The position numbers and the translations under genes were made by a program. Source: a virus (lineage: Duplodnaviria; Heunggongvirae; Uroviricota; Caudoviricetes). Taken from it: a stretch of DNA of 64,000 nt. The stretch is from positions 1 through 64,000 of the IMG/VR virus record IMGVR_UViG_3300050821_002969. The stretch is one strand, 5' to 3'. A model generated the notes under the pieces. That model saw nothing but the letters and a program-made list of their open reading frames with translations, was not told where the DNA came from and made no database searches. This document shows, in pieces, positions 1 to 64,000 of this stretch (positions within the stretch are counted from its first letter, which is position 1; each line of letters starts with the position of its first letter).

Positions 1-457
1 ATTCGTTGTCAGTGCAGGAAATAACGATGCTGGTGTCGGCGGTAGCCTCAGCTTCAAACTCGGTACGAGCCAACGTGTTTGCTGTTAGAGCAGCACGGTA
101 GCCCATCTCGGCAGCAGTATTTTCTACGATTGGATCAATTGCGGTTTCAACCAAAATATCCGAGAACGAAGCGAAGTCAAAATACTGGTTGACTGCAACG
201 TTACGAATAGATGTGGTTGGGTTAATGCCAGTTCCAACAGTACCTTCGGCACCGGGGGTGGTATTAGCCGCAAATAGATCGTAACCGTAGAGTTGAATTA
301 CGCGACCGTTACGGTCTGGTAGCTTTCGACGGCTGGTTACGGCCACAAAAGGCAAGTTTGCCTTCAAGTTTTCTACGGCCACCCGGTCGTAGTAAATCGA
401 AGCCAAATGTGACAAGCCTGATGTGGAAGTTAAAACACTGGCTGGTTGATAGCTCAA
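1..457 (-). CDS. Major capsid protein-like (N-terminal part; gene runs off the window start)
   Basis: Open minus-strand frame from a TTG start at 457-455, preceded by AGGTGA as a Shine-Dalgarno, to beyond position 1. Translation begins MSYQPASVLTSTSGLSHLASIYYDRVAVENLKANLPFVAVTSRRKLPDRNGRVIQLYGYDLF... The gene sits downstream of the scaffold-like gene in a terminase-portal-scaffold order. The capsid call is positional plus a compositional impression. Confidence 0.4.
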   Translation of the reverse strand, partial: MSYQPASVLTSTSGLSHLASIYYDRVAVENLKANLPFVAVTSRRKLPDRNGRVIQLYGYDLFAANTTPGAEGTVGTGINPTTSIRNVAVNQYFDFASFSDILVETAIDPIVENTAAEMGYRAALTANTLARTEFEAEATADTSIVISCTDNE

Positions 458-659
458 TGTCTTCACCTATTGCTGAAAAGATGACAAGCCCCGAATGCCG
501 CGCTATCTTGTGTTGCGGGATCGCCGCGCAAAGTAAGATTGGCTAGCGTGCTTGCACTAACACTCCCAACGGGCTGTTCGTTTTCACCGATTTGGCAGAT
601 TTCACTGGTCGGTGAAACTGCTACTTTTAGTGAAAGCCGAACCTATCCGTGTTCTGGAG

Positions 660-1817
660 TTACCGACTGGAAACAGAACCCCGCCTCATGGCCTGCACAA
701 TGCGTGCTTTCATGTCATGAAGCGACATATTCTGTAATCCAGTGACATCGACCCCTCCATCGGGTTCAGGCTGCGGAGGCCGCTGACCAGAGCGGTCTGA
801 GAGCATAACGGGTGGAGGCGGTGCGGGCGGTGCGGGAGGCACCGGAACTTGGGGTGGTGGCGTAGGCGCAACTACAACCGGTGTAGGCGCAACTACGGGC
901 GCGATAGGCGCAACAACCGGAACCGGTACGGGTTCGGGCTGCTTGGTGGTAAATTTCGCGCCTTGCTCGCTTAAAGTCTCAAAAGCGTATTCCAGATTGT
1001 TTTTTGTGGTCTGCATGGGGGCATCGTGTATCTTGCCGCAACGCTTGCAGTTAAATCCGCCATCGGTTACCGCGCGAGTGCATCCCGCCAAGAATGCGTA
1101 GATAGCGTTTCCGCTTTGTGGGGAACAGTCGAAATCTTCTAAATGGTCTGCGATAAATTCGGCTTCGGCTCTTTGTGCAGCTTCTTTTTGGCCAATAAGT
1201 TGTGTTTCGTAGACTGTTCGGGCCACTGCGTCTGGCTTCGTGCCCGTAGACGCTTCATAGACTTGTCGCCACGCTTCGTATGGGTTGGTTTTAAACAATT
1301 CGTTGATTTGGGCGACTTCAGCTTCATTTAATGTACGTGGCTGGAAAGCTAGCGGCTCTTGGAATTTGGAGTTGTCGGGCCGCGCCTTAGCCTTTTCTTT
1401 GAGTTGTTTAATCCTGATAGTGGCGTTCTTTTGGGCTTCTACCAGCTTGTCAATAAGACCCTGCTGGCTATCGGATTTGAAAACCTGCGGCCCAGACCCA
1501 TCTCCAAGGTCAACCTTGGCGGTAAACTCTTTAGGCGGCTCTGGCGTAGCGTTAGGAGCCGCTACGGGAACGGGCGGCGGTACGGGTGGGGCTTCGGGCT
1601 GTACTACTACGGGAACGGGCGCTGGCGGGGCTGTAATAGGCGCTGGCGCTAATTCTGGCGGGGCTGGCGGGGCGAAGTCGTCCGATAACTGCATGGCGCG
1701 AGAAATTGGCGGCTTGCCTTGGCGCGGTTCGACAGGCGGAGTCCCGTAAAGTGTGTCAAGGGTTGGATCAGAAATTTGAAGTTCTTGTGGAACTGGGGGC
1801 GTAGCTGTTGTGGACAT
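660..1817 (-). CDS. Pro/Ala-rich scaffolding-like protein
   Basis: 385-aa ORF with long PAPV/APPV low-complexity tracts flanking a charged coiled-coil-like core. It lies between the portal region and the capsid-like gene. The C-terminus carries CKRCGK. Confidence 0.35.
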   Translation of the reverse strand: MSTTATPPVPQELQISDPTLDTLYGTPPVEPRQGKPPISRAMQLSDDFAPPAPPELAPAPITAPPAPVPVVVQPEAPPVPPPVPVAAPNATPEPPKEFTAKVDLGDGSGPQVFKSDSQQGLIDKLVEAQKNATIRIKQLKEKAKARPDNSKFQEPLAFQPRTLNEAEVAQINELFKTNPYEAWRQVYEASTGTKPDAVARTVYETQLIGQKEAAQRAEAEFIADHLEDFDCSPQSGNAIYAFLAGCTRAVTDGGFNCKRCGKIHDAPMQTTKNNLEYAFETLSEQGAKFTTKQPEPVPVPVVAPIAPVVAPTPVVVAPTPPPQVPVPPAPPAPPPPVMLSDRSGQRPPQPEPDGGVDVTGLQNMSLHDMKARIVQAMRRGSVSSR

Positions 1818-1872
1818 TAATTAGCCGTGTAATAAATATGGCTAACACGCTAGAACTAATGCAACCCGCAGG

Positions 1873-2211
1873 TTAAACTAGGTCGCCATCTAAATCGGCG
1901 GGGTTGACGGTAACCCCGTCCAAGATTCTTTGCACCGATTCCGGCTCTAGTGATTCAACCGCGTTAACAACTCCTTCGTGCCAAGCCTCCGCAAACTCTT
2001 GGATACCGGAAAGGCGAACCTGCATTGCCCACAAGGTATCTTTGTCGTATTTGCCGCGCATGAACTGTTCTTTGATCTGGTTAATTCTGTGGTTGCGCAA
2101 GTCTAAGTACACAGCCCAGCCGGGATGGCGCACTAGGTCTGCTAGGTGTCTAGCCTTTTCAAATTCCCGGATTATGGAAAGTTCTGTCTCGCTTAGCTGT
2201 ACATCTGACAT
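1873..2211 (-). CDS. hypothetical protein
   Basis: 112-aa ORF in the head-module gene string on the same strand. Confidence 0.4.
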   Translation of the reverse strand: MSDVQLSETELSIIREFEKARHLADLVRHPGWAVYLDLRNHRINQIKEQFMRGKYDKDTLWAMQVRLSGIQEFAEAWHEGVVNAVESLEPESVQRILDGVTVNPADLDGDLV

Positions 2212-2247
2212 GTTATTAATTGTACCGATATTGCGAACGATTGCTAG

Positions 2248-2466
2248 CTATTTGGGGATATAACGGTAATTAACGCATGTATCTATGCAACCGTTAACCC
2301 ACTCCCCGCGCACCAATTCGGCATTACAAAAAGCACAATGCCTGATTATTTGTGGACCATACCCGCGAGGCGCGTCTACGAAAAAAGGATGCAGGCAAGA
2401 ATCGTAACCCATTTGCCGCAAGGTCCATTTATCTTGATACTTTGACTTCCATTCCTCGGCTGTCAT
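2248..2466 (-). CDS. small Cys-containing hypothetical protein
   Basis: 72-aa ORF whose start overlaps the stop of the next gene in an ATGA junction at 2463-2466. Confidence 0.3.
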   Translation of the reverse strand: MTAEEWKSKYQDKWTLRQMGYDSCLHPFFVDAPRGYGPQIIRHCAFCNAELVRGEWVNGCIDTCVNYRYIPK

Positions 2467-2681
2467 TTAGGCTCAAACCAGTCACTACAATAGCTGTCTA
2501 TTGGCGCGGGTATTACCGCCGACCCGTGCCACTTTTGGAAGTATTTATTCTTGCACTCCTTCTTGTTTTCGGCAAGATACTCGCATACCGAACAACTAGA
2601 ACCACCCTTGGGAACGCGCATGGCGGGAACGTGATCCTTTGGATACATGGCAGTCTTTTGCGGTTTATTCAGTAGGCTCAT
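2463..2681 (-). CDS. small Cys-containing hypothetical protein
   Basis: 72-aa ORF with a CSVCEY motif, tightly packed between flanking genes. Confidence 0.3.
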   Translation of the reverse strand: MSLLNKPQKTAMYPKDHVPAMRVPKGGSSCSVCEYLAENKKECKNKYFQKWHGSAVIPAPIDSYCSDWFEPK

Positions 2682-3558
2682 TCGGTTTGTGTCCAGTTTC
2701 TAATGCCAATCTTAACCCCGCGTCTCCGACATGCGCAACGTAACTCGGATGGCGATGTAAAAGTGCGGCCAAAACTTTGCCGTCCGGGATTCCACGGTAA
2801 GACGGGAACTTGGTTCTGAGATTTTCCAATACCACGTTATGGTCGCCACTACCTGAGATTTTAGGTTTAAGAATATCCCCACCCTTCATCTTCGGAGCAT
2901 CCCCAGACCAATCGACGGCAGTAAAATTTCCACTGCGAAACATGGAGTTTAATATAGCCGGATCGTTTGAATTGTCCCTAACGGCGTCGCGGCGATATCT
3001 AGATCGAACAGAATCCAAAAACGCCATATCTCTCAAGAATGGGCGACTGGCCTTATGGCTTTGTACGAACGCCCTAGCAGAATTTTCGTTATTCTGGACC
3101 ATTTCTGCTTGTTGTTCTGGTCCAAATTCGGTAAATGGCTTACCGGAATCTTTGTCGTAAGAATATTGCGCGGGACGGTTTGGGTCTACGGTTTTAGCCG
3201 GTACACCTTTGCCCGTGTATTGATCTTTACTTAGCTTTTGCCATATATGCGTAGCTTCGTGCAGTTCGTTTTCGGATAACTCTCGCTTGCTTGAGTCGCT
3301 GGCGAGGAACATTACGGTAGGTAAATGCAAACCCAAAACGTAGCCGCGTAGATTTGTTCCAGACGCGCCATTATCAAAAGCTATACGGATGTCGGATGGG
3401 TTGATGCTATCCCCGAAAGTTTTTTTGATTGCCGTTGATTCGCTATCCGTTAACGGACGCGATTGCAAGGCGATGCTCTTAATTGTTTCCGGACCAAGAC
3501 CGGCTAGCGGAGAACCAATATGCGGCGAGTTTGTATCTATGGCGTTATCGTCTGGCAT
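2665..3558 (-). CDS. HExxH motif protein (possible head morphogenesis or metallopeptidase-like protein)
   Basis: 297-aa ORF immediately downstream of the portal candidate. It contains LHEATHIW, a HExxH zinc-binding motif. Confidence 0.4.
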   Translation of the reverse strand: MPDDNAIDTNSPHIGSPLAGLGPETIKSIALQSRPLTDSESTAIKKTFGDSINPSDIRIAFDNGASGTNLRGYVLGLHLPTVMFLASDSSKRELSENELHEATHIWQKLSKDQYTGKGVPAKTVDPNRPAQYSYDKDSGKPFTEFGPEQQAEMVQNNENSARAFVQSHKASRPFLRDMAFLDSVRSRYRRDAVRDNSNDPAILNSMFRSGNFTAVDWSGDAPKMKGGDILKPKISGSGDHNVVLENLRTKFPSYRGIPDGKVLAALLHRHPSYVAHVGDAGLRLALETGHKPNEPTE

Positions 3559-3775
3559 CTAAAAATCTGCTGTGCTCTAATTAGGCCAACCCTGATTTAT
3601 AAAGTTTGGCGCATTCGATGCATGGATTGCCGATGGTTGTTCAGATATTCATCCTCGCTACCATCTAAAATGCGCTTGATACGCTCGAATACCGCCAACC
3701 TCATAAGTGGATGTGCGCCAGTTATGGCATAGGCCAAAGCTAAAGACAACGCCCAACGTATTCGTTTGTCCATCA

Positions 3776-5896
3776 TTACTGCATTATACCCAAGGGATCG
3801 TTGTTGTCTTGCTGCGGTTGCGCACCTTGCTGCTGGTTCTGTTGGGCATCCATTAGCGTCTGTAGCAAAGCAATCTTGTGATCCGGCGTCATTGTGGTTT
3901 CTTCTAACAGCGAATGAATAATTTTTGTTCCGGCCTGACTTAAACCTTTAGCTTCAATCTCTCCAAGGTGCGCTTGGTGCTGCTGGTTAATAGTAGACAT
4001 CTGCTGTGCGAATTCATTCTTCTGTGCCAAGCGTTGTTTGTCCTCGTCTGTTAAATCGGTGATTACTTCTTGTTCTCCTGGCCATTCGGATGCGTCAAAT
4101 AACTGTTGCGCAAACTTGCCAAAGTTCACTTTTTTGCCTTGTTCTTGCAGCGATTCCAGCACCGGCGCTTGACTCAAAAACTGCATAAGCGGCAGAGCAA
4201 TTTGTATCATTGCCTGCTTTGCCCGCATCTTCGTACCGGCCTGCATGTCGAACTTCACATTCGCATTCTTAACCTCTATGGCATCGCCTTCATATGCCTT
4301 CTCTAGTTCTTCGTCCAGTACGGCGCGTAAATCTTCAATGGGAAGCCAGCGCGAATTCATTTCGTGGACTAGTTCTAGAAATGGGACGATAAACAAGCGG
4401 GATACAAAGTCTACAAAGTAAGCCGACCGCGCCCCTACGCCCGCAGCCAGCGTATTAATACCGGAAGCAGTTCTACCAATAGAACTCGGATGCGACATTG
4501 CCCCCTGCGTAACAATTTCATTAGCACCAGACCGCCTTTGCGCACGAGAATCGGAAGCCTCAACTTCGGTAAACGCATCCACGATAGCCGGTGGATACTG
4601 AATCATTTGTACGCCTTTATCGTCGTCGGAATCAATAATTCCACCGGGACGCAGGCGTAACTGCTGTGTGGGGGTATTTGCGCCGCGCTTACGCAGGAAC
4701 GTACCAGAAAGGCGTAGCGCCAGATCGTCTAAGCGGGAGTTGATTACGCCTTGCTGTAAGCGCTGCTCCCCGGAAAGTAGCTTAACAATTCCGATTCCGT
4801 ACCAGCTATCCAGAACGTCAATGGGTGGGACGGAGAAATAGTTTATACAGCCAAATTCGTTTACGTCGTTCTTTAGGCACAGTTTACGATTGAGAACCAC
4901 GATAGAACGAGTCGCGGTTGTGTATTCCAGTAATTCCAATGGTTGTAAGTTAGGGTCTTCCGAAGGCGACTGCCAGCGCGGCATAGCCTTGAATTCCATA
5001 TTGATATCCAAAGACGACACGCCGGTATTTAGAACTGAAGTTGTAGAGCGACCTTCCAGAACAGAGCGTTCTGCGGATTCCTTGGGGGGGGTAAACAATG
5101 ATTGCAAGTATTCCGTAGAAGGAATGTTGTATCCCCGCTGGTTGCGTAGCTGTTCTAAATCTTCCAGCGTGGGATACATGCGGTGAATGACAAACTTCGC
5201 CTTGCGGATATCGGGAATGCGCAAGTCGGGAGAAACCAGTAGATGTCGGATGTGTATCTTTTCCACGCATGGCGCGTTTACTTCGTATTCTTCTAGTTCC
5301 TCAATTACGCGGCGGGAATCTTCTGTAGGGGTGATAATTGACATCCCCATGCCAACGTTACGCTGCTCTGGCTGACCGGCATATTTATAAACGCGGCGAA
5401 ACCTTTTTTCGCGCTTCCATCCAGCCTTCCAAACACCCATGCCGTACTGCAACGATTCCTTTAGCCCAAGCCGCAGTTCTTCCTCAAAGTTCATGTCCTT
5501 GAGTTGTTTTCCGATTAGCTGCGTTACCGCGCGGCAGGCATCTATTTTTGTCTTGGCTCGCGGCGTGCAGTTAAATGGCGGGTCATCGCCGTAGAGTGCT
5601 TGCATGTACTGGGGCAAGAGAGATTCGATATGCTCAAGGGTTAACGGGATGCCGAGAGAACTTCTTGGCGTGCTCGAACCCTCCCAAAACGCGACGGGCA
5701 TTCTAAAAAGATATAACCTATCGTCTCTATCCCATTCAACAGTAAGACCCTTAGACAACGTGTACCATTCAGACCTTTGCAAATCCTTCAACACTAAATT
5801 TAAAGCTATAACATCTTCAGGAAGCTGTGGGGCCACGGGCATTTGCTCTGGCAGAATTTCATGGGCTAGGCTGATTGGGGTTTGCAGAAGAGACAA
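3776..5896 (-). CDS. Portal protein candidate
   Basis: 706-aa ORF, the first large gene after the terminase large subunit on the same strand, with a Gln-rich C-terminus. The call is positional and size-based. Confidence 0.45.
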   Translation of the reverse strand: MSLLQTPISLAHEILPEQMPVAPQLPEDVIALNLVLKDLQRSEWYTLSKGLTVEWDRDDRLYLFRMPVAFWEGSSTPRSSLGIPLTLEHIESLLPQYMQALYGDDPPFNCTPRAKTKIDACRAVTQLIGKQLKDMNFEEELRLGLKESLQYGMGVWKAGWKREKRFRRVYKYAGQPEQRNVGMGMSIITPTEDSRRVIEELEEYEVNAPCVEKIHIRHLLVSPDLRIPDIRKAKFVIHRMYPTLEDLEQLRNQRGYNIPSTEYLQSLFTPPKESAERSVLEGRSTTSVLNTGVSSLDINMEFKAMPRWQSPSEDPNLQPLELLEYTTATRSIVVLNRKLCLKNDVNEFGCINYFSVPPIDVLDSWYGIGIVKLLSGEQRLQQGVINSRLDDLALRLSGTFLRKRGANTPTQQLRLRPGGIIDSDDDKGVQMIQYPPAIVDAFTEVEASDSRAQRRSGANEIVTQGAMSHPSSIGRTASGINTLAAGVGARSAYFVDFVSRLFIVPFLELVHEMNSRWLPIEDLRAVLDEELEKAYEGDAIEVKNANVKFDMQAGTKMRAKQAMIQIALPLMQFLSQAPVLESLQEQGKKVNFGKFAQQLFDASEWPGEQEVITDLTDEDKQRLAQKNEFAQQMSTINQQHQAHLGEIEAKGLSQAGTKIIHSLLEETTMTPDHKIALLQTLMDAQQNQQQGAQPQQDNNDPLGIMQ

Positions 5897-5961
5897 TTAG
5901 ATCACGCTCGCTAAACACGATGGGCGATTCACGTAATAAATTGTATTGAAGTTGTGGCTTA

Positions 5962-6687
5962 TTATGCGACTTTGACGCGGCGGGAGCGCTTGTACTCCTG
6001 AAAACACAATTTGCATTCCGTTCTATAGGACCAGCGGCCAGTCTCCGGTTCGCGCTTACTCCTGACCCAACACTTAACAAACTCGTCTATGGGCTTTGGT
6101 GTCGAACATATGCGACACGTCTTTACTTCTGGGTTTGGCTTTGGGGTATATGGACCCAATTTGGCTAGGGCGGCATCGCTACCAATTTTGGCCAGCGCAG
6201 ACCTTTGTTCTGGAGATAGTTTTTCTTGGCGCTTTTGGTTGGCCAATGCCGATAATGCCGACTTATATTCTGGAGTTCTCGCCGCAGACGCCGCCCGCAT
6301 TCGCTGTTTGGTTTCTTCTGATTTTGGCTTTCCTTTGGCAATGGCGCTGAGTTTATTTTTGGTTTCCTCGCTGACAATGTAGCCCTGCAATCCTTCGCCG
6401 CCATCGGTAGCGTTGTAGCCAATGCTTTTCTTTTTTGATTGATATAGGCGGATAAATAATTTTTCCAGATCGTTAAGGTGTTCTCTTTTCTGTGTCTCCA
6501 CTAGGGATTTAATAGAAAAAGCGTCTCTGCCGTATTTTTTTATCGCGTTGTAAAGTGGTGTGGTTTTACCTTCTGCGTGCTCTGCGGTCCACAGCTTATG
6601 AACAAAATAGCTTTGCAGATTATCTTTAACGGTCTGTCCGACGTAGATTTTTCCGTTAGCGGTACACGTTATTAGGTATACGTGCAT
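5962..6687 (-). CDS. GIY-YIG homing endonuclease with NUMOD-like repeats
   Basis: The N-terminus carries GKIYVGQT...YNAIKKYG, which are GIY-YIG motifs. The C-terminal half has repeated basic NUMOD-like segments (KGKPKSEETKQRMRAAS, LSPEQRSALAKIG). The gene is free-standing between portal and terminase. Confidence 0.8.
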   Translation of the reverse strand: MHVYLITCTANGKIYVGQTVKDNLQSYFVHKLWTAEHAEGKTTPLYNAIKKYGRDAFSIKSLVETQKREHLNDLEKLFIRLYQSKKKSIGYNATDGGEGLQGYIVSEETKNKLSAIAKGKPKSEETKQRMRAASAARTPEYKSALSALANQKRQEKLSPEQRSALAKIGSDAALAKLGPYTPKPNPEVKTCRICSTPKPIDEFVKCWVRSKREPETGRWSYRTECKLCFQEYKRSRRVKVA

Positions 6688-7134
6688 TGGTACAGTATAA
6701 CCGAATTTTATTTGTTTTGGGAAGGTTTATTTGTCCACGCCATCCCTGCAACTTTTGGTAATGGCGGAGCATCCAAACTTGATATGGAACACACGGTTTT
6801 TAATTGCCAAGTTTGCGGAACAACTAAGTGTCGCTTGAAATCTGGTATAGACCACTGTCCCAAATGCGGCGAGTACATACACGACGAAATGGGGCATATG
6901 TGTCCACCGGCAGAACAAAGCAGCTTATTGCAAAAATGCCTAGAAACAATACGTGCCGCACTTGATTGCGAATCGCACTTCCATAAACCGACAATTATCA
7001 ATAACGACAAAGATTTTGAGATAGGACCGAACGCGATTGTCATATGCGACCAATGCGTGGAAAGAATGAAGAAGGCTCTAGGGTTGGCAAAAGATGATCC
7101 GGTCCCTACTTCTTTTCAAATGTGGGGCCATTAA
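6682..7134 (+). CDS. Zinc-ribbon protein (rare plus-strand gene)
   Basis: 150-aa ORF exactly filling the gap between the GIY-YIG gene and the terminase. It has three CxxC pairs (CQVCG, CPKCGEY, CDQCVE). The competing minus-strand ORF 6708-7043 looks like low-complexity junk. Confidence 0.3.
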   Translation: MHWYSITEFYLFWEGLFVHAIPATFGNGGASKLDMEHTVFNCQVCGTTKCRLKSGIDHCPKCGEYIHDEMGHMCPPAEQSSLLQKCLETIRAALDCESHFHKPTIINNDKDFEIGPNAIVICDQCVERMKKALGLAKDDPVPTSFQMWGH

Positions 7135-8837
7135 CCAACCAGTCCAGCGCTCAGCCCATACTCATCCCCGTACATAGTCGCCCCGCCAATCTCCACCGGC
7201 CCATAGTAAGCGTTCCCCGCAGTCGTGATGGCCTGCCCGTGATATCTCAAAAGGAGCGAGACGCTTCGAGGTATGTCGTCATGTGCATAGCCGCCGCCGA
7301 ATCTTGCGAATTCTGTATATAGCTCCGCTAAAAACGGCAGATCGCTACAGAAGAATAGTTTCCCCATGGCTGGCATTGGCGTTTCAGCTTGTTGCTGCAA
7401 ATTGACCAATGCCTGCTGTTGCTGCGTTAAACTGTTCGGCGCTGGCGGTGCTTGCTTACCCAATAGCGCGGACAGCGACAGAATCTCGTTCGCCGTGGAG
7501 TCCTTCTTGCGTGATACCTTTAGCCAGTCAATCGGGATAACCAAGCCTAGCTCCCGTGTCCGCATAGATAGCCCCGGACCAAGCAACGTAGACCCCGTGG
7601 TTTGCTCTATCCCCATACGCTGAATCGGCCACTTCTTCCATGCAGAGATTAGGTTGTCTATGATTTGTGGTGGGTTCCAGCGGCCACGGAATATGTCAAT
7701 AATGTAAATGTTTTTCAGGTCGTCGAACGCCCCAATAGCTCCTACCGTATAATCATTTCTGCTCGATTGCTCGTAGGCTAAATCCCAGACACCAAAGATT
7801 ACGCAATTCATTGGCACCTTCTGGCGCGGTATAGTCTGCTTCTGGAGCAACTCAATTGGGAAGTAATCGCGCTCCGTGCCAATCGGATGGTTCATGTACT
7901 GGGCATTGAAGTGAGTAGGGTTTTCTTCCCATGCTTCCTGGAGGTTAAACTTGTCGGCGTTGGTTATTTCTTCTTCTGGGGTTTCCGCGTTGATGCAGAA
8001 CTTTTCTGGAAAAAGGATGCCATTTTTGTTGAATAGTTTACCGGTTTCATCGGGGCGAATTGCGGGGTAAACGGCAACCTTCCATCCCTTTGTAGTTTCT
8101 TCCAGCGGGAAGCCGAAGTTCATGCGTTCCGACAGTGCAAGTCGGTCTAGAATCTTTCCGTACATACACGCAAAATTGTAAAAAGTACCGATAATCTGGG
8201 TGTATCCACCGGGATTCAACAGTGGTTTAGTCGCGGCCCAATCATCCGCCACTTTATCGTTTTGGTTAATCTTGGCGCTGTAGTTTATCTTGCTATTAAC
8301 TTCTGTAACAACGTCATCAGCGAGCCGCAAGTCCCAGTGACCGCTAGCCTTTACGGAATCGAAGGTTGAGATACTAAGGGTAGGTTCTCTGCGAATTCTT
8401 GTACGCACATTGCGCGGAAGCCAGAATTCTCCCTTGCCGCCAAACTCCCTAACGTTGTCAGTGGGGATGTATTCTGGGTATAGCGCCCTGAAATCCTCAC
8501 AACTAAAAAATACCTGTTTCAGTTCTTCCACCATCCTGGTTGCCACTTCTTGGCTACCGGACAGAAGGAGAATGGTGATATTGGGGAAGCACAGCATCCA
8601 CTGCAAAACATCGCAAAGGTGAATTGAGGTTTTAAAGTGACCGCGCGGCCCCATTAAGAGCCGGTTCTTAATTGTGTCTTGCAGGAAGAAAGACTTGTTG
8701 GGATTTTTCTTGATAAAGAAATCACAGATTGGTCCGTGCGCGTGGGGGGTTAGGTCGCCGTATACCGAACCTAAAATCTGGGAGGCTAGAAAGAATAAAT
8801 CTGTTTTACCGCGATAGGCGATTTCTCTTCTGTCCAC
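7131..8837 (-). CDS. terL: Terminase large subunit
   Basis: 568-aa ORF. The N-terminal region carries a P-loop-like GPRGHFKTS. The C-terminal region carries VWDLAYEQSSRNDYTVGAIGAFDD...IIDIF, which reads as an RNase-H-like nuclease acidic motif. Size and position are those of a TerL. Confidence 0.6.
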   Translation of the reverse strand: MDRREIAYRGKTDLFFLASQILGSVYGDLTPHAHGPICDFFIKKNPNKSFFLQDTIKNRLLMGPRGHFKTSIHLCDVLQWMLCFPNITILLLSGSQEVATRMVEELKQVFFSCEDFRALYPEYIPTDNVREFGGKGEFWLPRNVRTRIRREPTLSISTFDSVKASGHWDLRLADDVVTEVNSKINYSAKINQNDKVADDWAATKPLLNPGGYTQIIGTFYNFACMYGKILDRLALSERMNFGFPLEETTKGWKVAVYPAIRPDETGKLFNKNGILFPEKFCINAETPEEEITNADKFNLQEAWEENPTHFNAQYMNHPIGTERDYFPIELLQKQTIPRQKVPMNCVIFGVWDLAYEQSSRNDYTVGAIGAFDDLKNIYIIDIFRGRWNPPQIIDNLISAWKKWPIQRMGIEQTTGSTLLGPGLSMRTRELGLVIPIDWLKVSRKKDSTANEILSLSALLGKQAPPAPNSLTQQQQALVNLQQQAETPMPAMGKLFFCSDLPFLAELYTEFARFGGGYAHDDIPRSVSLLLRYHGQAITTAGNAYYGPVEIGGATMYGDEYGLSAGLVG

Positions 8838-9012
8838 ACTACTCGCCGTCCGCTGCGCGTTTTGCCTGCGATAAACTTATCGCAATTGCTTGCTTGCGAT
8901 TTGTAACCTTTGGCCCCTTCTTGGAACCGGAGCGTAATTTGCCCTTTGAAAATTCTGTCATCGTGCGCTTGATCTTTGATCGGGCGGCAGGAGATGAGAG
9001 GAGCTTGGCCAT

Positions 9013-9516
9013 CTATGATGCCTTCGGAAAGAAAGACCCAATGATTTCCATGCTTCCATGCTTCCATTGATATTTTTCTAGATATGCCATGGCAGCCGAA
9101 AACCTAGCGGGGTTATTGTTCATCATCCCCAAAACCTGATTGTCGTACCAACACAACAAACCGCGAATACATTTACCGCAGGACTTCCTTCCCGGACAAC
9201 ATGTGTGGTCGTGGTCTACGTGGAGATATTTATTGCCGCGTTGTGGGTGTTTACAAATAGCACACACGCCGTTTTGTTCCGCAAGAATATTGCGGTAATC
9301 GTGTATATCTATGTTGTAATCACGTCTAAGTTGTGCGCTCTTGGCGCTGTCTGGGTTTATTTCTTTGCGCCAGCGTCGGCCATAACCGCCGCCATCATTG
9401 CGCATCCTTATACGCTCTGATTCGCGGACCTTTTCTGGATTGTTTTTCTTCCAGCGTCGTCTAGATTCGCGCCTAGACTCTACGCGCTCCGCGTCGTTAG
9501 AATACTTGTTTGGCAT
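9013..9516 (-). CDS. HNH endonuclease (endonuclease VII-like)
   Basis: Contains CAICKHPQRGNKYLHVDHDHTCCPGRKSCGKCIRGLLCWYDN, an HNH motif with a His-Asp dyad and CxxC pairs. Confidence 0.75.
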   Translation of the reverse strand: MPNKYSNDAERVESRRESRRRWKKNNPEKVRESERIRMRNDGGGYGRRWRKEINPDSAKSAQLRRDYNIDIHDYRNILAEQNGVCAICKHPQRGNKYLHVDHDHTCCPGRKSCGKCIRGLLCWYDNQVLGMMNNNPARFSAAMAYLEKYQWKHGSMEIIGSFFPKAS

Positions 9517-9530
9517 AAGCCAATTATATT

Positions 9531-9815
9531 CTAACGGTCAGTGACTTTTTGAACCATGCGCTGCGAATCCGACAAGCCAACGCGATAAGATTCCTGAAGC
9601 TCTTTCCCGGTCAACATATTCATGTCGGCAAAGGACTGTTCGGTACCGGCTGCTGCTGGGCCATAGTGATCGAAATTCTCAAGCGAAATCACGGGACCAG
9701 AAGGAAACGCCATATCCTTAGTCTTGCTGATAATTTCGTCCTGAACTCCGCCGCCCGCTGGGGCGTTAGTTTGGCCAAGCGGCATCTTGTTTCCGGGATT
9801 AAAAAGCTGTGCCAT
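9531..9815 (-). CDS. hypothetical protein
   Basis: 94-aa ORF upstream of the terminase on the same strand. Confidence 0.35.
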   Translation of the reverse strand: MAQLFNPGNKMPLGQTNAPAGGGVQDEIISKTKDMAFPSGPVISLENFDHYGPAAAGTEQSFADMNMLTGKELQESYRVGLSDSQRMVQKVTDR

Positions 9816-9827
9816 AGTGTTACTCCT

Positions 9828-10121
9828 TTAAGTTATTTTTCCAAATCCGGTTTTCTGGCCGGGATTCTTGCCTACCATCTTTGGTGCAATCATTTTTGAC
9901 GGCGTAGGCGCGTTCTCGCGCTTAGCATTCTTGCTGCCCAAGGGGTGAACGTAGCTGCCATTTTCAAATCCCATCGGGCTAGCCGCGGGGACTTTGTACG
10001 ATTGGTTCAGCGCATGGCCCCCTAGAAACGCCGCATCTTGCGGGTTGTTCTGGTGGTCCATGGGGTTCTCTGCGTTCCCCGCCTTAGTCATTTTTCGGGC
10101 ATGGCCAAATTGTGGCTTCAC
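9828..10121 (-). CDS. hypothetical basic protein
   Basis: 97-aa ORF, Lys/Gly-rich. Confidence 0.3.
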   Translation of the reverse strand: MKPQFGHARKMTKAGNAENPMDHQNNPQDAAFLGGHALNQSYKVPAASPMGFENGSYVHPLGSKNAKRENAPTPSKMIAPKMVGKNPGQKTGFGKIT

Positions 10122-10711
10122 GTTACAAATTGTAGGGATTGTTGCGGAGAAACTACAAGAAAGGAACTAACTGCAAGCGATTGCTGTCATGTGAACCGCT
10201 TGCAGCCGTGCGTCGTGTGCGATTGACCCATCCTCGCAAAAGCCATCTGAGGCTAGAATTCCCGTTTCGCCCAACTCAACGTGACAGCCCGTTATCAAGT
10301 TAGTGTCGGCACCCTTTACCCTCAGCCGCCTCGGGTGCGAAATGTCCGTTGATGCCGTTGCTCAGTCTTGCGGGTCTTTCTGTTGGGTGGAATGTATCTC
10401 TACGTTCCGTAGAAGCCGTTAACCAATCAACTCGTTTAATTCCTCTATAAAACTTTCCAGTCGGGAAAGTTCGACATTGGCAGAACCAAGATGGGAAAGT
10501 AACGATGGCTCCGATAGCAATTTGTCGTTACCGTTCGATGTTTGACTTGGCTGTGCGCCACGAATGCGCCCAAGAATTTTAACCAACCTATCGTTTGCGC
10601 TTGCTATCCTGCAAACAACCTGATTGGCGGTATTGTGGAGGCCGTTTGGAGATGGCATCGCTGGCGCAGAACAAACCTGCTGCGCCGACAATCCGACAGT
10701 CGTACCGTACA

Positions 10712-11125
10712 TTACTTTTTCTCTTTGGTATCAGATGCCGGTTTAGGCGCGGGAGTTGCAGAAATTTCTTGCCACTCGAATCCCTCGCCAAGTTTCCATT
10801 TGCTTAGGTCTACACCCTTGGTCACGCCCTGCAATGAAATCGCGTAATCGTCTGCCGCCTTAATGTAATCCTTGCCTTCTTGGGAAGCCTTAATCTTGGT
10901 AACCACGGCATCTACGGCAGTATTGGCTTTCTTTTGTTCCTCTGTCGCCTTCTGGTATTCAGCCCACAAAGGCGTAGCCTGAAGTTTGCCTAACAGCGGG
11001 TCAATCTTATCGCGCTGCGAGTAAAGGGCTAGCTTTTTTTCCGGGGTAAGTGGTTGCGGTTTATCGGTCTGGCAGACGGCCAAAGCGGAGCACAAAATCA
11101 TTATTCCGAGAATTACTTTATTCAT
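10712..11125 (-). CDS. secreted protein or lipoprotein
   Basis: N-terminus MNKVILGIMILCSALAVCQTD reads as a signal peptide with a possible lipobox (LAVC). Confidence 0.45.
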   Translation of the reverse strand: MNKVILGIMILCSALAVCQTDKPQPLTPEKKLALYSQRDKIDPLLGKLQATPLWAEYQKATEEQKKANTAVDAVVTKIKASQEGKDYIKAADDYAISLQGVTKGVDLSKWKLGEGFEWQEISATPAPKPASDTKEKK

Positions 11126-11140
11126 GTTGAGAATCCTAAA

Positions 11141-11530
11141 CTACGGAGATGTAATTGTCAAAGAGCCTGGGGTTAACGGGGTTATTGCTGGGGTTGTCCA
11201 TAATCCAGTGGTTGGCAAATTGCTTGGAATTGTAAACGTGCCACAAGCATTACACGAGCCACAGGATGGCCAAGTCCATATGTTTGTGGTAGTGCCGCTA
11301 ACGTATGGCTTGGGCACGATAAACCGGAAATCTTTGGAAAACTGAATATCGTTAAAGTTGCGATACTTGCCGCGTAAATCGCTGTTGAAACTATCCCATG
11401 CGGCGTCTGCGGCAACCTTGGCATCGTACAATTTCTTGGCTTGAGTGGCATCGGTTTGCGATAGCTCAACAACTACCGCATCTTGGGCGAAGGCTACGGA
11501 ACATAAAAACAAAATCAGAAATTTTCTCAT
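11141..11530 (-). CDS. secreted hypothetical protein
   Basis: Taking the internal Met, the N-terminus MRKFLILFLCSVAFAQDA is a signal peptide. The start makes an ATGA overlap with the stop of the upstream gene at 11527-11530. Confidence 0.4.
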   Translation of the reverse strand: MRKFLILFLCSVAFAQDAVVVELSQTDATQAKKLYDAKVAADAAWDSFNSDLRGKYRNFNDIQFSKDFRFIVPKPYVSGTTTNIWTWPSCGSCNACGTFTIPSNLPTTGLWTTPAITPLTPGSLTITSP

Positions 11531-11910
11531 ACTGGGCACTCTCTTGTTGGTCCTACGTGAGCATCGGCACCGTAGCCGCACTGCTTACATGGTGGACTAG
11601 CCACGCGCTTACCGCGCAAGTCGGCATGCTGCTGTTTGAATTGTTGTTCGCTTACGCAAATCTTGCAGTTGGCAACCGGCTGGACTTTGTGGTTTTTTTG
11701 GTGCCAGTTGATATATTCCCACTGCTGTTTTTCGCTAGTAGTCGCGAATTCGTCGTTTCCGTCTACGGTAAATTCGCGGAAAATATTCCCCTTGCTGTCG
11801 GCGCGATTACCGGAGAATGACGATTTTATTCCGCGAATACTTCCAGCTTGCCACGCCTCTAGCTCTTGCTGGGTACACGGTCTAAGATTTTCTGTTTGAT
11901 CGTCAGACAT
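11527..11910 (-). CDS. hypothetical protein
   Basis: 127-aa ORF. Its start codon abuts the ATACGTTAAACGTA palindrome. Confidence 0.4.
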   Translation of the reverse strand: MSDDQTENLRPCTQQELEAWQAGSIRGIKSSFSGNRADSKGNIFREFTVDGNDEFATTSEKQQWEYINWHQKNHKVQPVANCKICVSEQQFKQQHADLRGKRVASPPCKQCGYGADAHVGPTRECPV

Positions 11911-12040
11911 ACGTTAAACGTAGTTTCATAGAGTTACTCGGGTGGAATGTTTCATGCGGCGTAACCGAAGAGGGATAACCACGTAGCCGTACACAGACCT
12001 CTCGTCTGGTAACATGTTCCACCCGAACTTGAATTGTACA

Positions 12041-12364
12041 CTACCACGACACGATGAGTCCATTAACGGAACCGCCACCGCCTACCGAAGCACCGGTTTC
12101 GTTTCCGCCCCCACCACCATCGTTTCCAAACTCTGGTTCGCTATAGAGTATATTGCTTCGCGCTAACGCCTCAGTCATGGCATTACCTTGGCTAGCGGCC
12201 AGACCCAACAACCACGGAATATTCGGTGGGCCACCTTCGCTAATCATTCCCTCGATGGCGGCTATCTCGGAATCTATGCCAGTAAATCCCGTATGCCACC
12301 AGATTACATCTGCCGTAGAATTGCCGAAATCTTGCTGGTTTTGCTGTTGTGGGGTTAGTGGCAT
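12041..12364 (-). CDS. Gly-rich hypothetical protein
   Basis: 107-aa ORF with a GGGGGNETGASVGGGGS tract. Confidence 0.3.
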   Translation of the reverse strand: MPLTPQQQNQQDFGNSTADVIWWHTGFTGIDSEIAAIEGMISEGGPPNIPWLLGLAASQGNAMTEALARSNILYSEPEFGNDGGGGGNETGASVGGGGSVNGLIVSW

Positions 12365-12422
12365 AATTTACATTTTATTGGAGTCGTGTTAGGAAGGTTT
12401 TGGCCGTTCAAAAAGAGCGGTG

Positions 12423-13010
12423 CTATGTCATGGCCTGCATTATCAACCGTTCTATTCTTTGTAGTTTTCTGTTTCTTCTCGTTGCCATTGCGTTGCATTT
12501 TTTACATTCGCCTTCGTGGTTCTTTCTTTTTGAAATGTTATCATCGTCTAGCTTGTGCCCATATTTGCAATATGTTGGCAATACAAAAGTTCTGCACTTA
12601 CGTCTCGAATTCAGAAAACTAGACCTCAGTAAACCTAGATCAATATCGCCGTTACGGTAGTCGGCAAACTTGGTTCCCTTTTTAAGATTACAGGGCAAGC
12701 AAAGTGGTTGAATGTTGCCGATATCGTTGGTCCCTCCAGCGCAAATTGGAATTACGTGGTCTGGAGTAAGGGCATCTTTGTCGGATTTACAACGGAGACA
12801 GGTATTGCCATATTCTTCGCATAATGCACCGAACTCAGCGGCAGTGAAATCGTTACCATCTTTTCTTCTGCGGCTAGCGGCGTAAGCCTTGACCTTGTTG
12901 GGATTTTTAAGATTCCACCGCTTGCGATACGTGCGCTGTAATTCCGCTCTCGTAAACTGTGATGTCTTTGGTCTTCCCATAAAACTTTTTGGCCGTTTCC
13001 GGTCGAGCAA
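12423..13010 (-). CDS. HNH endonuclease
   Basis: Contains CLRCKSDKDALTPDHVIPICAGGTNDIGNIQPLCLPCNLKKG, the HNH core. The C-terminus has an extra Cys-rich zinc-finger-like segment. Confidence 0.7.
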   Translation of the reverse strand: MLDRKRPKSFMGRPKTSQFTRAELQRTYRKRWNLKNPNKVKAYAASRRRKDGNDFTAAEFGALCEEYGNTCLRCKSDKDALTPDHVIPICAGGTNDIGNIQPLCLPCNLKKGTKFADYRNGDIDLGLLRSSFLNSRRKCRTFVLPTYCKYGHKLDDDNISKRKNHEGECKKCNAMATRRNRKLQRIERLIMQAMT

Positions 13011-13228
13011 ACGCCTCTCGCAAGGAAGTTTACCACGCGGATAAACTTACCGCCAACTTTCCGCTCCCATGGTTGGCGCAGCGCTAACGGCCAAAGTCTA
13101 TGCAGCCTTAAACGCGCTGGCAACCTTATCAAAGAACGCCAGTACGCGCTGCTTGATTAACGCCATAAAACCCAAATCCTCGTGCGGGTTCCACATATGG
13201 TTAATCTGTCCAATGTTGTTCTTTTGGA

Positions 13229-13597
13229 TCACGCCCAACTAGCCCATGCTGGAATTTTTTTAAAAGTATACGATTCGCTAGTTGTTGGATATGGAAACAG
13301 GAGCATTGATTCATGCGCGGTTACCGCACCGCCACATATGCGGCAAACTCCTGTCGATGCGCCGTTGTTTTGGAAGGGATGAGCTAGGTGGCGGCTTTCT
13401 ATGTCTCGATAACAAAGCCCGCCATGATCCACAATGCGTTGCTGTGCTTTTGGCGTAAGGCAATCCCATGGTACATCGCGGGGGATAGTTGTTCCCGCCC
13501 AATAACTCAATGGTTTATCTTGCCTAAATAGCACGGAAATAATCGGCAGCGCGGGAAGCGAACCAAACAACGCAGCAAAGAATTCGCGACGATTCAT
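13229..13597 (-). CDS. Tat-signal (twin-arginine) exported protein
   Basis: The N-terminus MNRREFFAALFGSLPALPIIS matches the Tat consensus R-R-x-F-F, followed by a hydrophobic h-region. Confidence 0.45.
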   Translation of the reverse strand: MNRREFFAALFGSLPALPIISVLFRQDKPLSYWAGTTIPRDVPWDCLTPKAQQRIVDHGGLCYRDIESRHLAHPFQNNGASTGVCRICGGAVTAHESMLLFPYPTTSESYTFKKIPAWASWA

Positions 13598-14055
13598 CAG
13601 TCCTTTTGCGCTAGCCAGTTCTGCGCAGAGTTGCGGTTCTGGTACACAGCAAAAACCACACCTTCGCCCTTGTATGCAGCTACGGCGGCTTGCAGGCTCA
13701 CGGCAGGGCAGTTGTGCGTCTCGATTTCGTCTTTAAGGTTGCGGCTTACAAATGTATAGATGAATTGTTTTGGCATGATTTCTCCTAACCACTATACCCG
13801 CTAGTCATAACTTGTGGCCCCATATCGGAACTTGGGTCTGTAGTTCCCGGAGGCGGCGAACTAATGCTGCCGTTGCCCATGGTTGCGGATCGACCTACGG
13901 TATTGCCGGAACCCACGATACCCTGCTGTGGACGAGTAGCGGGTTTGGATGCTGGTCCGAAAAAACCGGGGTTCGAGGAATACGAGTTTGGCGTAGCTAA
14001 CGGCTCTAATCCTTTTGGGTTGTCGGCAGATAAATCGCTGAACTGCTTGTATGGT

Positions 14056-14667
14056 TCACACATGATTATGCCCTTGTATCGCAAAGTCGGCGTAGGTTGC
14101 GCCGTGCCATTCTAGTTCGGTAATGCGTTCACGCAGTTTTTCGTTTTCTGCCAACGCATAATATCTACGCTGATTGTGATTTTGTTCTTTTATTGTGGCC
14201 CAACGGACGTTTCCCTTTTCGTAATGTCCATCATTGTTGATTCGATCTAGAGAGTATTCAAGAGATGGCCGATGACCAACGTGGTCCAAAAATTCTTCAA
14301 ATGAATCAAATTTAAACCGTATTCCTCTCCCGCCATAACTTTCCCAGCATCGTGCATTCGGATTATTGCAGCGGTTTTTGGCGGCAGCGTAGCTTCTGTA
14401 TTCTGGGCCACCACTTTTGCCGTGAGTTACGACGTTTTTCATTACCCACTCCTTCTGGATACAATTACAACTTTTGGTTTTTCCGCTTTTTAAATCTCCA
14501 GCAAATACCGTAGTAACGGTTCCGCATTCGCATTGACAAGACCAAACAATCTTCCTACATTTAGCCCTACCAGCACACCAAAGCGCCAGCAGTTTACCGA
14601 ATTTTTTACCAGACAAATCCTCCATGTTGGCAAACATATGCTTGCCTCTTGGATAGCCTCTCTTCAT
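14056..14667 (-). CDS. HNH-type homing endonuclease (HNH_3-like with N-terminal Cys motif); paralog of 57929-58795
   Basis: Contains SLDRINNDGHYEKGNVRWATIKEQNHN, the HNH_3 signature. The N-terminal CQCECG...KSCNC motif mirrors CKCDCG...LSCGC in the 57929-58795 gene. Confidence 0.65.
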   Translation of the reverse strand: MKRGYPRGKHMFANMEDLSGKKFGKLLALWCAGRAKCRKIVWSCQCECGTVTTVFAGDLKSGKTKSCNCIQKEWVMKNVVTHGKSGGPEYRSYAAAKNRCNNPNARCWESYGGRGIRFKFDSFEEFLDHVGHRPSLEYSLDRINNDGHYEKGNVRWATIKEQNHNQRRYYALAENEKLRERITELEWHGATYADFAIQGHNHV

Positions 14668-14858
14668 GCACCACTCGTCGGTTTAACGTTGGAGGGCACT
14701 CCGAACTTCGTATCCTCTTCCTTGGCTTCCGCAAGTATGTCATTGTAAATAGCTTCCGCCCCATACTGCCAGTCACAGGCCCGGCGAAGGTAGTTGTCGT
14801 ATTGGGCGGCGGCGTTTCCTTGCCCACCCGGAGTTCCGCGTTTCTGTACGATATCCAT

Positions 14859-15185
14859 TTACTTTTCTCCTAGCGAAGCAAGCCTTTTGGCTAGTTCTGG
14901 GGTTATTTGCGATTCTGTCGCTGTTCCCGATTCCGGTTCTTGCTTCTTTTTCCTACGCTCGTTGATGGCCAAGAATCTCTGCTTCTTTCGCAGAATGTCT
15001 AGCTCAAGAAGATATTTTATGCTAGTCTTGCGTTCCTCCGCTGAGGCCTCGCGCTTGCCGCTGGCAATGTCCCTAGCTAGAGATTCAGCAAAGGTAATAG
15101 CATCGCCGCGTTCTTTTCTTGCGTTGTGCGCTGGTTGAATCTTTACTACGTTAGTTTCCGCCAACCTTAACACCATCCTTGACAA
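14859..15185 (-). CDS. hypothetical charged protein
   Basis: 108-aa Lys/Glu-rich ORF. Confidence 0.3.
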   Translation of the reverse strand: MSRMVLRLAETNVVKIQPAHNARKERGDAITFAESLARDIASGKREASAEERKTSIKYLLELDILRKKQRFLAINERRKKKQEPESGTATESQITPELAKRLASLGEK

Positions 15186-15423
15186 TATAATCAGCCGCGC
15201 CTAGATAAAATCTCGACGGGTGATCGTAGTTAAAAAGTTTGCGCACAATTGGAATGCTTGGGTTGTGCCGAATGCTACCAGACTCGAATTCTCTTTGTCC
15301 TTGCGAGCACCCCGTATCGCCACAGGACGCCATGGAGTCGCCAAATCGGGTATCGGAACACGCCATGGGTTGACCACACTCCCCGCAATGCAGCTTGCCG
15401 TCTTTGTAAACTGGATTCTTCAT
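15151..15423 (-). CDS. small Cys-rich hypothetical protein
   Basis: 90-aa ORF with CGECGQPMACSD...CGDTGC. Confidence 0.3.
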   Translation of the reverse strand: MKNPVYKDGKLHCGECGQPMACSDTRFGDSMASCGDTGCSQGQREFESGSIRHNPSIPIVRKLFNYDHPSRFYLGAADYIVKDGVKVGGN

Positions 15424-15794
15424 AACTTCTCTGTGGCTATAATCTTAATCCAATAGTGGACATCAGCGCCAATCCATCCGTACTGCGCGGTAACAAACTG
15501 GTCGCCAGTAGTTGGGGAATAGATAAGCCATTGCTGGTGTCCATCACCACAAGTCGGGCACGGTACGCTGCTAAATACTTGACCACTAGCCAGCTTAGGA
15601 GTGGCAATAAAGCATTCCCCTTGAATTGTATGGTCACATTTAACATCTAGGCGAATTGCGTCGCCCTTGTTGGAGCCTACGTTTACCGATAACCCCCAGC
15701 CGCCATGGTTGGTAATCTTAATCGTTGCGGAGTTGAATGTTGCTTGAGCAACGCAAAGAGTAGAAAACAATGCGATGTTGATTAGGTGTTTCAA
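15420..15794 (-). CDS. small secreted protein
   Basis: Signal peptide MKHLINIALFSTLCVAQA. Its stop overlaps the start of the 991-aa gene. Confidence 0.45.
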   Translation of the reverse strand: MKHLINIALFSTLCVAQATFNSATIKITNHGGWGLSVNVGSNKGDAIRLDVKCDHTIQGECFIATPKLASGQVFSSVPCPTCGDGHQQWLIYSPTTGDQFVTAQYGWIGADVHYWIKIIATEKL

Positions 15795-18766
15795 TGGATT
15801 CCTATGTTGGGGCCAACTCCAATGTTTGTGCCAACCGCACCGCCAACCACTACAGGGTTAAGTGGATAAACGCAAGTAAACGGCGCTGGCCCCACCCCGC
15901 TTCCATCTGGGGGAATTGCCATGACCGACAACGCACACTGCATAGCCGGATTCGGGTTTACTAATCCAGCCCATCCGGTACCAGACCCAGAACCAGCACA
16001 TTGCCCCGCGTTAAGTGCTGGTGCTCCGTTGTATTTGCCGACCGTGTTTAGTGTTCCGGCGCACTGAATTATTGTACCGCCAGAAATGTCGGGACCGATT
16101 AGGGGCCAGGGGTCGGATGCACGGAAGAATGCTGGTTTAGATGTGTACACCATCGAAGCAGGAAACACGTCCTCACCAATAGCCGTGTCGCCATAAATGG
16201 GGACTCCGCTTGGATATATGCTAGCCCCGGTCGGAGCCTCAGAGACGCTGTTGCAGTTACCCGCGCTAGCCCAGTTCGTGTCAAGCGCGTTCCCGCAGAA
16301 GCGCGTCGCCGCCGTAACGGAATTGTAATTGCCGAAATAAATAGAAGTTGAATCGGTCTTGTTGTCCACGGGTGGCCCGCCACCGGGAGACTCGCCAAGG
16401 TTGTCCACGTAAGTTGCGCCACCGTTGGTAAGCTTGTAATGTGTATGGTATCCGGGGGTGCCATATACGCCCGCAATGTCATTGTAGTAACGAGCAAAGG
16501 CAAAGTTTTCCAGCGAATTCGTAAACGCATTTAGCGGCGTAGCCGGAAGCGAATCCCACCCAGTCAGGAAATTACGGAATCCGGTAACCATGTCACACGT
16601 CCCATGGATGTCGTCGCAACTAATCTGATTACCAATATTCCCCTCGAAATAATCATAATAGTCTCCAGCGTGCTCCAACATCGCAGCAACCAATCCATTG
16701 CCAGCGGCGTTTGGGCTTGTTCCTACGATGAAGTTGTAGGCCAGTACCGTGCCCGATGAGCTTCCGTCGTTTATAAACGTCGTCTGGTGGATAATATTGT
16801 TGGCGATCAGATTGTTACCCGCAAGTTGCTGCCGTATTCCATAGCACGCAGGCTGCGTACCCGTGCATTGAAAAATGTAATTGCTTTCAAAGACGGAATT
16901 GGTCGTGCCATTCATGTTGATGGCGGAAATCTTCGTCTTGACCGTTCGCACGCCAGTCACCCAGCAGTGATAGCAGTAAGAGAACTCGATGCCGTAGTTC
17001 GGAGCCGTAGCGTTAGTCGTATCCAGTGACAGGTTCTCGATTCCTGCCTGAACAAGCGGTTGCACGATCCAGACTTGAAGATTACTTAATGCCGACCAGT
17101 TGCCTGCCAGAATCGGTGGAAAGATTGTGTAGACACTTCCGTTAACGGCAGTCGCGGTATGAATCTCCAGTTCATCGCGCTCCGCACGGCTACCGGCATC
17201 CGGCCCGTCCGCCGAGCATCCCGCGCCCGCCGAGTAGATGTCGCTGCAGACAAACCAGTTGCCGTTATCTATGTTTCCTCCCCCTGCGACCGTTCCACAA
17301 TTCGTGCCGCTGTAATTAGTATTGCAGCCATCAAGGAATAGTAGAGTTGGAGTTGTCGTACTGATTGACGCTGGACAGTTGCCGCTAAGGTTGGCGAGAG
17401 TTAACGTGGTCGCACCCTGAACCGGGCTTCCGGTAACAGTACATTTATTGGCGGGAGAGGAGAACGATGTAGTGTCGCTTGAGATTGCACAGATAAAAGC
17501 GGTCGCGCCTCCGCCTTGGCATCCGGCTGCGCTGGTTCCGCTATGTATCAAGAATGTGCTGTTCGCTCCCGAACCGCGCAAGACCACGTTTCCGGTAGTC
17601 GGAAACAATATTTGCCCATCGAGGGTAAACGTCCCCGCCCCGAGTAGTACATACTGGTTCGCGGTGCATCCGGCGAGTGCCGTGGTGATGGTACTAGCAT
17701 TACCCGTGTAGGCCGCGATAGTCGCCCCGCACTGTGTCCACGAGGTATCTCGTGGAGCGTCTCCAGGGAATCCAGATTGCGTCCAGTCCGCTCCTCGTGG
17801 ATAAGTCAGCACTCCATTCCACTCAGGGATCGGATTGAGGATCATCTGTAGAAACTGAGCGCCAGTGCAGGTCGTTGAGGCCGAACTGGTGCATTGCTCT
17901 AGGTCGGTATGCTGGACGTGAGCCGCCGATGTAGCCGCACCGTTAATATCTCCCCACTCCCATCCGGTAGGCTGACAACCGGCACTACAGGCCGTTCCGG
18001 GGGTTCCGCCTGTGGATTTGTAGGCAAACCCATAAAAGGTAGTATTGTCTGGGCTGGTTAGGGCGATGATTGTGCAACCAGCATTTACGGCGTCGGTAAT
18101 GGTAGTGATCGTTCCGGCGCACGCCCCCTTGAATTGGAAATATCGCCAGACTCGTATCCATGTAGCTACCGGAAAGGTAATTTTGCAATCACCGGCTGGC
18201 CAGCTATTTTGGCCGCACGTCCCTTCAAGGTTGTAGGCCATCTTCCCAGACACGCCAGGGTTGGTCATATTTGATAGAGCGGATACGCCAATGCCTGTTA
18301 GCGTCTCGTCGTCAAAGGTGCCAGTTGTGTTGAATACCTGCGAAACACAGGTTAAATCCCGTGCCCAAGCAACCTGCGTACCGGACATCGAGGGAAGCTC
18401 AAACGACATCAAGACTTGCGGAGTACCGCCTCCGACTGAAGTGTTGTAGTCAACCAGTTTAGCTTGCGAACCACCTGCATCTGTTGTTGGGAGCGCCCCA
18501 CAAAGAGACGAGGCTTGCGTAACTACTGTCAATGCCCCGTTTGACGCATTGTTGGTCCCAATCTGGACTGCATTCGATGAGGTAATCGCGTCACCGCTGC
18601 TGCCGTTATTGCCTGTTCGGAAACCATACCAACTATTTGAAAACCCGGCTCGCGATGCCGCAACCACGGAGCCATTGGTAGCGTTGGCCGCGTTCATTTC
18701 AGTCAGACCTTGGCCGAAACACAATCGCGCACCAAGCATTAGGAGCACAAGAAGACATCTACGCAT
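15791..18766 (-). CDS. Large secreted beta-helix-like fiber or tailspike-like protein
   Basis: 991 aa. Signal peptide MRRCLLVLLMLGARLCFGQ. The sequence is rich in N/G/T/S with repeated NxxxxG turns typical of right-handed beta-helix fiber and spike proteins. Confidence 0.5.
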   Translation of the reverse strand: MRRCLLVLLMLGARLCFGQGLTEMNAANATNGSVVAASRAGFSNSWYGFRTGNNGSSGDAITSSNAVQIGTNNASNGALTVVTQASSLCGALPTTDAGGSQAKLVDYNTSVGGGTPQVLMSFELPSMSGTQVAWARDLTCVSQVFNTTGTFDDETLTGIGVSALSNMTNPGVSGKMAYNLEGTCGQNSWPAGDCKITFPVATWIRVWRYFQFKGACAGTITTITDAVNAGCTIIALTSPDNTTFYGFAYKSTGGTPGTACSAGCQPTGWEWGDINGAATSAAHVQHTDLEQCTSSASTTCTGAQFLQMILNPIPEWNGVLTYPRGADWTQSGFPGDAPRDTSWTQCGATIAAYTGNASTITTALAGCTANQYVLLGAGTFTLDGQILFPTTGNVVLRGSGANSTFLIHSGTSAAGCQGGGATAFICAISSDTTSFSSPANKCTVTGSPVQGATTLTLANLSGNCPASISTTTPTLLFLDGCNTNYSGTNCGTVAGGGNIDNGNWFVCSDIYSAGAGCSADGPDAGSRAERDELEIHTATAVNGSVYTIFPPILAGNWSALSNLQVWIVQPLVQAGIENLSLDTTNATAPNYGIEFSYCYHCWVTGVRTVKTKISAINMNGTTNSVFESNYIFQCTGTQPACYGIRQQLAGNNLIANNIIHQTTFINDGSSSGTVLAYNFIVGTSPNAAGNGLVAAMLEHAGDYYDYFEGNIGNQISCDDIHGTCDMVTGFRNFLTGWDSLPATPLNAFTNSLENFAFARYYNDIAGVYGTPGYHTHYKLTNGGATYVDNLGESPGGGPPVDNKTDSTSIYFGNYNSVTAATRFCGNALDTNWASAGNCNSVSEAPTGASIYPSGVPIYGDTAIGEDVFPASMVYTSKPAFFRASDPWPLIGPDISGGTIIQCAGTLNTVGKYNGAPALNAGQCAGSGSGTGWAGLVNPNPAMQCALSVMAIPPDGSGVGPAPFTCVYPLNPVVVGGAVGTNIGVGPNIGIH

Positions 18767-20296
18767 TTATGGTCCTAACGGGAAGGTTCCCGAGATAAAA
18801 TTAACTTCAACGTCGTCTATCCAAATGTTGTGGCCTGCTGACTGGCTTTCACCGCCTGAAATACCTATTTGGACCGAGACGAACGGATTGTTACCGGATT
18901 CCGATGAGCAGGTAGCCGTGGAACCGACCTGCGCCCCGGTAGTGTCGTATATAGACAGGGAATCAAGAGCGCAGTTAGTTCCCGGAGTACACGCACCGGC
19001 ATTTGTAACCCCTTGCATCGTGAGCCAATAAACCGTGTTGGTTGCTATGGGGATGTTTACCGCAGAACCAGCGAATCTGCACTCTAGCCCTATGGTCAAC
19101 GCGGAGCCACTCAGATCGTGAATCTGTGGATTGACCGCATCGCTTGCACCCTGTAGGAGTTGCCCGAGTGAATAAGCATTGCTTACGGATTCATTCTGCG
19201 GGATGTCGGTTTTGATCCAATAGCCCACCGATACCGTGTTGACGCTTTGAGGAAGCGACCATTGAATGTAATCTCCTGCCGTTCCTGTGGCGTACTGAAA
19301 ACCAAGGCTTCCTGAACCCGTGTAGGAGGTCGCTCCTATTTGCTGATTCGTTAATAAATTATGCAGTTGCCCGGAGGTTGATCCGGTAATCGACGCACCA
19401 GGATTATGAACTACCCATGTCGCAGGTCCAGAAAGAGTAGCCCCGCCCGCTGGCCCGTGTATCGAACTTGTGAGGGCTGCGACTGTAGGAGCGACTGTAT
19501 TTGTTAGCCCCTCAAAGTCGATCAAGTCGTTCGCTGAGCCTTGCGCTGCGGATTTAGAGAGACACACTATTGCCGCACTATAGAAGTTGGCAGTATTTTG
19601 CGTCATTGTTGCCGTCTGGACTCCGCTCAATCCCGTGACGGTATTTATGTGCTCTGAGGCTCCGACGAAATTTCCGGCACCAAACGTGTACTTGGCGTCA
19701 AGGGTGTAACCGGCCCCTGCCGCTATGGTTATAAAATTAGTCATCTGGTCCATCGACGCAACGCAATATTCCGTAGACGAACCCACCGCGAAGGTGGTTG
19801 AAACGCTCATCGTGGTCGTGGAACCAATCCCTCCGCCTGTCACATCGGCGGTGTTGACGTTGGCGAGTTCATACACCCCGGCTCCCAGAAAGCTACTCGA
19901 TCCTGGGCATGTGATAGTAAATGAATTGCTGGTGCCGACGTTTTCCGCCACGTACACGGCTGCCCAATTTGGGTTTGTTCCCGGTTGATTCTGTTGCTGC
20001 CAGAGCATGAACGTATCCCCTGCTCCCGTAACCGAGGTACATTGGCTTCCGTTGGAAAAAGTCATAAAGACTAGCGTACTGCCAGCGGTCGGAGCCTGTG
20101 CTGTGAAAGTGCATGTGACTGGAGAGCTGGCTCCCGTGCAGGCGTTGGTCTGTATCAGGGCAGGGACAGCCACACTTGGCGTTCCGTTGATATATCCGTT
20201 TGGGCCAATATAACCCTTCGGCCCGATATAGCCTTGCGCTACGAGCAGTACCGATGCCGCGAGGATCACCGCGATATGGAGCCAAACGTGTTTCAT
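18767..20296 (-). CDS. Secreted fiber-like protein with collagen-like GYIGP(K/N) repeats
   Basis: 509 aa. Signal peptide MKHVWLHIAVILAASVLLVAQG is followed by GYIGPKGYIGPNGYI. The rest is T/S/G-rich. Confidence 0.5.
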   Translation of the reverse strand: MKHVWLHIAVILAASVLLVAQGYIGPKGYIGPNGYINGTPSVAVPALIQTNACTGASSPVTCTFTAQAPTAGSTLVFMTFSNGSQCTSVTGAGDTFMLWQQQNQPGTNPNWAAVYVAENVGTSNSFTITCPGSSSFLGAGVYELANVNTADVTGGGIGSTTTMSVSTTFAVGSSTEYCVASMDQMTNFITIAAGAGYTLDAKYTFGAGNFVGASEHINTVTGLSGVQTATMTQNTANFYSAAIVCLSKSAAQGSANDLIDFEGLTNTVAPTVAALTSSIHGPAGGATLSGPATWVVHNPGASITGSTSGQLHNLLTNQQIGATSYTGSGSLGFQYATGTAGDYIQWSLPQSVNTVSVGYWIKTDIPQNESVSNAYSLGQLLQGASDAVNPQIHDLSGSALTIGLECRFAGSAVNIPIATNTVYWLTMQGVTNAGACTPGTNCALDSLSIYDTTGAQVGSTATCSSESGNNPFVSVQIGISGGESQSAGHNIWIDDVEVNFISGTFPLGP

Positions 20297-20302
20297 CGTT
20301 CC

Positions 20303-21112
20303 TTACCGGGCGGCAATTTGTTGATACCCGAAAAAGTCTACGGTCTCAATATCCGCGACTGATCCACCAGTTTCAACTATACTGAACCACGGAGAGAGGA
20401 CGACTGTTGGCGGGGTAGCGGTTACCGTGCAGCCAGCCGCGCAAACCGTAATCGTTGATACTGCTGGCGTAGTCACGTCCTGTACCTTGAGCACGATGTT
20501 GCCAACCGTTCCGCTGCTCATCGTGACATGCAAGTAATCGGCGGCGGTCGGCGTGATCGTCGTGGCCCCGCAGGTTTCGGACGACGCCGAATCGGAGCAC
20601 AAGTTGATGAACGTGTCGGTGCCTTGCAGGAAGCGGATGTAAACGCCGTTGGTCGGAATCGCCGTCGCGGAATCTACCGTCGCGAATCCAACGCGATAGC
20701 TTCCCGTGGCGATCTGGTTGACTTCAAATATCCATTCCGCCTGCCAGTTGGTTGAGTTGCCTGGGAATAGAGTTCCAACCGCGTTCCCGAGTGAGATTCC
20801 AACGCCGTTGGTAGCAGTCGTGTTCGTGGTCAACGTAATCAAGCATGGATGGTTGGCGACCGATGCCACGGCAGCGACGGGGTTCGTGCCAGCCACGATG
20901 ACCGTCTTATCCCATCCCAGTTGACCAATGGTCGCCGTTACCGATGGCGTGTTGCCGCAAAAGTCATCCAAGAGATTGACGTTGGGCTGGATGAACTGTC
21001 CGTTAGCTCCTGGAACGGGCGACATGTTCTGCGCCGATGCCGGGTGGCGACCAACAACTAGCAAACTAGTTAATGCCACGCCAACAACCATTGCTAAAAT
21101 AAGTTTCTTCAT
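20303..21112 (-). CDS. secreted structural protein
   Basis: 269 aa. Signal peptide MKKLILAMVVGVALTSLLVVGRHPASAQ. Confidence 0.4.
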   Translation of the reverse strand: MKKLILAMVVGVALTSLLVVGRHPASAQNMSPVPGANGQFIQPNVNLLDDFCGNTPSVTATIGQLGWDKTVIVAGTNPVAAVASVANHPCLITLTTNTTATNGVGISLGNAVGTLFPGNSTNWQAEWIFEVNQIATGSYRVGFATVDSATAIPTNGVYIRFLQGTDTFINLCSDSASSETCGATTITPTAADYLHVTMSSGTVGNIVLKVQDVTTPAVSTITVCAAGCTVTATPPTVVLSPWFSIVETGGSVADIETVDFFGYQQIAAR

Positions 21113-21113
21113 T

Positions 21114-24100
21114 CTAGTTCTCCTGATTTAAAGTGCATGACGCATTCGCCAGCACGGTGATTGCGTTCGTTCCGTTTGCCGCTGTTTGCAATGTCAGCGG
21201 TATACCAGAGGCGGTTGAGCCGTTTTGAATCTGCGCCCATACATGCTGAACCGAAGTGGCTGCTACGCTCGCAGACGCTCCTGTCTTCGTACTGTACGCG
21301 GTTTGAGCCAACGTACTAATCTGACTCCAAATTCCCGCCGTACCAAGATCGCCTTCGGCTATAAGGCTATACGACGTAGCCGTGCCGGGGCCGCCTATGC
21401 AATATTGAATGGTCGCACTCGCTGCCAGCGTCATTGGGACTTCACAACGTAGCAAATAATTCTTATTCGCCGCAAGTGGCCAACTCATACCAGTAACATT
21501 GGTGCAGGTTGCGGAGGTCTGTGCGCCCATCGCTGCCGTAGTTACGCCGATACTTTTGTCGATAACTCCCGGAGGCCCATACTGCGTACCAACGGCAAGA
21601 GATTGAGTTGCGTTCGCGAAAGTAGCCGGTAGGGCCGTGGGGTTGAATATGCCAATGGCATTCAGCGGTGTCTGAATTACTGGCGACCCAGTAGCCACAA
21701 CGACCTGAATAGTGTTAATCGTCATTCCCGCAGGTCCGGTGTACGCCAATGTCTTAGCGTTGTCGGTTAACAAGGACGCCGCTAGTTGTCCAGCGGTGCC
21801 GTTGGCCTTGGGAATGATATTCGCCGCGATGACCGTCGTTTCTGCTAGTCCACATCCAACATTTGTGGCGTTCGCCCAAAACTCCAAGCAGTGACTTGTG
21901 GAGTCGGCTACAAGCCCATCTGTGCTGGCTCCAATGCTCGCTGGTTCCGTACCCTCTGTACCAAAGATTGCGAAGCCGGTACCTGGAGTCGTAACCGTTG
22001 GAGCGGTGCCAAGCTTCAAGAGTCCAGTCGGCGTGAAAGCGGCCACGATAGTCTGACCGGAGATCGCCCCGGCCACAACCGTTGCCCCGGTTCCAATGTC
22101 AAGCAAATCGCCTTGGGTTGTGGTGCCGTTAATGTTGACCGTGGTCTGTCCCGTGGAAGTGCCAGGAGAGTTAAATATCGCCGTAATAGAAGTATTGTTG
22201 TTGCTTGAGTTCGTGTTACGAAATTCTATCGGTGCGGACAGGTTAACCGTAGATGTTCCTGAAAGTATTGTGCCGCCTACAACGGCAGGCAGTTGCACGC
22301 TTGGCGCACTCGTGGACGCACTCATGTTGAGTGTCATCGCCGCCGCGCCAGCGTTAGTCGTATCTTTGCGAACCACGTTGGAAGAAAGGAACCCAGAGTC
22401 GTGTAGTAGAACTTTACTAGAGGCTACCGAAGCATCTATCACATCTCCGGTTACGGGAACAGACGCCGTGGGGAATATACCAAAGATCGAGTCCGCACCG
22501 CTGTTTCCGTGGTAGTTGCTGTTGGTTGTGTCGTAGTCAATAACTCCCGCTGCCGTAGCTGTGTTCGTGGTCGTCGATGGCACCTTGAATGCTGCCGTTC
22601 CGGTTGCAGCACTAAGATCAAATATCGTGGTCGATATCCCGCTAAACGTGTGGGTAGCGTAGGTCAGATCAGCCGCACCCGTCAGTGCCGCGCCAGAACC
22701 GCCAGAAATCGCTACCTGTCCAGATGTTGCGCTCTCAATCGCGCATGTAGCGTTTAGGGCGCAACTTTGGCCATTGACCGTTGTTGCCCCAGAACCCGGA
22801 AGATCGCCCACAACGATTGCCGAGAAGTTCCCGATGCCGCCAGTAGCAGTGGCGTGAAGAACGTGGGAAGTCGTGGTATCTGAGTTACCGCCTAGCACGT
22901 TGGTTGTCGTGTTTGGAAAAGTCAGCGTAACCGCGCCGCTAGACGCCGGATAGCTAGATGTTGTGATGTTGGCCCCGGTGCCGGTTAGAATCTGATTCGT
23001 TGTGGCGTTTATGCTGGCCGCACCGCTAGCCGCCACGGAAAACTCCTTGGTGCCACCAGTAAGCGTTCCGTTAGTAACCGTTGATCCAGCGTATAGCCTG
23101 AATAAATCCCCTGTGCCAGAAACACTATTCGCCACTAAGCCGATACATCCAGTAGATGTTCCGGCGCAATTAGAAATCAACCCAACGCTCGCGTTATTAT
23201 TGGTTGAGTTTGTGTCTTGGATTACGATGTACGAAGTCAGTGTAGCCGTTTCAACTCCATTAAAAGTGTAATTGTCTCCAGCGCCGGATTCCGAACGGGT
23301 AACTTGCGCAGTGGAACCAGTCACGGCATCGAGAGAAGGAGCGCCAGCGGTTGTGGGGATTGTTACTCCGGGGCTGAATTGAATAAGTGGAAGCGTAGTA
23401 GACGCGGTGGCCGTTACCCCGTCAGGAAGCGTCCACGCCCCAGAAGTAGCAATAACAATTCCAACCGTTTCACCTTGGGCGTTGGTACAAGTTGCCGTAC
23501 CACCTGAGTCGGTAACTTTTCCACCTGTACCAGAAGCACATACGGTGTGGTTAAGAGTTACCGCCGCGCTAGCATTAACGAAAGTCTGTCCTTCCCCAAA
23601 CAGAGTAACAACGGTATTTGAGTTGACCGCCTCCGCTACTCCCAAAATATTGTTAGGAGATGCGCCGCAATCGTTAACCGTCATAGCTGAACCAGTGCCA
23701 CACTGTAGGTTCCAAAGGGTTGAAGTTCCGCCGCCCTTAACGTAGTTAATTCCAGCAATAAACGGTCCCTGTAGTCCCTGTGTTGCTCCCGTGCTAGCCC
23801 CGGCAAGTAATTCAATTCCTCCAGCTTGACTGGCGGCGTTTGTAGCAGCATTGTTACCACCGCGGATAAGCGTGCCGCCGCCCTGTGAAGTAGCTCCGCC
23901 TGCCCCGGTTTCGTCGGCCCCACGTAGTGTTAATCCTCCAAGGATAGAGTTTGCAGAGGCATCGCCGCCACCCTGAATTGTGGAAGTTTGGGTTGTCGTC
24001 GAGTTGCTGAGTGTATTGCTAGATTCTAGAAAGTCCGAGTTAACCGTGTTTCCGTTGGTGTCAAATTTCGTAACGCGGTTAAGGTTAACTGTTCCGGTAG

Positions 24101-27100
24101 ACAACTGAAGTAACGCCCCGGTTCCCTGTTCTCCGGTAACCCCAGAAATAGACAGGGTATTGGTGCTCAGCGTAAGCGGAGAGGTAAAGGTAGCCGTTAG
24201 ATCGCTAACCGCTGGTTGGGCACAAGTAAATACGCCAGCAGTTGAAAGTACGTCCATCCACTGGTGGGCAGAACAAGTCTTGGCTACGGAGGTTGTACCA
24301 ATAGTTGCGGCGTTACCAATTTCGTGGACTCTTAAATCGGTAGAGTCGAACCAAATCAAAGTACCAGATGCGGGAGCACTTGGTGCCGCGCTAGACGGTA
24401 GAGAGATTTCTCCCGTACCCGGAACGGTTGCCGAACCAGAGGCAAATCCTGCGGCAAACAAGTTCCCCGTAGCTCCACACGCCCCACCGCTGCTTACGTC
24501 TACCTGTCCAGCCGCACCACGGCAAAGCCCAGTATCCGCCGCGCCGGAACCGTTGGTCCAGATAATCGAGCTACCAAGATAGAGATTTCTCCAACGAAGC
24601 GAGGCGGAACCAAGGTCAAGACCATTATCTACGCCAGCACCGGGAATCAATGAAGCGTTTACAGCTACACCTGAAAGATTACTAAGGGCTTGGTTTGCTC
24701 CAGACGCACCAGAGTTTAACTGTTGTACCCAAGTATTACCGGCGTAGCACTCATTTAAACTTTGACCATGGGTTTGGTCGGTAGCAAAATACAAATCCCC
24801 TGCGGTACACGTCGCGGGAATGTTGGCAATGAGTCCGGTCTGCACAACGCCGGTATGCGTGGCTAGGCGGAAGTTAATAGCGCCGGTAGCGGTTACGTTT
24901 CCCGTTGCGGCGGATAGACTGTAGGTTGCGGAACCTCCAGCATATCCGGCCAAGGTTCCGTTGTAAAGATTGGTACCCTTGGTCATGTCCACGGAGTTTA
25001 GGTTGTTAAACGCGCTCTCGTTTCCATCTAAAAAGTAGAAACCAATGCCATTTCCGTTGTGAGCGCAGGTCATGGTATTGCCGTTAACGTCATCCTTGAC
25101 AGCGTTCATTACCGCAGTGTTGTTGCAAATAGAATTATAAAATTGTAGCGTTCCCTGAAAGGTTGAACCAATATGCAAAACGTTTGTACACGGAGCGGCA
25201 GATGGACACCCGTTAATTTCGTGTAGCGAAACTGGTCCGGTAACGCCGGTTCCCGGTGGAGCAGCGTTAACCGAGTCAACCAATATACCGTCTGCCGTAG
25301 TGGTACAAGAAACTGGGCCGGGGCTACCAGATTGGCATCCTTCCATATGTAGTTCGTGTAGATCAAAACCCCCCATCTGGAAAGTAGAAAGCACCCTGTC
25401 TGGCACGTTGGTAACGTGGAACAATCCAGATGTTTGCTTTGTCCCGTTGCAGTGGTTGCCGTTATTGGTTACGCGACGCACTTCTGTTCCGGTGCCATAC
25501 ATTTCAAATGGAACCACGCCAGACGCCGAGCAGTTGGCGTCGGACGAATACCCTACGTTAAGGTTTTCATATGGACCGCTGTTTACTGGCATGTTTAATA
25601 AGAAACCAATAGCGCAATTTTGGATTGTTACATCCTTAGCCCAAGAGTTTTCCTGCCCCCATAAATCCTCGAATCCGATAGCCTCAATAGCGCTGCCGCA
25701 ACCAATAAACGACCCCTGTAGGCGAGAAAAGAAATTTGACGTTCCGCTTAGCGTTCCACTGTTGATTCCGGTATTGTCGCCAAGCTCAACTACGGGATGG
25801 CGCAAGTTAACGGCTTGTGCAGTGGGGCCAATTGCCAGTGCTGGCTGAATGTTGACGGTTATGGTTCCCGGAGACGGCAGTGAATAGAACTGCGAATTAA
25901 GCGTTCCCGTATTTGGTAGTGTGCTACCCGCGCAAGGAGCGCCGGTGCCGGTACATTTGGTAACGTAATATACGGTTCCATCTCCAGCAATGAATAAGCG
26001 GTCGCCGGGAGCGATTAAAATGTTTTCCCCGCCGCCAGCCTTGGTTAAGCTAACCGTTGTTTGTGTGCTGGTTCCGGTCGCGGTAATAGCTCCCGTACCG
26101 GGGAAGCTGGAAGAATTCAGGATCATGGTTCCATTGTTTCCAGCGCCACCGCCATTTTGTCCAACAAGGTTTTCTACGACACCGATAACCTGCTGGAAGT
26201 TGCCGATATTAAAGCCAAGGTCGGTCTGTAGCGCATCGCCTCCATCTAGAAGCCAGTTACCTTGTGGTTGGTCAATGTTGGTGGTTGTGCAGTTTTGTAC
26301 CGTAGTTCCATGCTCACCGCGAGAGTCTACAGACTGAAATCCGAGGCCAGCCGTTTGTAGTGCCGCCTCTATGTTGTTATAGCGAATACATAGATTGGCT
26401 CCTGCGCTTGGATCATCGCGAGTGTCAGACAACTGCTTTGTCTGTGCAACATAAGTTGTTCCTGCTCCAGATGCTACCGGCACCTGTCCTTGAGCCGAAG
26501 CGTTTGGCAATGTAGCGCTTGCGCATACCCATGCAGAACCGTTCCACTGAAGCACCTGAAGCGAACTGCATGTACCCGTTAGGCCAATAGAACCGGCCCC
26601 GCTTAGGGTAATTGGAAACGTATTACTTAATAGCGAAGAAACATCGGTTCCGGTAGCAATGCTTGGAACGCCCGTGCCTGTAGTGTTTTTTAGGATTCCG
26701 GTTGCAAGTCCAGCTAGCGAAACGCCATTTAGTCCAGAGTTGGTCATTACGCCAGCGTTGGTAATGCTTGAGTCGCCAGATAGGGCAACATCTGCTGGCA
26801 GGTTGCTACCACTGCCAATGTAAAGGTGGGCGCTGGTTAAAGCGGCAGCGATTGGTTGGGCGCTACCATTTGTACCGAGAATCTTGGCGGAAGTTGGCAC
26901 GGTGGTGCCGTTAATGGCGGTGGTGGTCGTCGCGCAACTTCCGGCAGCCGTCGTTGTGTCTCCCGTTAACGCTGGTGCTTGGCCACAAGACAACGAGCCA
27001 GACAGGTTGGTAAACGCTGGCTGGGCCTGAGTAAATAAACCCGTAGTTTGTGAGTAAGAAGTCAGAAAGTTGTTAATCGCAGCGCCAAGAGTTTGCGGCC

Positions 27101-27542
27101 ATGTTAGCGTGGTTCCATTAGAACCAAACACCGGCAAGTGGTTGGTCGTGTTGAAGGCTATAACTGCGTCGGTAGTCGGAGCCGCGCCTGCCGCATTTGG
27201 AAGCACGATTCCAGCCGTGACAGAAGCGGCGGCAGCGTTAAAAATACCAGTAGAGCCAAGGGTGGTCGTGTGGCCGGAATATTGCAAGTCGGTTAGCGTG
27301 GTTCCAGCAAACGTGCCGGTAGAGTTGAACTGAAACGAAGCGCTCGATCCACCCGGAGCCGAACCGGCACCGCCGCAAACTCCGCCAGAGTCTTGGATTA
27401 CCGTAGACGAGGCAAACGACACGCAGTGACCAACGGTAATAGCGCCGGTAGTTGAAATGGTACCGCCACCGCTAATTTGTGCCAGTGCAGCGCATTGCAA
27501 TACAAGCAAAGCCGCAAGTACGTTAAATGTACGCTTCAGCAT
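21114..27542 (-). CDS. Giant secreted Thr/Gly/Ser/Ala-rich fiber or adhesin-like protein
   Basis: 2142-aa uninterrupted ORF. Signal peptide MLKRTFNVLAALLVLQCAALAQ. Extreme T/G/S/A/N composition consistent with repetitive beta-rich fiber or adhesin domains. Confidence 0.55.
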   Translation of the reverse strand: MLKRTFNVLAALLVLQCAALAQISGGGTISTTGAITVGHCVSFASSTVIQDSGGVCGGAGSAPGGSSASFQFNSTGTFAGTTLTDLQYSGHTTTLGSTGIFNAAAASVTAGIVLPNAAGAAPTTDAVIAFNTTNHLPVFGSNGTTLTWPQTLGAAINNFLTSYSQTTGLFTQAQPAFTNLSGSLSCGQAPALTGDTTTAAGSCATTTTAINGTTVPTSAKILGTNGSAQPIAAALTSAHLYIGSGSNLPADVALSGDSSITNAGVMTNSGLNGVSLAGLATGILKNTTGTGVPSIATGTDVSSLLSNTFPITLSGAGSIGLTGTCSSLQVLQWNGSAWVCASATLPNASAQGQVPVASGAGTTYVAQTKQLSDTRDDPSAGANLCIRYNNIEAALQTAGLGFQSVDSRGEHGTTVQNCTTTNIDQPQGNWLLDGGDALQTDLGFNIGNFQQVIGVVENLVGQNGGGAGNNGTMILNSSSFPGTGAITATGTSTQTTVSLTKAGGGENILIAPGDRLFIAGDGTVYYVTKCTGTGAPCAGSTLPNTGTLNSQFYSLPSPGTITVNIQPALAIGPTAQAVNLRHPVVELGDNTGINSGTLSGTSNFFSRLQGSFIGCGSAIEAIGFEDLWGQENSWAKDVTIQNCAIGFLLNMPVNSGPYENLNVGYSSDANCSASGVVPFEMYGTGTEVRRVTNNGNHCNGTKQTSGLFHVTNVPDRVLSTFQMGGFDLHELHMEGCQSGSPGPVSCTTTADGILVDSVNAAPPGTGVTGPVSLHEINGCPSAAPCTNVLHIGSTFQGTLQFYNSICNNTAVMNAVKDDVNGNTMTCAHNGNGIGFYFLDGNESAFNNLNSVDMTKGTNLYNGTLAGYAGGSATYSLSAATGNVTATGAINFRLATHTGVVQTGLIANIPATCTAGDLYFATDQTHGQSLNECYAGNTWVQQLNSGASGANQALSNLSGVAVNASLIPGAGVDNGLDLGSASLRWRNLYLGSSIIWTNGSGAADTGLCRGAAGQVDVSSGGACGATGNLFAAGFASGSATVPGTGEISLPSSAAPSAPASGTLIWFDSTDLRVHEIGNAATIGTTSVAKTCSAHQWMDVLSTAGVFTCAQPAVSDLTATFTSPLTLSTNTLSISGVTGEQGTGALLQLSTGTVNLNRVTKFDTNGNTVNSDFLESSNTLSNSTTTQTSTIQGGGDASANSILGGLTLRGADETGAGGATSQGGGTLIRGGNNAATNAASQAGGIELLAGASTGATQGLQGPFIAGINYVKGGGTSTLWNLQCGTGSAMTVNDCGASPNNILGVAEAVNSNTVVTLFGEGQTFVNASAAVTLNHTVCASGTGGKVTDSGGTATCTNAQGETVGIVIATSGAWTLPDGVTATASTTLPLIQFSPGVTIPTTAGAPSLDAVTGSTAQVTRSESGAGDNYTFNGVETATLTSYIVIQDTNSTNNNASVGLISNCAGTSTGCIGLVANSVSGTGDLFRLYAGSTVTNGTLTGGTKEFSVAASGAASINATTNQILTGTGANITTSSYPASSGAVTLTFPNTTTNVLGGNSDTTTSHVLHATATGGIGNFSAIVVGDLPGSGATTVNGQSCALNATCAIESATSGQVAISGGSGAALTGAADLTYATHTFSGISTTIFDLSAATGTAAFKVPSTTTNTATAAGVIDYDTTNSNYHGNSGADSIFGIFPTASVPVTGDVIDASVASSKVLLHDSGFLSSNVVRKDTTNAGAAAMTLNMSASTSAPSVQLPAVVGGTILSGTSTVNLSAPIEFRNTNSSNNNTSITAIFNSPGTSTGQTTVNINGTTTQGDLLDIGTGATVVAGAISGQTIVAAFTPTGLLKLGTAPTVTTPGTGFAIFGTEGTEPASIGASTDGLVADSTSHCLEFWANATNVGCGLAETTVIAANIIPKANGTAGQLAASLLTDNAKTLAYTGPAGMTINTIQVVVATGSPVIQTPLNAIGIFNPTALPATFANATQSLAVGTQYGPPGVIDKSIGVTTAAMGAQTSATCTNVTGMSWPLAANKNYLLRCEVPMTLAASATIQYCIGGPGTATSYSLIAEGDLGTAGIWSQISTLAQTAYSTKTGASASVAATSVQHVWAQIQNGSTASGIPLTLQTAANGTNAITVLANASCTLNQEN

Positions 27543-27545
27543 TGA

Positions 27546-27953
27546 TTACCCCGCCACTCTACCGGGTGCAAACGACACGGAATATTCACAAAAAACCTGC
27601 ACAGATTGAGCAGCGTTAATGTTTATATTCAAATCAAAACCAACCCCGCTGCTAGAATTACGGGTCGTCTCAAATAGAAATCCCGGAGGGGTTGCGCGTT
27701 CTGTCCAGTTTCCGGGAACGGCTGGAATGTAGAACGGTCCTGCAAGGTTACTAAAGTTGGAATCTTGCCATGTAACCAGTAACGGATTTACAGCGTTCTG
27801 GTTCTGGACGTTAAAGCTGTGGATGCGAACCACGGAACCTCTTTGCTGTCCGTGGAGCGCCGCTTCAGAAATAAGCGCATAGGGGTTTTCAACGATTTCA
27901 GTGATACCGCTTCCGCTGACCGTTACGTTAGCTGACTGGATAAAGGGGGCCAT
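27546..27953 (-). CDS. hypothetical structural protein
   Basis: 135-aa ORF immediately downstream of the giant gene. Confidence 0.35.
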   Translation of the reverse strand: MAPFIQSANVTVSGSGITEIVENPYALISEAALHGQQRGSVVRIHSFNVQNQNAVNPLLVTWQDSNFSNLAGPFYIPAVPGNWTERATPPGFLFETTRNSSSGVGFDLNININAAQSVQVFCEYSVSFAPGRVAG

Positions 27954-28339
27954 GATTCCTCTTTCCCTTCGGTTTTTTCATAATCGCGCTGAATGGTTAA
28001 CGTAAGCAGGCTAACCGCAAGCATTAACTTGCCAAATTTTTCTTCTACGTTTCCGCGAAATTCGGCGGAATCTTTCTGTAGGTCTGGGAGCCTAAAGCTT
28101 TCGTCGAATACCGATAAACGCTTTAAAACTTCAAAACATTCTTCAACCCTATTGCTAGTCCATGCAGCATTCCACGCTTCTTGCGCTATATCTTTTTGTT
28201 CTTTGTTTAGCTCTCGTTGTTCCGCCCACCGATTGAATGATCCAACGCGAGATAACTGCATCTTGGCTAGGCGACGAAAGCGCTGGAGACGTTCATTGCT
28301 TGGTAGCGCTTCGGCTGTAACCGTTTCCAAAACCTGCAT
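27923..28339 (-). CDS. hypothetical protein
   Basis: 138-aa ORF, charged and helical-looking. Confidence 0.35.
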   Translation of the reverse strand: MQVLETVTAEALPSNERLQRFRRLAKMQLSRVGSFNRWAEQRELNKEQKDIAQEAWNAAWTSNRVEECFEVLKRLSVFDESFRLPDLQKDSAEFRGNVEEKFGKLMLAVSLLTLTIQRDYEKTEGKEESWPPLSSQLT

Positions 28340-28732
28340 TTAATTCACCATCCAATGTTGCATGAGGTTCGTAACTGGCTGCAATAAAGACGATTGTGCC
28401 TCGGTATCGTAGAAATGGGTCCGGCAGCGGTTTTCCTTAAAAGATGGAAACGGGCAAGCTTTCTCGCAACATTTTCCATCTACGATTACATCCACCCGCA
28501 TCTTTGGGCCGAACTGATTACGGAATGAGCAAGTTCCAGAGTGGCCAAACGGACGCTTGCAGGGGCATGGCGGCAACTTCATCTTGCCGACTGATCTGCG
28601 AATACTTTCGGCGCATAGATTGAATTCTATGGCCGCATCCGCGAATGTGTTACCTGGGATGGAAACAAAGGAGCGAATGGCGGCTCTTTGGGAATCTGTT
28701 AAAGCGTGTGCGATATGACTTACCTCGCACAC
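28340..28732 (-). CDS. Cys-rich hypothetical protein
   Basis: 130 aa with CPCKRPFGHSGTCS...GKCCEKACPF. Confidence 0.35.
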   Translation of the reverse strand: MCEVSHIAHALTDSQRAAIRSFVSIPGNTFADAAIEFNLCAESIRRSVGKMKLPPCPCKRPFGHSGTCSFRNQFGPKMRVDVIVDGKCCEKACPFPSFKENRCRTHFYDTEAQSSLLQPVTNLMQHWMVN

Positions 28733-28840
28733 AAATATAAAGGTTTTGTCGGAAGATTTACTAGGCGAGTAAAAGGCTTACCCCCATCGCCGCATAGGTA
28801 ACAGTATGCGCGGTACGGTGGGGGTATTATGAAATAAGAT

Positions 28841-29122
28841 TTAAGCGGCTGGTTCTTGCTGCTCTTTGGCTTTGGCGATTTTTACCTTTACCGTTTCTTC
28901 TTCGTGAACGATGTCGATAATGACGCCGTTATGCTCGTAGTGCTCTTTCTTGTGTCGCTTCATTAGAGCCAGAAGTTGCGCCTTTTGCTCAACTTCCTCC
29001 GCCAATAAAGCCTGTCGTTGGTCGCGTGTTTCAGCGTAACCCTCGGCTGCGGTTTCTAGTTCGGTAATCGCCGCATCCTCCTGTCCCGGCAAGCGCGGCT
29101 GTTTTTGTTTTTTAGTAGACAT
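28841..29122 (-). CDS. acidic coiled-coil protein, translationally coupled to the SPFH gene
   Basis: 93 aa, Glu/Lys-rich. Its start shares base 29122 with the stop region of the SPFH gene. Confidence 0.4.
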   Translation of the reverse strand: MSTKKQKQPRLPGQEDAAITELETAAEGYAETRDQRQALLAEEVEQKAQLLALMKRHKKEHYEHNGVIIDIVHEEETVKVKIAKAKEQQEPAA

Positions 29123-37651: not shown

Positions 37652-38491
37652 TCACAGTACCCTCCGTTTCTTCTCTACCAGTGGACGCCCATATTCGTTC
37701 AGGGGGCCACTACGATAGCTCGTTAAAGTTGAGATTATTTTTCTTGGTCTAGCCGCTGGATTAATATTCTGCGAATCGGCATAGTTCCACAACCATTCGC
37801 GGAACTGTTCTACGGTTGGCTTTATGTTGCTATGCAAAAATTTGGATAGTGTTGCGCTATCGCTTACGTCCCACGTGGGTTCCACTTCTGGAACTAGGTA
37901 TTTGCAACATTTTAGGAGCATTTCCTTGCATTGGATGAACGGAGTTCTTTCATCGTTCGACGATGGTAACAAAACCAAATTTTCCGCCGAAGGCGGAGGG
38001 TTATTACTTAGTCTTGTTAGTTGAGTCTTGTTAGTAGAAACGTCAGGAGGTATTAACGGAAACGTAGGATAGTATTCGATTGGTAAATCTGGGGAATGAT
38101 TCTCCACGTTTCCTATTAACTTATTAGTTACCTTTTGGGTCTTTTTTACCGGCAAAACAGTGTAAATAGTTTTGGCCATACACCCCGCTCCATCGCGTCT
38201 GAATTCAATTAGTCCAGCATCAAGTAAAGCTTTAATGCTTTTGCGGACTGTTGGTATAGAAATCGACAGCTTTTCAGCAATTAAACACTGTGACGGGAAA
38301 CATGTCCCAGTTTTATTGTCGGCGTGGCGGCAAAGCACAGCATAAACAGCCAAAGCCAATGCGCCTATTTTTTTAGAGTGTTGGTCGATAACCTCGTTGT
38401 CGATCCAGAGAAAATTTCCACGGACATCGCGAACCTCAAATACTTCATCTTCCTTTTCTTTCACGCACGCACACCATCCCAATGCGCCCAA
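37652..38491 (-). CDS. Replisome organizer or replication initiator-like HTH protein
   Basis: Contains CFPSQCLIAEKLSISIPTVRKSIKALLDAGLIEF, the winged-helix HTH typical of the N-terminal domain of phage replisome-organizer and DnaD-like initiators. Confidence 0.45.
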   Translation of the reverse strand: MGALGWCACVKEKEDEVFEVRDVRGNFLWIDNEVIDQHSKKIGALALAVYAVLCRHADNKTGTCFPSQCLIAEKLSISIPTVRKSIKALLDAGLIEFRRDGAGCMAKTIYTVLPVKKTQKVTNKLIGNVENHSPDLPIEYYPTFPLIPPDVSTNKTQLTRLSNNPPPSAENLVLLPSSNDERTPFIQCKEMLLKCCKYLVPEVEPTWDVSDSATLSKFLHSNIKPTVEQFREWLWNYADSQNINPAARPRKIISTLTSYRSGPLNEYGRPLVEKKRRVL

Positions 38492-38647
38492 AAAGGGCTA
38501 AGAATTTCACTCCGAACTTGTGTTGATTTTCCCAAGCTATCTAGAAGTTAGAAGGGGCGGGTGCAGGCTTGGGGTCTGCGAAGCCCGCCGCGCATCTAAA
38601 TACTTCAGATGAGACTATAAACACACGCCAAAAGAAATTGCAAGCGG

Positions 38648-39169
38648 TTATTTGGTTTCCCCCAGAAGCCGCTCCACTAATTGCCGCGTAGAAACATGGA
38701 GAATAATTTTGTCTTTGTTTTTGGCGTACCACTCCCCCGCTTCCCACTTGCCAGTAATCGCGCGACCCGCCCCCATCCAATCGGCCACCATTTCACGGGT
38801 AAAATGTACCGGCATAAACAATGCGCGAGTGGTGCCGTTATCGTTTTTGAGTACCCAGTGTTGCCAGTGGTGCGGATTGAAGTGTTGGTGGTGTAGCCAC
38901 GCATCGTCAAATCTGTCCTTTTTCCACTGTTTCCATGTATCGTTGGTCGGTGCGGTTCCATAGAAAAAATCTGCGTAGGGAAACCACTCACATGGCATAA
39001 ATTTAGACCAGTCGTGAACAATCAACCGCCACAGCGGAGCGCCAGTTTTAAGCCCCGCAATAAACACGAACCACTTATGGCTGGCTAGGTATTTGGCGTA
39101 TTTCCAATGCATTAAAACACACCCTCTTGCGACTCGTCCTCTGCGGCCAAAGATTCTATGCTTTGCCAA
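38648..39169 (-). CDS. hypothetical Trp/His-rich protein
   Basis: 173 aa with a HDWSKF...HHQHFNPHHWQHW segment. Confidence 0.35.
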   Translation of the reverse strand: MAKHRIFGRRGRVARGCVLMHWKYAKYLASHKWFVFIAGLKTGAPLWRLIVHDWSKFMPCEWFPYADFFYGTAPTNDTWKQWKKDRFDDAWLHHQHFNPHHWQHWVLKNDNGTTRALFMPVHFTREMVADWMGAGRAITGKWEAGEWYAKNKDKIILHVSTRQLVERLLGETK

Positions 39170-40578
39170 ACCCTACCGTTAACATCGGTTGCAACCGAGT
39201 AATCCCATGAAAATTTCTTGCCAACGCCAGCCCTAAGTGAACCAAAAAAGGCTTCTTTAAAACACTGAAATGTGGCGTGAGGATCATGCTTCGGGTTGGC
39301 TTCAAGGTGTTTTACTTTGACCGTGCAAAACGGTTTACCGCTCTTGGTTTTAAGAGAATGCCCGTCTATGGAGTCCGTGTCGCTATAACTAGCGATTTCC
39401 GCCGTTATAGACCGCATGTTGGCCCCAAGCGGAAATGCCGTTTGGGTAGACGCAGGCTTAGCCGTTTCCTGCTCATTAGGGACCGCTGGTGAGTTAATTA
39501 CCTTCTCGGTGGCCGCAAGTATGTCCGCAGGGATTGCGTCCTTTGTAATGGGGTCGCGTGCGAATTTAACCCCATCGACGTGGATAACGTCTTTGATTTG
39601 GAGTAACCCCTTGGTACCACGCTGGACCATAAACCCAGCCTTTTTACGTCCCTTGGCTTGTAAAACTGCGCGGAACAAGTGTTGGTCGTAGACATATAGC
39701 AGCGTATCCCCGATACACTTAATCCGATAGTATGGTGCGCCTATATGCCTCTTTTCCTCTGGAAGTGTCTTGTTTTCTGATAGTTGCTTTGGTGATAGGC
39801 GTGTTGTGCCAACTTCCGCATCCAATACGGCGGTTTCTAGTGGGGTAATTTCTGCCGCTGGTTTATCGGGTTTTGGCCTAGCGCGTTCGGGGTCGGTAGG
39901 CGCGGAGTCTCCGATAACTATGCCCTCTGTGGTTTCTATCTGTTGCGCGTTAAAAGTTGGGGTGCTAGCTTGAGCTACGCGATCTTCCACGCTTTGTTCG
40001 GAGAACCCCTCGTGGCCGTGTCCTCGATTTTGCTCCCTGCTAACTTCCAGCGTGCCGCGTTCTACTTCGCGGCGAGATTGTCTAGCCGGTTCGGTTTCGT
40101 CTTGCCGAATGGTTTCTAGCTCCGTTTCGTCCAAAAGGCCAAGGCCGACGATAGAAAGCGTAGCGCGGCGCTTTGCCTTCGTCTCCACTTTCATCATGGC
40201 GTTAGCCAAGTCAACACCCTTTAACCCCTGAATACTTAGAACTCCGGTAGCTACATCCGTGCGGCCCTCGCTATCGGTTACGTGGCACGTAGCAACGGCT
40301 ATTCCATCTTCGATTTTCACGGAAAGACCGGTTACACTAACTCCATGAATCTTACGCAACTGGTCTGTAGCATCGCGCTTGGCATATAAAAGCAACTTGC
40401 CGTTAAGTAGCGTGTATTCAAAAGGTTTGGTTAGAGGATTTAAACCAACGCTTTTACAAACAGCGCGGTAATAGTTAATACGTTCTTCTGGCTTAAGTCC
40501 GGCTAGGTCGCCAAGGATTAAAGCCTTTTCGTAAGCCTCTACGGATGTTTGACCGATTGTTGCTAATGCTTCAGACAT
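39112..40578 (-). CDS. Red-beta/RecT-family single-strand annealing protein with a C-terminal extension
   Basis: The N-terminus MSEALATIGQ...VGLNPLTKPFEYTLL parallels the lambda Red-beta N-terminus (MSTALATLAG...YGLNPWTKEIYAF), comparison from memory. The ORF is 488 aa. Confidence 0.5.
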   Translation of the reverse strand: MSEALATIGQTSVEAYEKALILGDLAGLKPEERINYYRAVCKSVGLNPLTKPFEYTLLNGKLLLYAKRDATDQLRKIHGVSVTGLSVKIEDGIAVATCHVTDSEGRTDVATGVLSIQGLKGVDLANAMMKVETKAKRRATLSIVGLGLLDETELETIRQDETEPARQSRREVERGTLEVSREQNRGHGHEGFSEQSVEDRVAQASTPTFNAQQIETTEGIVIGDSAPTDPERARPKPDKPAAEITPLETAVLDAEVGTTRLSPKQLSENKTLPEEKRHIGAPYYRIKCIGDTLLYVYDQHLFRAVLQAKGRKKAGFMVQRGTKGLLQIKDVIHVDGVKFARDPITKDAIPADILAATEKVINSPAVPNEQETAKPASTQTAFPLGANMRSITAEIASYSDTDSIDGHSLKTKSGKPFCTVKVKHLEANPKHDPHATFQCFKEAFFGSLRAGVGKKFSWDYSVATDVNGRVWQSIESLAAEDESQEGVF

Positions 40579-41131
40579 TTTTATCCTCTTTCGGTAATAG
40601 GTGTTTCCACGTTTGACCGCGAACTATAAAATCAATGGTTCCATTAACAACCCCGAATCTACGGGCCAGCCTGCGAACGCTAATTCCGGTTTTATATAGC
40701 TGGCGTATTTCCATAACCTCGGCATCAACCAGCTTGTGCATTGGATGGGCTTCGCCAAGAAAATGCGGGCCATTGCCACGGCCTTTACGGGCCATATCGG
40801 CAGCGTTGTCGGCATCTGTTCCTTGAAATAAATGAGAAAAACGCACACACGGCGGATTATCGCAATGGTGACAAACGTGTAGCGTGGGCATTTGTCCAGT
40901 TTCGATTAGCCACGCAACGCGATGGGCGTATGGCTTAACCCGATCCTCGAAAGCGGCCTTGAATCCTACTTGACCATAGCCTGCTGCCGTTCGCGAGCCG
41001 CGCCACTCCCAGCAATCACCATTTGGACCAAGGCCAAGAGATTTATCAACATTCTCCCAAAAATATTCGGCTAACGTTATTGGCGCGTAGCGATTGAAGC
41101 TATGTGTTCTTACCGCTGATAGGTTGGGCAT
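40571..41131 (-). CDS. HNH endonuclease
   Basis: Contains YAHRVAWLIETGQMPTLHVCHHCDNPPCVRFSHLFQGTDADN, an HNH motif. The gene is inserted between the annealing-protein and exonuclease genes. Confidence 0.6.
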   Translation of the reverse strand: MPNLSAVRTHSFNRYAPITLAEYFWENVDKSLGLGPNGDCWEWRGSRTAAGYGQVGFKAAFEDRVKPYAHRVAWLIETGQMPTLHVCHHCDNPPCVRFSHLFQGTDADNAADMARKGRGNGPHFLGEAHPMHKLVDAEVMEIRQLYKTGISVRRLARRFGVVNGTIDFIVRGQTWKHLLPKEDKNV

Positions 41132-42149
41132 TGGGTTGTCCTAGTATCGGTAGTTTATCATCAGCCACGCCGCTTAGATCACCAAAAAAAGTGCTTCTCG
41201 GATGCTTGAAGTATGGGCAAATTGGCGCATACTGGCACCACTTGGATGAACACCACCAGTCGGTTTCTCGTGCGGGCACAAATACGCCCTGCTGAATTGA
41301 AGAAACGGCGTTGGCTATTCGGTTGAGATATACGTCGATATCTTCTGGCTTACGAAAAGAGCTTAACAGTTGCGGCTTGACTCCACTTTTTAGGTCTACC
41401 AATACATCTAATCCAACTGCGTCGGGTAGCCTACCGTCAATCACCATGGACGACATGCAATAACTTGTAAGCTGATCGTCCGAGTCTACGTCGGCCTGAT
41501 TCTTGGATTTTTTACTAGTTTTTAAATCCCTAATCTTAAACGGCTTGGATGTGTCAAGTTTCTCCTTGTCGCCGTCAACGGGGGTTCCTTCCAACAGGTC
41601 AACCTCACCCGCGAAATCCCAACCTTGCCTTGCCGCCGCGTTTAGCGCTTCGCCCTCGCGATGTAGCGTTCTTTTCTCCCAAGAATTGTCGGCCATCTCC
41701 GCTTGCTTGTGGACGGTCGCAGCTCGTTGACGCAGGAACTTATCTAACGATATAGAAAAACGCCGCGCCGTTCGGAACGGCTTAATTTCTGGCGCAACCA
41801 AGGAGTGGTGAGCAGTTACAAGCCTTACCGCCTTATCCTTGGTTGCGTCTATGATTTGTTGATTAGATTTGCCGGTTTCGTCTTCGTCTTGCGCGGTAAT
41901 TCCAGCGGCGTCTGGGTCGTTAACTACGGCATCGCGTGCGATATCAAGGATTTCATCCTCTCGCGCAAGGTCGCCCGTAAGAATCTTGGTATTCAGGTCG
42001 TAGCCAACAGCTTTATCTACCGACTTACCGCAAATCAAGTAAGATGAACTAGGCGACTTGCGGTGCTCAAGATAGCGAAACTTGAACTTCTGGCCGCACA
42101 TGTTGAGTACGTTTAATGCGCTCTGGTGCAACTGGCGACGAAAAGCCAT
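41100..42149 (-). CDS. PD-(D/E)xK exonuclease with a C-terminal Cys cluster (Cas4 / lambda-Exo-like)
   Basis: Contains EVDLLEG...IRDLKTSKK, which are D/E-x-K motifs. The C-terminus WWCSSKWCQYAPICPY has a Cas4/RecB-type Fe-S Cys triad. It is adjacent to the annealing-protein gene. Confidence 0.5.
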   Translation of the reverse strand: MAFRRQLHQSALNVLNMCGQKFKFRYLEHRKSPSSSYLICGKSVDKAVGYDLNTKILTGDLAREDEILDIARDAVVNDPDAAGITAQDEDETGKSNQQIIDATKDKAVRLVTAHHSLVAPEIKPFRTARRFSISLDKFLRQRAATVHKQAEMADNSWEKRTLHREGEALNAAARQGWDFAGEVDLLEGTPVDGDKEKLDTSKPFKIRDLKTSKKSKNQADVDSDDQLTSYCMSSMVIDGRLPDAVGLDVLVDLKSGVKPQLLSSFRKPEDIDVYLNRIANAVSSIQQGVFVPARETDWWCSSKWCQYAPICPYFKHPRSTFFGDLSGVADDKLPILGQPNAQPISGKNT

Positions 42150-42722
42150 CTATTCTCCTGTTTCAATGTAATGGTCAATACGCTTGCATGCACGTTCAAC
42201 TTGTCTCTTTGGGGTTAAATCCTCAAACCCGTCTTGTAGCTTGTCGGGCCAGCCCTCAAGATGAAATAGCAGTTCTTGGCCGTCTTCGTCAATCCCAAGA
42301 TAATGTGCGGCAACGTCTGGGGTATCCCAACCAAAATCGAAAACCGCGATTTCGCCATCCTCAACCTTGCTAAATTTTGGCTTTATTTTGCCAGCCATCA
42401 TAAGCGCCGAACCAGCCAAACACGCCACGGTGCCGCATGGTGGTTTTTGTGCTAGAAAAGTTGGCACGGATAAGTCGTAGTTCGTTTCCCCGCACTGGTC
42501 TATTAGCCGCGCTAGCGGGTTTTCCTTTAATGCTTCTGGGTTTTTAACCGAAGTCCCCCACCACGACATATCGAACCTGCGCGGCTCTTTGCGGATAAAC
42601 TCTTGCAATTTGCGAAGCTTCTTAATTGTTGCTTTTGATGGTTTCATGCTGTTCTCTTTTCGTTTGGAATATGCTCTGCCCTGCTGATAAATACTGTGTT
42701 CTTGCGCCGCACCGCAGACCAT
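42150..42722 (-). CDS. hypothetical protein
   Basis: 190-aa ORF whose true start is probably the internal MKPSKATIKK. Confidence 0.35.
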   Translation of the reverse strand: MVCGAAQEHSIYQQGRAYSKRKENSMKPSKATIKKLRKLQEFIRKEPRRFDMSWWGTSVKNPEALKENPLARLIDQCGETNYDLSVPTFLAQKPPCGTVACLAGSALMMAGKIKPKFSKVEDGEIAVFDFGWDTPDVAAHYLGIDEDGQELLFHLEGWPDKLQDGFEDLTPKRQVERACKRIDHYIETGE

Positions 42723-42890
42723 TTGGAACCATAAACATTCTTACGGTTGAGGATTTGGAATACCCACAACTGTAGCTTCATGGCTGCCCTTTGATCGTCG
42801 CATTCCACTGGCAATGCCAGCCCAGGGGATAGCGTAGTTAGTTTGGCAAGGATTTCCGAGTAATCCGCCTTGTAGGTGATTTCCGTGGTG

Positions 42891-43463
42891 TTAACTGGCC
42901 TTAAGATTTTCATGTTTCCTCTCTTTTAATTGATCCCACGCATTGAGATAGTTTATGTAATCGTGTCGCTTAGAGTGCGCTCCCGGATGCTTATGGTTTC
43001 TCGGTTCAAGCGAGATAGTAGTATCGAGCACCAACGAAACCGGTGCGGGCATAATCAGGAAGCCTTTTGGGTTGGTACCTATGTTAAAGTCAACATCCTC
43101 CCTACCGCGCCTGACAATGTAATACTGGCATCCGTTGATAATATGTGGCGTCATTTTATACAGGTTGCAAACATGGCCATTCACAATGACGCGGCGCGCT
43201 GACTTCCGCATACAATCCGTAATGAAGCTTTCCACGTAGAATCCGCGAGCGATACATTCATCCACAAACGAGTTATCGGGCAACGAGGCTAGTTTTCGAT
43301 AATTACGTTCCGCCCTGCGATCACATCCAGTCGTCCCAAAATACTGCAACTCAAGTTGGCGTATTCGCTCTCGTGAGCAGCCGACAATTCTAGCGATATG
43401 TGCTTGCGGTAGACCTTTCTCGATTAATTGCTTGATTTTTTCGTGGTTAAATTTGGTTTCCAT
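42891..43463 (-). CDS. HTH domain protein
   Basis: The N-terminus LPQAHIARIVGCSRERIRQLE reads as a sigma-region-4-like helix-turn-helix. Confidence 0.4.
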   Translation of the reverse strand: METKFNHEKIKQLIEKGLPQAHIARIVGCSRERIRQLELQYFGTTGCDRRAERNYRKLASLPDNSFVDECIARGFYVESFITDCMRKSARRVIVNGHVCNLYKMTPHIINGCQYYIVRRGREDVDFNIGTNPKGFLIMPAPVSLVLDTTISLEPRNHKHPGAHSKRHDYINYLNAWDQLKERKHENLKAS

Positions 43464-43876
43464 TAAAACGCCTCTTCCTCTAAGAGTGGATAGAAGTTAA
43501 CTTTGCCGTTTTCAAGTTTGGCTTCAAACACAAACACTTCCCATATTTTGCGCTTGCCCCGCTCTCCGACTTGAGCCCAACCGTGAACATGGATACGATT
43601 TCCAGACCTAAGCACATCTGGCGCGTCTGGTGATAGCAGTATCTTGTTACGTCTCGCCGCCTGATTAGCGCGAGTAGTGGTTTGCACGTATAGCGTTCCA
43701 ACGTGTTCTGGATTCACGCACACCAGATCAAATGCTCCAAAAGCATCTTGGCGCATCCGCACCGTCCTGCCGGTCGCCTTGTCGGGAAATGAAATCCATT
43801 TCTCCACATTGGCTACACGATAGCCGCGATCCCGCAAAAACTTTGTGGAGCGTGCCGATGGTGAAAGAACGGCCAT
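43463..43876 (-). CDS. Possible PD-(D/E)xK nuclease or resolvase-like protein
   Basis: 137 aa with ...FDLVCVNPEHVGTLYVQTT..., a D-x(n)-Q/E-x-K-like arrangement. Confidence 0.25.
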   Translation of the reverse strand: MAVLSPSARSTKFLRDRGYRVANVEKWISFPDKATGRTVRMRQDAFGAFDLVCVNPEHVGTLYVQTTTRANQAARRNKILLSPDAPDVLRSGNRIHVHGWAQVGERGKRKIWEVFVFEAKLENGKVNFYPLLEEEAF

Positions 43877-44132
43877 TTAATGTTTTCCGCAAATCATGAT
43901 TTCTTTGGCGATAGCCAAACCAATGCCACCGGAGTCATCCTTGAACTTCCACGCCCCTTCTTTGTCTTGGTAGTGGTGGGCATTGGGTATGCGCGGATAT
44001 ACAACTTCGTGTCGTTCGACAACCACGCGCCGCGCCTTCTCTCTAGCCTTGCTCGACTTCTTGCAAATACCGCAGATGAACATGCTTTATCTCTCTTTGA
44101 AAATTGGGGCGGCATTGCACCGCCCGTTAGAT

Positions 44133-44558
44133 TTAGGCGACCGTTGCGTATGGCGAATGCTCCACTACGACTTCCGGTGCAAAGGTAGAACGGTACCGCT
44201 GCAAAAGCAGTACGGCATTCTTGAGTGCAGAAATCTGCTCATAAAGCGAGTTTACCTGCTCGTTCTTTTCGGAAATCATGCTGTCCAACGCCGAAACAAA
44301 TTCGGTTGGGTTGTTAAGCATGGCCATGAGTGGACTTACTTTTGGACTACGTTTAGTGTACTTCCTGGTGATTTGCTTGTGTGCCAATTTGCCACTCTTG
44401 TAGGCACGAGAGCCGGTGCTGGTTCCGTTGACATCGTGGACCGAGAAGCGATGACTCCCGAGTGCTCCACGTCCATTGAATGTCGTGCGGTTGCCTTCTG
44501 AGGCGCATTCAGGACAGCCAAAAGGCGGGCCTTGAATTTCACTATTTGGAATGTTCAT
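44133..44558 (-). CDS. hypothetical zinc-finger protein
   Basis: 141-aa ORF. N-terminal CPECASEGN...H..H. Confidence 0.35.
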   Translation of the reverse strand: MNIPNSEIQGPPFGCPECASEGNRTTFNGRGALGSHRFSVHDVNGTSTGSRAYKSGKLAHKQITRKYTKRSPKVSPLMAMLNNPTEFVSALDSMISEKNEQVNSLYEQISALKNAVLLLQRYRSTFAPEVVVEHSPYATVA

Positions 44559-44820
44559 TGGTTTATCTCTCTCCTGTGCAGATATGCACTATAACTCAGA
44601 TGTAAAGAGAGTAAGGTTGGTTGCATTATTTGTCAAGAAATTTTGGTGCCGCTAGCAAGATTTCCACTTGCACGCCATTGCTGGCACATGGGCCTAAACC
44701 ATGCATGTCTGGTAATTCCATCATAGCGGCACTGGTACCCATGGAGCGACTTGCACGCTCACGCCCGAAGGCAGCGGGGCTTAAATCCGCCGTGTATTCT
44801 ATTCCACCACATGGGCAAAA

Positions 44821-44909
44821 TGGTGAGGGCGGATCGAATCGAACGACCGAGACTGCAAAGAGTCGCTGGGTTACGGCCAGCTTGAGATTACCAACATCTC
44901 AACGCCCCC
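44821..44909 (-). tRNA. tRNA-Tyr(GUA), type II, CCA encoded
   Basis: Acceptor GGGGGCG/CGCCCTC. Anticodon stem GCTGG/CCAGC. Anticodon loop CCGTAAC (C33 is unusual). Long variable arm. T-arm GGTCG-TTCGATT-CGATC. Ends ACCA. Confidence 0.65.
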
Positions 44910-44911
44910 GG

Positions 44912-44995
44912 AGGAAGATGGAGCATCGAAGCCCTAACCCTTGCGGGTTACTCACGGGTTCAAACCGTGTCGCCGTCCACTACAGCAGCACCTTC
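44912..44995 (-). tRNA. tRNA-Ser(UGA)-like, type II, with an aberrant T-arm
   Basis: Acceptor GGAAGGT/ATCTTCC. Perfect anticodon arm CACGG-TTTGAAC-CCGTG. A 6-bp variable-arm hairpin. The T-arm region is only 15 nt and does not fold canonically. Confidence 0.4.
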
Positions 44996-44997
44996 CG

Positions 44998-45083
44998 GCG
45001 ATGGGAGCGAGGCTCGAACTCGCACGCCCCTTTCGGGTGCAACGGTTTAGCAAACCGTCCGTTTTACCATTCACGCATCCCAC
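44998..45083 (-). tRNA. tRNA-Ser(GCU), type II
   Basis: Acceptor GGTGGGA/TCCCATC. Anticodon arm ACGGT-TTGCTAA-ACCGT. Long variable arm. T-arm GCGAG-TTCGAGC-CTCGC. No encoded CCA. Confidence 0.7.
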
Positions 45084-45108
45084 CGTTAAATTGTCAAAGA
45101 CCTAAACC

Positions 45109-45193
45109 TTGGTAGGCCAGAACGGACTTGAACCGTTACGCCTTGCGGCAGCGCATTTTGAGTGCGCCGTGTCTGCCATTCCAACCACTGGCC
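45109..45193 (-). tRNA. tRNA-Leu(CAA), type II, CCA encoded
   Basis: Perfect acceptor AGGCCAG/CTGGCCT. Anticodon arm GCGCA-CTCAAAA-TGCGC. T-arm AACGG-TTCAAGT-CCGTT. Confidence 0.7.
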
Positions 45194-45554
45194 TAAATTT
45201 TACAGGGATAAATACGAGTGCAGCGCTAGGCTGCTACTGAGTCGCAATGAGAGCGATAGAGTCATTGGATTTTTGGGAGCGGTCGCCGGTAACGATCCGG
45301 CTTTGCGACTTATGAGGACGCCGTGGCACCTGTCCACTTCCCCGCCAAAATTATTAGAGCATGGGCGCTTAAGTTGTGTCAATAATTATTTGGGATTGTT
45401 CTAGCCATTCTTGGTAGGTAAGAAATTTTCGACCACTAGACCTCCACGCCCTTTTATACATGTAATAACGCCGCAAGGCTTCGCGTTCCTTGATAACTAC
45501 CTTACCTAACCTTGTGCGCCATTCTTGCTGGATTGGGCGTGCTCTCATAAAATA

Positions 45555-45633
45555 TGGTCAGCCCGGTTGGATTTGAACCAACGTGAACCCGCTCCCAGGG
45601 CGGGTGCCTGAAGCCAGACTAGGCTACGGGCTG
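45555..45633 (-). tRNA. tRNA-Pro(GGG), CCA encoded
   Basis: Acceptor CAGCCCG/CGGGCTG. D-stem GCCT/AGGC. Anticodon arm CCCGC-CCTGGGA-GCGGG. T-arm GTTGG-TTCAAAT-CCAAC. Confidence 0.7.
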
Positions 45634-45638
45634 AAATT

Positions 45639-45714
45639 TGGTGGCCGCTTCTGGTATCGCGCCAGATTTTCTTCTTCTTCAGAGAAGCACACTGACTATC
45701 AGTGTTAAACGGCC
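45639..45714 (-). tRNA. tRNA-Phe(GAA)-like with a non-canonical T-loop, CCA encoded
   Basis: Acceptor GGCCGTT/AGCGGCC. D-stem ACAC/GTGT. Anticodon arm CTTCT-CTGAAGA-AGAAG. T-stem TCTGG/CCAGA with loop CGCGATA (no T54-psi55-C56). Confidence 0.55.
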
Positions 45715-45807
45715 AATCTTGGGTGGACTTGTAAATATTTACGTAAACCTGCCACAATAAACCATGAACTTAAAATTGCAAACGATCCATATGGCAAGCG
45801 TCGAAAG

Positions 45808-46383
45808 TTGTACGAAGCCCGCTGCCAACAGTGTAAATCATGTTTTTATGCCCCGAAATGCAAACTAGATAAAAATCTAGCTAAATATTGTTCTTTGCCG
45901 TGTTTTCATGCTGCATCGCGCACGCGAATATCTAAACTGTGCGCAATATGCAACAAGCAAATCACAAGAACCCCTAAAGCGGCCTCGCGCTGCAAGAGCG
46001 GTTTATTCTTTTGTTCCCGTGAATGTAAGTCTGTAGGCCAACGGTTTGAAACCACGGCTACATCAGCCTGCCATCCAGCGCATTATAAAAACGGCACAAG
46101 CGCTTACGGTAGAATTGCGGTTCGTATTCACGGCAATTATTGCAACCGTTGCGGTTATAGCGAATATCCCGGCATACTACGCACTCACCATAAAGACAGA
46201 AATCGCGAGAACAATTTGCCATTAAATCTTGAGCGCCTATGCCCAAATTGTCACGAAGTCGAACACTTCTTGGCTAGCGATGGTGTTTACGCCAGCCATA
46301 AGCGCCATAATAAAAACTTGGTGGACCGTACCGGCTATGCTCCGGTCGCCTCTGGTTTGCAGGACCAGCGCTCTCCTGAATGA
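45808..46383 (+). CDS. HNH endonuclease (plus strand, inside the tRNA island)
   Basis: Contains HHKDRNRENNLPLNLERLCPNCHEVEH, the HNH core, plus several CxxC zinc-finger-like pairs. Confidence 0.65.
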   Translation: MYEARCQQCKSCFYAPKCKLDKNLAKYCSLPCFHAASRTRISKLCAICNKQITRTPKAASRCKSGLFFCSRECKSVGQRFETTATSACHPAHYKNGTSAYGRIAVRIHGNYCNRCGYSEYPGILRTHHKDRNRENNLPLNLERLCPNCHEVEHFLASDGVYASHKRHNKNLVDRTGYAPVASGLQDQRSPE

Positions 46384-46396
46384 GCTAACAGCCCAC

Positions 46397-46471
46397 TGGG
46401 GTGTACCGTGCGAGTCGAACGCACTAAAATGAGAGCCACAATCTCACGCCGCACCGTTTGGCTTGGTACAC
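46397..46471 (-). tRNA. tRNA-His(GUG), CCA encoded, no encoded G-1
   Basis: Acceptor GTGTACC/GGTACAC. Anticodon arm TGAGA-TTGTGGC-TCTCA. T-arm GTGCG-TTCGACT-CGCAC. The base at -1 is C and the discriminator is C. Confidence 0.65.
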
Positions 46472-46479
46472 GTAAACCT

Positions 46480-46551
46480 TGGAGCCGACTGTGCGTGTTG
46501 AGCGCACTCCGCAATGGGTACAAGCCGCTGCGCCCTCCCGAGGGAGTCGGC
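46480..46551 (-). other. Degenerate tRNA-like element (acceptor stem, T-arm and CCA present; no foldable anticodon arm)
   Basis: GCCGACT...AGTCGGC-T-CCA with T-arm GTGCG-CTCAACA-CGCAC. The internal 37 nt do not form D or anticodon arms. Confidence 0.3.
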
Positions 46552-46560
46552 CAAACTTTG

Positions 46561-46634
46561 TGGAGCCAAGACTGCGAATTGAACGCAGGCTTCATTCTTA
46601 CCAAGAATGCGTACTGCCACTATACGATCAAGGC
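46561..46634 (-). tRNA. tRNA-Thr(GGU) with two U-U mismatches in the acceptor stem, CCA encoded
   Basis: D-stem CGTA/TACG. Anticodon arm CATTC-TTGGTAA-GAATG. T-arm CTGCG-TTCAATT-CGCAG. Acceptor GCCTTGA/TCTTGGC with mismatches at 4-69 and 5-68. Confidence 0.5.
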
Positions 46635-46636
46635 CA

Positions 46637-46711
46637 TGGGGCTAGCGCGGAAAATTGCGTTCCGATTTGCTGGTTACGAATCAGCCGTATTTCTACTTAT
46701 ACGACGCTAGC
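46637..46711 (-). tRNA. tRNA-Thr(CGU) with a non-canonical T-loop, CCA encoded
   Basis: Acceptor GCTAGCG/CGCTAGC. D-stem CGTA/TACG. Anticodon loop TTCGTAA. T-stem CGGAA/TTCCG with loop CGCAATT. Confidence 0.55.
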
Positions 46712-46788
46712 AAAAATGAATTAGGCGTCTTTCGTGTCTAGCATTCCGACGAAACGGAACAGCTTTCCCTAGCCTAGACGCCTAAACT

Positions 46789-46863
46789 TGGAGTGCCGTG
46801 GGTGAATCGAACACCCGTGGTACGGGCTGCAACCGTACACCTAAGCCACTCGGTCAACGGCAC
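46789..46863 (-). tRNA. tRNA-Cys(GCA), CCA encoded
   Basis: Acceptor GTGCCGT/ACGGCAC. Anticodon arm TACGG-TTGCAGC-CCGTA. T-arm GGGTG-TTCGATT-CACCC. Confidence 0.7.
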
Positions 46864-46870
46864 ACTAAAA

Positions 46871-46944
46871 TGGAGCGGCCTACCGTAATCGAAACGGTGC
46901 CCCGACCATGGCAAGGTCATGCGCTACCACTACACCAAGGCCGC
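46871..46944 (-). tRNA. tRNA-Gly(GCC), CCA encoded
   Basis: Acceptor GCGGCCT/AGGCCGC. Anticodon arm TGACC-TTGCCAT-GGTCG. T-arm ACCGT-TTCGATT-ACGGT. Confidence 0.7.
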
Positions 46945-46946
46945 AC

Positions 46947-47021
46947 TGGAGCGGAGTACGAGAGTCAAACTCGTTAGTAGTTGGGTGGAAACCAACCGCC
47001 TTATCGTCCGGCCCACTCCGC
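46947..47021 (-). tRNA. tRNA-Gly(UCC), CCA encoded
   Basis: Acceptor GCGGAGT/ACTCCGC. Anticodon arm GTTGG-TTTCCAC-CCAAC. T-arm ACGAG-TTTGACT-CTCGT. Confidence 0.65.
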
Positions 47022-47483
47022 TCATTCACAGCAAACTCCGTTCTTGTTGGTTGCCGTGCATTCCAAACAAAATTCTACAGCATGTTTCACGCATGGGTAT
47101 TCTTTCCAGCCATGCCGCGCCATATAGTTATCCCAATGGCTAGCTACCCAGTAACGCGGGCGAGAAGTTGTACCGCAACGGTCATCCCAGCATTCCTTAC
47201 AGCGTGCAGAGCCAGAACCGAGCTTGGTTTCTGCGCCGCAGTCAATACAGAAAGTGGCACCAGTGCTGTGAGTCGAACACAGTTCGGAAGATTTGGAGGC
47301 TTCCCGCGCACCCTTTGCATCTTCACTGGCGAAAAATTGTTTCAATAACTTAAACATCTTTTTCCTTTCAAAGTGGCGGTGTGTACGGGTAACGATCCCG
47401 CTATTTCCTGTTAGACAGACAGGCGGCTCGCCATTTGCCTTACACACCCAAAATTTGTGGCCCCGAGTAGTTGAATCGAACAA
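47022..47483 (-). CDS. Cys-rich hypothetical protein (start uncertain; possibly the internal MFKLLKQ)
   Basis: ORF abutting tRNA-Gly with many CxxC pairs (CIDCG, CKECWDDRCG, CLEC). Confidence 0.3.
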   Translation of the reverse strand: MFDSTTRGHKFWVCKANGEPPVCLTGNSGIVTRTHRHFERKKMFKLLKQFFASEDAKGAREASKSSELCSTHSTGATFCIDCGAETKLGSGSARCKECWDDRCGTTSRPRYWVASHWDNYMARHGWKEYPCVKHAVEFCLECTATNKNGVCCE

Positions 47484-47531
47484 CTGTTAGCTGATCCAGA
47501 ATCAGCAGTCTTGCCACTAAACGAACTCGGA
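47458..47531 (-). tRNA. tRNA-Gln(CUG), U1-G72, CCA encoded
   Basis: Acceptor TCCGAGT/ACTCGGG. D-stem GTTT/AGAC. Anticodon arm GCTGA-TTCTGGA-TCAGC. T-arm AGTTG-TTCGATT-CAACT. Confidence 0.65.
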
Positions 47532-47532
47532 G

Positions 47533-47606
47533 TGGAAGGGAGTCTGAGAATCGGACTCAGTTCTGGTGATCCAAAGTCACCGGCATTGCCATTATGCGAA
47601 CTCCCC
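47533..47606 (-). tRNA. tRNA-Gln(UUG), CCA encoded
   Basis: Acceptor GGGGAGT/ACTCCCT. D-stem GCAT/ATGC. Anticodon arm GGTGA-CTTTGGA-TCACC. T-arm CTGAG-TCCGATT-CTCAG. Confidence 0.65.
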
Positions 47607-47797
47607 GCTAAACCTTCAACGGTATCGCACGAACGCATCTCGCGCAGATTACCGAACTTGAGTCAATATCCTTTTCCAACTTTCGCCGCGCTTCGCGAGC
47701 CTCTTCCACAAGGGCAAAGTGATCTTTGCCCATGCTGCAATAATCTGCCGTGCCCGGTAATACAATCGCGCCGAAAAGTTCGTGTCGCATGAATCCT

Positions 47798-47877
47798 TGG
47801 TGCCGCATGTCGGACTCGCACCGACTAGAATATTCTGTTTGAAAAACAGATCGCTCGACGACTTTGCGCTATGCGGC
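47798..47877 (-). tRNA. tRNA-Glu(UUC), 80 nt, T-loop TGCGAGT, CCA encoded
   Basis: Acceptor GCCGCAT/ATGCGGC. Anticodon arm TCTGT-TTTTCAA-ACAGA. 8-nt variable loop. T-arm GTCGG-TGCGAGT-CCGAC. Confidence 0.6.
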
Positions 47878-47879
47878 GT

Positions 47880-47959
47880 TGGTAGCATACTCGGGACTCG
47901 CACCCGATAGAATGTCTAGATTGAGAATCTAGCCGCTCGACTACTTTGCGCTGTATGCC
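47880..47959 (-). tRNA. tRNA-Glu(CUC), paralog of the previous tRNA, CCA encoded
   Basis: Acceptor GGCATAC/GTATGCT. Anticodon arm CTAGA-TTCTCAA-TCTAG. T-arm TCGGG-TGCGAGT-CCCGA. Confidence 0.6.
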
Positions 47960-47960
47960 A

Positions 47961-47996
47961 CAAAAACCAAATCCCCGACCTTGTTGCGGCTCGGGG
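47961..47996 (-). terminator. Hairpin plus U-rich tract immediately 5' of the tRNA island (terminator or leader-processing structure)
   Basis: On the minus strand CCCCGAGCCGCAACAAGGTCGGGG is followed by ATTTGGTTTTTG, ending 2 nt before tRNA-Glu(CUC). Confidence 0.4.
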
Positions 47997-48118
47997 AAGA
48001 TTGAACTACGTTTAATGTATTCCCCGATTATTTCGATGCACCTTCTTGCTGCCACGGTTGCGCGGCCGCTGGAAAACAATCGGTATGAAAAACATTGTTC
48101 ATTGGTTAATGAGTTAAT

Positions 48119-48147
48119 ACTAAAGAAAACTTAGGCGCGTGTCAAGC
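48119..48147 (-). promoter_or_regulatory. Sigma70-like promoter TTGACA-N17-TAGTAT on the minus strand
   Basis: The minus-strand reading GGCTTGACACGCGCCTAAGTTTTCTTTAGTATTAAC has a perfect -35, a 17-nt spacer and a 4/6 match at -10. It points into the hairpin and the tRNA island. Confidence 0.35.
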
Positions 48148-48188
48148 CGTGTAAACGCAGAGCACGGTAATCCAAGCTGCGGTTTTCA

Positions 48189-48653
48189 TCATTTCTGCTC
48201 CTTGGGTGGGGCCGTCTGTCTGGCAAGATTCAGCAATATCTGTATTCTTGCGCGGGTTAGGTTTGGTAACCATTCCTGATCTTTCCCTGAAAGCGCATCT
48301 ACGAGAATAGCTTGCACGCACTCTTCCACTGGTGGGGCCTCGGACTCCGCGTGTCGCTCTAATTTCTTGTGTAGCGCTTCCCGTGCTTCGCGGAGTTCCG
48401 CTTGCAACCCGTCACGTTCAACCATTACTGCTACCAGTTCGGCGTGATATTCCGCCCGCAACTGCTTCGTGGCTTCGACGGCGTGTGTAGCTAATAGTTT
48501 AGCTAGTTCACTAGCTTCTGCCTCATCAGCATTGCCGATTATTGGTCGCCCACAATTCCCGTAAGCACCCCGCACGATCTTCAATGCCATCGGATACCAG
48601 AACTGCTCGGGGAGCGATACGCCGTCTCCAGCGTCCTCAGCTTCTTGTGTCAT
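48189..48653 (-). CDS. hypothetical protein (GC-rich island)
   Basis: 154-aa ORF with charged, helical composition. Confidence 0.4.
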   Translation of the reverse strand: MTQEAEDAGDGVSLPEQFWYPMALKIVRGAYGNCGRPIIGNADEAEASELAKLLATHAVEATKQLRAEYHAELVAVMVERDGLQAELREAREALHKKLERHAESEAPPVEECVQAILVDALSGKDQEWLPNLTRARIQILLNLARQTAPPKEQK

Positions 48654-48658
48654 CGGCT

Positions 48659-48877
48659 TTATACTCGACTTTCTTTCAACTCGCGTTCGAGTTGTGGGTA
48701 TGCCTGCATCAAGCGTTCCCGCAAGCAGCGGAGTTTCTTCAAGAGTTCCGCGTCCGATTCGTTACCATCCATGAGCGTACAGAAAACGGAGTACCACACT
48801 TTCAGGACTTCAACCTTTCTAGGGTCTGGATTGTGCGTCATCGGGTCCGCTCCTACACACCCACTTTCATCTTTCAT
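48659..48877 (-). CDS. hypothetical protein with a duplicated SD-ATG start
   Basis: 72-aa ORF. The 17-mer AGGAGCGGACCCGATGA occurs at both Met1 and Met13. Confidence 0.35.
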   Translation of the reverse strand: MKDESGCVGADPMTHNPDPRKVEVLKVWYSVFCTLMDGNESDAELLKKLRCLRERLMQAYPQLERELKESRV

Positions 48878-49104
48878 CGGGTCCGCTCCTGTTCCGCTCG
48901 AATACAGTCACAAGTAAAGCCTTTATCAAGCCGTTTCTGGTGTGCCACGGCTTCTCCTTTTTGAAAGAAGCCACGTTCATCTGGCTGATGGTCTGGGTGC
49001 TCCCACGCTTGCCAGTTAACTCGTTCGCCTTGCGTTGGAGAGTAGCCATTGATCTTTCGTACCAGCCGCCAGCCTTTAGATACGAGATAGTCAGCGTCGT
49101 TCAT
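48874..49104 (-). CDS. hypothetical protein
   Basis: 76-aa ORF joined to the next gene by an ATGA stop-start overlap. Confidence 0.35.
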   Translation of the reverse strand: MNDADYLVSKGWRLVRKINGYSPTQGERVNWQAWEHPDHQPDERGFFQKGEAVAHQKRLDKGFTCDCIRAEQERTR

Positions 49105-49417
49105 GGCTTAGCTCCTGCTCTAGCATCCGCTCAACTTCTGCGGCGATCTCGGCACACGGCACGCGAAAGCTGGCCTTATTCTTTGCACACGTCCAAGTCG
49201 CCTCCGCTACAAGCTCGGCCATACGCTCAAGCAGCGACTCCACTGCAAAAGGATTGCCCGAAACATAGCGTGGGGCGGCTACCAGTTCCGCTGCCTTCTG
49301 AAATGGTCGGTCAGCCATGCAAGTCCTCCCTAATTGGCAGCGAGCCACGTGGTTTATTCTGGATCGTAAAACGAATCGAGCCAACCAATCATTTTCCGTG
49401 GCGTAATGTTTGGACAC
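49091..49417 (-). CDS. hypothetical protein
   Basis: 108-aa ORF. Confidence 0.35.
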   Translation of the reverse strand: MSKHYATENDWLARFVLRSRINHVARCQLGRTCMADRPFQKAAELVAAPRYVSGNPFAVESLLERMAELVAEATWTCAKNKASFRVPCAEIAAEVERMLEQELSHERR

Positions 49418-49563
49418 TGAAGTCCGGCACTGTGTTCGAGTTTGGCGTTCTTACAGTTAAAGCATCTTGGTTCCGTTCTATTTTTCTTCCGTGGCGTGGC
49501 GTCCATTGTGACAGCGACCACGGTGTTAATTTGGACTGTCCCGGTTGTCATTTCCACAATCAC
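49354..49563 (-). CDS. small Cys-containing protein
   Basis: 69 aa with CFNCKN...LQCPN. A GGAGGAG Shine-Dalgarno lies upstream. Confidence 0.35.
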   Translation of the reverse strand: MIVEMTTGTVQINTVVAVTMDATPRKKNRTEPRCFNCKNAKLEHSAGLQCPNITPRKMIGWLDSFYDPE

Positions 49564-49626
49564 TCCTCCGTTTCTTGAGACGCCAGAATCCGCCCCGCTT
49601 CATCTCTCCAAGGCTGCCGTGCGTTA

Positions 49627-49652
49627 GTTGTGGACTCACCCCGGTCACCGAA
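49627..49652. repeat. 26-nt direct repeat, copy 1 (GTTGTGGACTCACCCCGGTCACCGAA)
   Basis: Identical to 50414-50439. The 16-nt core recurs at 50802-50817. All copies sit at start or stop junctions of minus-strand genes in the GC-rich island. Confidence 0.7.
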
Positions 49653-50412
49653 TTCCGTTTGGCGAACAATTCCAAAGACGTGTTAATCCGAGCATTTCCA
49701 GCTCGCTGATGCTGTGGAGCCTGATGCGATGGGCTTCAAGTGCGCCCTCAACCGAGCCGTATTCCCCATGAGCGATCGACAGCGCCGCCTTCATTGCATC
49801 TTTTACACGGGTTAGGGATTCGCGCTGTTTGTCCTGCTCTCGGTACTCTTTGCGGATTCGGTTGATGTGCTCGTATCTCGTATGGTTGTCACGGCGACAG
49901 GCAACCGCATGGATCAGGTTTCTTTGCTGCTCTGCTGTCGTCATGCGGATTTGCGGGACATTGCGCGTGACCATACAATCCCGCCCTTCGCTGTATTCGA
50001 GGACGCCCCATCCTTGTGGCCTCTCGGATTCTCCAATCAATCCAGACGGCGCGGCAATCCAACTCAGATCAGCCATTGGAGGGGCGGTCCATTTCTTGTC
50101 GCCCAGAAAATCACCGCGCGAAGTCTTGACTTCCACGATGATGGTCATCATGCACGCCATTGCCGCGACTTCTGCCTCCCAGACTTCACGCTCCGCACGC
50201 TTGTTCCATTTCGGGGCACGGCGAATTAACTTGAGTTCCTGCAACTCAGTATTCGACGGGCAGACCACGGAGGCAATATCCGCAATCCATCCGAAATGCA
50301 CACAAACCTCTGTTTCGACAGGCTTACAGCCGCGTTCATCAAGCCAGAAGCATGTCGCCGCCGTGATCTGCTTTGTAATCTCCGTCTTATTCTGATCGTC
50401 AAAAAGGCTCAT
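49645..50412 (-). CDS. PD-(D/E)xK nuclease-fold protein (MmcB-like)
   Basis: 255 aa with ...VHFGWIADIASV...TIIVEVKTSRGDF..., a D-x(n)-E-V-K arrangement. Its start is directly preceded by the 26-nt repeat and its stop lies inside the other repeat copy. Confidence 0.45.
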   Translation of the reverse strand: MSLFDDQNKTEITKQITAATCFWLDERGCKPVETEVCVHFGWIADIASVVCPSNTELQELKLIRRAPKWNKRAEREVWEAEVAAMACMMTIIVEVKTSRGDFLGDKKWTAPPMADLSWIAAPSGLIGESERPQGWGVLEYSEGRDCMVTRNVPQIRMTTAEQQRNLIHAVACRRDNHTRYEHINRIRKEYREQDKQRESLTRVKDAMKAALSIAHGEYGSVEGALEAHRIRLHSISELEMLGLTRLWNCSPNGIR

Positions 50413-50413
50413 G

Positions 50414-50439
50414 GTTGTGGACTCACCCCGGTCACCGAA
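50414..50439. repeat. 26-nt direct repeat, copy 2
   Basis: Exact copy. The ATG of the PD-(D/E)xK-like gene (50410-50412) abuts it. Confidence 0.7.
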
Positions 50440-50815
50440 CTTTTACCTTTCGTTGCTGAATATGCATTCGTAGCAGCGTCAGGGTCCGTTCCCGCGAACG
50501 AGAAAGCCGCCACGAACACCAGCCTTTATGCCCACTCGAACGTCCGCAAGGGCATTGTAAGTCTTGCACTTTTAACAAGCGTTTCCGCAGTTTCATTACA
50601 GTGTTTATGGCCAAGTGAGACAACTTTGCAGTTTCCCGAATACTAAGGCCAGCTCTCAAAAATTCCAGCGCCGGACGAAGACGAGACTTCTTTGCCATGC
50701 CTTCAAATAGGACGGCTTGGATAGTTTCATCCTGAGCAAGCGCCTCCTCGTATCGCCGTCCACGAAGGATTGATAGCCCCTCTTGTGCGTAGCGCTGTGC
50801 AAGTTGTGGACTCAC
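50432..50815 (-). CDS. HTH plus Cys-cluster putative regulator
   Basis: 127 aa with LSIRETAKLSHLAINTV (helix-turn-helix) and CPCGRSSGHKGWC. The start region overlaps the third partial repeat copy. Confidence 0.4.
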   Translation of the reverse strand: MSPQLAQRYAQEGLSILRGRRYEEALAQDETIQAVLFEGMAKKSRLRPALEFLRAGLSIRETAKLSHLAINTVMKLRKRLLKVQDLQCPCGRSSGHKGWCSWRLSRSRERTLTLLRMHIQQRKVKVR

Positions 50816-50817
50816 CC
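50802..50817. repeat. Partial third copy of the repeat (GTTGTGGACTCACCCC)
   Basis: The 16-nt core overlaps the GTG start region of the 50432-50815 gene. Confidence 0.6.
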
Positions 50818-50882
50818 CTCAGCCCTCCGCCGTTTCCCCGCCTGAATGTTTTGATTGTAACGCATTGGAAAAAGATTCAGAA

Positions 50883-50958
50883 ATGGTGGGCGGCCCGAGA
50901 GTTAAACTCGGATTTGCAGATTCGGAATCTGCTAGGTTTTTCCGTTACCTCAGCCACC
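50883..50958 (-). tRNA. tRNA-Arg(CCG), CCA encoded
   Basis: Acceptor GGGTGGC/GCCGCCC. D-stem AGGT/ACCT. Anticodon arm GCAGA-TTCCGAA-TCTGC. T-arm CCGAG-TTTAACT-CTCGG. Confidence 0.65.
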
Positions 50959-50959
50959 C

Positions 50960-51036
50960 ATGGTGCCAGCGACAGGACTCAAACCTGCATTCAACTCTTT
51001 AGGAAAGAGTGCCGTTGTTCAATTACGGTACGCTGG
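50960..51036 (-). tRNA. tRNA-Arg(CCU), CCA encoded
   Basis: Acceptor GCCAGCG/CGCTGGC. D-stem CCGT/ACGG. Anticodon arm ACTCT-TTCCTAA-AGAGT. T-arm GCAGG-TTTGAGT-CCTGT. Confidence 0.65.
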
Positions 51037-51332
51037 CAAAATATGGCCACAAGTTAAGTTGAAAACTTTCGCCAGTTACTTTGTCCTTCTGTGCTGGGCC
51101 ACTCGAAACGATTAAGCTTAATCTATCCCAGCCTTCTGCCCGCGCTTTCCTCGGGATTAGGGGCGTTTCCTTCCAGACTTTTTACCAACTTCGGAGATTC
51201 CCTCAGAACCATTGCTGGAATGCATCTGAATTCCACTCCGCGACTCTAGATCGACTTTTGGGTTAGCAAGCTAGTCGTCCAACTTGCGGCGGCAACTTTT
51301 TCGTGGCCAAAGTAAATATAGCACGAAAGAAA

Positions 51333-51411
51333 TGGTGCGGATAGGAAGATTTGAACTCCCGGCCTCTTCGTTCGTAGCGAAGCGCTCTAAATCCAACTGA
51401 GCTATACCCGC
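51333..51411 (-). tRNA. tRNA-Arg(ACG), CCA encoded
   Basis: Acceptor GCGGGTA/TATCCGC. D-stem GCTC/GAGC. Anticodon arm CTTCG-CTACGAA-CGAAG. T-arm GGGAG-TTCAAAT-CTTCC. Confidence 0.7.
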
Positions 51412-51416
51412 AAACT

Positions 51417-51493
51417 TGGTAGCGCACTGAGGATTCAAACCCCAATCACCGAAGGTAGAAGCTTCGTGCATTGTTCAGTTATGCTAGTGCGCC
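51417..51493 (-). tRNA. tRNA-Arg(UCU), CCA encoded
   Basis: Acceptor GGCGCAC/GTGCGCT. D-stem GCAT/ATGC. Anticodon arm CGAAG-CTTCTAC-CTTCG. T-arm TGGGG-TTTGAAT-CCTCA. Confidence 0.65.
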
Positions 51494-51578
51494 AAAATTG
51501 GTCGGGGCCAAGGGATTCCCACCCTTATCGGCTCGCTTAAAAGGCGAGGGTACTCAGTGTTGTACTAGACCCCGAAAC

Positions 51579-51655
51579 TGGTGGCTACGGCGGGGTTTTC
51601 GCCCGCATTATCTTCTTTAAGAGAGAAGAACGATTCGCTTTTCCGTCACGTAGCC
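51579..51655 (-). tRNA. tRNA-Lys(CUU) with a non-canonical T-loop CGAAAAC, CCA encoded
   Basis: Acceptor GGCTACG/CGTAGCC. Anticodon arm CTTCT-CTCTTAA-AGAAG. T-stem GCGGG/CCCGC with loop CGAAAAC. Confidence 0.55.
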
Positions 51656-51661
51656 GTAAAA

Positions 51662-51739
51662 TGGTGCGGGATATTGGAATTGAACCAATGACCTCGGCTT
51701 TATCAGAACCGCGCTCTAAGCCGACTGAGCTAATCCCGC
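51662..51739 (-). tRNA. tRNA-Ile(GAU), CCA encoded
   Basis: Acceptor GCGGGAT/ATCCCGC. D-stem GCTC/GAGC. Anticodon arm CGGTT-CTGATAA-AGCCG. T-arm ATTGG-TTCAATT-CCAAT. Confidence 0.7.
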
Positions 51740-51741
51740 GT

Positions 51742-51817
51742 TGGTACTCCGACTAGGATTTGCACCTAGAACTTCCGTCTTGTAAGGGCGGCACTCTGCT
51801 AGTTGAGTTATCGGAGC
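51742..51817 (-). tRNA. tRNA-Val(UAC), T-loop TGCAAAT, CCA encoded
   Basis: Acceptor GCTCCGA/TCGGAGT. D-stem ACTC/GAGT. Anticodon arm CCGCC-CTTACAA-GACGG (one C-A mismatch). T-arm CTAGG-TGCAAAT-CCTAG. Confidence 0.6.
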
Positions 51818-51829
51818 ATTTTAAAATTT

Positions 51830-51906
51830 TGGTGGTTCCGCTTGGATTTGAACCAAGGACCGTCATCTTATGAGAATGCCGCTCTAAACCGCTGAGCTAC
51901 GGAACC
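51830..51906 (-). tRNA. tRNA-Met(CAU) (elongator or Ile2-type), CCA encoded
   Basis: Acceptor GGTTCCG/CGGAACC. D-stem GCTC/GAGC. Anticodon loop CTCATAA. T-arm CTTGG-TTCAAAT-CCAAG. Confidence 0.65.
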
Positions 51907-51908
51907 GG

Positions 51909-51982
51909 CTGGGGAAACTGGATTCGAACCAGCAGCCTCTTGATTAACAGTCAAGCGAACGAACCTTTCGTTCTATTCCCCA
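51909..51982 (-). tRNA. tRNA-Asn(GUU), no encoded CCA
   Basis: Acceptor TGGGGAA/TTCCCCA. D-stem GAAC/GTTC. Anticodon arm CTTGA-CTGTTAA-TCAAG. T-arm GCTGG-TTCGAAT-CCAGT. Confidence 0.65.
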
Positions 51983-51985
51983 ATA

Positions 51986-52022
51986 ACCCCAAACACGAAA
52001 CCCCAAGATTGTAGTCTTGGGG
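51986..52022 (-). terminator. Hairpin plus U-rich tract 5' of the second tRNA island
   Basis: On the minus strand CCCCAAGACTACAATCTTGGGG is followed by TTTCGTGTTT, ending 3 nt before tRNA-Asn. Confidence 0.4.
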
Positions 52023-52432
52023 TTCGCTGGATAACAACATGTGCTAAGTGCTTATTCCAAACGCGCCCCATGGAGCCGCATATTTATGCGATTCCTTCTA
52101 ATGACTACAGCGCGTTTGAATACTAAGCTCATTGGTGTAAATGGTACAGCACGGAAAAACAAATTGCAAGTTTTATTTTAACGAAGCCGCGCTATAACTG
52201 ATCGTGTCGGCCTTCGGCTGAAGCGAGGTATAAACCGATGCTGGCTTATAGCCGCCACCGCGATTCTTGATAAATGTTCCGCTTATACCGAGACTAGCCT
52301 GATCTAAGCTTGCATTTATGACCCCTCCTGGTTTAAGACTCCAATTTAGTGGCCCCGACAAAGATTTAACCATAACATCTTGAGCTATGCGCAATGGATC
52401 AGCCACGCTCCCACAAAATTTCAGGAGTGTGG

Positions 52433-52654
52433 CTAAAAAGGGCGGATAACAATCTCGATGTTGTCTAGCTTGTCCTCGTATTCTTTGGCGATTTCTCTCG
52501 CCGCCTTCATGCCAACTTCTTTGTCGGTTTTTGCGAGAACTACTTTTGGGGACTGAACGATTATGCTTGGTTCAGTAATATCTTCTCCCGCCCCGTTGCG
52601 CTTGGTGGTTGGATGGTAAAGAACGGCATATTCAAACAGACTTCCTCTTGCCAT
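52433..52654 (-). CDS. hypothetical protein
   Basis: 73-aa ORF. The ATACGTTAAACGTAC palindrome lies about 85 nt upstream. Confidence 0.35.
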   Translation of the reverse strand: MARGSLFEYAVLYHPTTKRNGAGEDITEPSIIVQSPKVVLAKTDKEVGMKAAREIAKEYEDKLDNIEIVIRPF

Positions 52655-52734
52655 ATAAATCCTCTCTCTTTTTTGGGGTAAACAACAAGATAATTATACG
52701 CCGCGTGTCAAGTTTTTAGACAAAAAAACACGGA

Positions 52735-52749
52735 ATACGTTAAACGTAC
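52735..52749. promoter_or_regulatory. Palindromic motif ATACGTTAAACGTAC (candidate operator or promoter element)
   Basis: An exact 15-mer is also at 56473-56487. Variants are at 11909-11923 (ATACGTTAAACGTAG), 62817-62830 (ATACGTTAAATGTC) and 62018-62032 (GTACATTTAATGTAC). All are intergenic or at gene starts. Confidence 0.45.
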
Positions 52750-52779
52750 CCCGCATCTTCGGTCGTAAAATGCGCCGAA

Positions 52780-53385
52780 TTACTTTACCAACCCAAGCGT
52801 GGCAACGTGAGTAAGGGTGCCATGATATTGGACCTTAACTTTTCCCGCACAAGCCTTTTCGCCTGCACATACGTCGCTAGCCCAACGCGCCTTGATTACT
52901 TCTGGCGACAAAGATTGTGTTCCTGCCGCGCTGTGCAATACCGCCATCTTGGCAGTCTTGGTGGGAGCGTTCTGGAGTTGTGGCAACAGTTCAAGAACGG
53001 CAGTAGTGGTAGCTGTAATCAGTTTTACCCACGCAGTCACTTTTTGCTGTACTACGGGGTCTGAAATATGCGCTGCCGCAAGCTCTGCTGGCAGGTTAGT
53101 GTTAATAGCGGCTACGGCTGCATTGATCTTTTGCAAGTCAGTTGTAGCCCCAGAAGCCTTGTAGGCATCATAGTCTGTCTTGACAACGGCTAGTCCGCTA
53201 GAAGCTACGCTAGCTAGTACGCCACACGCAGCAGAATCGGCAGGAGAAACTTGGCCAATAGCGGTACAGATTACCGCAGACGTGGTGATGAGCAAATTAA
53301 TGTCTGCCAATGCTTGGTCCACGCTGCACGCGACCATGGAGAAGCAGAGAACTAGAACCAAGAGCGAAGAAAGTATTTTGTTCAT
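52780..53385 (-). CDS. Lipoprotein (possible outer-membrane spanin-like component of the lysis cassette)
   Basis: N-terminus MNKILSSLLVLVLCFSMVACSV: a signal peptide with a lipobox-like MVAC. 201 aa, Ala-rich. Confidence 0.4.
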   Translation of the reverse strand: MNKILSSLLVLVLCFSMVACSVDQALADINLLITTSAVICTAIGQVSPADSAACGVLASVASSGLAVVKTDYDAYKASGATTDLQKINAAVAAINTNLPAELAAAHISDPVVQQKVTAWVKLITATTTAVLELLPQLQNAPTKTAKMAVLHSAAGTQSLSPEVIKARWASDVCAGEKACAGKVKVQYHGTLTHVATLGLVK

Positions 53386-53388
53386 AGA

Positions 53389-53664
53389 TTAGATTTTACC
53401 AACGTTGTCTGGCTTTGTGGTGGAATTTCCGTTAGTTGTTGGTGCGGAAGGACTTTTAGCGGGAGTCATGTAGAACGCATACAAGATTCCCGCCGCGCTA
53501 CTAGCAGCCGTAGCCGCGTAGTGCTTGAGACAAGAAACGCTTACACATCCACCTTCCGACCACGCATGGCCAGCGGTTACAAGAAACGACCCAGCCCCGG
53601 CAGTAATCGCAGCCTGTACTTGGTGGGGAAGCGATTTCCAGAAATTTTTGAGTTTTGTGAACAT
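53389..53664 (-). CDS. small membrane protein (holin-like candidate)
   Basis: 91 aa with two hydrophobic segments (AAITAGAGSFLVTAGHAW and AATAASSAAGILYAFYM). Confidence 0.35.
   Translation of the reverse strand: MFTKLKNFWKSLPHQVQAAITAGAGSFLVTAGHAWSEGGCVSVSCLKHYAATAASSAAGILYAFYMTPAKSPSAPTTNGNSTTKPDNVGKI

Positions 53665-64000: not shown

What the first reader, a model, noticed from the sequence alone, without database searches (positions are those of the whole stretch)
15420..27953. Four consecutive large structural proteins all carry classical Sec signal peptides, including a 2142-aa giant and a collagen-like-repeat protein
The proteins at 15791-18766 (991 aa), 18767-20296 (509 aa), 20303-21112 (269 aa) and 21114-27542 (2142 aa) each begin with a canonical n-h-c signal peptide ending AQ/GQ: MRRCLLVLLMLGARLCFGQ, MKHVWLHIAVILAASVLLVAQG, MKKLILAMVVGVALTSLLVVGRHPASAQ and MLKRTFNVLAALLVLQCAALAQ. 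The small upstream protein at 15420-15794 does too. Phage tail fibres are normally cytoplasmic and assembled before lysis, so a run of Sec-targeted fibre-like proteins is unusual. They may be exported host-surface-modifying proteins or adhesins, envelope-associated virion components, or a cell-surface conversion module. The 509-aa protein starts its mature part with GYIGPKGYIGPNGYI collagen-like triplets. The 2142-aa protein is almost pure T/G/S/A/N low-complexity beta-repeat material.
Basis: seen in the sequence. Interest (0 to 1): 0.6.

Follow-up and report, generated by a model that had tools for sequence, protein, structure and literature searches.

The report
Signal-peptide host-recognition gene cassette in soil phage
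A ~100-kb soil phage, probably infecting Acidobacteria, encodes five adjacent proteins (a 2142-residue giant and a capsule-degrading enzyme among them) that carry export signals and many paired cysteines, so they probably fold outside the cytoplasm, which is not how tailed-phage fibres and spikes are known to be made.

Summary
Five tightly coupled minus-strand genes (15420-27542) start with Sec-type signal peptides. So do their homologs in sister phages and in bacteria. Their mature parts have even, closely paired cysteine counts (4, 32, 10, 6, 40).

The 991-aa protein consists of a signal peptide, a phage-specific ~300-aa domain and a right-handed beta-helix with a tailspike/depolymerase fold. 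That helix is shared with secreted proteins encoded in Wzx/Wzy polysaccharide clusters of Acidobacteriota. A domain shared between an exported protein and a non-exported relative has four cysteines only in the exported copy.

The same kind of cassette occurs in the cultured Acidobacteria phages Tunturi 1 (gp12-17) and Tunturi 4 (gp111-114), where it had not been remarked on.

Best reading: this is a variable, glycan-targeting recognition/depolymerase cassette that matures in the periplasm. Whether the proteins join virions at lysis (about 0.45) or act as free enzymes or adhesins (about 0.35) cannot be decided from sequence. Virion proteomics on the existing isolates would settle it.

The "collagen-like" claim is not supported, and the "pure low-complexity" claim is overstated. 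I rate this a new variant of a known kind, of above-average interest.

The parts
27546..27953 (-). 135-aa protein with no signal peptide and one Cys. Its stop lies 3 nt before the giant's ATG. It is conserved in the same position in the sister phages (75% identical in L003).
21114..27542 (-). 2142-aa giant. Signal peptide MLKRTFNVLAALLVLQCAALA|Q, 40 mature Cys in 20 close pairs, 57% T/G/S/A/N and 2.1% K+R. The N-terminal part is conserved and the C-terminal part diverges among the ~2100-aa homologs of the sister phages.
27480..27542 (-). Coding region for the predicted signal peptide of the giant (residues 1-21).
20303..21112 (-). 269-aa protein. Signal peptide MKKLILAMVVGVALTSLLVVGRHPASA|Q and 6 mature Cys. 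Its mature domain (residues ~45-265) recurs as the C-terminal domain of 186 proteins of 230-1777 aa, most of which carry signal peptides.
18767..20296 (-). 509-aa protein. Signal peptide MKHVWLHIAVILAASVLLVA|Q and 10 mature Cys. Family of ~420-560-aa proteins, with signal peptides wherever the N-terminus is complete. It shares only its first 41 residues with a 264-aa cassette protein of sister phage L004.
20189..20230 (-). 18-bp repeat of 2.3 copies that encodes GYIGPKGYIGPNGY. It is a hexapeptide repeat and is absent from the family's other members.
15791..18766 (-). 991-aa protein. Signal peptide MRRCLLVLLMLGARLCFG|Q and 32 mature Cys. It has two parts: a phage-specific N-domain and a beta-helix domain.
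17837..18709 (-). Phage-specific N-terminal domain of the 991-aa protein (residues ~20-310). It is found only in the three full-length phage-type homologs and in none of the 80 chromosomal homologs. Its fold is unresolved (pLDDT below 50-60).
15857..17821 (-). Right-handed beta-helix domain of the 991-aa protein (residues ~316-970, pLDDT mostly above 90). The best structural matches are phage tailspikes and capsule depolymerases, followed by bacterial matrix-glycan lyases. It is homologous to secreted proteins encoded in Acidobacteriota Wzx/Wzy clusters. Cys 346/367, 507/517 and 944/965 are conserved.
15420..15794 (-). 124-aa protein with a TTG start that overlaps the upstream stop. Signal peptide (M)KHLINIALFSTLCVA|Q and 4 mature Cys, including a CPTC motif. 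61% identical to a signal-peptide protein in the same position in sister phage L003.
15151..15423 (-). 90-aa Cys-rich (zinc-ribbon-like) protein with no signal peptide. Its start overlaps the stop of the 124-aa gene (ATGA), and it is conserved in L003. It marks the end of the coupled block.

Best explanation
This is the phage's variable cassette for recognising and degrading host surface glycans, built from proteins that mature outside the cytoplasm.

Step 1 (well supported, about 0.9). The five proteins are translated with cleavable Sec signal peptides and exported to the periplasm of a diderm host, probably a Terriglobia-type acidobacterium. There their many cysteine pairs are oxidised to disulfides.

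Step 2 (well supported for the 991-aa protein, inferred for the rest). The proteins target the host's surface polysaccharide. The 991-aa protein carries a tailspike-fold beta-helix depolymerase domain of the same family as the secreted enzyme that Acidobacteriota encode inside their own Wzx/Wzy EPS or O-antigen clusters. The 269-aa protein is a free-standing copy of a widespread C-terminal (tip-type) domain. The giant is a fibre-like scaffold.

Step 3 (inferred). Keeping the signal peptide is the price of using extracytoplasmic, disulfide-dependent domains, because they would not fold in the reducing cytoplasm.

Step 4 (leading but unproven, about 0.45). Once the holin breaches the inner membrane, the periplasm-matured proteins meet the particles assembled in the cytoplasm. 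They dock through their conserved N-terminal parts and so become the virion's outer receptor-binding and depolymerase apparatus. The cassette's C-terminal parts and its gene content are swapped between sister phages as host glycans change.
For: Export and oxidative folding:
- Signal peptides are present in all five proteins and conserved in their homologs, with short h-regions.
- Mature cysteine counts are even and paired.
- Across the lineage and its relatives, proteins with a signal peptide have a median of 2.48 Cys per 100 residues, against 0.45 for tail and fibre proteins without one (Mann-Whitney p = 4.6e-8). 21 of 22 proteins with a signal peptide have an even count.
- Natural experiment: a ~390-aa domain is 44% identical between the signal-less L127 783-aa protein and the exported L129 1729-aa protein. 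Its four Cys occur only in the exported copy, where the other has S, N, A and S.

Glycan targeting:
- The AF2 model of residues 320-970 has pLDDT above 90.
- The top Foldseek hits are phage tailspikes and capsule depolymerases (4y9v, 4ru4, 7w1c, 9k4a; E about 1e-9), followed by RbmB, GH87 and GH110.
- There are 80 chromosomal homologs, nearly all in Acidobacteriota. 56 of 80 lie within 6 kb of at least two classes of polysaccharide-synthesis genes, 51 of 80 next to Wzx or Wzy, and 47 of 60 have a signal peptide directly before the domain.

Behaviour typical of receptor-binding proteins, and links to virion genes:
- The N-terminus of the giant is conserved and its C-terminus is variable among sister phages.
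- Cassette content is swapped between sisters while the flanking genes stay the same.
- The 509-aa protein and L004's 264-aa protein share only their first 41 residues.
- The depolymerase carries a phage-only N-domain, as tailspikes do.
- In L046 a giant homolog with a signal peptide directly follows the tail and internal-protein genes.
- In cultured Tunturi 1, the signal-peptide, Cys-rich proteins gp12-17 sit between the tail protein gp11 and the lysis genes. They are that genome's only large spike-like proteins, and two are annotated 'tail spike' and 'virion structural protein'.
- In Tunturi 4, gp111, gp113 and gp114 sit just upstream of the terminase, as in this window.
Against: - No tool here can show where the proteins end up.
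- My literature searches found no tailed phage with Sec-exported virion proteins. The known uses of Sec or SAR signals in tailed phages are for endolysins.
- Relatives of this phage (L127) have a complete Tunturi-3-like tail module with signal-less, Cys-poor fibre-like proteins in the conventional slot. The cassette is therefore an addition to an apparently sufficient virion plan.
- Tunturi 3 has no such cassette.
- The module proteins share no sequence with any conventional tail protein examined.
- The cellular homologs of the beta-helix domain are non-virion enzymes.
- The fold of the giant could not be modelled (pLDDT 34).
- About 26 kb of this phage's genome was not seen.
Confidence: 0.45

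Rival explanations
1. Free exo-arsenal. The proteins are exported and oxidised exactly as in steps 1-3 but never join the virion. They act as soluble or envelope-associated enzymes and adhesins. In the periplasm they cut nascent EPS or O-antigen, and after lysis they diffuse and strip or bind the glycan coat of neighbouring cells and debris. This helps the progeny escape and reach new hosts.
For: - The beta-helix domain belongs to a family of non-virion, secreted, EPS-cluster enzymes. It is functionally like WceF, which trims stewartan.
- A complete signal-less tail module exists in relatives, and Tunturi 3 manages without a cassette.
- The cassettes lie next to lysis genes in L001, L129 and Tunturi 1.
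- Free phage depolymerases that form halos are known.
- There is no sequence link to known virion anchor domains.
Against: - A conserved 2142-aa fibre-like protein, small lectin-like proteins and conserved N-terminal modules are hard to justify for freely diffusing enzymes.
- The conserved-N, variable-C mosaic pattern is typical of proteins docked to a conserved partner.
- Tunturi 1 seems to have no other large spike candidates.
- The giant homolog in L046 is embedded at the end of a tail-gene block.
Confidence: 0.35
2. Surface remodelling or superinfection exclusion. The exported proteins stay in the envelope of the infected cell. There they mask, cleave or alter the receptor glycan, so that further phages, including the cell's own progeny, do not adsorb. 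This would be analogous to the exported proteins encoded next to receptor-binding genes in other phages (T5 Llp, Cor, lambda Lom; stated from my own knowledge).
For: - The position next to specificity-type genes, and covariation with them, fits that known pattern.
- The small signal-peptide proteins (the 124-aa protein here; the 125- and 121-aa proteins in the sister phages) are of the right size.
- The beta-helix enzyme could destroy the receptor from within.
Against: - None of the five has a lipobox or an outer-membrane beta-barrel signature (sequence inspection).
- 4,000 residues of exported protein is costly for exclusion in an apparently virulent phage. It has 24 tRNAs and many homing endonucleases, and the window shows no integrase.
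- The giant and the 991-aa protein look like fibre and spike proteins, not like masks.
Confidence: 0.1
3. Not exported. The hydrophobic N-termini are uncleaved assembly or membrane-tethering segments (signal-anchor type), or are buried, and the proteins fold and assemble in the cytoplasm like ordinary fibres.
For: No trained predictor or experiment was available. Two h-regions are at the long end for signal peptides (13-18 residues in the 509-aa and 269-aa proteins).
Against: - The n/h/c architecture has small -3/-1 residues, and the [AG]|Q junction is invariant while the h-region sequence drifts.
- The same signal directly precedes the domain in 47 of 60 chromosomal homologs.
- Cysteine counts are even, paired and five times denser than in signal-less relatives.
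- The cysteines are lost in the signal-less copy of a shared domain.
Confidence: 0.05

Closest known systems
Phage tailspike and capsule depolymerases (P22-type architecture; structures 4y9v AP22 gp54, 4ru4 LKA1 gp49, 7w1c K1 lyase, 9k4a K64-1 S2-4)
   Same: Right-handed parallel beta-helix of about 650 residues preceded by a separate N-terminal domain. Encoded in a variable cassette whose content differs between sister phages. These are the best structural matches.
   Different: Sequence identity is only 8-12%. The known tailspikes have no signal peptide, fold in the cytoplasm and have few cysteines. This protein has a Sec signal and 32 paired cysteines, and its N-domain has no detectable relation to known particle-binding domains. 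Virion location is unproven.
WceF of Pantoea stewartii (PMC7949094) and RbmB of Vibrio cholerae (9ozl): glycanases or lyases for the bacterium's own matrix polysaccharide
   Same: Exported beta-helix enzymes with a tailspike-like fold, encoded in or near the biosynthesis genes of the polysaccharide they cut. This is what the ~700-aa Acidobacteriota homologs look like.
   Different: WceF uses a Tat signal, whereas these proteins use Sec-type signals. There is no significant sequence similarity to any PDB chain. The window's copy is phage-encoded and has an extra ~300-aa N-domain that is absent from all 80 cellular homologs.
Sec-exported and SAR endolysins (Lys44 of phage fOg44; P1 Lyz type), reviewed in PMC6116005
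   Same: Tailed-phage late proteins that use the host Sec system and accumulate outside the cytoplasm before lysis.
   Different: Those are small muralytic enzymes that are part of the lysis machinery. The proteins here have no muralytic domain, are up to 2142 aa long, and have a depolymerase or fibre-like character. The window's endolysin candidate (GH108 + PG_binding_3, 54322-54870) has no signal peptide.
Exported proteins encoded beside tail-fibre genes: lambda Lom, T5 Llp, Cor of phi80/T1 (from my own knowledge)
   Same: Proteins with signal peptides that sit among or next to host-specificity genes.
   Different: Those are single small outer-membrane proteins or lipoproteins used for exclusion or as morons. 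This is a coupled block of five proteins without lipoboxes, dominated by very large spike-like and fibre-like proteins.
Filamentous-phage g3p and g8p (from my own knowledge)
   Same: Virion proteins made with Sec signal peptides. For g3p, the periplasmic domains are disulfide-bonded and mediate host recognition.
   Different: Inoviruses assemble by extrusion through the envelope without lysis. The present phage is a terminase-and-portal tailed phage whose capsids must assemble in the cytoplasm.
Tunturi 1 gp12-gp17 and Tunturi 4 gp111/113/114 (cultured Tunturiibacter phages, PP887698 and PP885687)
   Same: Runs of large proteins with A|Q-type signal peptides and dense, paired cysteines, placed between tail genes and lysis genes (Tunturi 1) or just upstream of the terminase (Tunturi 4, as in this window).
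   Different: No BLAST-level sequence similarity to the window's proteins. These phages belong to different lineages and morphotypes. The describing paper does not mention signal peptides and has no proteomics.

Membership tests
Sec (SPase I) cleavable signal peptides | Positively charged n-region, uncharged hydrophobic h-region of about 7-15 residues, and small residues at -3 and -1 | tested here: met
   All five proteins pass the heuristic. The h-regions are 8-18 residues. The -3/-1 pairs are A/A, A/A, L/A, C/G and C/A, each followed by Gln.
Sec (SPase I) cleavable signal peptides | The feature is conserved in homologs while its sequence drifts | tested here: met
   (the junction [AG]-Q-G is invariant).
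Sec (SPase I) cleavable signal peptides | Positive call by a trained predictor (SignalP or DeepTMHMM), and experimental cleavage or export | not testable with these tools
   No predictor is installed and no experiment is possible.
Lipoprotein (SPase II) signals | Lipobox [LVI][ASTVI][GAS]C at the end of the h-region | tested here: not met
   The cysteines inside the five signal peptides are preceded by L, Q or L, not by G, A or S (sequence). A true lipobox (LVAC) is seen only in the unrelated protein at 52780-53385.
Right-handed beta-helix polysaccharide depolymerases (tailspike fold) | Parallel beta-helix fold | tested here: met
   AF2 model, residues 320-970, pLDDT mostly above 90. 37 Foldseek PDB hits with E <= 1e-3, all beta-helix glycan enzymes or tailspikes. 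One homolog carries PF13229.
Right-handed beta-helix polysaccharide depolymerases (tailspike fold) | Identifiable catalytic residues and demonstrated glycan cleavage | not tested
   Invariant D, E, H and R columns exist, but they were not mapped to an active site. No assay is possible.
Virion tailspike or tail fibre (receptor-binding protein) | Physical presence in the virion | not testable with these tools
   This needs virion mass spectrometry or cryo-EM.
Virion tailspike or tail fibre (receptor-binding protein) | N-terminal domain related to a known particle-binding or adaptor domain, or a match to a tail-fibre family | tested here: not met
   No Pfam, PHROG or NCBIfam match. No similarity to tail proteins of Tunturi 3, L127, L046, L041 or L129. 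The N-domain model has low confidence.
Virion tailspike or tail fibre (receptor-binding protein) | Conserved N-terminal part with variable distal part, and cassette exchange between close relatives | tested here: met
EPS-cluster glycanases of the WceF type | Encoded within the biosynthesis cluster of the polysaccharide it acts on | tested here: not met
   This is met for the cellular homologs (56 of 80 loci), but the window's gene lies in a phage late-gene block.
EPS-cluster glycanases of the WceF type | Sequence homology to WceF | tested here: not met
   The profile search of PDB sequences found nothing significant, and WceF is not among the top 50 structural hits.
Collagen-like proteins | Long uninterrupted Gly-X-Y run, typically tens of triplets, conserved in the family | tested here: not met
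   There are five triplets only, arising from an 18-bp repeat of 2.3 copies. The run is absent from all 12 homologs. The sister-phage counterpart reads AVIGGKAVIGGK, which is not Gly-X-Y.
Secreted or SAR endolysins | Muralytic catalytic domain | tested here: not met
   None of the five proteins matches a lysozyme, amidase or peptidase family.

The most novel reading that the evidence does not exclude
Several lineages of tailed phages of Acidobacteriota build their receptor-binding and depolymerase apparatus from proteins that are Sec-exported and disulfide-bonded in the periplasm. These proteins dock onto particles assembled in the cytoplasm only after the holin has breached the inner membrane. 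Virion assembly would thus be split across two cellular compartments, a route not described for Caudoviricetes. It would let phages directly reuse the host's own extracytoplasmic glycan-processing domains.
Probability: 0.4. Interest if true: 0.85.

Novelty: new variant of a known kind. Interest (0 to 1): 0.68.

Why it matters
- **Assembly pathway.** Tailed-phage fibres and spikes are understood to fold and assemble in the cytoplasm. A conserved cassette of exported, disulfide-rich spike-like and fibre-like proteins challenges that picture. It implies either late assembly across two compartments or a large secreted enzyme and adhesin set that accompanies infection.
- **Gene flow.** The cassette links phage depolymerases directly to the host's own EPS-cluster glycanases. 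That suggests how such domains move between host and phage, and why the signal peptide has to travel with them.
- **Annotation and expression.** Genome annotators may wrongly dismiss receptor-binding candidates that have signal peptides as "not structural". Cytoplasmic expression of such depolymerases for biotechnology would probably fail.
- **Testability.** Tunturi 1 and Tunturi 4 are in culture, so the question can be tested now in an abundant but poorly understood soil phylum.

Tried and rejected
Searches and computations that led nowhere:
- Pfam, PHROGs and NCBIfam scans of the five proteins and the 135-aa neighbour found nothing. Pfam on nine proteins sharing the 269-aa domain also found nothing.
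- A profile search of PDB sequences with the 61-sequence alignment gave only chance-level hits.
- tblastn of the 991-aa, 2142-aa and 269-aa proteins against 50,697 deposited phages found no match.
- Exact look-up of the window's own proteins returned 'not on record'.
- AF2 on residues 301-1200 of the giant with a 9-sequence alignment gave pLDDT 34, which is unusable. The giant's fold is unresolved, and my impression that residues ~370-900 form a beta-helix is untested.
- Self-BLAST of the giant found no internal repeats.
- Viral-collection scans with the 991-aa protein and with the window's rightmost HNH gene found nothing. Walking beyond the end of the IMG/VR contig failed, so about 26 kb of this phage's genome stayed unseen. 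The tail module was inferred from relative L127 instead.
- Promoter and terminator scans were at chance level.

Ideas considered and dropped:
- My by-eye idea that the 269-aa protein, the 509-aa protein and the N-domain of the 991-aa protein share a LamG/ConA-like lectin domain. hhalign gave 2.8% probability for the 269-aa versus 509-aa families, and BLAST found no cross-hits.
- A collagen reading of the 509-aa protein.
- Low Lys+Arg content as evidence of export. It is equally low in the signal-less tail fibres of Tunturi 3.
- The apparent counter-example of a Cys-rich cassette protein without a signal peptide (L003 '1041 aa'). This was a mis-called start, and the true N-terminus is MKRLIWFLLLGAASMAHA|T.
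- Positional orthology between Tunturi 1 gp12-17 and the Tunturi 3 fibres. It could not be tested because the two phages share no detectable homology.

Full report
**What the window is.** The 64-kb window is part of a large tailed phage. It encodes a terminase large subunit (7131-8837), a portal (3776-5896), a primase/helicase (34495-36135), a replication initiator, many HNH and GIY-YIG homing endonucleases and 24 tRNA genes. Almost everything is on the minus strand. A capsid gene runs off the left edge. The nearest deposited phage is the podovirus Tunturiibacter phage Tunturi_3, whose terminase is only 24% identical. Identical copies of two of the window's proteins are recorded on a 103,362-bp contig. 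Near-identical or sister genomes of 100-103 kb occur in soil metagenomes.

**Checking the observation.**
- They form one tightly coupled block. The order is a 135-aa protein without a signal peptide, the 2142-aa giant, then the 269-aa, 509-aa, 991-aa and 124-aa proteins, and a 90-aa protein without a signal peptide. Gaps are 0-6 nt or the genes overlap by 4 nt.
- A simple n/h/c heuristic applied to every ORF flags 9 of 73 minus-strand ORFs, and five of those are this run. By my own arithmetic from those counts, the chance of such a run is about 6e-4.
- The h-regions are 8-18 residues long. The -3/-1 residues are small, and Gln follows, so cleavage would be A|Q or G|Q.
- I could not run SignalP, so the case rests on the heuristic and on two independent lines of evidence described next.

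**First line of evidence: conservation.**
- All three full-length homologs of the 991-aa protein have signal peptides.
- So do all eleven homologs of the giant and the six homologs of the 509-aa protein that have a complete N-terminus.
- So do about 31 of the top 40 proteins that share the 269-aa domain.
- In the alignment of the N-domain of the 991-aa protein, the hydrophobic core drifts while the [AG]-Q-G junction is invariant.
- An apparent exception in sister phage L003 was a mis-called start. The real N-terminus is MKRLIWFLLLGAASMAHA|T.

**Second line of evidence: cysteines.**
- The five mature proteins contain 4, 32, 10, 6 and 40 cysteines. The counts are all even, and most cysteines lie in pairs 3-30 residues apart.
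- In the 61-sequence alignment of the 991-aa family, C346/C367, C507/C517 and C944/C965 are invariant or nearly so.
- I compared 22 proteins with signal peptides and 18 tail or fibre-like proteins without them, taken from this lineage, related contigs and Tunturi 3. The median cysteine densities are 2.48 and 0.45 per 100 residues (Mann-Whitney p = 4.6e-8). 21 of the 22 signal-peptide proteins have an even count.
- A natural experiment is the clearest single result. A ~390-residue domain is 44% identical (E = 4e-86) between the signal-less 783-aa protein in L127's tail module and residues 1154-1544 of a 1729-aa signal-peptide protein in L129. The four cysteines of the exported copy are S, N, A and S in the other copy.
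- Low Lys+Arg content does not discriminate. Tunturi 3's signal-less fibres have it too.

**What the proteins are.** None of them matches Pfam, PHROGs, NCBIfam or any PDB sequence.
- *The 991-aa protein.* It has two parts. Residues ~316-970 are homologous to ~700-aa proteins of Acidobacteriota. With that alignment AlphaFold gives a confident beta-helix. Its best structural matches are phage tailspikes and capsule depolymerases (AP22 gp54, LKA1 gp49, the Klebsiella K1 lyase, K64-1 S2-4; E about 1e-9), followed by RbmB, GH87, GH110 and alginate-modifying enzymes.
- *Its cellular homologs.* A scan of one genome per species returned 80 chromosomal loci, nearly all Acidobacteriota, on contigs up to 7.3 Mb. 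Essentially every match covers only residues ~305-960. 56 of the 80 loci lie within 6 kb of at least two classes of polysaccharide-synthesis genes, and 51 lie next to Wzx or Wzy. 47 of 60 N-terminally complete homologs have a signal peptide a median of 26 residues before the domain. The cellular relatives therefore look like exported glycanases of the cell's own EPS or O-antigen cluster. This is the role shown experimentally for WceF of Pantoea stewartii, which also has a tailspike-like fold.
- *Its phage-specific part.* The phage version inserts a ~300-residue domain between the signal peptide and the helix. That domain occurs only in phage-type homologs, and its fold was not resolved.
- *The 269-aa protein.* Its mature domain is the C-terminal domain of 186 proteins of 230-1777 aa.
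- *The 509-aa protein.* It belongs to a small family of unknown fold that is unrelated to the 269-aa family by profile comparison.
- *The giant.* It is compositionally biased (57% T/G/S/A/N) but not repetitive. Its fold could not be modelled.
- *The 'collagen-like' motif.* It is a 2.3-copy hexapeptide repeat that the rest of the family lacks.

**Comparative context.**
- Sister phages keep the 135-aa gene and the N-terminal part of the giant. The C-terminal part of the giant diverges, and the genes downstream of it are replaced by other signal-peptide proteins.
- The 509-aa protein and a 264-aa protein of sister phage L004 share only their first 41 residues.
- A more distant 117-kb relative (L001) has signal-peptide proteins of 1241, 237 and 982 aa between its lysis genes and its terminase.
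- In L046 a 2401-aa giant homolog with a signal peptide follows the tail and internal-protein genes.
- L129 has another run of signal-peptide, Cys-rich proteins just before holin-like genes.
- L127, whose capsid is 86% identical to the window's, has a complete conventional tail module downstream of the capsid gene. All of its proteins lack signal peptides and are Cys-poor. Its terminase, portal, capsid, nozzle, acetyltransferase and Gln-rich protein are orthologous to those of Tunturi 3. In this lineage the cassette therefore comes in addition to an ordinary tail.

**Cultured phages.** Tunturi 3 has no such proteins. Two other cultured Acidobacteria phages do.
- *Tunturi 1.* gp12 (1190 aa), gp13 (675 aa), gp14 (919 aa, annotated 'tail spike'), gp16 (149 aa) and gp17 (1184 aa, annotated 'virion structural protein') all start with A|Q- or A|T-type signal peptides. 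gp12, gp13, gp14 and gp17 have 20, 10, 20 and 32 mature cysteines. They lie between the tail protein gp11 and the lysis genes and are that genome's only large spike-like proteins.
- *Tunturi 4.* gp111 (from its upstream start), gp113 and gp114 have the same features and sit immediately upstream of the terminase, the same position as in this window.
- The paper that describes these phages never mentions signal peptides and has no proteomics.
- My other literature searches found Sec or SAR signals in tailed phages only for endolysins. They found no report of exported fibres or spikes.

**Mechanism.**
- *Shown as far as sequence allows.* The proteins have functional-looking, conserved Sec signals and the cysteine signature of extracytoplasmic proteins. 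One of them is a tailspike-fold enzyme from a family of secreted, EPS-cluster-associated proteins of the probable host phylum. The cassette evolves the way host-specificity genes do.
- *Inferred.* The signal peptide is retained because these domains need the oxidising periplasm to fold.
- *Unresolved.* The destination of the proteins is unknown. I put about 0.45 on docking to virions once the holin has joined the cytoplasm and periplasm. This is biochemically plausible, because tailspikes and fibres add last and can be added in vitro (my own knowledge). It is favoured by the conserved N-terminal modules, the L046 context and the Tunturi 1 gene content. I put about 0.35 on a free, non-virion set of enzymes and adhesins. 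That reading is favoured by the complete signal-less tail module in relatives and by the non-virion nature of the cellular homologs. I put about 0.1 on envelope remodelling or exclusion, and about 0.05 on no export at all.

**Verdict.** The finding is real, and it turns out to be more general than the window: it recurs in several phage lineages, including two cultured ones. The parts are of known kinds (a tailspike-fold depolymerase, Sec signals), but the combination has not been described in anything I could search. I therefore rate it a new variant of a known kind, with interest of about 0.68. If virion docking is confirmed, it would be a new assembly route for tailed phages.

Noticed in passing
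window 44644-51982: A bank of 24 tRNA genes on the minus strand, covering many amino acids (4 Arg, 3 Leu, 2 Gly, 2 Gln and others). This is unusually many for a ~100-kb phage. Tunturi 3 has 3.
   Followed up: no
window 5962-6687, 9013-9516, 12423-13010, 14056-14667, 40571-41131, 57929-58795, 63395-63967: At least seven homing-endonuclease-type genes (GIY-YIG, HNH, endonuclease VII-like). One lies between the terminase and the portal, and several lie between the cassette and the terminase. Sister phages carry different ones at different sites.
   Followed up: partly
window 29122-30930: A 602-aa membrane-anchored SPFH/Band 7 protein just upstream of the cassette, conserved in the same place in sister phage L003. 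SPFH scaffolds organise membrane microdomains, so a link to export or assembly of the cassette proteins is conceivable but was not tested.
   Followed up: partly
window 13229-13597: A 122-aa protein starting MNRREFFAALFGSLPALP, which looks like a twin-arginine (Tat) signal. Tunturi 3 gp49 starts MNRRQLFKGAAALVAATVLP. Both phages may encode a Tat-exported protein.
   Followed up: no
window 10712-11125, 11141-11581, 37132-37455, 52780-53385: Four further small proteins with signal peptides. The one at 52780-53385 has a lipobox (LVAC) and lies near the endolysin candidate. The protein at 11141-11581 needs an internal Met start (MRKFLILFLCSVAFAQ). Homologs occur in sister phages.
   Followed up: partly
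window 15800-15835 and 20189-20230: Two 18-bp tandem repeats encode similar hexapeptide motifs: VGTNIGVGPNIG at the extreme C-terminus of the 991-aa protein, and GYIGPKGYIGPNGY just after the signal peptide of the 509-aa protein. L004's 264-aa protein has AVIGGKAVIGGK at the same place. This could be a short docking or oligomerisation motif. It remains unexplained.
   Followed up: partly
window 15420-15794: The small exported 124-aa protein contains a CPTC (CxxC) motif. I found no evidence for a thioredoxin fold, but a phage-encoded periplasmic thiol-disulfide helper would fit the cassette.
   Followed up: no
L007 15105-19340 and L040 11129-12525 (near-identical relatives, downstream of the capsid gene): A sugar-modification cluster: a glycosyltransferase/methyltransferase fusion, an NAD-dependent epimerase, methyltransferases and a second glycosyltransferase. 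The cassette proteins are Thr/Ser-rich, so phage-directed glycosylation of virion or exported proteins is possible.
   Followed up: no
window 16000-28000: G+C is 0.51-0.55 across the cassette and about 0.48 elsewhere, and the AT skew also differs. The Gly/Ala/Thr-rich composition may explain this, or the DNA may have been acquired from a host of higher G+C content. The two were not separated.
   Followed up: no
window 54322-54870; 56883-57722; 31398-32159: An endolysin candidate (GH108 + PG_binding_3, no signal peptide), a PAPS-reductase-like gene, and a DUF7873 protein (E = 8.5e-65).
   Followed up: partly
L003 4520-5926: The sister phage encodes a TROVE/Ro60-like protein with a vWA domain between its replication genes and its SPFH gene. 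The window has no equivalent.
   Followed up: no
L132 30076-33171 (Tunturi 4 gp111) and L003 16387-19554: Probable start-codon mis-annotations that hide signal peptides. Tunturi 4 gp111 is annotated from 30433, but the ORF opens at 30076 with an N-terminus nearly identical to gp113's signal peptide. L003's '1041-aa' gene really starts 14 codons upstream.
   Followed up: yes
L127 10001-12352 and 12357-13319: The last ~100 residues of the signal-less 783-aa protein are 40% identical to the first ~106 residues of the adjacent 320-aa protein. This looks like a local duplication within the conventional tail module.
   Followed up: no

What the first reader, a model, noticed from the sequence alone, without database searches (positions are those of the whole stretch)
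44821..51982. Very large phage tRNA repertoire (at least 25 genes in three islands), many with non-canonical T-loops
I can fold 25 minus-strand tRNAs by hand: Tyr, Ser x2, Leu, Pro, Phe, His, Thr x2, Cys, Gly x2, Gln x2, Glu x2, Arg x4, Lys, Ile, Val, Met, Asn. Most have genomically encoded CCA and are separated by only 1-5 nt. A striking subset replaces the universal T54-psi55-C56 loop start. Phe has CGCGATA, Thr(CGU) has CGCAATT and Lys has CGAAAAC. Both Glu tRNAs have TGCGAGT and Val has TGCAAAT. Gln(UUG) has TCCGATT, and Gly(UCC), Arg(CCG), Arg(CCU) and Arg(UCU) have TTTxxxT. Ser(UGA) has a truncated T-arm and Thr(GGU) has two U-U acceptor mismatches. tRNA-His lacks an encoded G-1, with C at -1 and C73. 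Four distinct Arg isoacceptors suggest compensation for host codon-usage mismatch or for tRNA-targeting host defences. The altered T-loops could reflect escape from host tRNA nucleases or modification-dependent restriction, or they could mark decoy tRNAs.
Basis: seen in the sequence. Interest (0 to 1): 0.75.

Follow-up and report, generated by a model that had tools for sequence, protein, structure and literature searches.

The report
Phage tRNA array with rewired elbows
An uncultured phage carries 32 tRNA genes, and 18 of them lack the near-universal T-loop and D-loop bases but carry matching changes in the partner loop, so they are most likely working tRNAs with an alternative elbow.

Summary
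There are 32 minus-strand tRNA genes at 44644-51982, plus one doubtful Trp-like gene. They cover 19 amino acids, or 20 with the Trp-like gene. Eighteen of the 32 do not start the T-loop with T54-T55-C56.

- U56 goes with A19: four tRNAs, one of them (Arg-CCG) register-dependent (G-U wobble in the Rfam alignment).
- G55-C56 goes with A18-G19: six tRNAs. Glu-UUC has C18.
- G55-G56 goes with A18-C19: two tRNAs.
- A54 goes with T58: three tRNAs.
- Lys-CUU (G55-A56) has A18 but no partner for A56.

A DNA pattern taken from the odd Arg tRNAs found 29 metagenome tRNA arrays and 7 cyanobacterial arrays. Across 399 tRNAs, 19:56 is Watson-Crick in 392. The permutation mean was 315 and the maximum was 331. 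The 54:58 pair covaries without exception.

These are therefore structurally compensated, probably functional tRNAs, not decayed genes or decoys. Cultured phages show the same swaps only rarely: T5 1 of 23, Moby 0 of 20, Tunturi_5 3 of 32.

Why this phage has so many is unresolved. G55 tRNAs cluster in this array and in one unrelated array, which hints at lineage-specific selection. No paper describing this covariation was found.

The parts
44644..44730 (-). tRNA-Leu(UAG), class II. T-loop TGGAAAT (G55 G56). D-loop GAATTACCAGA, with A18 C19 where E. coli tRNA-Leu, as I recall it, has GG.
   Evidence: ARAGORN; parser; cloverleaf is the minimum-energy fold. No Rfam hit.
44733..44816 (-). tRNA-Leu(UAA). 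T-loop TGCAAGT (G55 C56). D-loop AATAGAAT (A18 G19).
   Evidence: ARAGORN; Rfam 39.4 bits.
44821..44909 (-). tRNA-Tyr(GUA), bacterial long-arm type, canonical TTCGATT with GG in the D-loop.
   Evidence: ARAGORN.
44910..44996 (-). tRNA-Ser(UGA), weak candidate. TTCGATG loop closed by a C53-C61 mismatch; the T-stem has 3-4 pairs; T73; ends in CC abutting the next tRNA.
   Evidence: ARAGORN only at -ps80; Rfam tRNA-Sec 20.4 bits, below threshold; cloverleaf-like minimum-energy fold, z = -2.5.
44997..45084 (-). tRNA-Ser(GCU), canonical. Ends GCC followed by G1 of the next tRNA.
   Evidence: ARAGORN; Rfam 52.1 bits.
45110..45194 (-). tRNA-Leu(CAA), canonical.
   Evidence: ARAGORN; Rfam 42.5 bits.
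45274..45346 (-). Second CAU tRNA (Met, or Ile2 if lysidine-modified). T-loop ATCGTTA (A54...T58). Two mismatches at the base of the acceptor stem and a U-U in the anticodon stem. Weak candidate.
   Evidence: ARAGORN -ps90; cloverleaf minimum-energy fold but z = +0.3. No Rfam hit.
45555..45633 (-). tRNA-Pro(UGG), canonical, with C1-G72 and A73.
   Evidence: ARAGORN; Rfam 51.5 bits.
45639..45714 (-). tRNA-Phe(GAA). T-loop CGCGATA (C54 G55 C56). D-loop TGATAGTCA (A18 G19).
   Evidence: Rfam 43 bits; parser score 58; fold z = -4.3. Missed by default ARAGORN.
46319..46394 (-). tRNA-Ala(UGC). T-loop AGCATAG (A54 G55 C56 ... T58). D-loop ATTCAGGA (A18 G19). G3-U70 and A73 are present.
   Evidence: Rfam 42.7 bits; parser; ARAGORN -ps90; cloverleaf minimum-energy fold.
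46397..46471 (-). tRNA-His(GUG), canonical elbow, C73, with C rather than G at -1.
   Evidence: ARAGORN.
46480..46551 (-). tRNA-Thr(UGU), weak candidate. T-loop CTCAACA (C54). Short D-arm containing GGG.
   Evidence: ARAGORN -ps90; cloverleaf minimum-energy fold. No Rfam hit.
46561..46634 (-). tRNA-Thr(GGU), canonical elbow, with two U-U mismatches in the acceptor stem.
   Evidence: ARAGORN; Rfam 47.8 bits.
46637..46711 (-). tRNA-Thr(CGU). T-loop CGCAATT (C54 G55 C56). D-loop AAGTAGAA (A18 G19). A53-U61 closing pair.
   Evidence: Parser score 57; cloverleaf minimum-energy fold, z = -2.4. Missed by ARAGORN and Rfam.
46789..46863 (-). tRNA-Cys(GCA), canonical, U73.
   Evidence: ARAGORN; Rfam 48.8 bits.
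46871..46944 (-). tRNA-Gly(GCC), canonical, U73.
   Evidence: ARAGORN; Rfam 52.8 bits.
46947..47021 (-). tRNA-Gly(UCC). T-loop TTTGACT (U56). D-loop GACGATA (G18 A19).
   Evidence: ARAGORN; Rfam 43.6 bits.
47255..47330 (-). Doubtful tRNA-Trp(CCA)-like element. Seven-pair acceptor stem, G73 plus CCA, canonical TTCGACT, but a poor D-arm. It overlaps the start of the Cys-rich ORF 47022-47357.
   Evidence: ARAGORN only at -ps90; no Rfam hit; fold z = -0.8.
47374..47448 (-). tRNA-Asp(GUC). T-loop ATCGTTA (A54...T58 swap). GG kept in the D-loop. G73.
   Evidence: ARAGORN; Rfam 42.2 bits.
47458..47531 (-). tRNA-Gln(CUG), canonical, with U1-G72 and G73.
   Evidence: ARAGORN; Rfam 46.8 bits.
47533..47606 (-). 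tRNA-Gln(UUG). T-loop TCCGATT (C55). GG kept in the D-loop.
   Evidence: ARAGORN; Rfam 51.5 bits.
47798..47877 (-). tRNA-Glu(UUC). T-loop TGCGAGT (G55 C56). D-loop AAGTCGTCG (C18 G19). Eight-nucleotide variable region.
   Evidence: ARAGORN; fold z = -2.7. No Rfam hit.
47880..47959 (-). tRNA-Glu(CUC), paralogue of the previous gene. T-loop TGCGAGT. D-loop AAGTAGTCG (A18 G19).
   Evidence: Parser score 55; cloverleaf minimum-energy fold; ARAGORN gives a partial hit at -ps80.
50884..50959 (-). tRNA-Arg(CCG). T-loop TTTAACT (U56). D-loop AACGGAAAA, read either as G18 A19 or as G19-U56 wobble.
   Evidence: ARAGORN; Rfam 30.6 bits; fold z = -4.1.
50961..51037 (-). tRNA-Arg(CCU). T-loop TTTGAGT (U56). 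D-loop AATTGAACA (G18 A19 A20).
   Evidence: ARAGORN; Rfam 55.1 bits, and the Rfam alignment puts GA in the GG columns.
51038..51332 (-). 295-nt spacer with no tRNA and no ORF inside the array. Function unknown.
   Evidence: No Rfam hit at E up to 10; fold z = -0.66; no homologue in 76 fetched loci.
51333..51411 (-). tRNA-Arg(ACG), canonical.
   Evidence: ARAGORN; Rfam 63.4 bits.
51417..51493 (-). tRNA-Arg(UCU). T-loop TTTGAAT (U56). D-loop AACTGAACA (G18 A19 A20). Member of a widespread array-borne Arg lineage.
   Evidence: ARAGORN; Rfam 48.9 bits; the derived pattern found 29 metagenome and 8 genome loci.
51499..51574 (-). tRNA-Lys(UUU). T-loop TGGGAAT (G55 G56). D-loop AACACTGA (A18 C19).
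   Evidence: ARAGORN; Rfam 47.6 bits, and the Rfam alignment puts AC in the GG columns.
51579..51655 (-). tRNA-Lys(CUU). T-loop CGAAAAC (C54 G55 A56). D-loop AAAAGCGAA (A18 G19). The 19:56 pair is not compensated.
   Evidence: Rfam 46.7 bits; parser score 60. Missed by ARAGORN.
51662..51739 (-). tRNA-Ile(GAU), canonical.
   Evidence: ARAGORN; Rfam 66.8 bits.
51742..51817 (-). tRNA-Val(UAC). T-loop TGCAAAT (G55 C56). D-loop AACTAGCA (A18 G19).
   Evidence: ARAGORN; Rfam 55.5 bits, and the Rfam alignment puts AG in the GG columns.
51830..51906 (-). tRNA-Met(CAU), elongator type, canonical.
   Evidence: ARAGORN; Rfam 61.7 bits.
51907..51982 (-). tRNA-Asn(GUU), canonical. Ends GCC abutting G1 of tRNA-Met.
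   Evidence: ARAGORN; Rfam 48.8 bits.
52008..52037 (-). Sigma-70-like promoter match (TTGTTA, 18 nt, TACAAT) just upstream of the first tRNA, Asn.
   Evidence: Consensus scan. The number of such matches in the region is no higher than in shuffles, so this is only a candidate.
45808..46383 (+). Opposite-strand ORF of 191 aa inside the array, with an HNH-like motif (HHKD...N...CPNCH).
   Evidence: ORF list; Pfam HNH_3 only at E = 0.08, so it is suggestive only.

Best explanation
**What it is.** This is a T5-style phage tRNA gene array of 32 co-oriented genes. It can read essentially every sense codon of a phage whose codon usage is flat.

**What is unusual.** Eighteen of the 32 tRNAs have an elbow built from different bases than the near-universal G18-G19 and T54-psi55-C56. 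[quoted passage not shown]
- The outer Watson-Crick pair 19:56 appears as G-C, as A-U (Arg-UCU, Arg-CCU, Gly-UCC, and Arg-CCG only in one of two registers) and as C-G (Lys-UUU, Leu-UAG).
- The 18:55 contact appears either as G with U or as A with G (Val, Phe, Ala, Thr-CGU, Leu-UAA, Glu-CUC, both Lys, Leu-UAG).
- The intraloop 54:58 pair appears as U-A, as A-U (Asp, CAU-2, Ala) or as C-A (Phe, Thr-CGU, Lys-CUU, Thr-UGU).
- Purine 57 is always kept, and the G53-C61 closing pair is kept in 17 of the 18.

**Shown here.** The cloverleaves, the covariation, and its generality across 36 other arrays.

**Inferred from established tRNA structure.** The L-shape survives, with its flat outer base pair. 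RNase P, the CCA-adding enzyme, EF-Tu and the ribosome are thought to read that surface mainly by shape and stacking, so they should still accept these tRNAs. The tRNAs should then be charged and used in translation.

**Also inferred.** G55, A54 or C54, and A18 cannot receive psi55 (TruB), m5U54 (TrmA) or Gm18 (TrmH). These tRNAs are therefore independent of those host enzymes, and they present a different base pattern to any factor that reads elbow bases.

**Why so many in one genome.** Undecided. I lean towards lineage-specific selection acting on top of compensatory drift.
For: **These are real tRNA genes.**
- The parser that ignores T-loop sequence finds 26 clean cloverleaves here and none in the rest of the window on either strand.
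- Twelve of the 18 odd tRNAs exceed the Rfam gathering score.
- For most of the 20 odd or weak candidates that I folded, the cloverleaf is the unconstrained minimum-energy structure.

**The D-loop changes match the T-loop changes.**
- The Rfam model does not model the 18:55 or 19:56 contacts. It still places AG (Val), GA (Arg-CCU, Arg-UCU) and AC (Lys-UUU) in its GG columns, opposite T-loops TGC, TTT and TGG.
- In 399 tRNAs from the window and 29 metagenome arrays, I assigned positions 18-19 without reference to the T-loop. The counts against 55-56 were: GG/TC 313, GG/CC 10, GA/TT 40 (never elsewhere) and AG/GC 21 (never with TC).
- 19:56 is Watson-Crick in 392 of 399. Ten thousand permutations gave a mean of 315 and a maximum of 331.
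- G-C/T-G and G-T/T-A cases also occur.
- The 54:58 pair is T-A 376, A-T 11, G-G 7, C-A 3 and A-G 2, with no other combinations. Position 57 is a purine in 399 of 399.

**Bacterial identity elements are kept (my recollection of bacterial identity rules applied to the table).** Ala has G3-U70 and A73. Pro has C1-G72. Gly has G1-C72, C2-G71, G3-C70 and U73. The odd Arg tRNAs keep A20. The discriminator bases of Asp, Asn, Cys, Leu and Tyr are the expected ones.

**The same swaps occur in tRNAs that function elsewhere.**
- Cyanobacterial long arrays carry the same odd Arg-ACG, Glu-CUC and Met genes.
- In the Anabaena array of that family, 23 of 26 tRNAs are aminoacylated in vivo and found on polysomes (PMC8421152).
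- Cultured phages show the same swaps: T5 tRNA-Ile (GA with TTT) and Tunturi_5 tRNA-Arg (GT with TTA).

**The sequence is not an assembly artefact.** An independent ENA assembly is 100% identical over 20.4 kb.
Against: - There are no expression, processing or charging data for this phage, and the host is unknown.
- Six odd tRNAs get no Rfam hit: both Glu, Leu-UAG, Thr-CGU, Thr-UGU and CAU-2. tRNAscan-SE was not available.
- Lys-CUU (G19 opposite A56) is not compensated. Arg-CCG is compensated only in one of two possible registers.
- Ser-UGA, CAU-2, Thr-UGU and the Trp-like element have weak arms and could be dead genes.
- His lacks G-1.
- The choice of positions 18 and 19 in D-loops without GG rests on a heuristic and on the Rfam alignment, not on a structure.
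- Compensated pairs persist for a long time even without selection, so conservation of the odd Arg lineage does not prove any advantage.
- No close relative of this phage with a tRNA array was found, so orthologues could not be compared.
Confidence: 0.75

Rival explanations
1. Adaptive insulation. The elbow bases were changed under selection so that the phage tRNAs are not recognised by something that reads the canonical GG and T-psi-C bases. That could be a host immune or toxin tRNase, a host modification or surveillance enzyme, or a phage nuclease that destroys host tRNAs and must spare the phage's own.
For: - G55 tRNAs are strongly clustered by genome: 10 of 29 in this array and 10 of 21 in the unrelated array L051, against 7 of 349 in the other 28 arrays. 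The binomial probabilities are 1e-5 and 4e-7.
- The window's odd tRNAs have canonical tRNAs as their best matches elsewhere, at 64-74% identity. They are no more similar to one another than other pairs are (0.61 against 0.58). This points to several independent switches in one genome.
- Phage tRNAs are known to escape immune tRNases through substitutions (PMC10264068; PMC12409363).
- For AriB, base-specific D-loop contacts are inferred, as are contacts outside the anticodon arm.
- A near-complete decoding set fits a scenario in which host tRNAs are depleted.
Against: - Fourteen of the 32 tRNAs keep a canonical elbow, so the array as a whole is not insulated.
- The phage-defence tRNases described in the papers I read cut the anticodon arm or the CCA tail. 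None of those papers mentions T-loop or elbow specificity.
- No nuclease or tRNA-repair gene was recognised among the window proteins I scanned.
- Clustering by genome could also come from a lineage-specific mutation bias or from loss of a constraint.
Confidence: 0.25
2. Neutral compensatory drift. Array-borne tRNAs act briefly, exist in many copies and are mobile. Identity constraints at the elbow, which in cells come largely from modification enzymes, are therefore relaxed. Only the geometry is selected. Double substitutions then fix occasionally and are locked in, because reversal needs two mutations.
For: - The same swaps occur sporadically in many unrelated arrays, at 0-20% per array, and in cultured phages: T5 1 of 23, Tunturi_5 3 of 32, Moby 0 of 20.
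- All four Watson-Crick combinations occur at 19:56, as expected if only pairing matters.
- There are partially compensated intermediates: Lys-CUU, Arg-CCG, and Gln-UUG with C55.
Against: - Drift does not by itself explain 56% odd tRNAs in this array or 75% in L051, when most arrays have none beyond the bait gene.
- It does not explain the repeated choice of the same A18 with G55 solution in ten different isoacceptors of one genome.
Confidence: 0.4
3. Pseudogenes, decoys or tRNA-like regulatory RNAs. The odd-T-loop genes are not used in translation. They are either decaying copies or sponges for tRNA-binding proteins.
For: - Six odd tRNAs and Ser-UGA fail the Rfam tRNA model.
- Default ARAGORN misses eight of the 32.
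- Ser-UGA, CAU-2, Thr-UGU and the Trp-like element have weak stems.
- T5 carries tRNA-like stable RNAs of unknown function in its tRNA region.
- In Anabaena, 3 of the 26 array genes are pseudogenes.
Against: - Decay does not produce matched changes in two loops about 37 nt apart. Covariation at 19:56, 18:55 and 54:58 is near perfect.
- Acceptor, anticodon and T-stems are intact. U33 (except Ala, C33), a purine at 37, the discriminator bases and CCA are kept.
- The Ala G3-U70 pair is retained in a tRNA with one of the strangest T-loops.
- Odd tRNAs are the only phage-encoded readers for Val, Phe, Ala, Glu, Lys and Asp codons.
Confidence: 0.08

Closest known systems
tRNA gene region of coliphage T5 (Demerecviridae)
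   Same: - Dozens of co-oriented tRNA genes in several clusters, separated by small ORFs.
- HNH endonuclease genes and non-coding stretches are interspersed; T5 annotates 'stable RNAs with unknown functions'.
- T5 tRNA-Ile(GAU) has the same A19-U56 swap: D-loop AGCGATCTA with T-loop TTTAAAT.
   Different: - T5 has 22 of 23 canonical elbows, against 14 of 32 here.
- There is no sequence relationship. The best cultured terminase match is only 24% identical, to a Tunturiibacter phage.
- No initiator tRNA is recognisable here.
[quoted passage not shown] 2021, PMC8421152)
   Same: - Dense arrays spread by horizontal transfer, linked to homing endonucleases. In the cyanobacterial arrays fetched here most genes encode CCA.
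- Cyanobacterial arrays fetched here carry a homologue of the window's odd Arg (GA with TTT), plus Glu-CUC and Met with A18 and G55.
- Tested Anabaena array tRNAs are charged and found on polysomes.
   Different: - They sit on a chromosome or plasmid, not in a phage.
- In the cyanobacterial arrays fetched here only one to four odd tRNAs occur per array of up to 32.
- The paper's main text has no occurrence of 'T-loop', 'D-loop', 'G19' or 'tertiary'.
Phage tRNAs that escape immune tRNases (van den Berg et al. 2023, PMC10264068; T5 tRNA-Lys against PARIS AriB, PMC12409363)
   Same: Phage-encoded isoacceptors differ from cellular tRNAs at positions that proteins read. A large repertoire is seen as insurance against tRNA depletion.
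   Different: The documented escape substitutions lie in the anticodon stem-loop. Here the changes lie in the elbow and are pairwise compensated. No nuclease is known to be involved.
Metazoan mitochondrial tRNAs with non-canonical elbows
   Same: They have lost G18-G19 and T54-psi55-C56 and use alternative tertiary contacts (PMC4810234; PMC7912444).
   Different: Mitochondrial tRNAs often shrink or lose the D- or T-arm, and their partner molecules have co-evolved. These phage tRNAs keep full-size arms, seven-nucleotide T-loops, G53-C61 and R57. They must work with an ordinary bacterial ribosome and RNase P.
Eukaryotic initiator tRNA (A54-A58)
   Same: It is a natural, functional T-loop in which U54 is replaced and the 54:58 pair is remodelled (PMC7912444).
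   Different: It is one special-purpose tRNA with A-A. Here A54-U58, C54-A58 and, in other arrays, G54-G58 occur in ordinary elongator tRNAs.

Membership tests
tRNA (Rfam RF00005, canonical cloverleaf) | Cloverleaf with a 7-pair acceptor stem, a 5-pair anticodon stem with a 7-nt loop (U33, purine 37), and a 5-pair T-stem with a 7-nt loop | tested here: met
   - 26 of 32 pass a strict parser that ignores T-loop sequence. There are no hits elsewhere in the 64 kb on either strand.
- The other six are found by ARAGORN.
- The cloverleaf is the minimum-energy fold for most of the 20 folded.
tRNA (Rfam RF00005, canonical cloverleaf) | Covariance-model score at or above the curated gathering score of 29 bits | tested here: inconclusive
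   - 23 of 32 genes score 30.6-66.8 bits, including 12 of the 18 odd ones.
- Nine get no hit: Leu-UAG, Tyr, His, both Glu, Thr-CGU, Thr-UGU, CAU-2 and Ser-UGA.
- Two of those nine (Tyr, His) have canonical elbows, so a miss is not specific to odd T-loops.
tRNA (Rfam RF00005, canonical cloverleaf) | Near-universal elbow nucleotides G18, G19, U54, U55, C56 and A58 | tested here: not met
   Eighteen of 32 lack T54-T55-C56, and 14 of those also lack G18 or G19. This departure is the finding itself.
tRNA (Rfam RF00005, canonical cloverleaf) | Tertiary pairs 19:56 (Watson-Crick) and 54:58, with a purine at 57, that form the elbow | tested here: met
   - By covariation, 19:56 is Watson-Crick in 392 of 399 array tRNAs. 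The permutation maximum was 331.
- 54:58 covaries without exception, and position 57 is a purine in 399 of 399.
- In the window, Lys-CUU fails, and Arg-CCG is Watson-Crick only in one of two possible registers.
tRNA (Rfam RF00005, canonical cloverleaf) | Expressed, end-processed and aminoacylated | not testable with these tools
   This needs tRNA sequencing or acid-gel northern blots from infected cells. The host is unknown.
tRNA array unit / L-array / phage tRNA gene cluster (Tran et al. 2016, PMC4758250; Santamaria-Gomez et al. 2021) | At least 20 tRNA genes at a density of at least 2 per kb | tested here: met
   Thirty-two genes in 7.34 kb (44644-51982) gives 4.4 per kb. All are on one strand, and many are 0-9 nt apart. 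The definition comes from the abstract of PMC4758250.
tRNA array unit / L-array / phage tRNA gene cluster | Neighbouring homing endonuclease gene | tested here: inconclusive
   - The ORF 45808-46383 (+) inside the array has an HNH-like motif, but Pfam HNH_3 gives only E = 0.08.
- A clear HNH_3 protein lies 3.5 kb away at 40571-41131.
Anticodon-arm escape variants of phage tRNAs (van den Berg 2023) | Substitutions relative to the host isoacceptor at the cleavage or recognition site of an anticodon nuclease | not testable with these tools
   Neither the host nor its tRNAs are known. No comparison was possible.
Mitochondrial-type truncated tRNAs | Missing or strongly shortened D-arm or T-arm | tested here: not met
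   All 18 odd tRNAs have a 5-pair T-stem and a 7-nt T-loop, and most also a 3-4-pair D-stem with a 7-11-nt D-loop; Thr-UGU has a short D-arm. Only Ser-UGA has a defective T-arm.
tRNA pseudogenes | Uncompensated substitutions that break stems or tertiary pairs | tested here: not met
   This is not met for the set, because the changes are compensated. It remains possible for Ser-UGA, CAU-2, Thr-UGU, the Trp-like element and perhaps Lys-CUU.

The most novel reading that the evidence does not exclude
Rewiring of the tRNA elbow is a previously unrecognised axis of phage-host conflict. On this reading, phages and mobile tRNA arrays replace G18-G19 and T54-psi55-C56 with isosteric alternatives (A18 with G55, A19-U56, C19-G56, A54-U58). 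Their tRNAs still fit the ribosome and RNase P, but they are invisible to a factor that reads elbow bases. That factor could be an immune tRNase, a toxin, a modification-dependent surveillance pathway, or the phage's own nuclease directed against host tRNAs. The clustering of ten A18-G55 tRNAs in this genome and ten in an unrelated array would then mark such a pressure.
Probability: 0.2. Interest if true: 0.85.

Novelty: new variant of a known kind. Interest (0 to 1): 0.62.

Why it matters
**For tRNA biology.** G18, G19, T54, psi55 and C56 are taught as near-invariant in all cytoplasmic tRNAs. This array and the 36 related arrays fetched here show natural, full-size bacterial-type tRNAs in which these bases vary, while the three elbow pairs covary. 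That is a ready-made mutational series. It can show which partners read the elbow by shape (ribosome, RNase P, CCA-adding enzyme, T-box leaders) and which read it by base (TruB, TrmA, TrmH, tRNases).

**For annotation.** Default ARAGORN missed 8 of 32 genes and Rfam missed 9, so repertoires of this kind are systematically undercounted.

**For phage biology.** It gives a concrete, testable idea beyond anticodon-loop escape. It also supplies candidate orthogonal tRNA scaffolds that cannot receive the psi55, m5U54 or Gm18 modifications.

Tried and rejected
**Close relatives for comparing orthologues.**
- Protein-anchored searches of IMG/VR used five window proteins.
- Only L007 and L008 are syntenic relatives, with terminase 79-84% identical. 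Their fetched stretches do not reach the tRNA region.
- The other 30 loci share single genes and have no real tRNAs; the one call is a tRNA-Pyl in L005.
- Homologues of the flanking 137-aa protein lie on short contigs, or on contigs with no tRNA-sized gaps between called genes (L034 scanned: no tRNAs).
- L033 is the same phage, 100% identical.
- A pattern from the odd Glu tRNAs found nothing in IMG/VR.
- Nucleotide search of cultured phages found only isolated matches the size of a single tRNA. The Gifsy-1 tRNA-Arg hit turned out to be canonical.

**Mis-registration of the T-loops.** Rejected. The stems are perfect five-pair helices, no TTC is available in any alternative register, and the Rfam alignment agrees.

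**The 295-nt spacer as an RNase P-like or other known RNA.** Rejected. There is no Rfam hit even when it is searched alone, no excess folding stability and no homologue.

**A formal covariance-model alignment for pair counting.** Abandoned. MAFFT misaligned the 5' halves of the seed sequences. I used fixed-offset numbering, a rule for positions 18-19 that ignores the T-loop, and the Rfam alignments instead.

**tRNA-processing, repair or nuclease genes in the window.** None was recognised among the roughly 35 proteins scanned.

**Literature.** Searches for A19-U56, C19-G56, or for phage tRNA T-loops and elbows found no description of this covariation. The library lacks most subscription journals, including the classic T5 tRNA sequencing papers.

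Full report

ARAGORN at default settings finds 24 tRNA genes in the window. All are on the minus strand between 44644 and 51982. Rfam's tRNA model gives 23 hits at or above its 29-bit gathering score in the same stretch. Three of these are genes ARAGORN missed: Phe 45639-45714, Ala 46319-46394 and Lys-CUU 51579-51655.

Both tools expect a canonical T-loop. I therefore wrote a cloverleaf parser that scores only stems, U33, purine 37 and U8, and ignores T-loop sequence. At score 52 or more it returns 26 cloverleaves on the minus strand of this region. It returns none in the remaining 56 kb on either strand, and none on the plus strand of the region.

Relaxed ARAGORN adds Ser-UGA, a second CAU tRNA, Thr-UGU and a doubtful Trp-like element. 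The inventory is 32 genes plus the Trp-like element:
- Leu x3, Ser x2, Thr x3, Arg x4
- Gly x2, Gln x2, Glu x2, Lys x2, CAU x2
- one each of Tyr, Pro, Phe, Ala, His, Cys, Asp, Ile, Val and Asn

Seven were missed, two of them just outside the given coordinates. An independent ENA assembly is identical over 20.4 kb that include the whole array, so this is not an assembly artefact.

**2. The odd T-loops**

| Start of T-loop (54-56) | tRNAs |
|---|---|
| TGC | Val, Leu-UAA, Glu-UUC, Glu-CUC |
| CGC | Phe, Thr-CGU |
| AGC | Ala |
| TGG | Lys-UUU, Leu-UAG |
| CGA | Lys-CUU |
| TTT | Arg-UCU, Arg-CCU, Arg-CCG, Gly-UCC |
| TCC | Gln-UUG |
| ATC | Asp, CAU-2 |
| CTC | Thr-UGU |

That is 18 of 32. The T-stems are perfect or near-perfect five-pair helices, and 17 of the 18 end in G53-C61. 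No alternative register offers TTC. The Rfam alignments use the same register.

The other details also hold:
- Thr-GGU has two U-U mismatches.
- His has C at -1 and C73. By comparison, 11 of the 18 His tRNAs examined (17 in other arrays) encode G at -1.
- Ser-UGA has a C53-C61 mismatch and only 3-4 T-stem pairs.
- CCA is encoded in 29 of the 32. Asn, Ser-GCU and Ser-UGA end in CC directly abutting G1 of the next gene.

**3.

In canonical tRNA the elbow is held by three contacts: G19-C56 (Watson-Crick), G18 with psi55, and the U54-A58 reverse-Hoogsteen pair. R57 is stacked between them (PMC4810234 and PMC7912444). In this array the partners change together.

| T-loop change | tRNAs | D-loop | Inferred contacts |
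|---|---|---|---|
| U56 | Arg-UCU, Arg-CCU, Arg-CCG, Gly-UCC | GA where GG is expected (AACTGAACA, AATTGAACA, AACGGAAAA, GACGATA) | A19-U56 |
| G55-C56 | Val, Thr-CGU, Phe, Ala, Leu-UAA, Glu-CUC | AG (for example AACTAGCA, AAGTAGAA, ATTCAGGA) | A18 with G55; G19-C56 kept |
| G55-C56 | Glu-UUC | CG | C18 with G55 |
| G55-G56 | Lys-UUU, Leu-UAG | AC (AACACTGA; GAATTACCAGA, against GAAUUGGUAGA in E. coli tRNA-Leu as I recall it) | A18 with G55; C19-G56 |
| A54 | Asp, CAU-2, Ala | not affected | T58 replaces A58 (A54-U58) |

The Rfam model knows nothing of these tertiary pairs. It still places AG, GA and AC in its GG columns for Val, Arg-CCU, Arg-UCU and Lys-UUU. Only Lys-CUU (G19 opposite A56) is left uncompensated.

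**4. Is this general? Related sequences**

No close relative with a tRNA array could be found through proteins. I therefore took the loop sequences shared by the two diverged paralogues Arg-UCU and Arg-CCU: TAAYTGAACAA, 29 unspecified bases, then GGTTTGARTCC. This pattern matched 29 metagenome contigs from lakes, ocean, rumen, soil and sediment. Twenty-eight of them are tRNA arrays of 2-28 ARAGORN-detected genes (the remaining contig holds the bait tRNA alone).

The same pattern matched 8 genomes. Seven are filamentous cyanobacteria carrying the known long tRNA arrays.

From the window plus the 29 metagenome arrays I collected 407 tRNAs: 394 from ARAGORN and 13 more from my parser. I numbered positions 14-21 by fixed offsets and chose 18-19 by a rule that never looks at the T-loop. 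This worked for 399 of them. The counts of 18-19 against 55-56 were:

| 18-19 / 55-56 | Count |
|---|---|
| GG / TC | 313 |
| GG / CC | 10 |
| GA / TT | 40, and never with any other T-loop |
| AG / GC | 21, and never with TC |

There are also G-C/T-G, G-T/T-A and A-C/G-G cases. Position 19 is Watson-Crick to 56 in 392 of 399. Ten thousand permutations gave a mean of 315 and a maximum of 331.

The 54:58 pair is T-A 376, A-T 11, G-G 7, C-A 3 and A-G 2, with no other combinations. Position 57 is a purine in all 399.

The cyanobacterial arrays repeat the pattern: Arg-ACG has GA with TTT, and Glu-CUC and Met have AG with TGC. Cultured phages show it rarely:
- T5: 1 of 23. tRNA-Ile has AGCGATCTA with TTTAAAT.
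- Moby: 0 of 20.
- Tunturi_5: 3 of 32, including Arg-CCG with G18-T19 opposite T55-A56.

**5. What it is and how it most likely works**

The context is a phage with portal, large terminase and primase-helicase. It has no cultured relative; the best terminase match is 24% identical. The layout is that of the T5 tRNA region: clusters of co-oriented tRNAs, small ORFs, an HNH-like ORF and non-coding stretches.

The anticodon set can read every sense codon, given the usual bacterial wobble rules as I recall them. Trp is the exception if the Trp-like gene is not real, and no initiator tRNA is recognisable. The phage uses codons evenly: GC3 is 0.51, AGA plus AGG make up 31% of Arg codons, AUA 22% of Ile codons and CUA 21% of Leu codons. 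A repertoire that supplies all codon families is consistent with this.

The covariation shows that the D-loop and T-loop still dock. It follows, by inference, that the L-shape and its flat outer pair survive. The ribosome, RNase P and the CCA-adding enzyme are thought to read that surface mainly by stacking and shape.

Bacterial identity elements, as I recall the bacterial identity rules, are present:
- Ala has G3-U70 and A73.
- Pro has C1-G72.
- Gly has its first three acceptor pairs and U73.
- The odd Arg tRNAs keep A20.
- The discriminator bases are the expected ones for most isoacceptors.

For most of the 20 odd or weak candidates, the cloverleaf is the unconstrained minimum-energy fold.

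In the Anabaena member of the cyanobacterial array family, 23 of 26 array tRNAs are charged in vivo and found on polysomes (PMC8421152). I did not verify that the Anabaena Arg gene itself has the odd elbow.

I conclude, with about 0.75 confidence, that most of these are working tRNAs with an alternative, compensated elbow. One chemical consequence is inferred: G55, A54 or C54, and A18 cannot become psi55, m5U54 or Gm18. These tRNAs therefore do not depend on TruB, TrmA or TrmH, and they look different to any factor that reads those bases.

**6. Why so many here?**

This is unresolved. Two observations argue for lineage-specific pressure:
- G55 tRNAs are concentrated in this array (10 of 29 parsed) and in the unrelated 4.9-kb array L051 (10 of 21). 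The other 28 arrays have 7 of 349. The binomial probabilities are 1e-5 and 4e-7.
- The window's odd tRNAs are not paralogues of one another. Their mean identity is 0.61, against 0.58 for other pairs. Their best matches elsewhere are canonical tRNAs. Several isoacceptors therefore switched independently.

Other observations argue against a simple insulation story:
- Fourteen tRNAs remain canonical.
- The phage-defence tRNases in the papers I read cut the anticodon arm or the CCA tail. One caveat is that base-specific D-loop contacts are inferred for AriB.
- No relevant enzyme was recognised in the window.
- Compensated pairs persist without selection.

I give adaptive insulation about 0.25 and neutral compensatory drift about 0.4 as the main driver. 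The pseudogene or decoy reading gets about 0.08 for the set. Ser-UGA, CAU-2, Thr-UGU, the Trp-like element and perhaps Lys-CUU may individually be defective.

**7. Comparison with what is known, and novelty**

Phage tRNA arrays and bacterial long arrays are known (PMC6409571, PMC4758250, PMC8421152). This array meets the array definition, with 32 genes at 4.4 per kb. Single elbow swaps exist in sequenced phages, such as T5 tRNA-Ile.

My searches did not find any description of three things: the systematic covariation of 18:55, 19:56 and 54:58 in phage and array tRNAs; arrays where most tRNAs are of this kind; or C19-G56 and A18-G55 elbows. The search library omits most subscription journals, so older notes on individual T5 tRNAs may exist.

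I class this as a new variant of a known kind. The practical corollary is that standard tRNA finders undercount such repertoires: 8 of 32 were missed by ARAGORN and 9 of 32 by Rfam.

**8. Verdict**

The repertoire and the odd loops are real, the decoy or pseudogene reading is disfavoured, and nuclease escape is untested.
- Interest is 0.62. The array itself is ordinary. The compensated elbow rewiring is surprising for tRNA specialists and directly testable.

Noticed in passing
window 51038-51332 (-): A 295-nt stretch with no tRNA and no ORF lies between Arg-CCU and Arg-ACG. It has no Rfam match even when searched alone, folds no better than shuffles (z = -0.66), and has no homologue in the other fetched loci. 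Its position recalls the T5 'stable RNAs with unknown functions' that lie next to tRNA genes.
   Followed up: partly
window 49627-49642, 50414-50429, 50803-50818 (-): The 16-nt motif GGGGTGAGTCCACAAC occurs three times exactly, against 0.04 expected. In two copies it is extended to about 25 nt (CGGTGACCGGGGTGAGTCCACAAC). All three copies lie between the tRNA clusters, each just upstream of, or (50803-50818) overlapping, a small ORF start. It may be a shared translation-initiation or regulatory element.
   Followed up: partly
window 45808-46383 (+): This is the only sizeable opposite-strand ORF inside the array (191 aa). It has an HHKD...N...CPNCH motif typical of HNH endonucleases, but Pfam HNH_3 reaches only E = 0.08. 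A clear HNH_3 protein sits at 40571-41131. Homing endonucleases accompany tRNA arrays in T5, and per PMC8421152 in T4 and cyanobacteria.
   Followed up: partly
window 47255-47330 (-) and ORF 47022-47357 (-): A tRNA-Trp(CCA)-like cloverleaf has a perfect acceptor stem, G73-CCA and a canonical T-loop, but a poor D-arm. It overlaps the first ~30 codons of a Cys-rich 111-aa ORF. Either the ORF start is wrong, or the tRNA-like element is embedded in the mRNA. Trp is otherwise the only amino acid without a tRNA in the array.
   Followed up: partly
window 46397-46471 (-): tRNA-His has C73 but C at -1, so the G-1 that bacterial HisRS normally needs is not encoded. Eleven of the 18 His tRNAs examined (17 from the comparison arrays plus the window's) have G at -1. 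How this tRNA would be charged is unexplained.
   Followed up: partly
window 51907/51906, 44997/44996, 44910/44909 (-): Three tRNAs (Asn, Ser-GCU, Ser-UGA) end in CC with the next tRNA's G1 immediately following. A76 is therefore not encoded, and the junction leaves no spacer for processing.
   Followed up: no
L051 (SDBT01076302.1), 2654-4785: This metagenome array has 21 tRNAs packed with 0-1 nt between most neighbouring genes. Fifteen of its 20 non-bait tRNAs have odd T-loops. Ten have TGC with A18 in the D-loop, across ten different amino-acid identities.
   Followed up: partly
L068-L070 and L072-L075 (cyanobacterial genomes); L039, L047, L058 (metagenome): The long tRNA arrays of filamentous cyanobacteria carry conserved odd-elbow members: Arg-ACG with GA and TTT in all seven, Glu-CUC with AG and TGC in five, and Met-CAU with AG and TGC in three. 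L071 (Candidatus Cybelea) has a single tRNA called Val-GAC with the same Arg-type D-loop and T-loop.
   Followed up: partly
L052, L057, L059, L061: tRNAs called His(GUG) carry the Arg-type D-loop (AACTGAACA or AATTGAACA) and the TTTGAAT T-loop, and have T at -1. They may be cases of anticodon switching from the odd Arg lineage.
   Followed up: no
L041 8751-9142 (-): ARAGORN reports a tmRNA-like gene (tag peptide GNVEEVSSDAGLKMAA) at the end of a 19-tRNA metagenome array.
   Followed up: no
window 46712-46792 (-): An ~80-nt spacer between Thr-CGU and Cys contains a long hairpin (GGCGTCTAGGC...AGACGCC). It is not a tRNA and has no homologue in the other loci.
   Followed up: no
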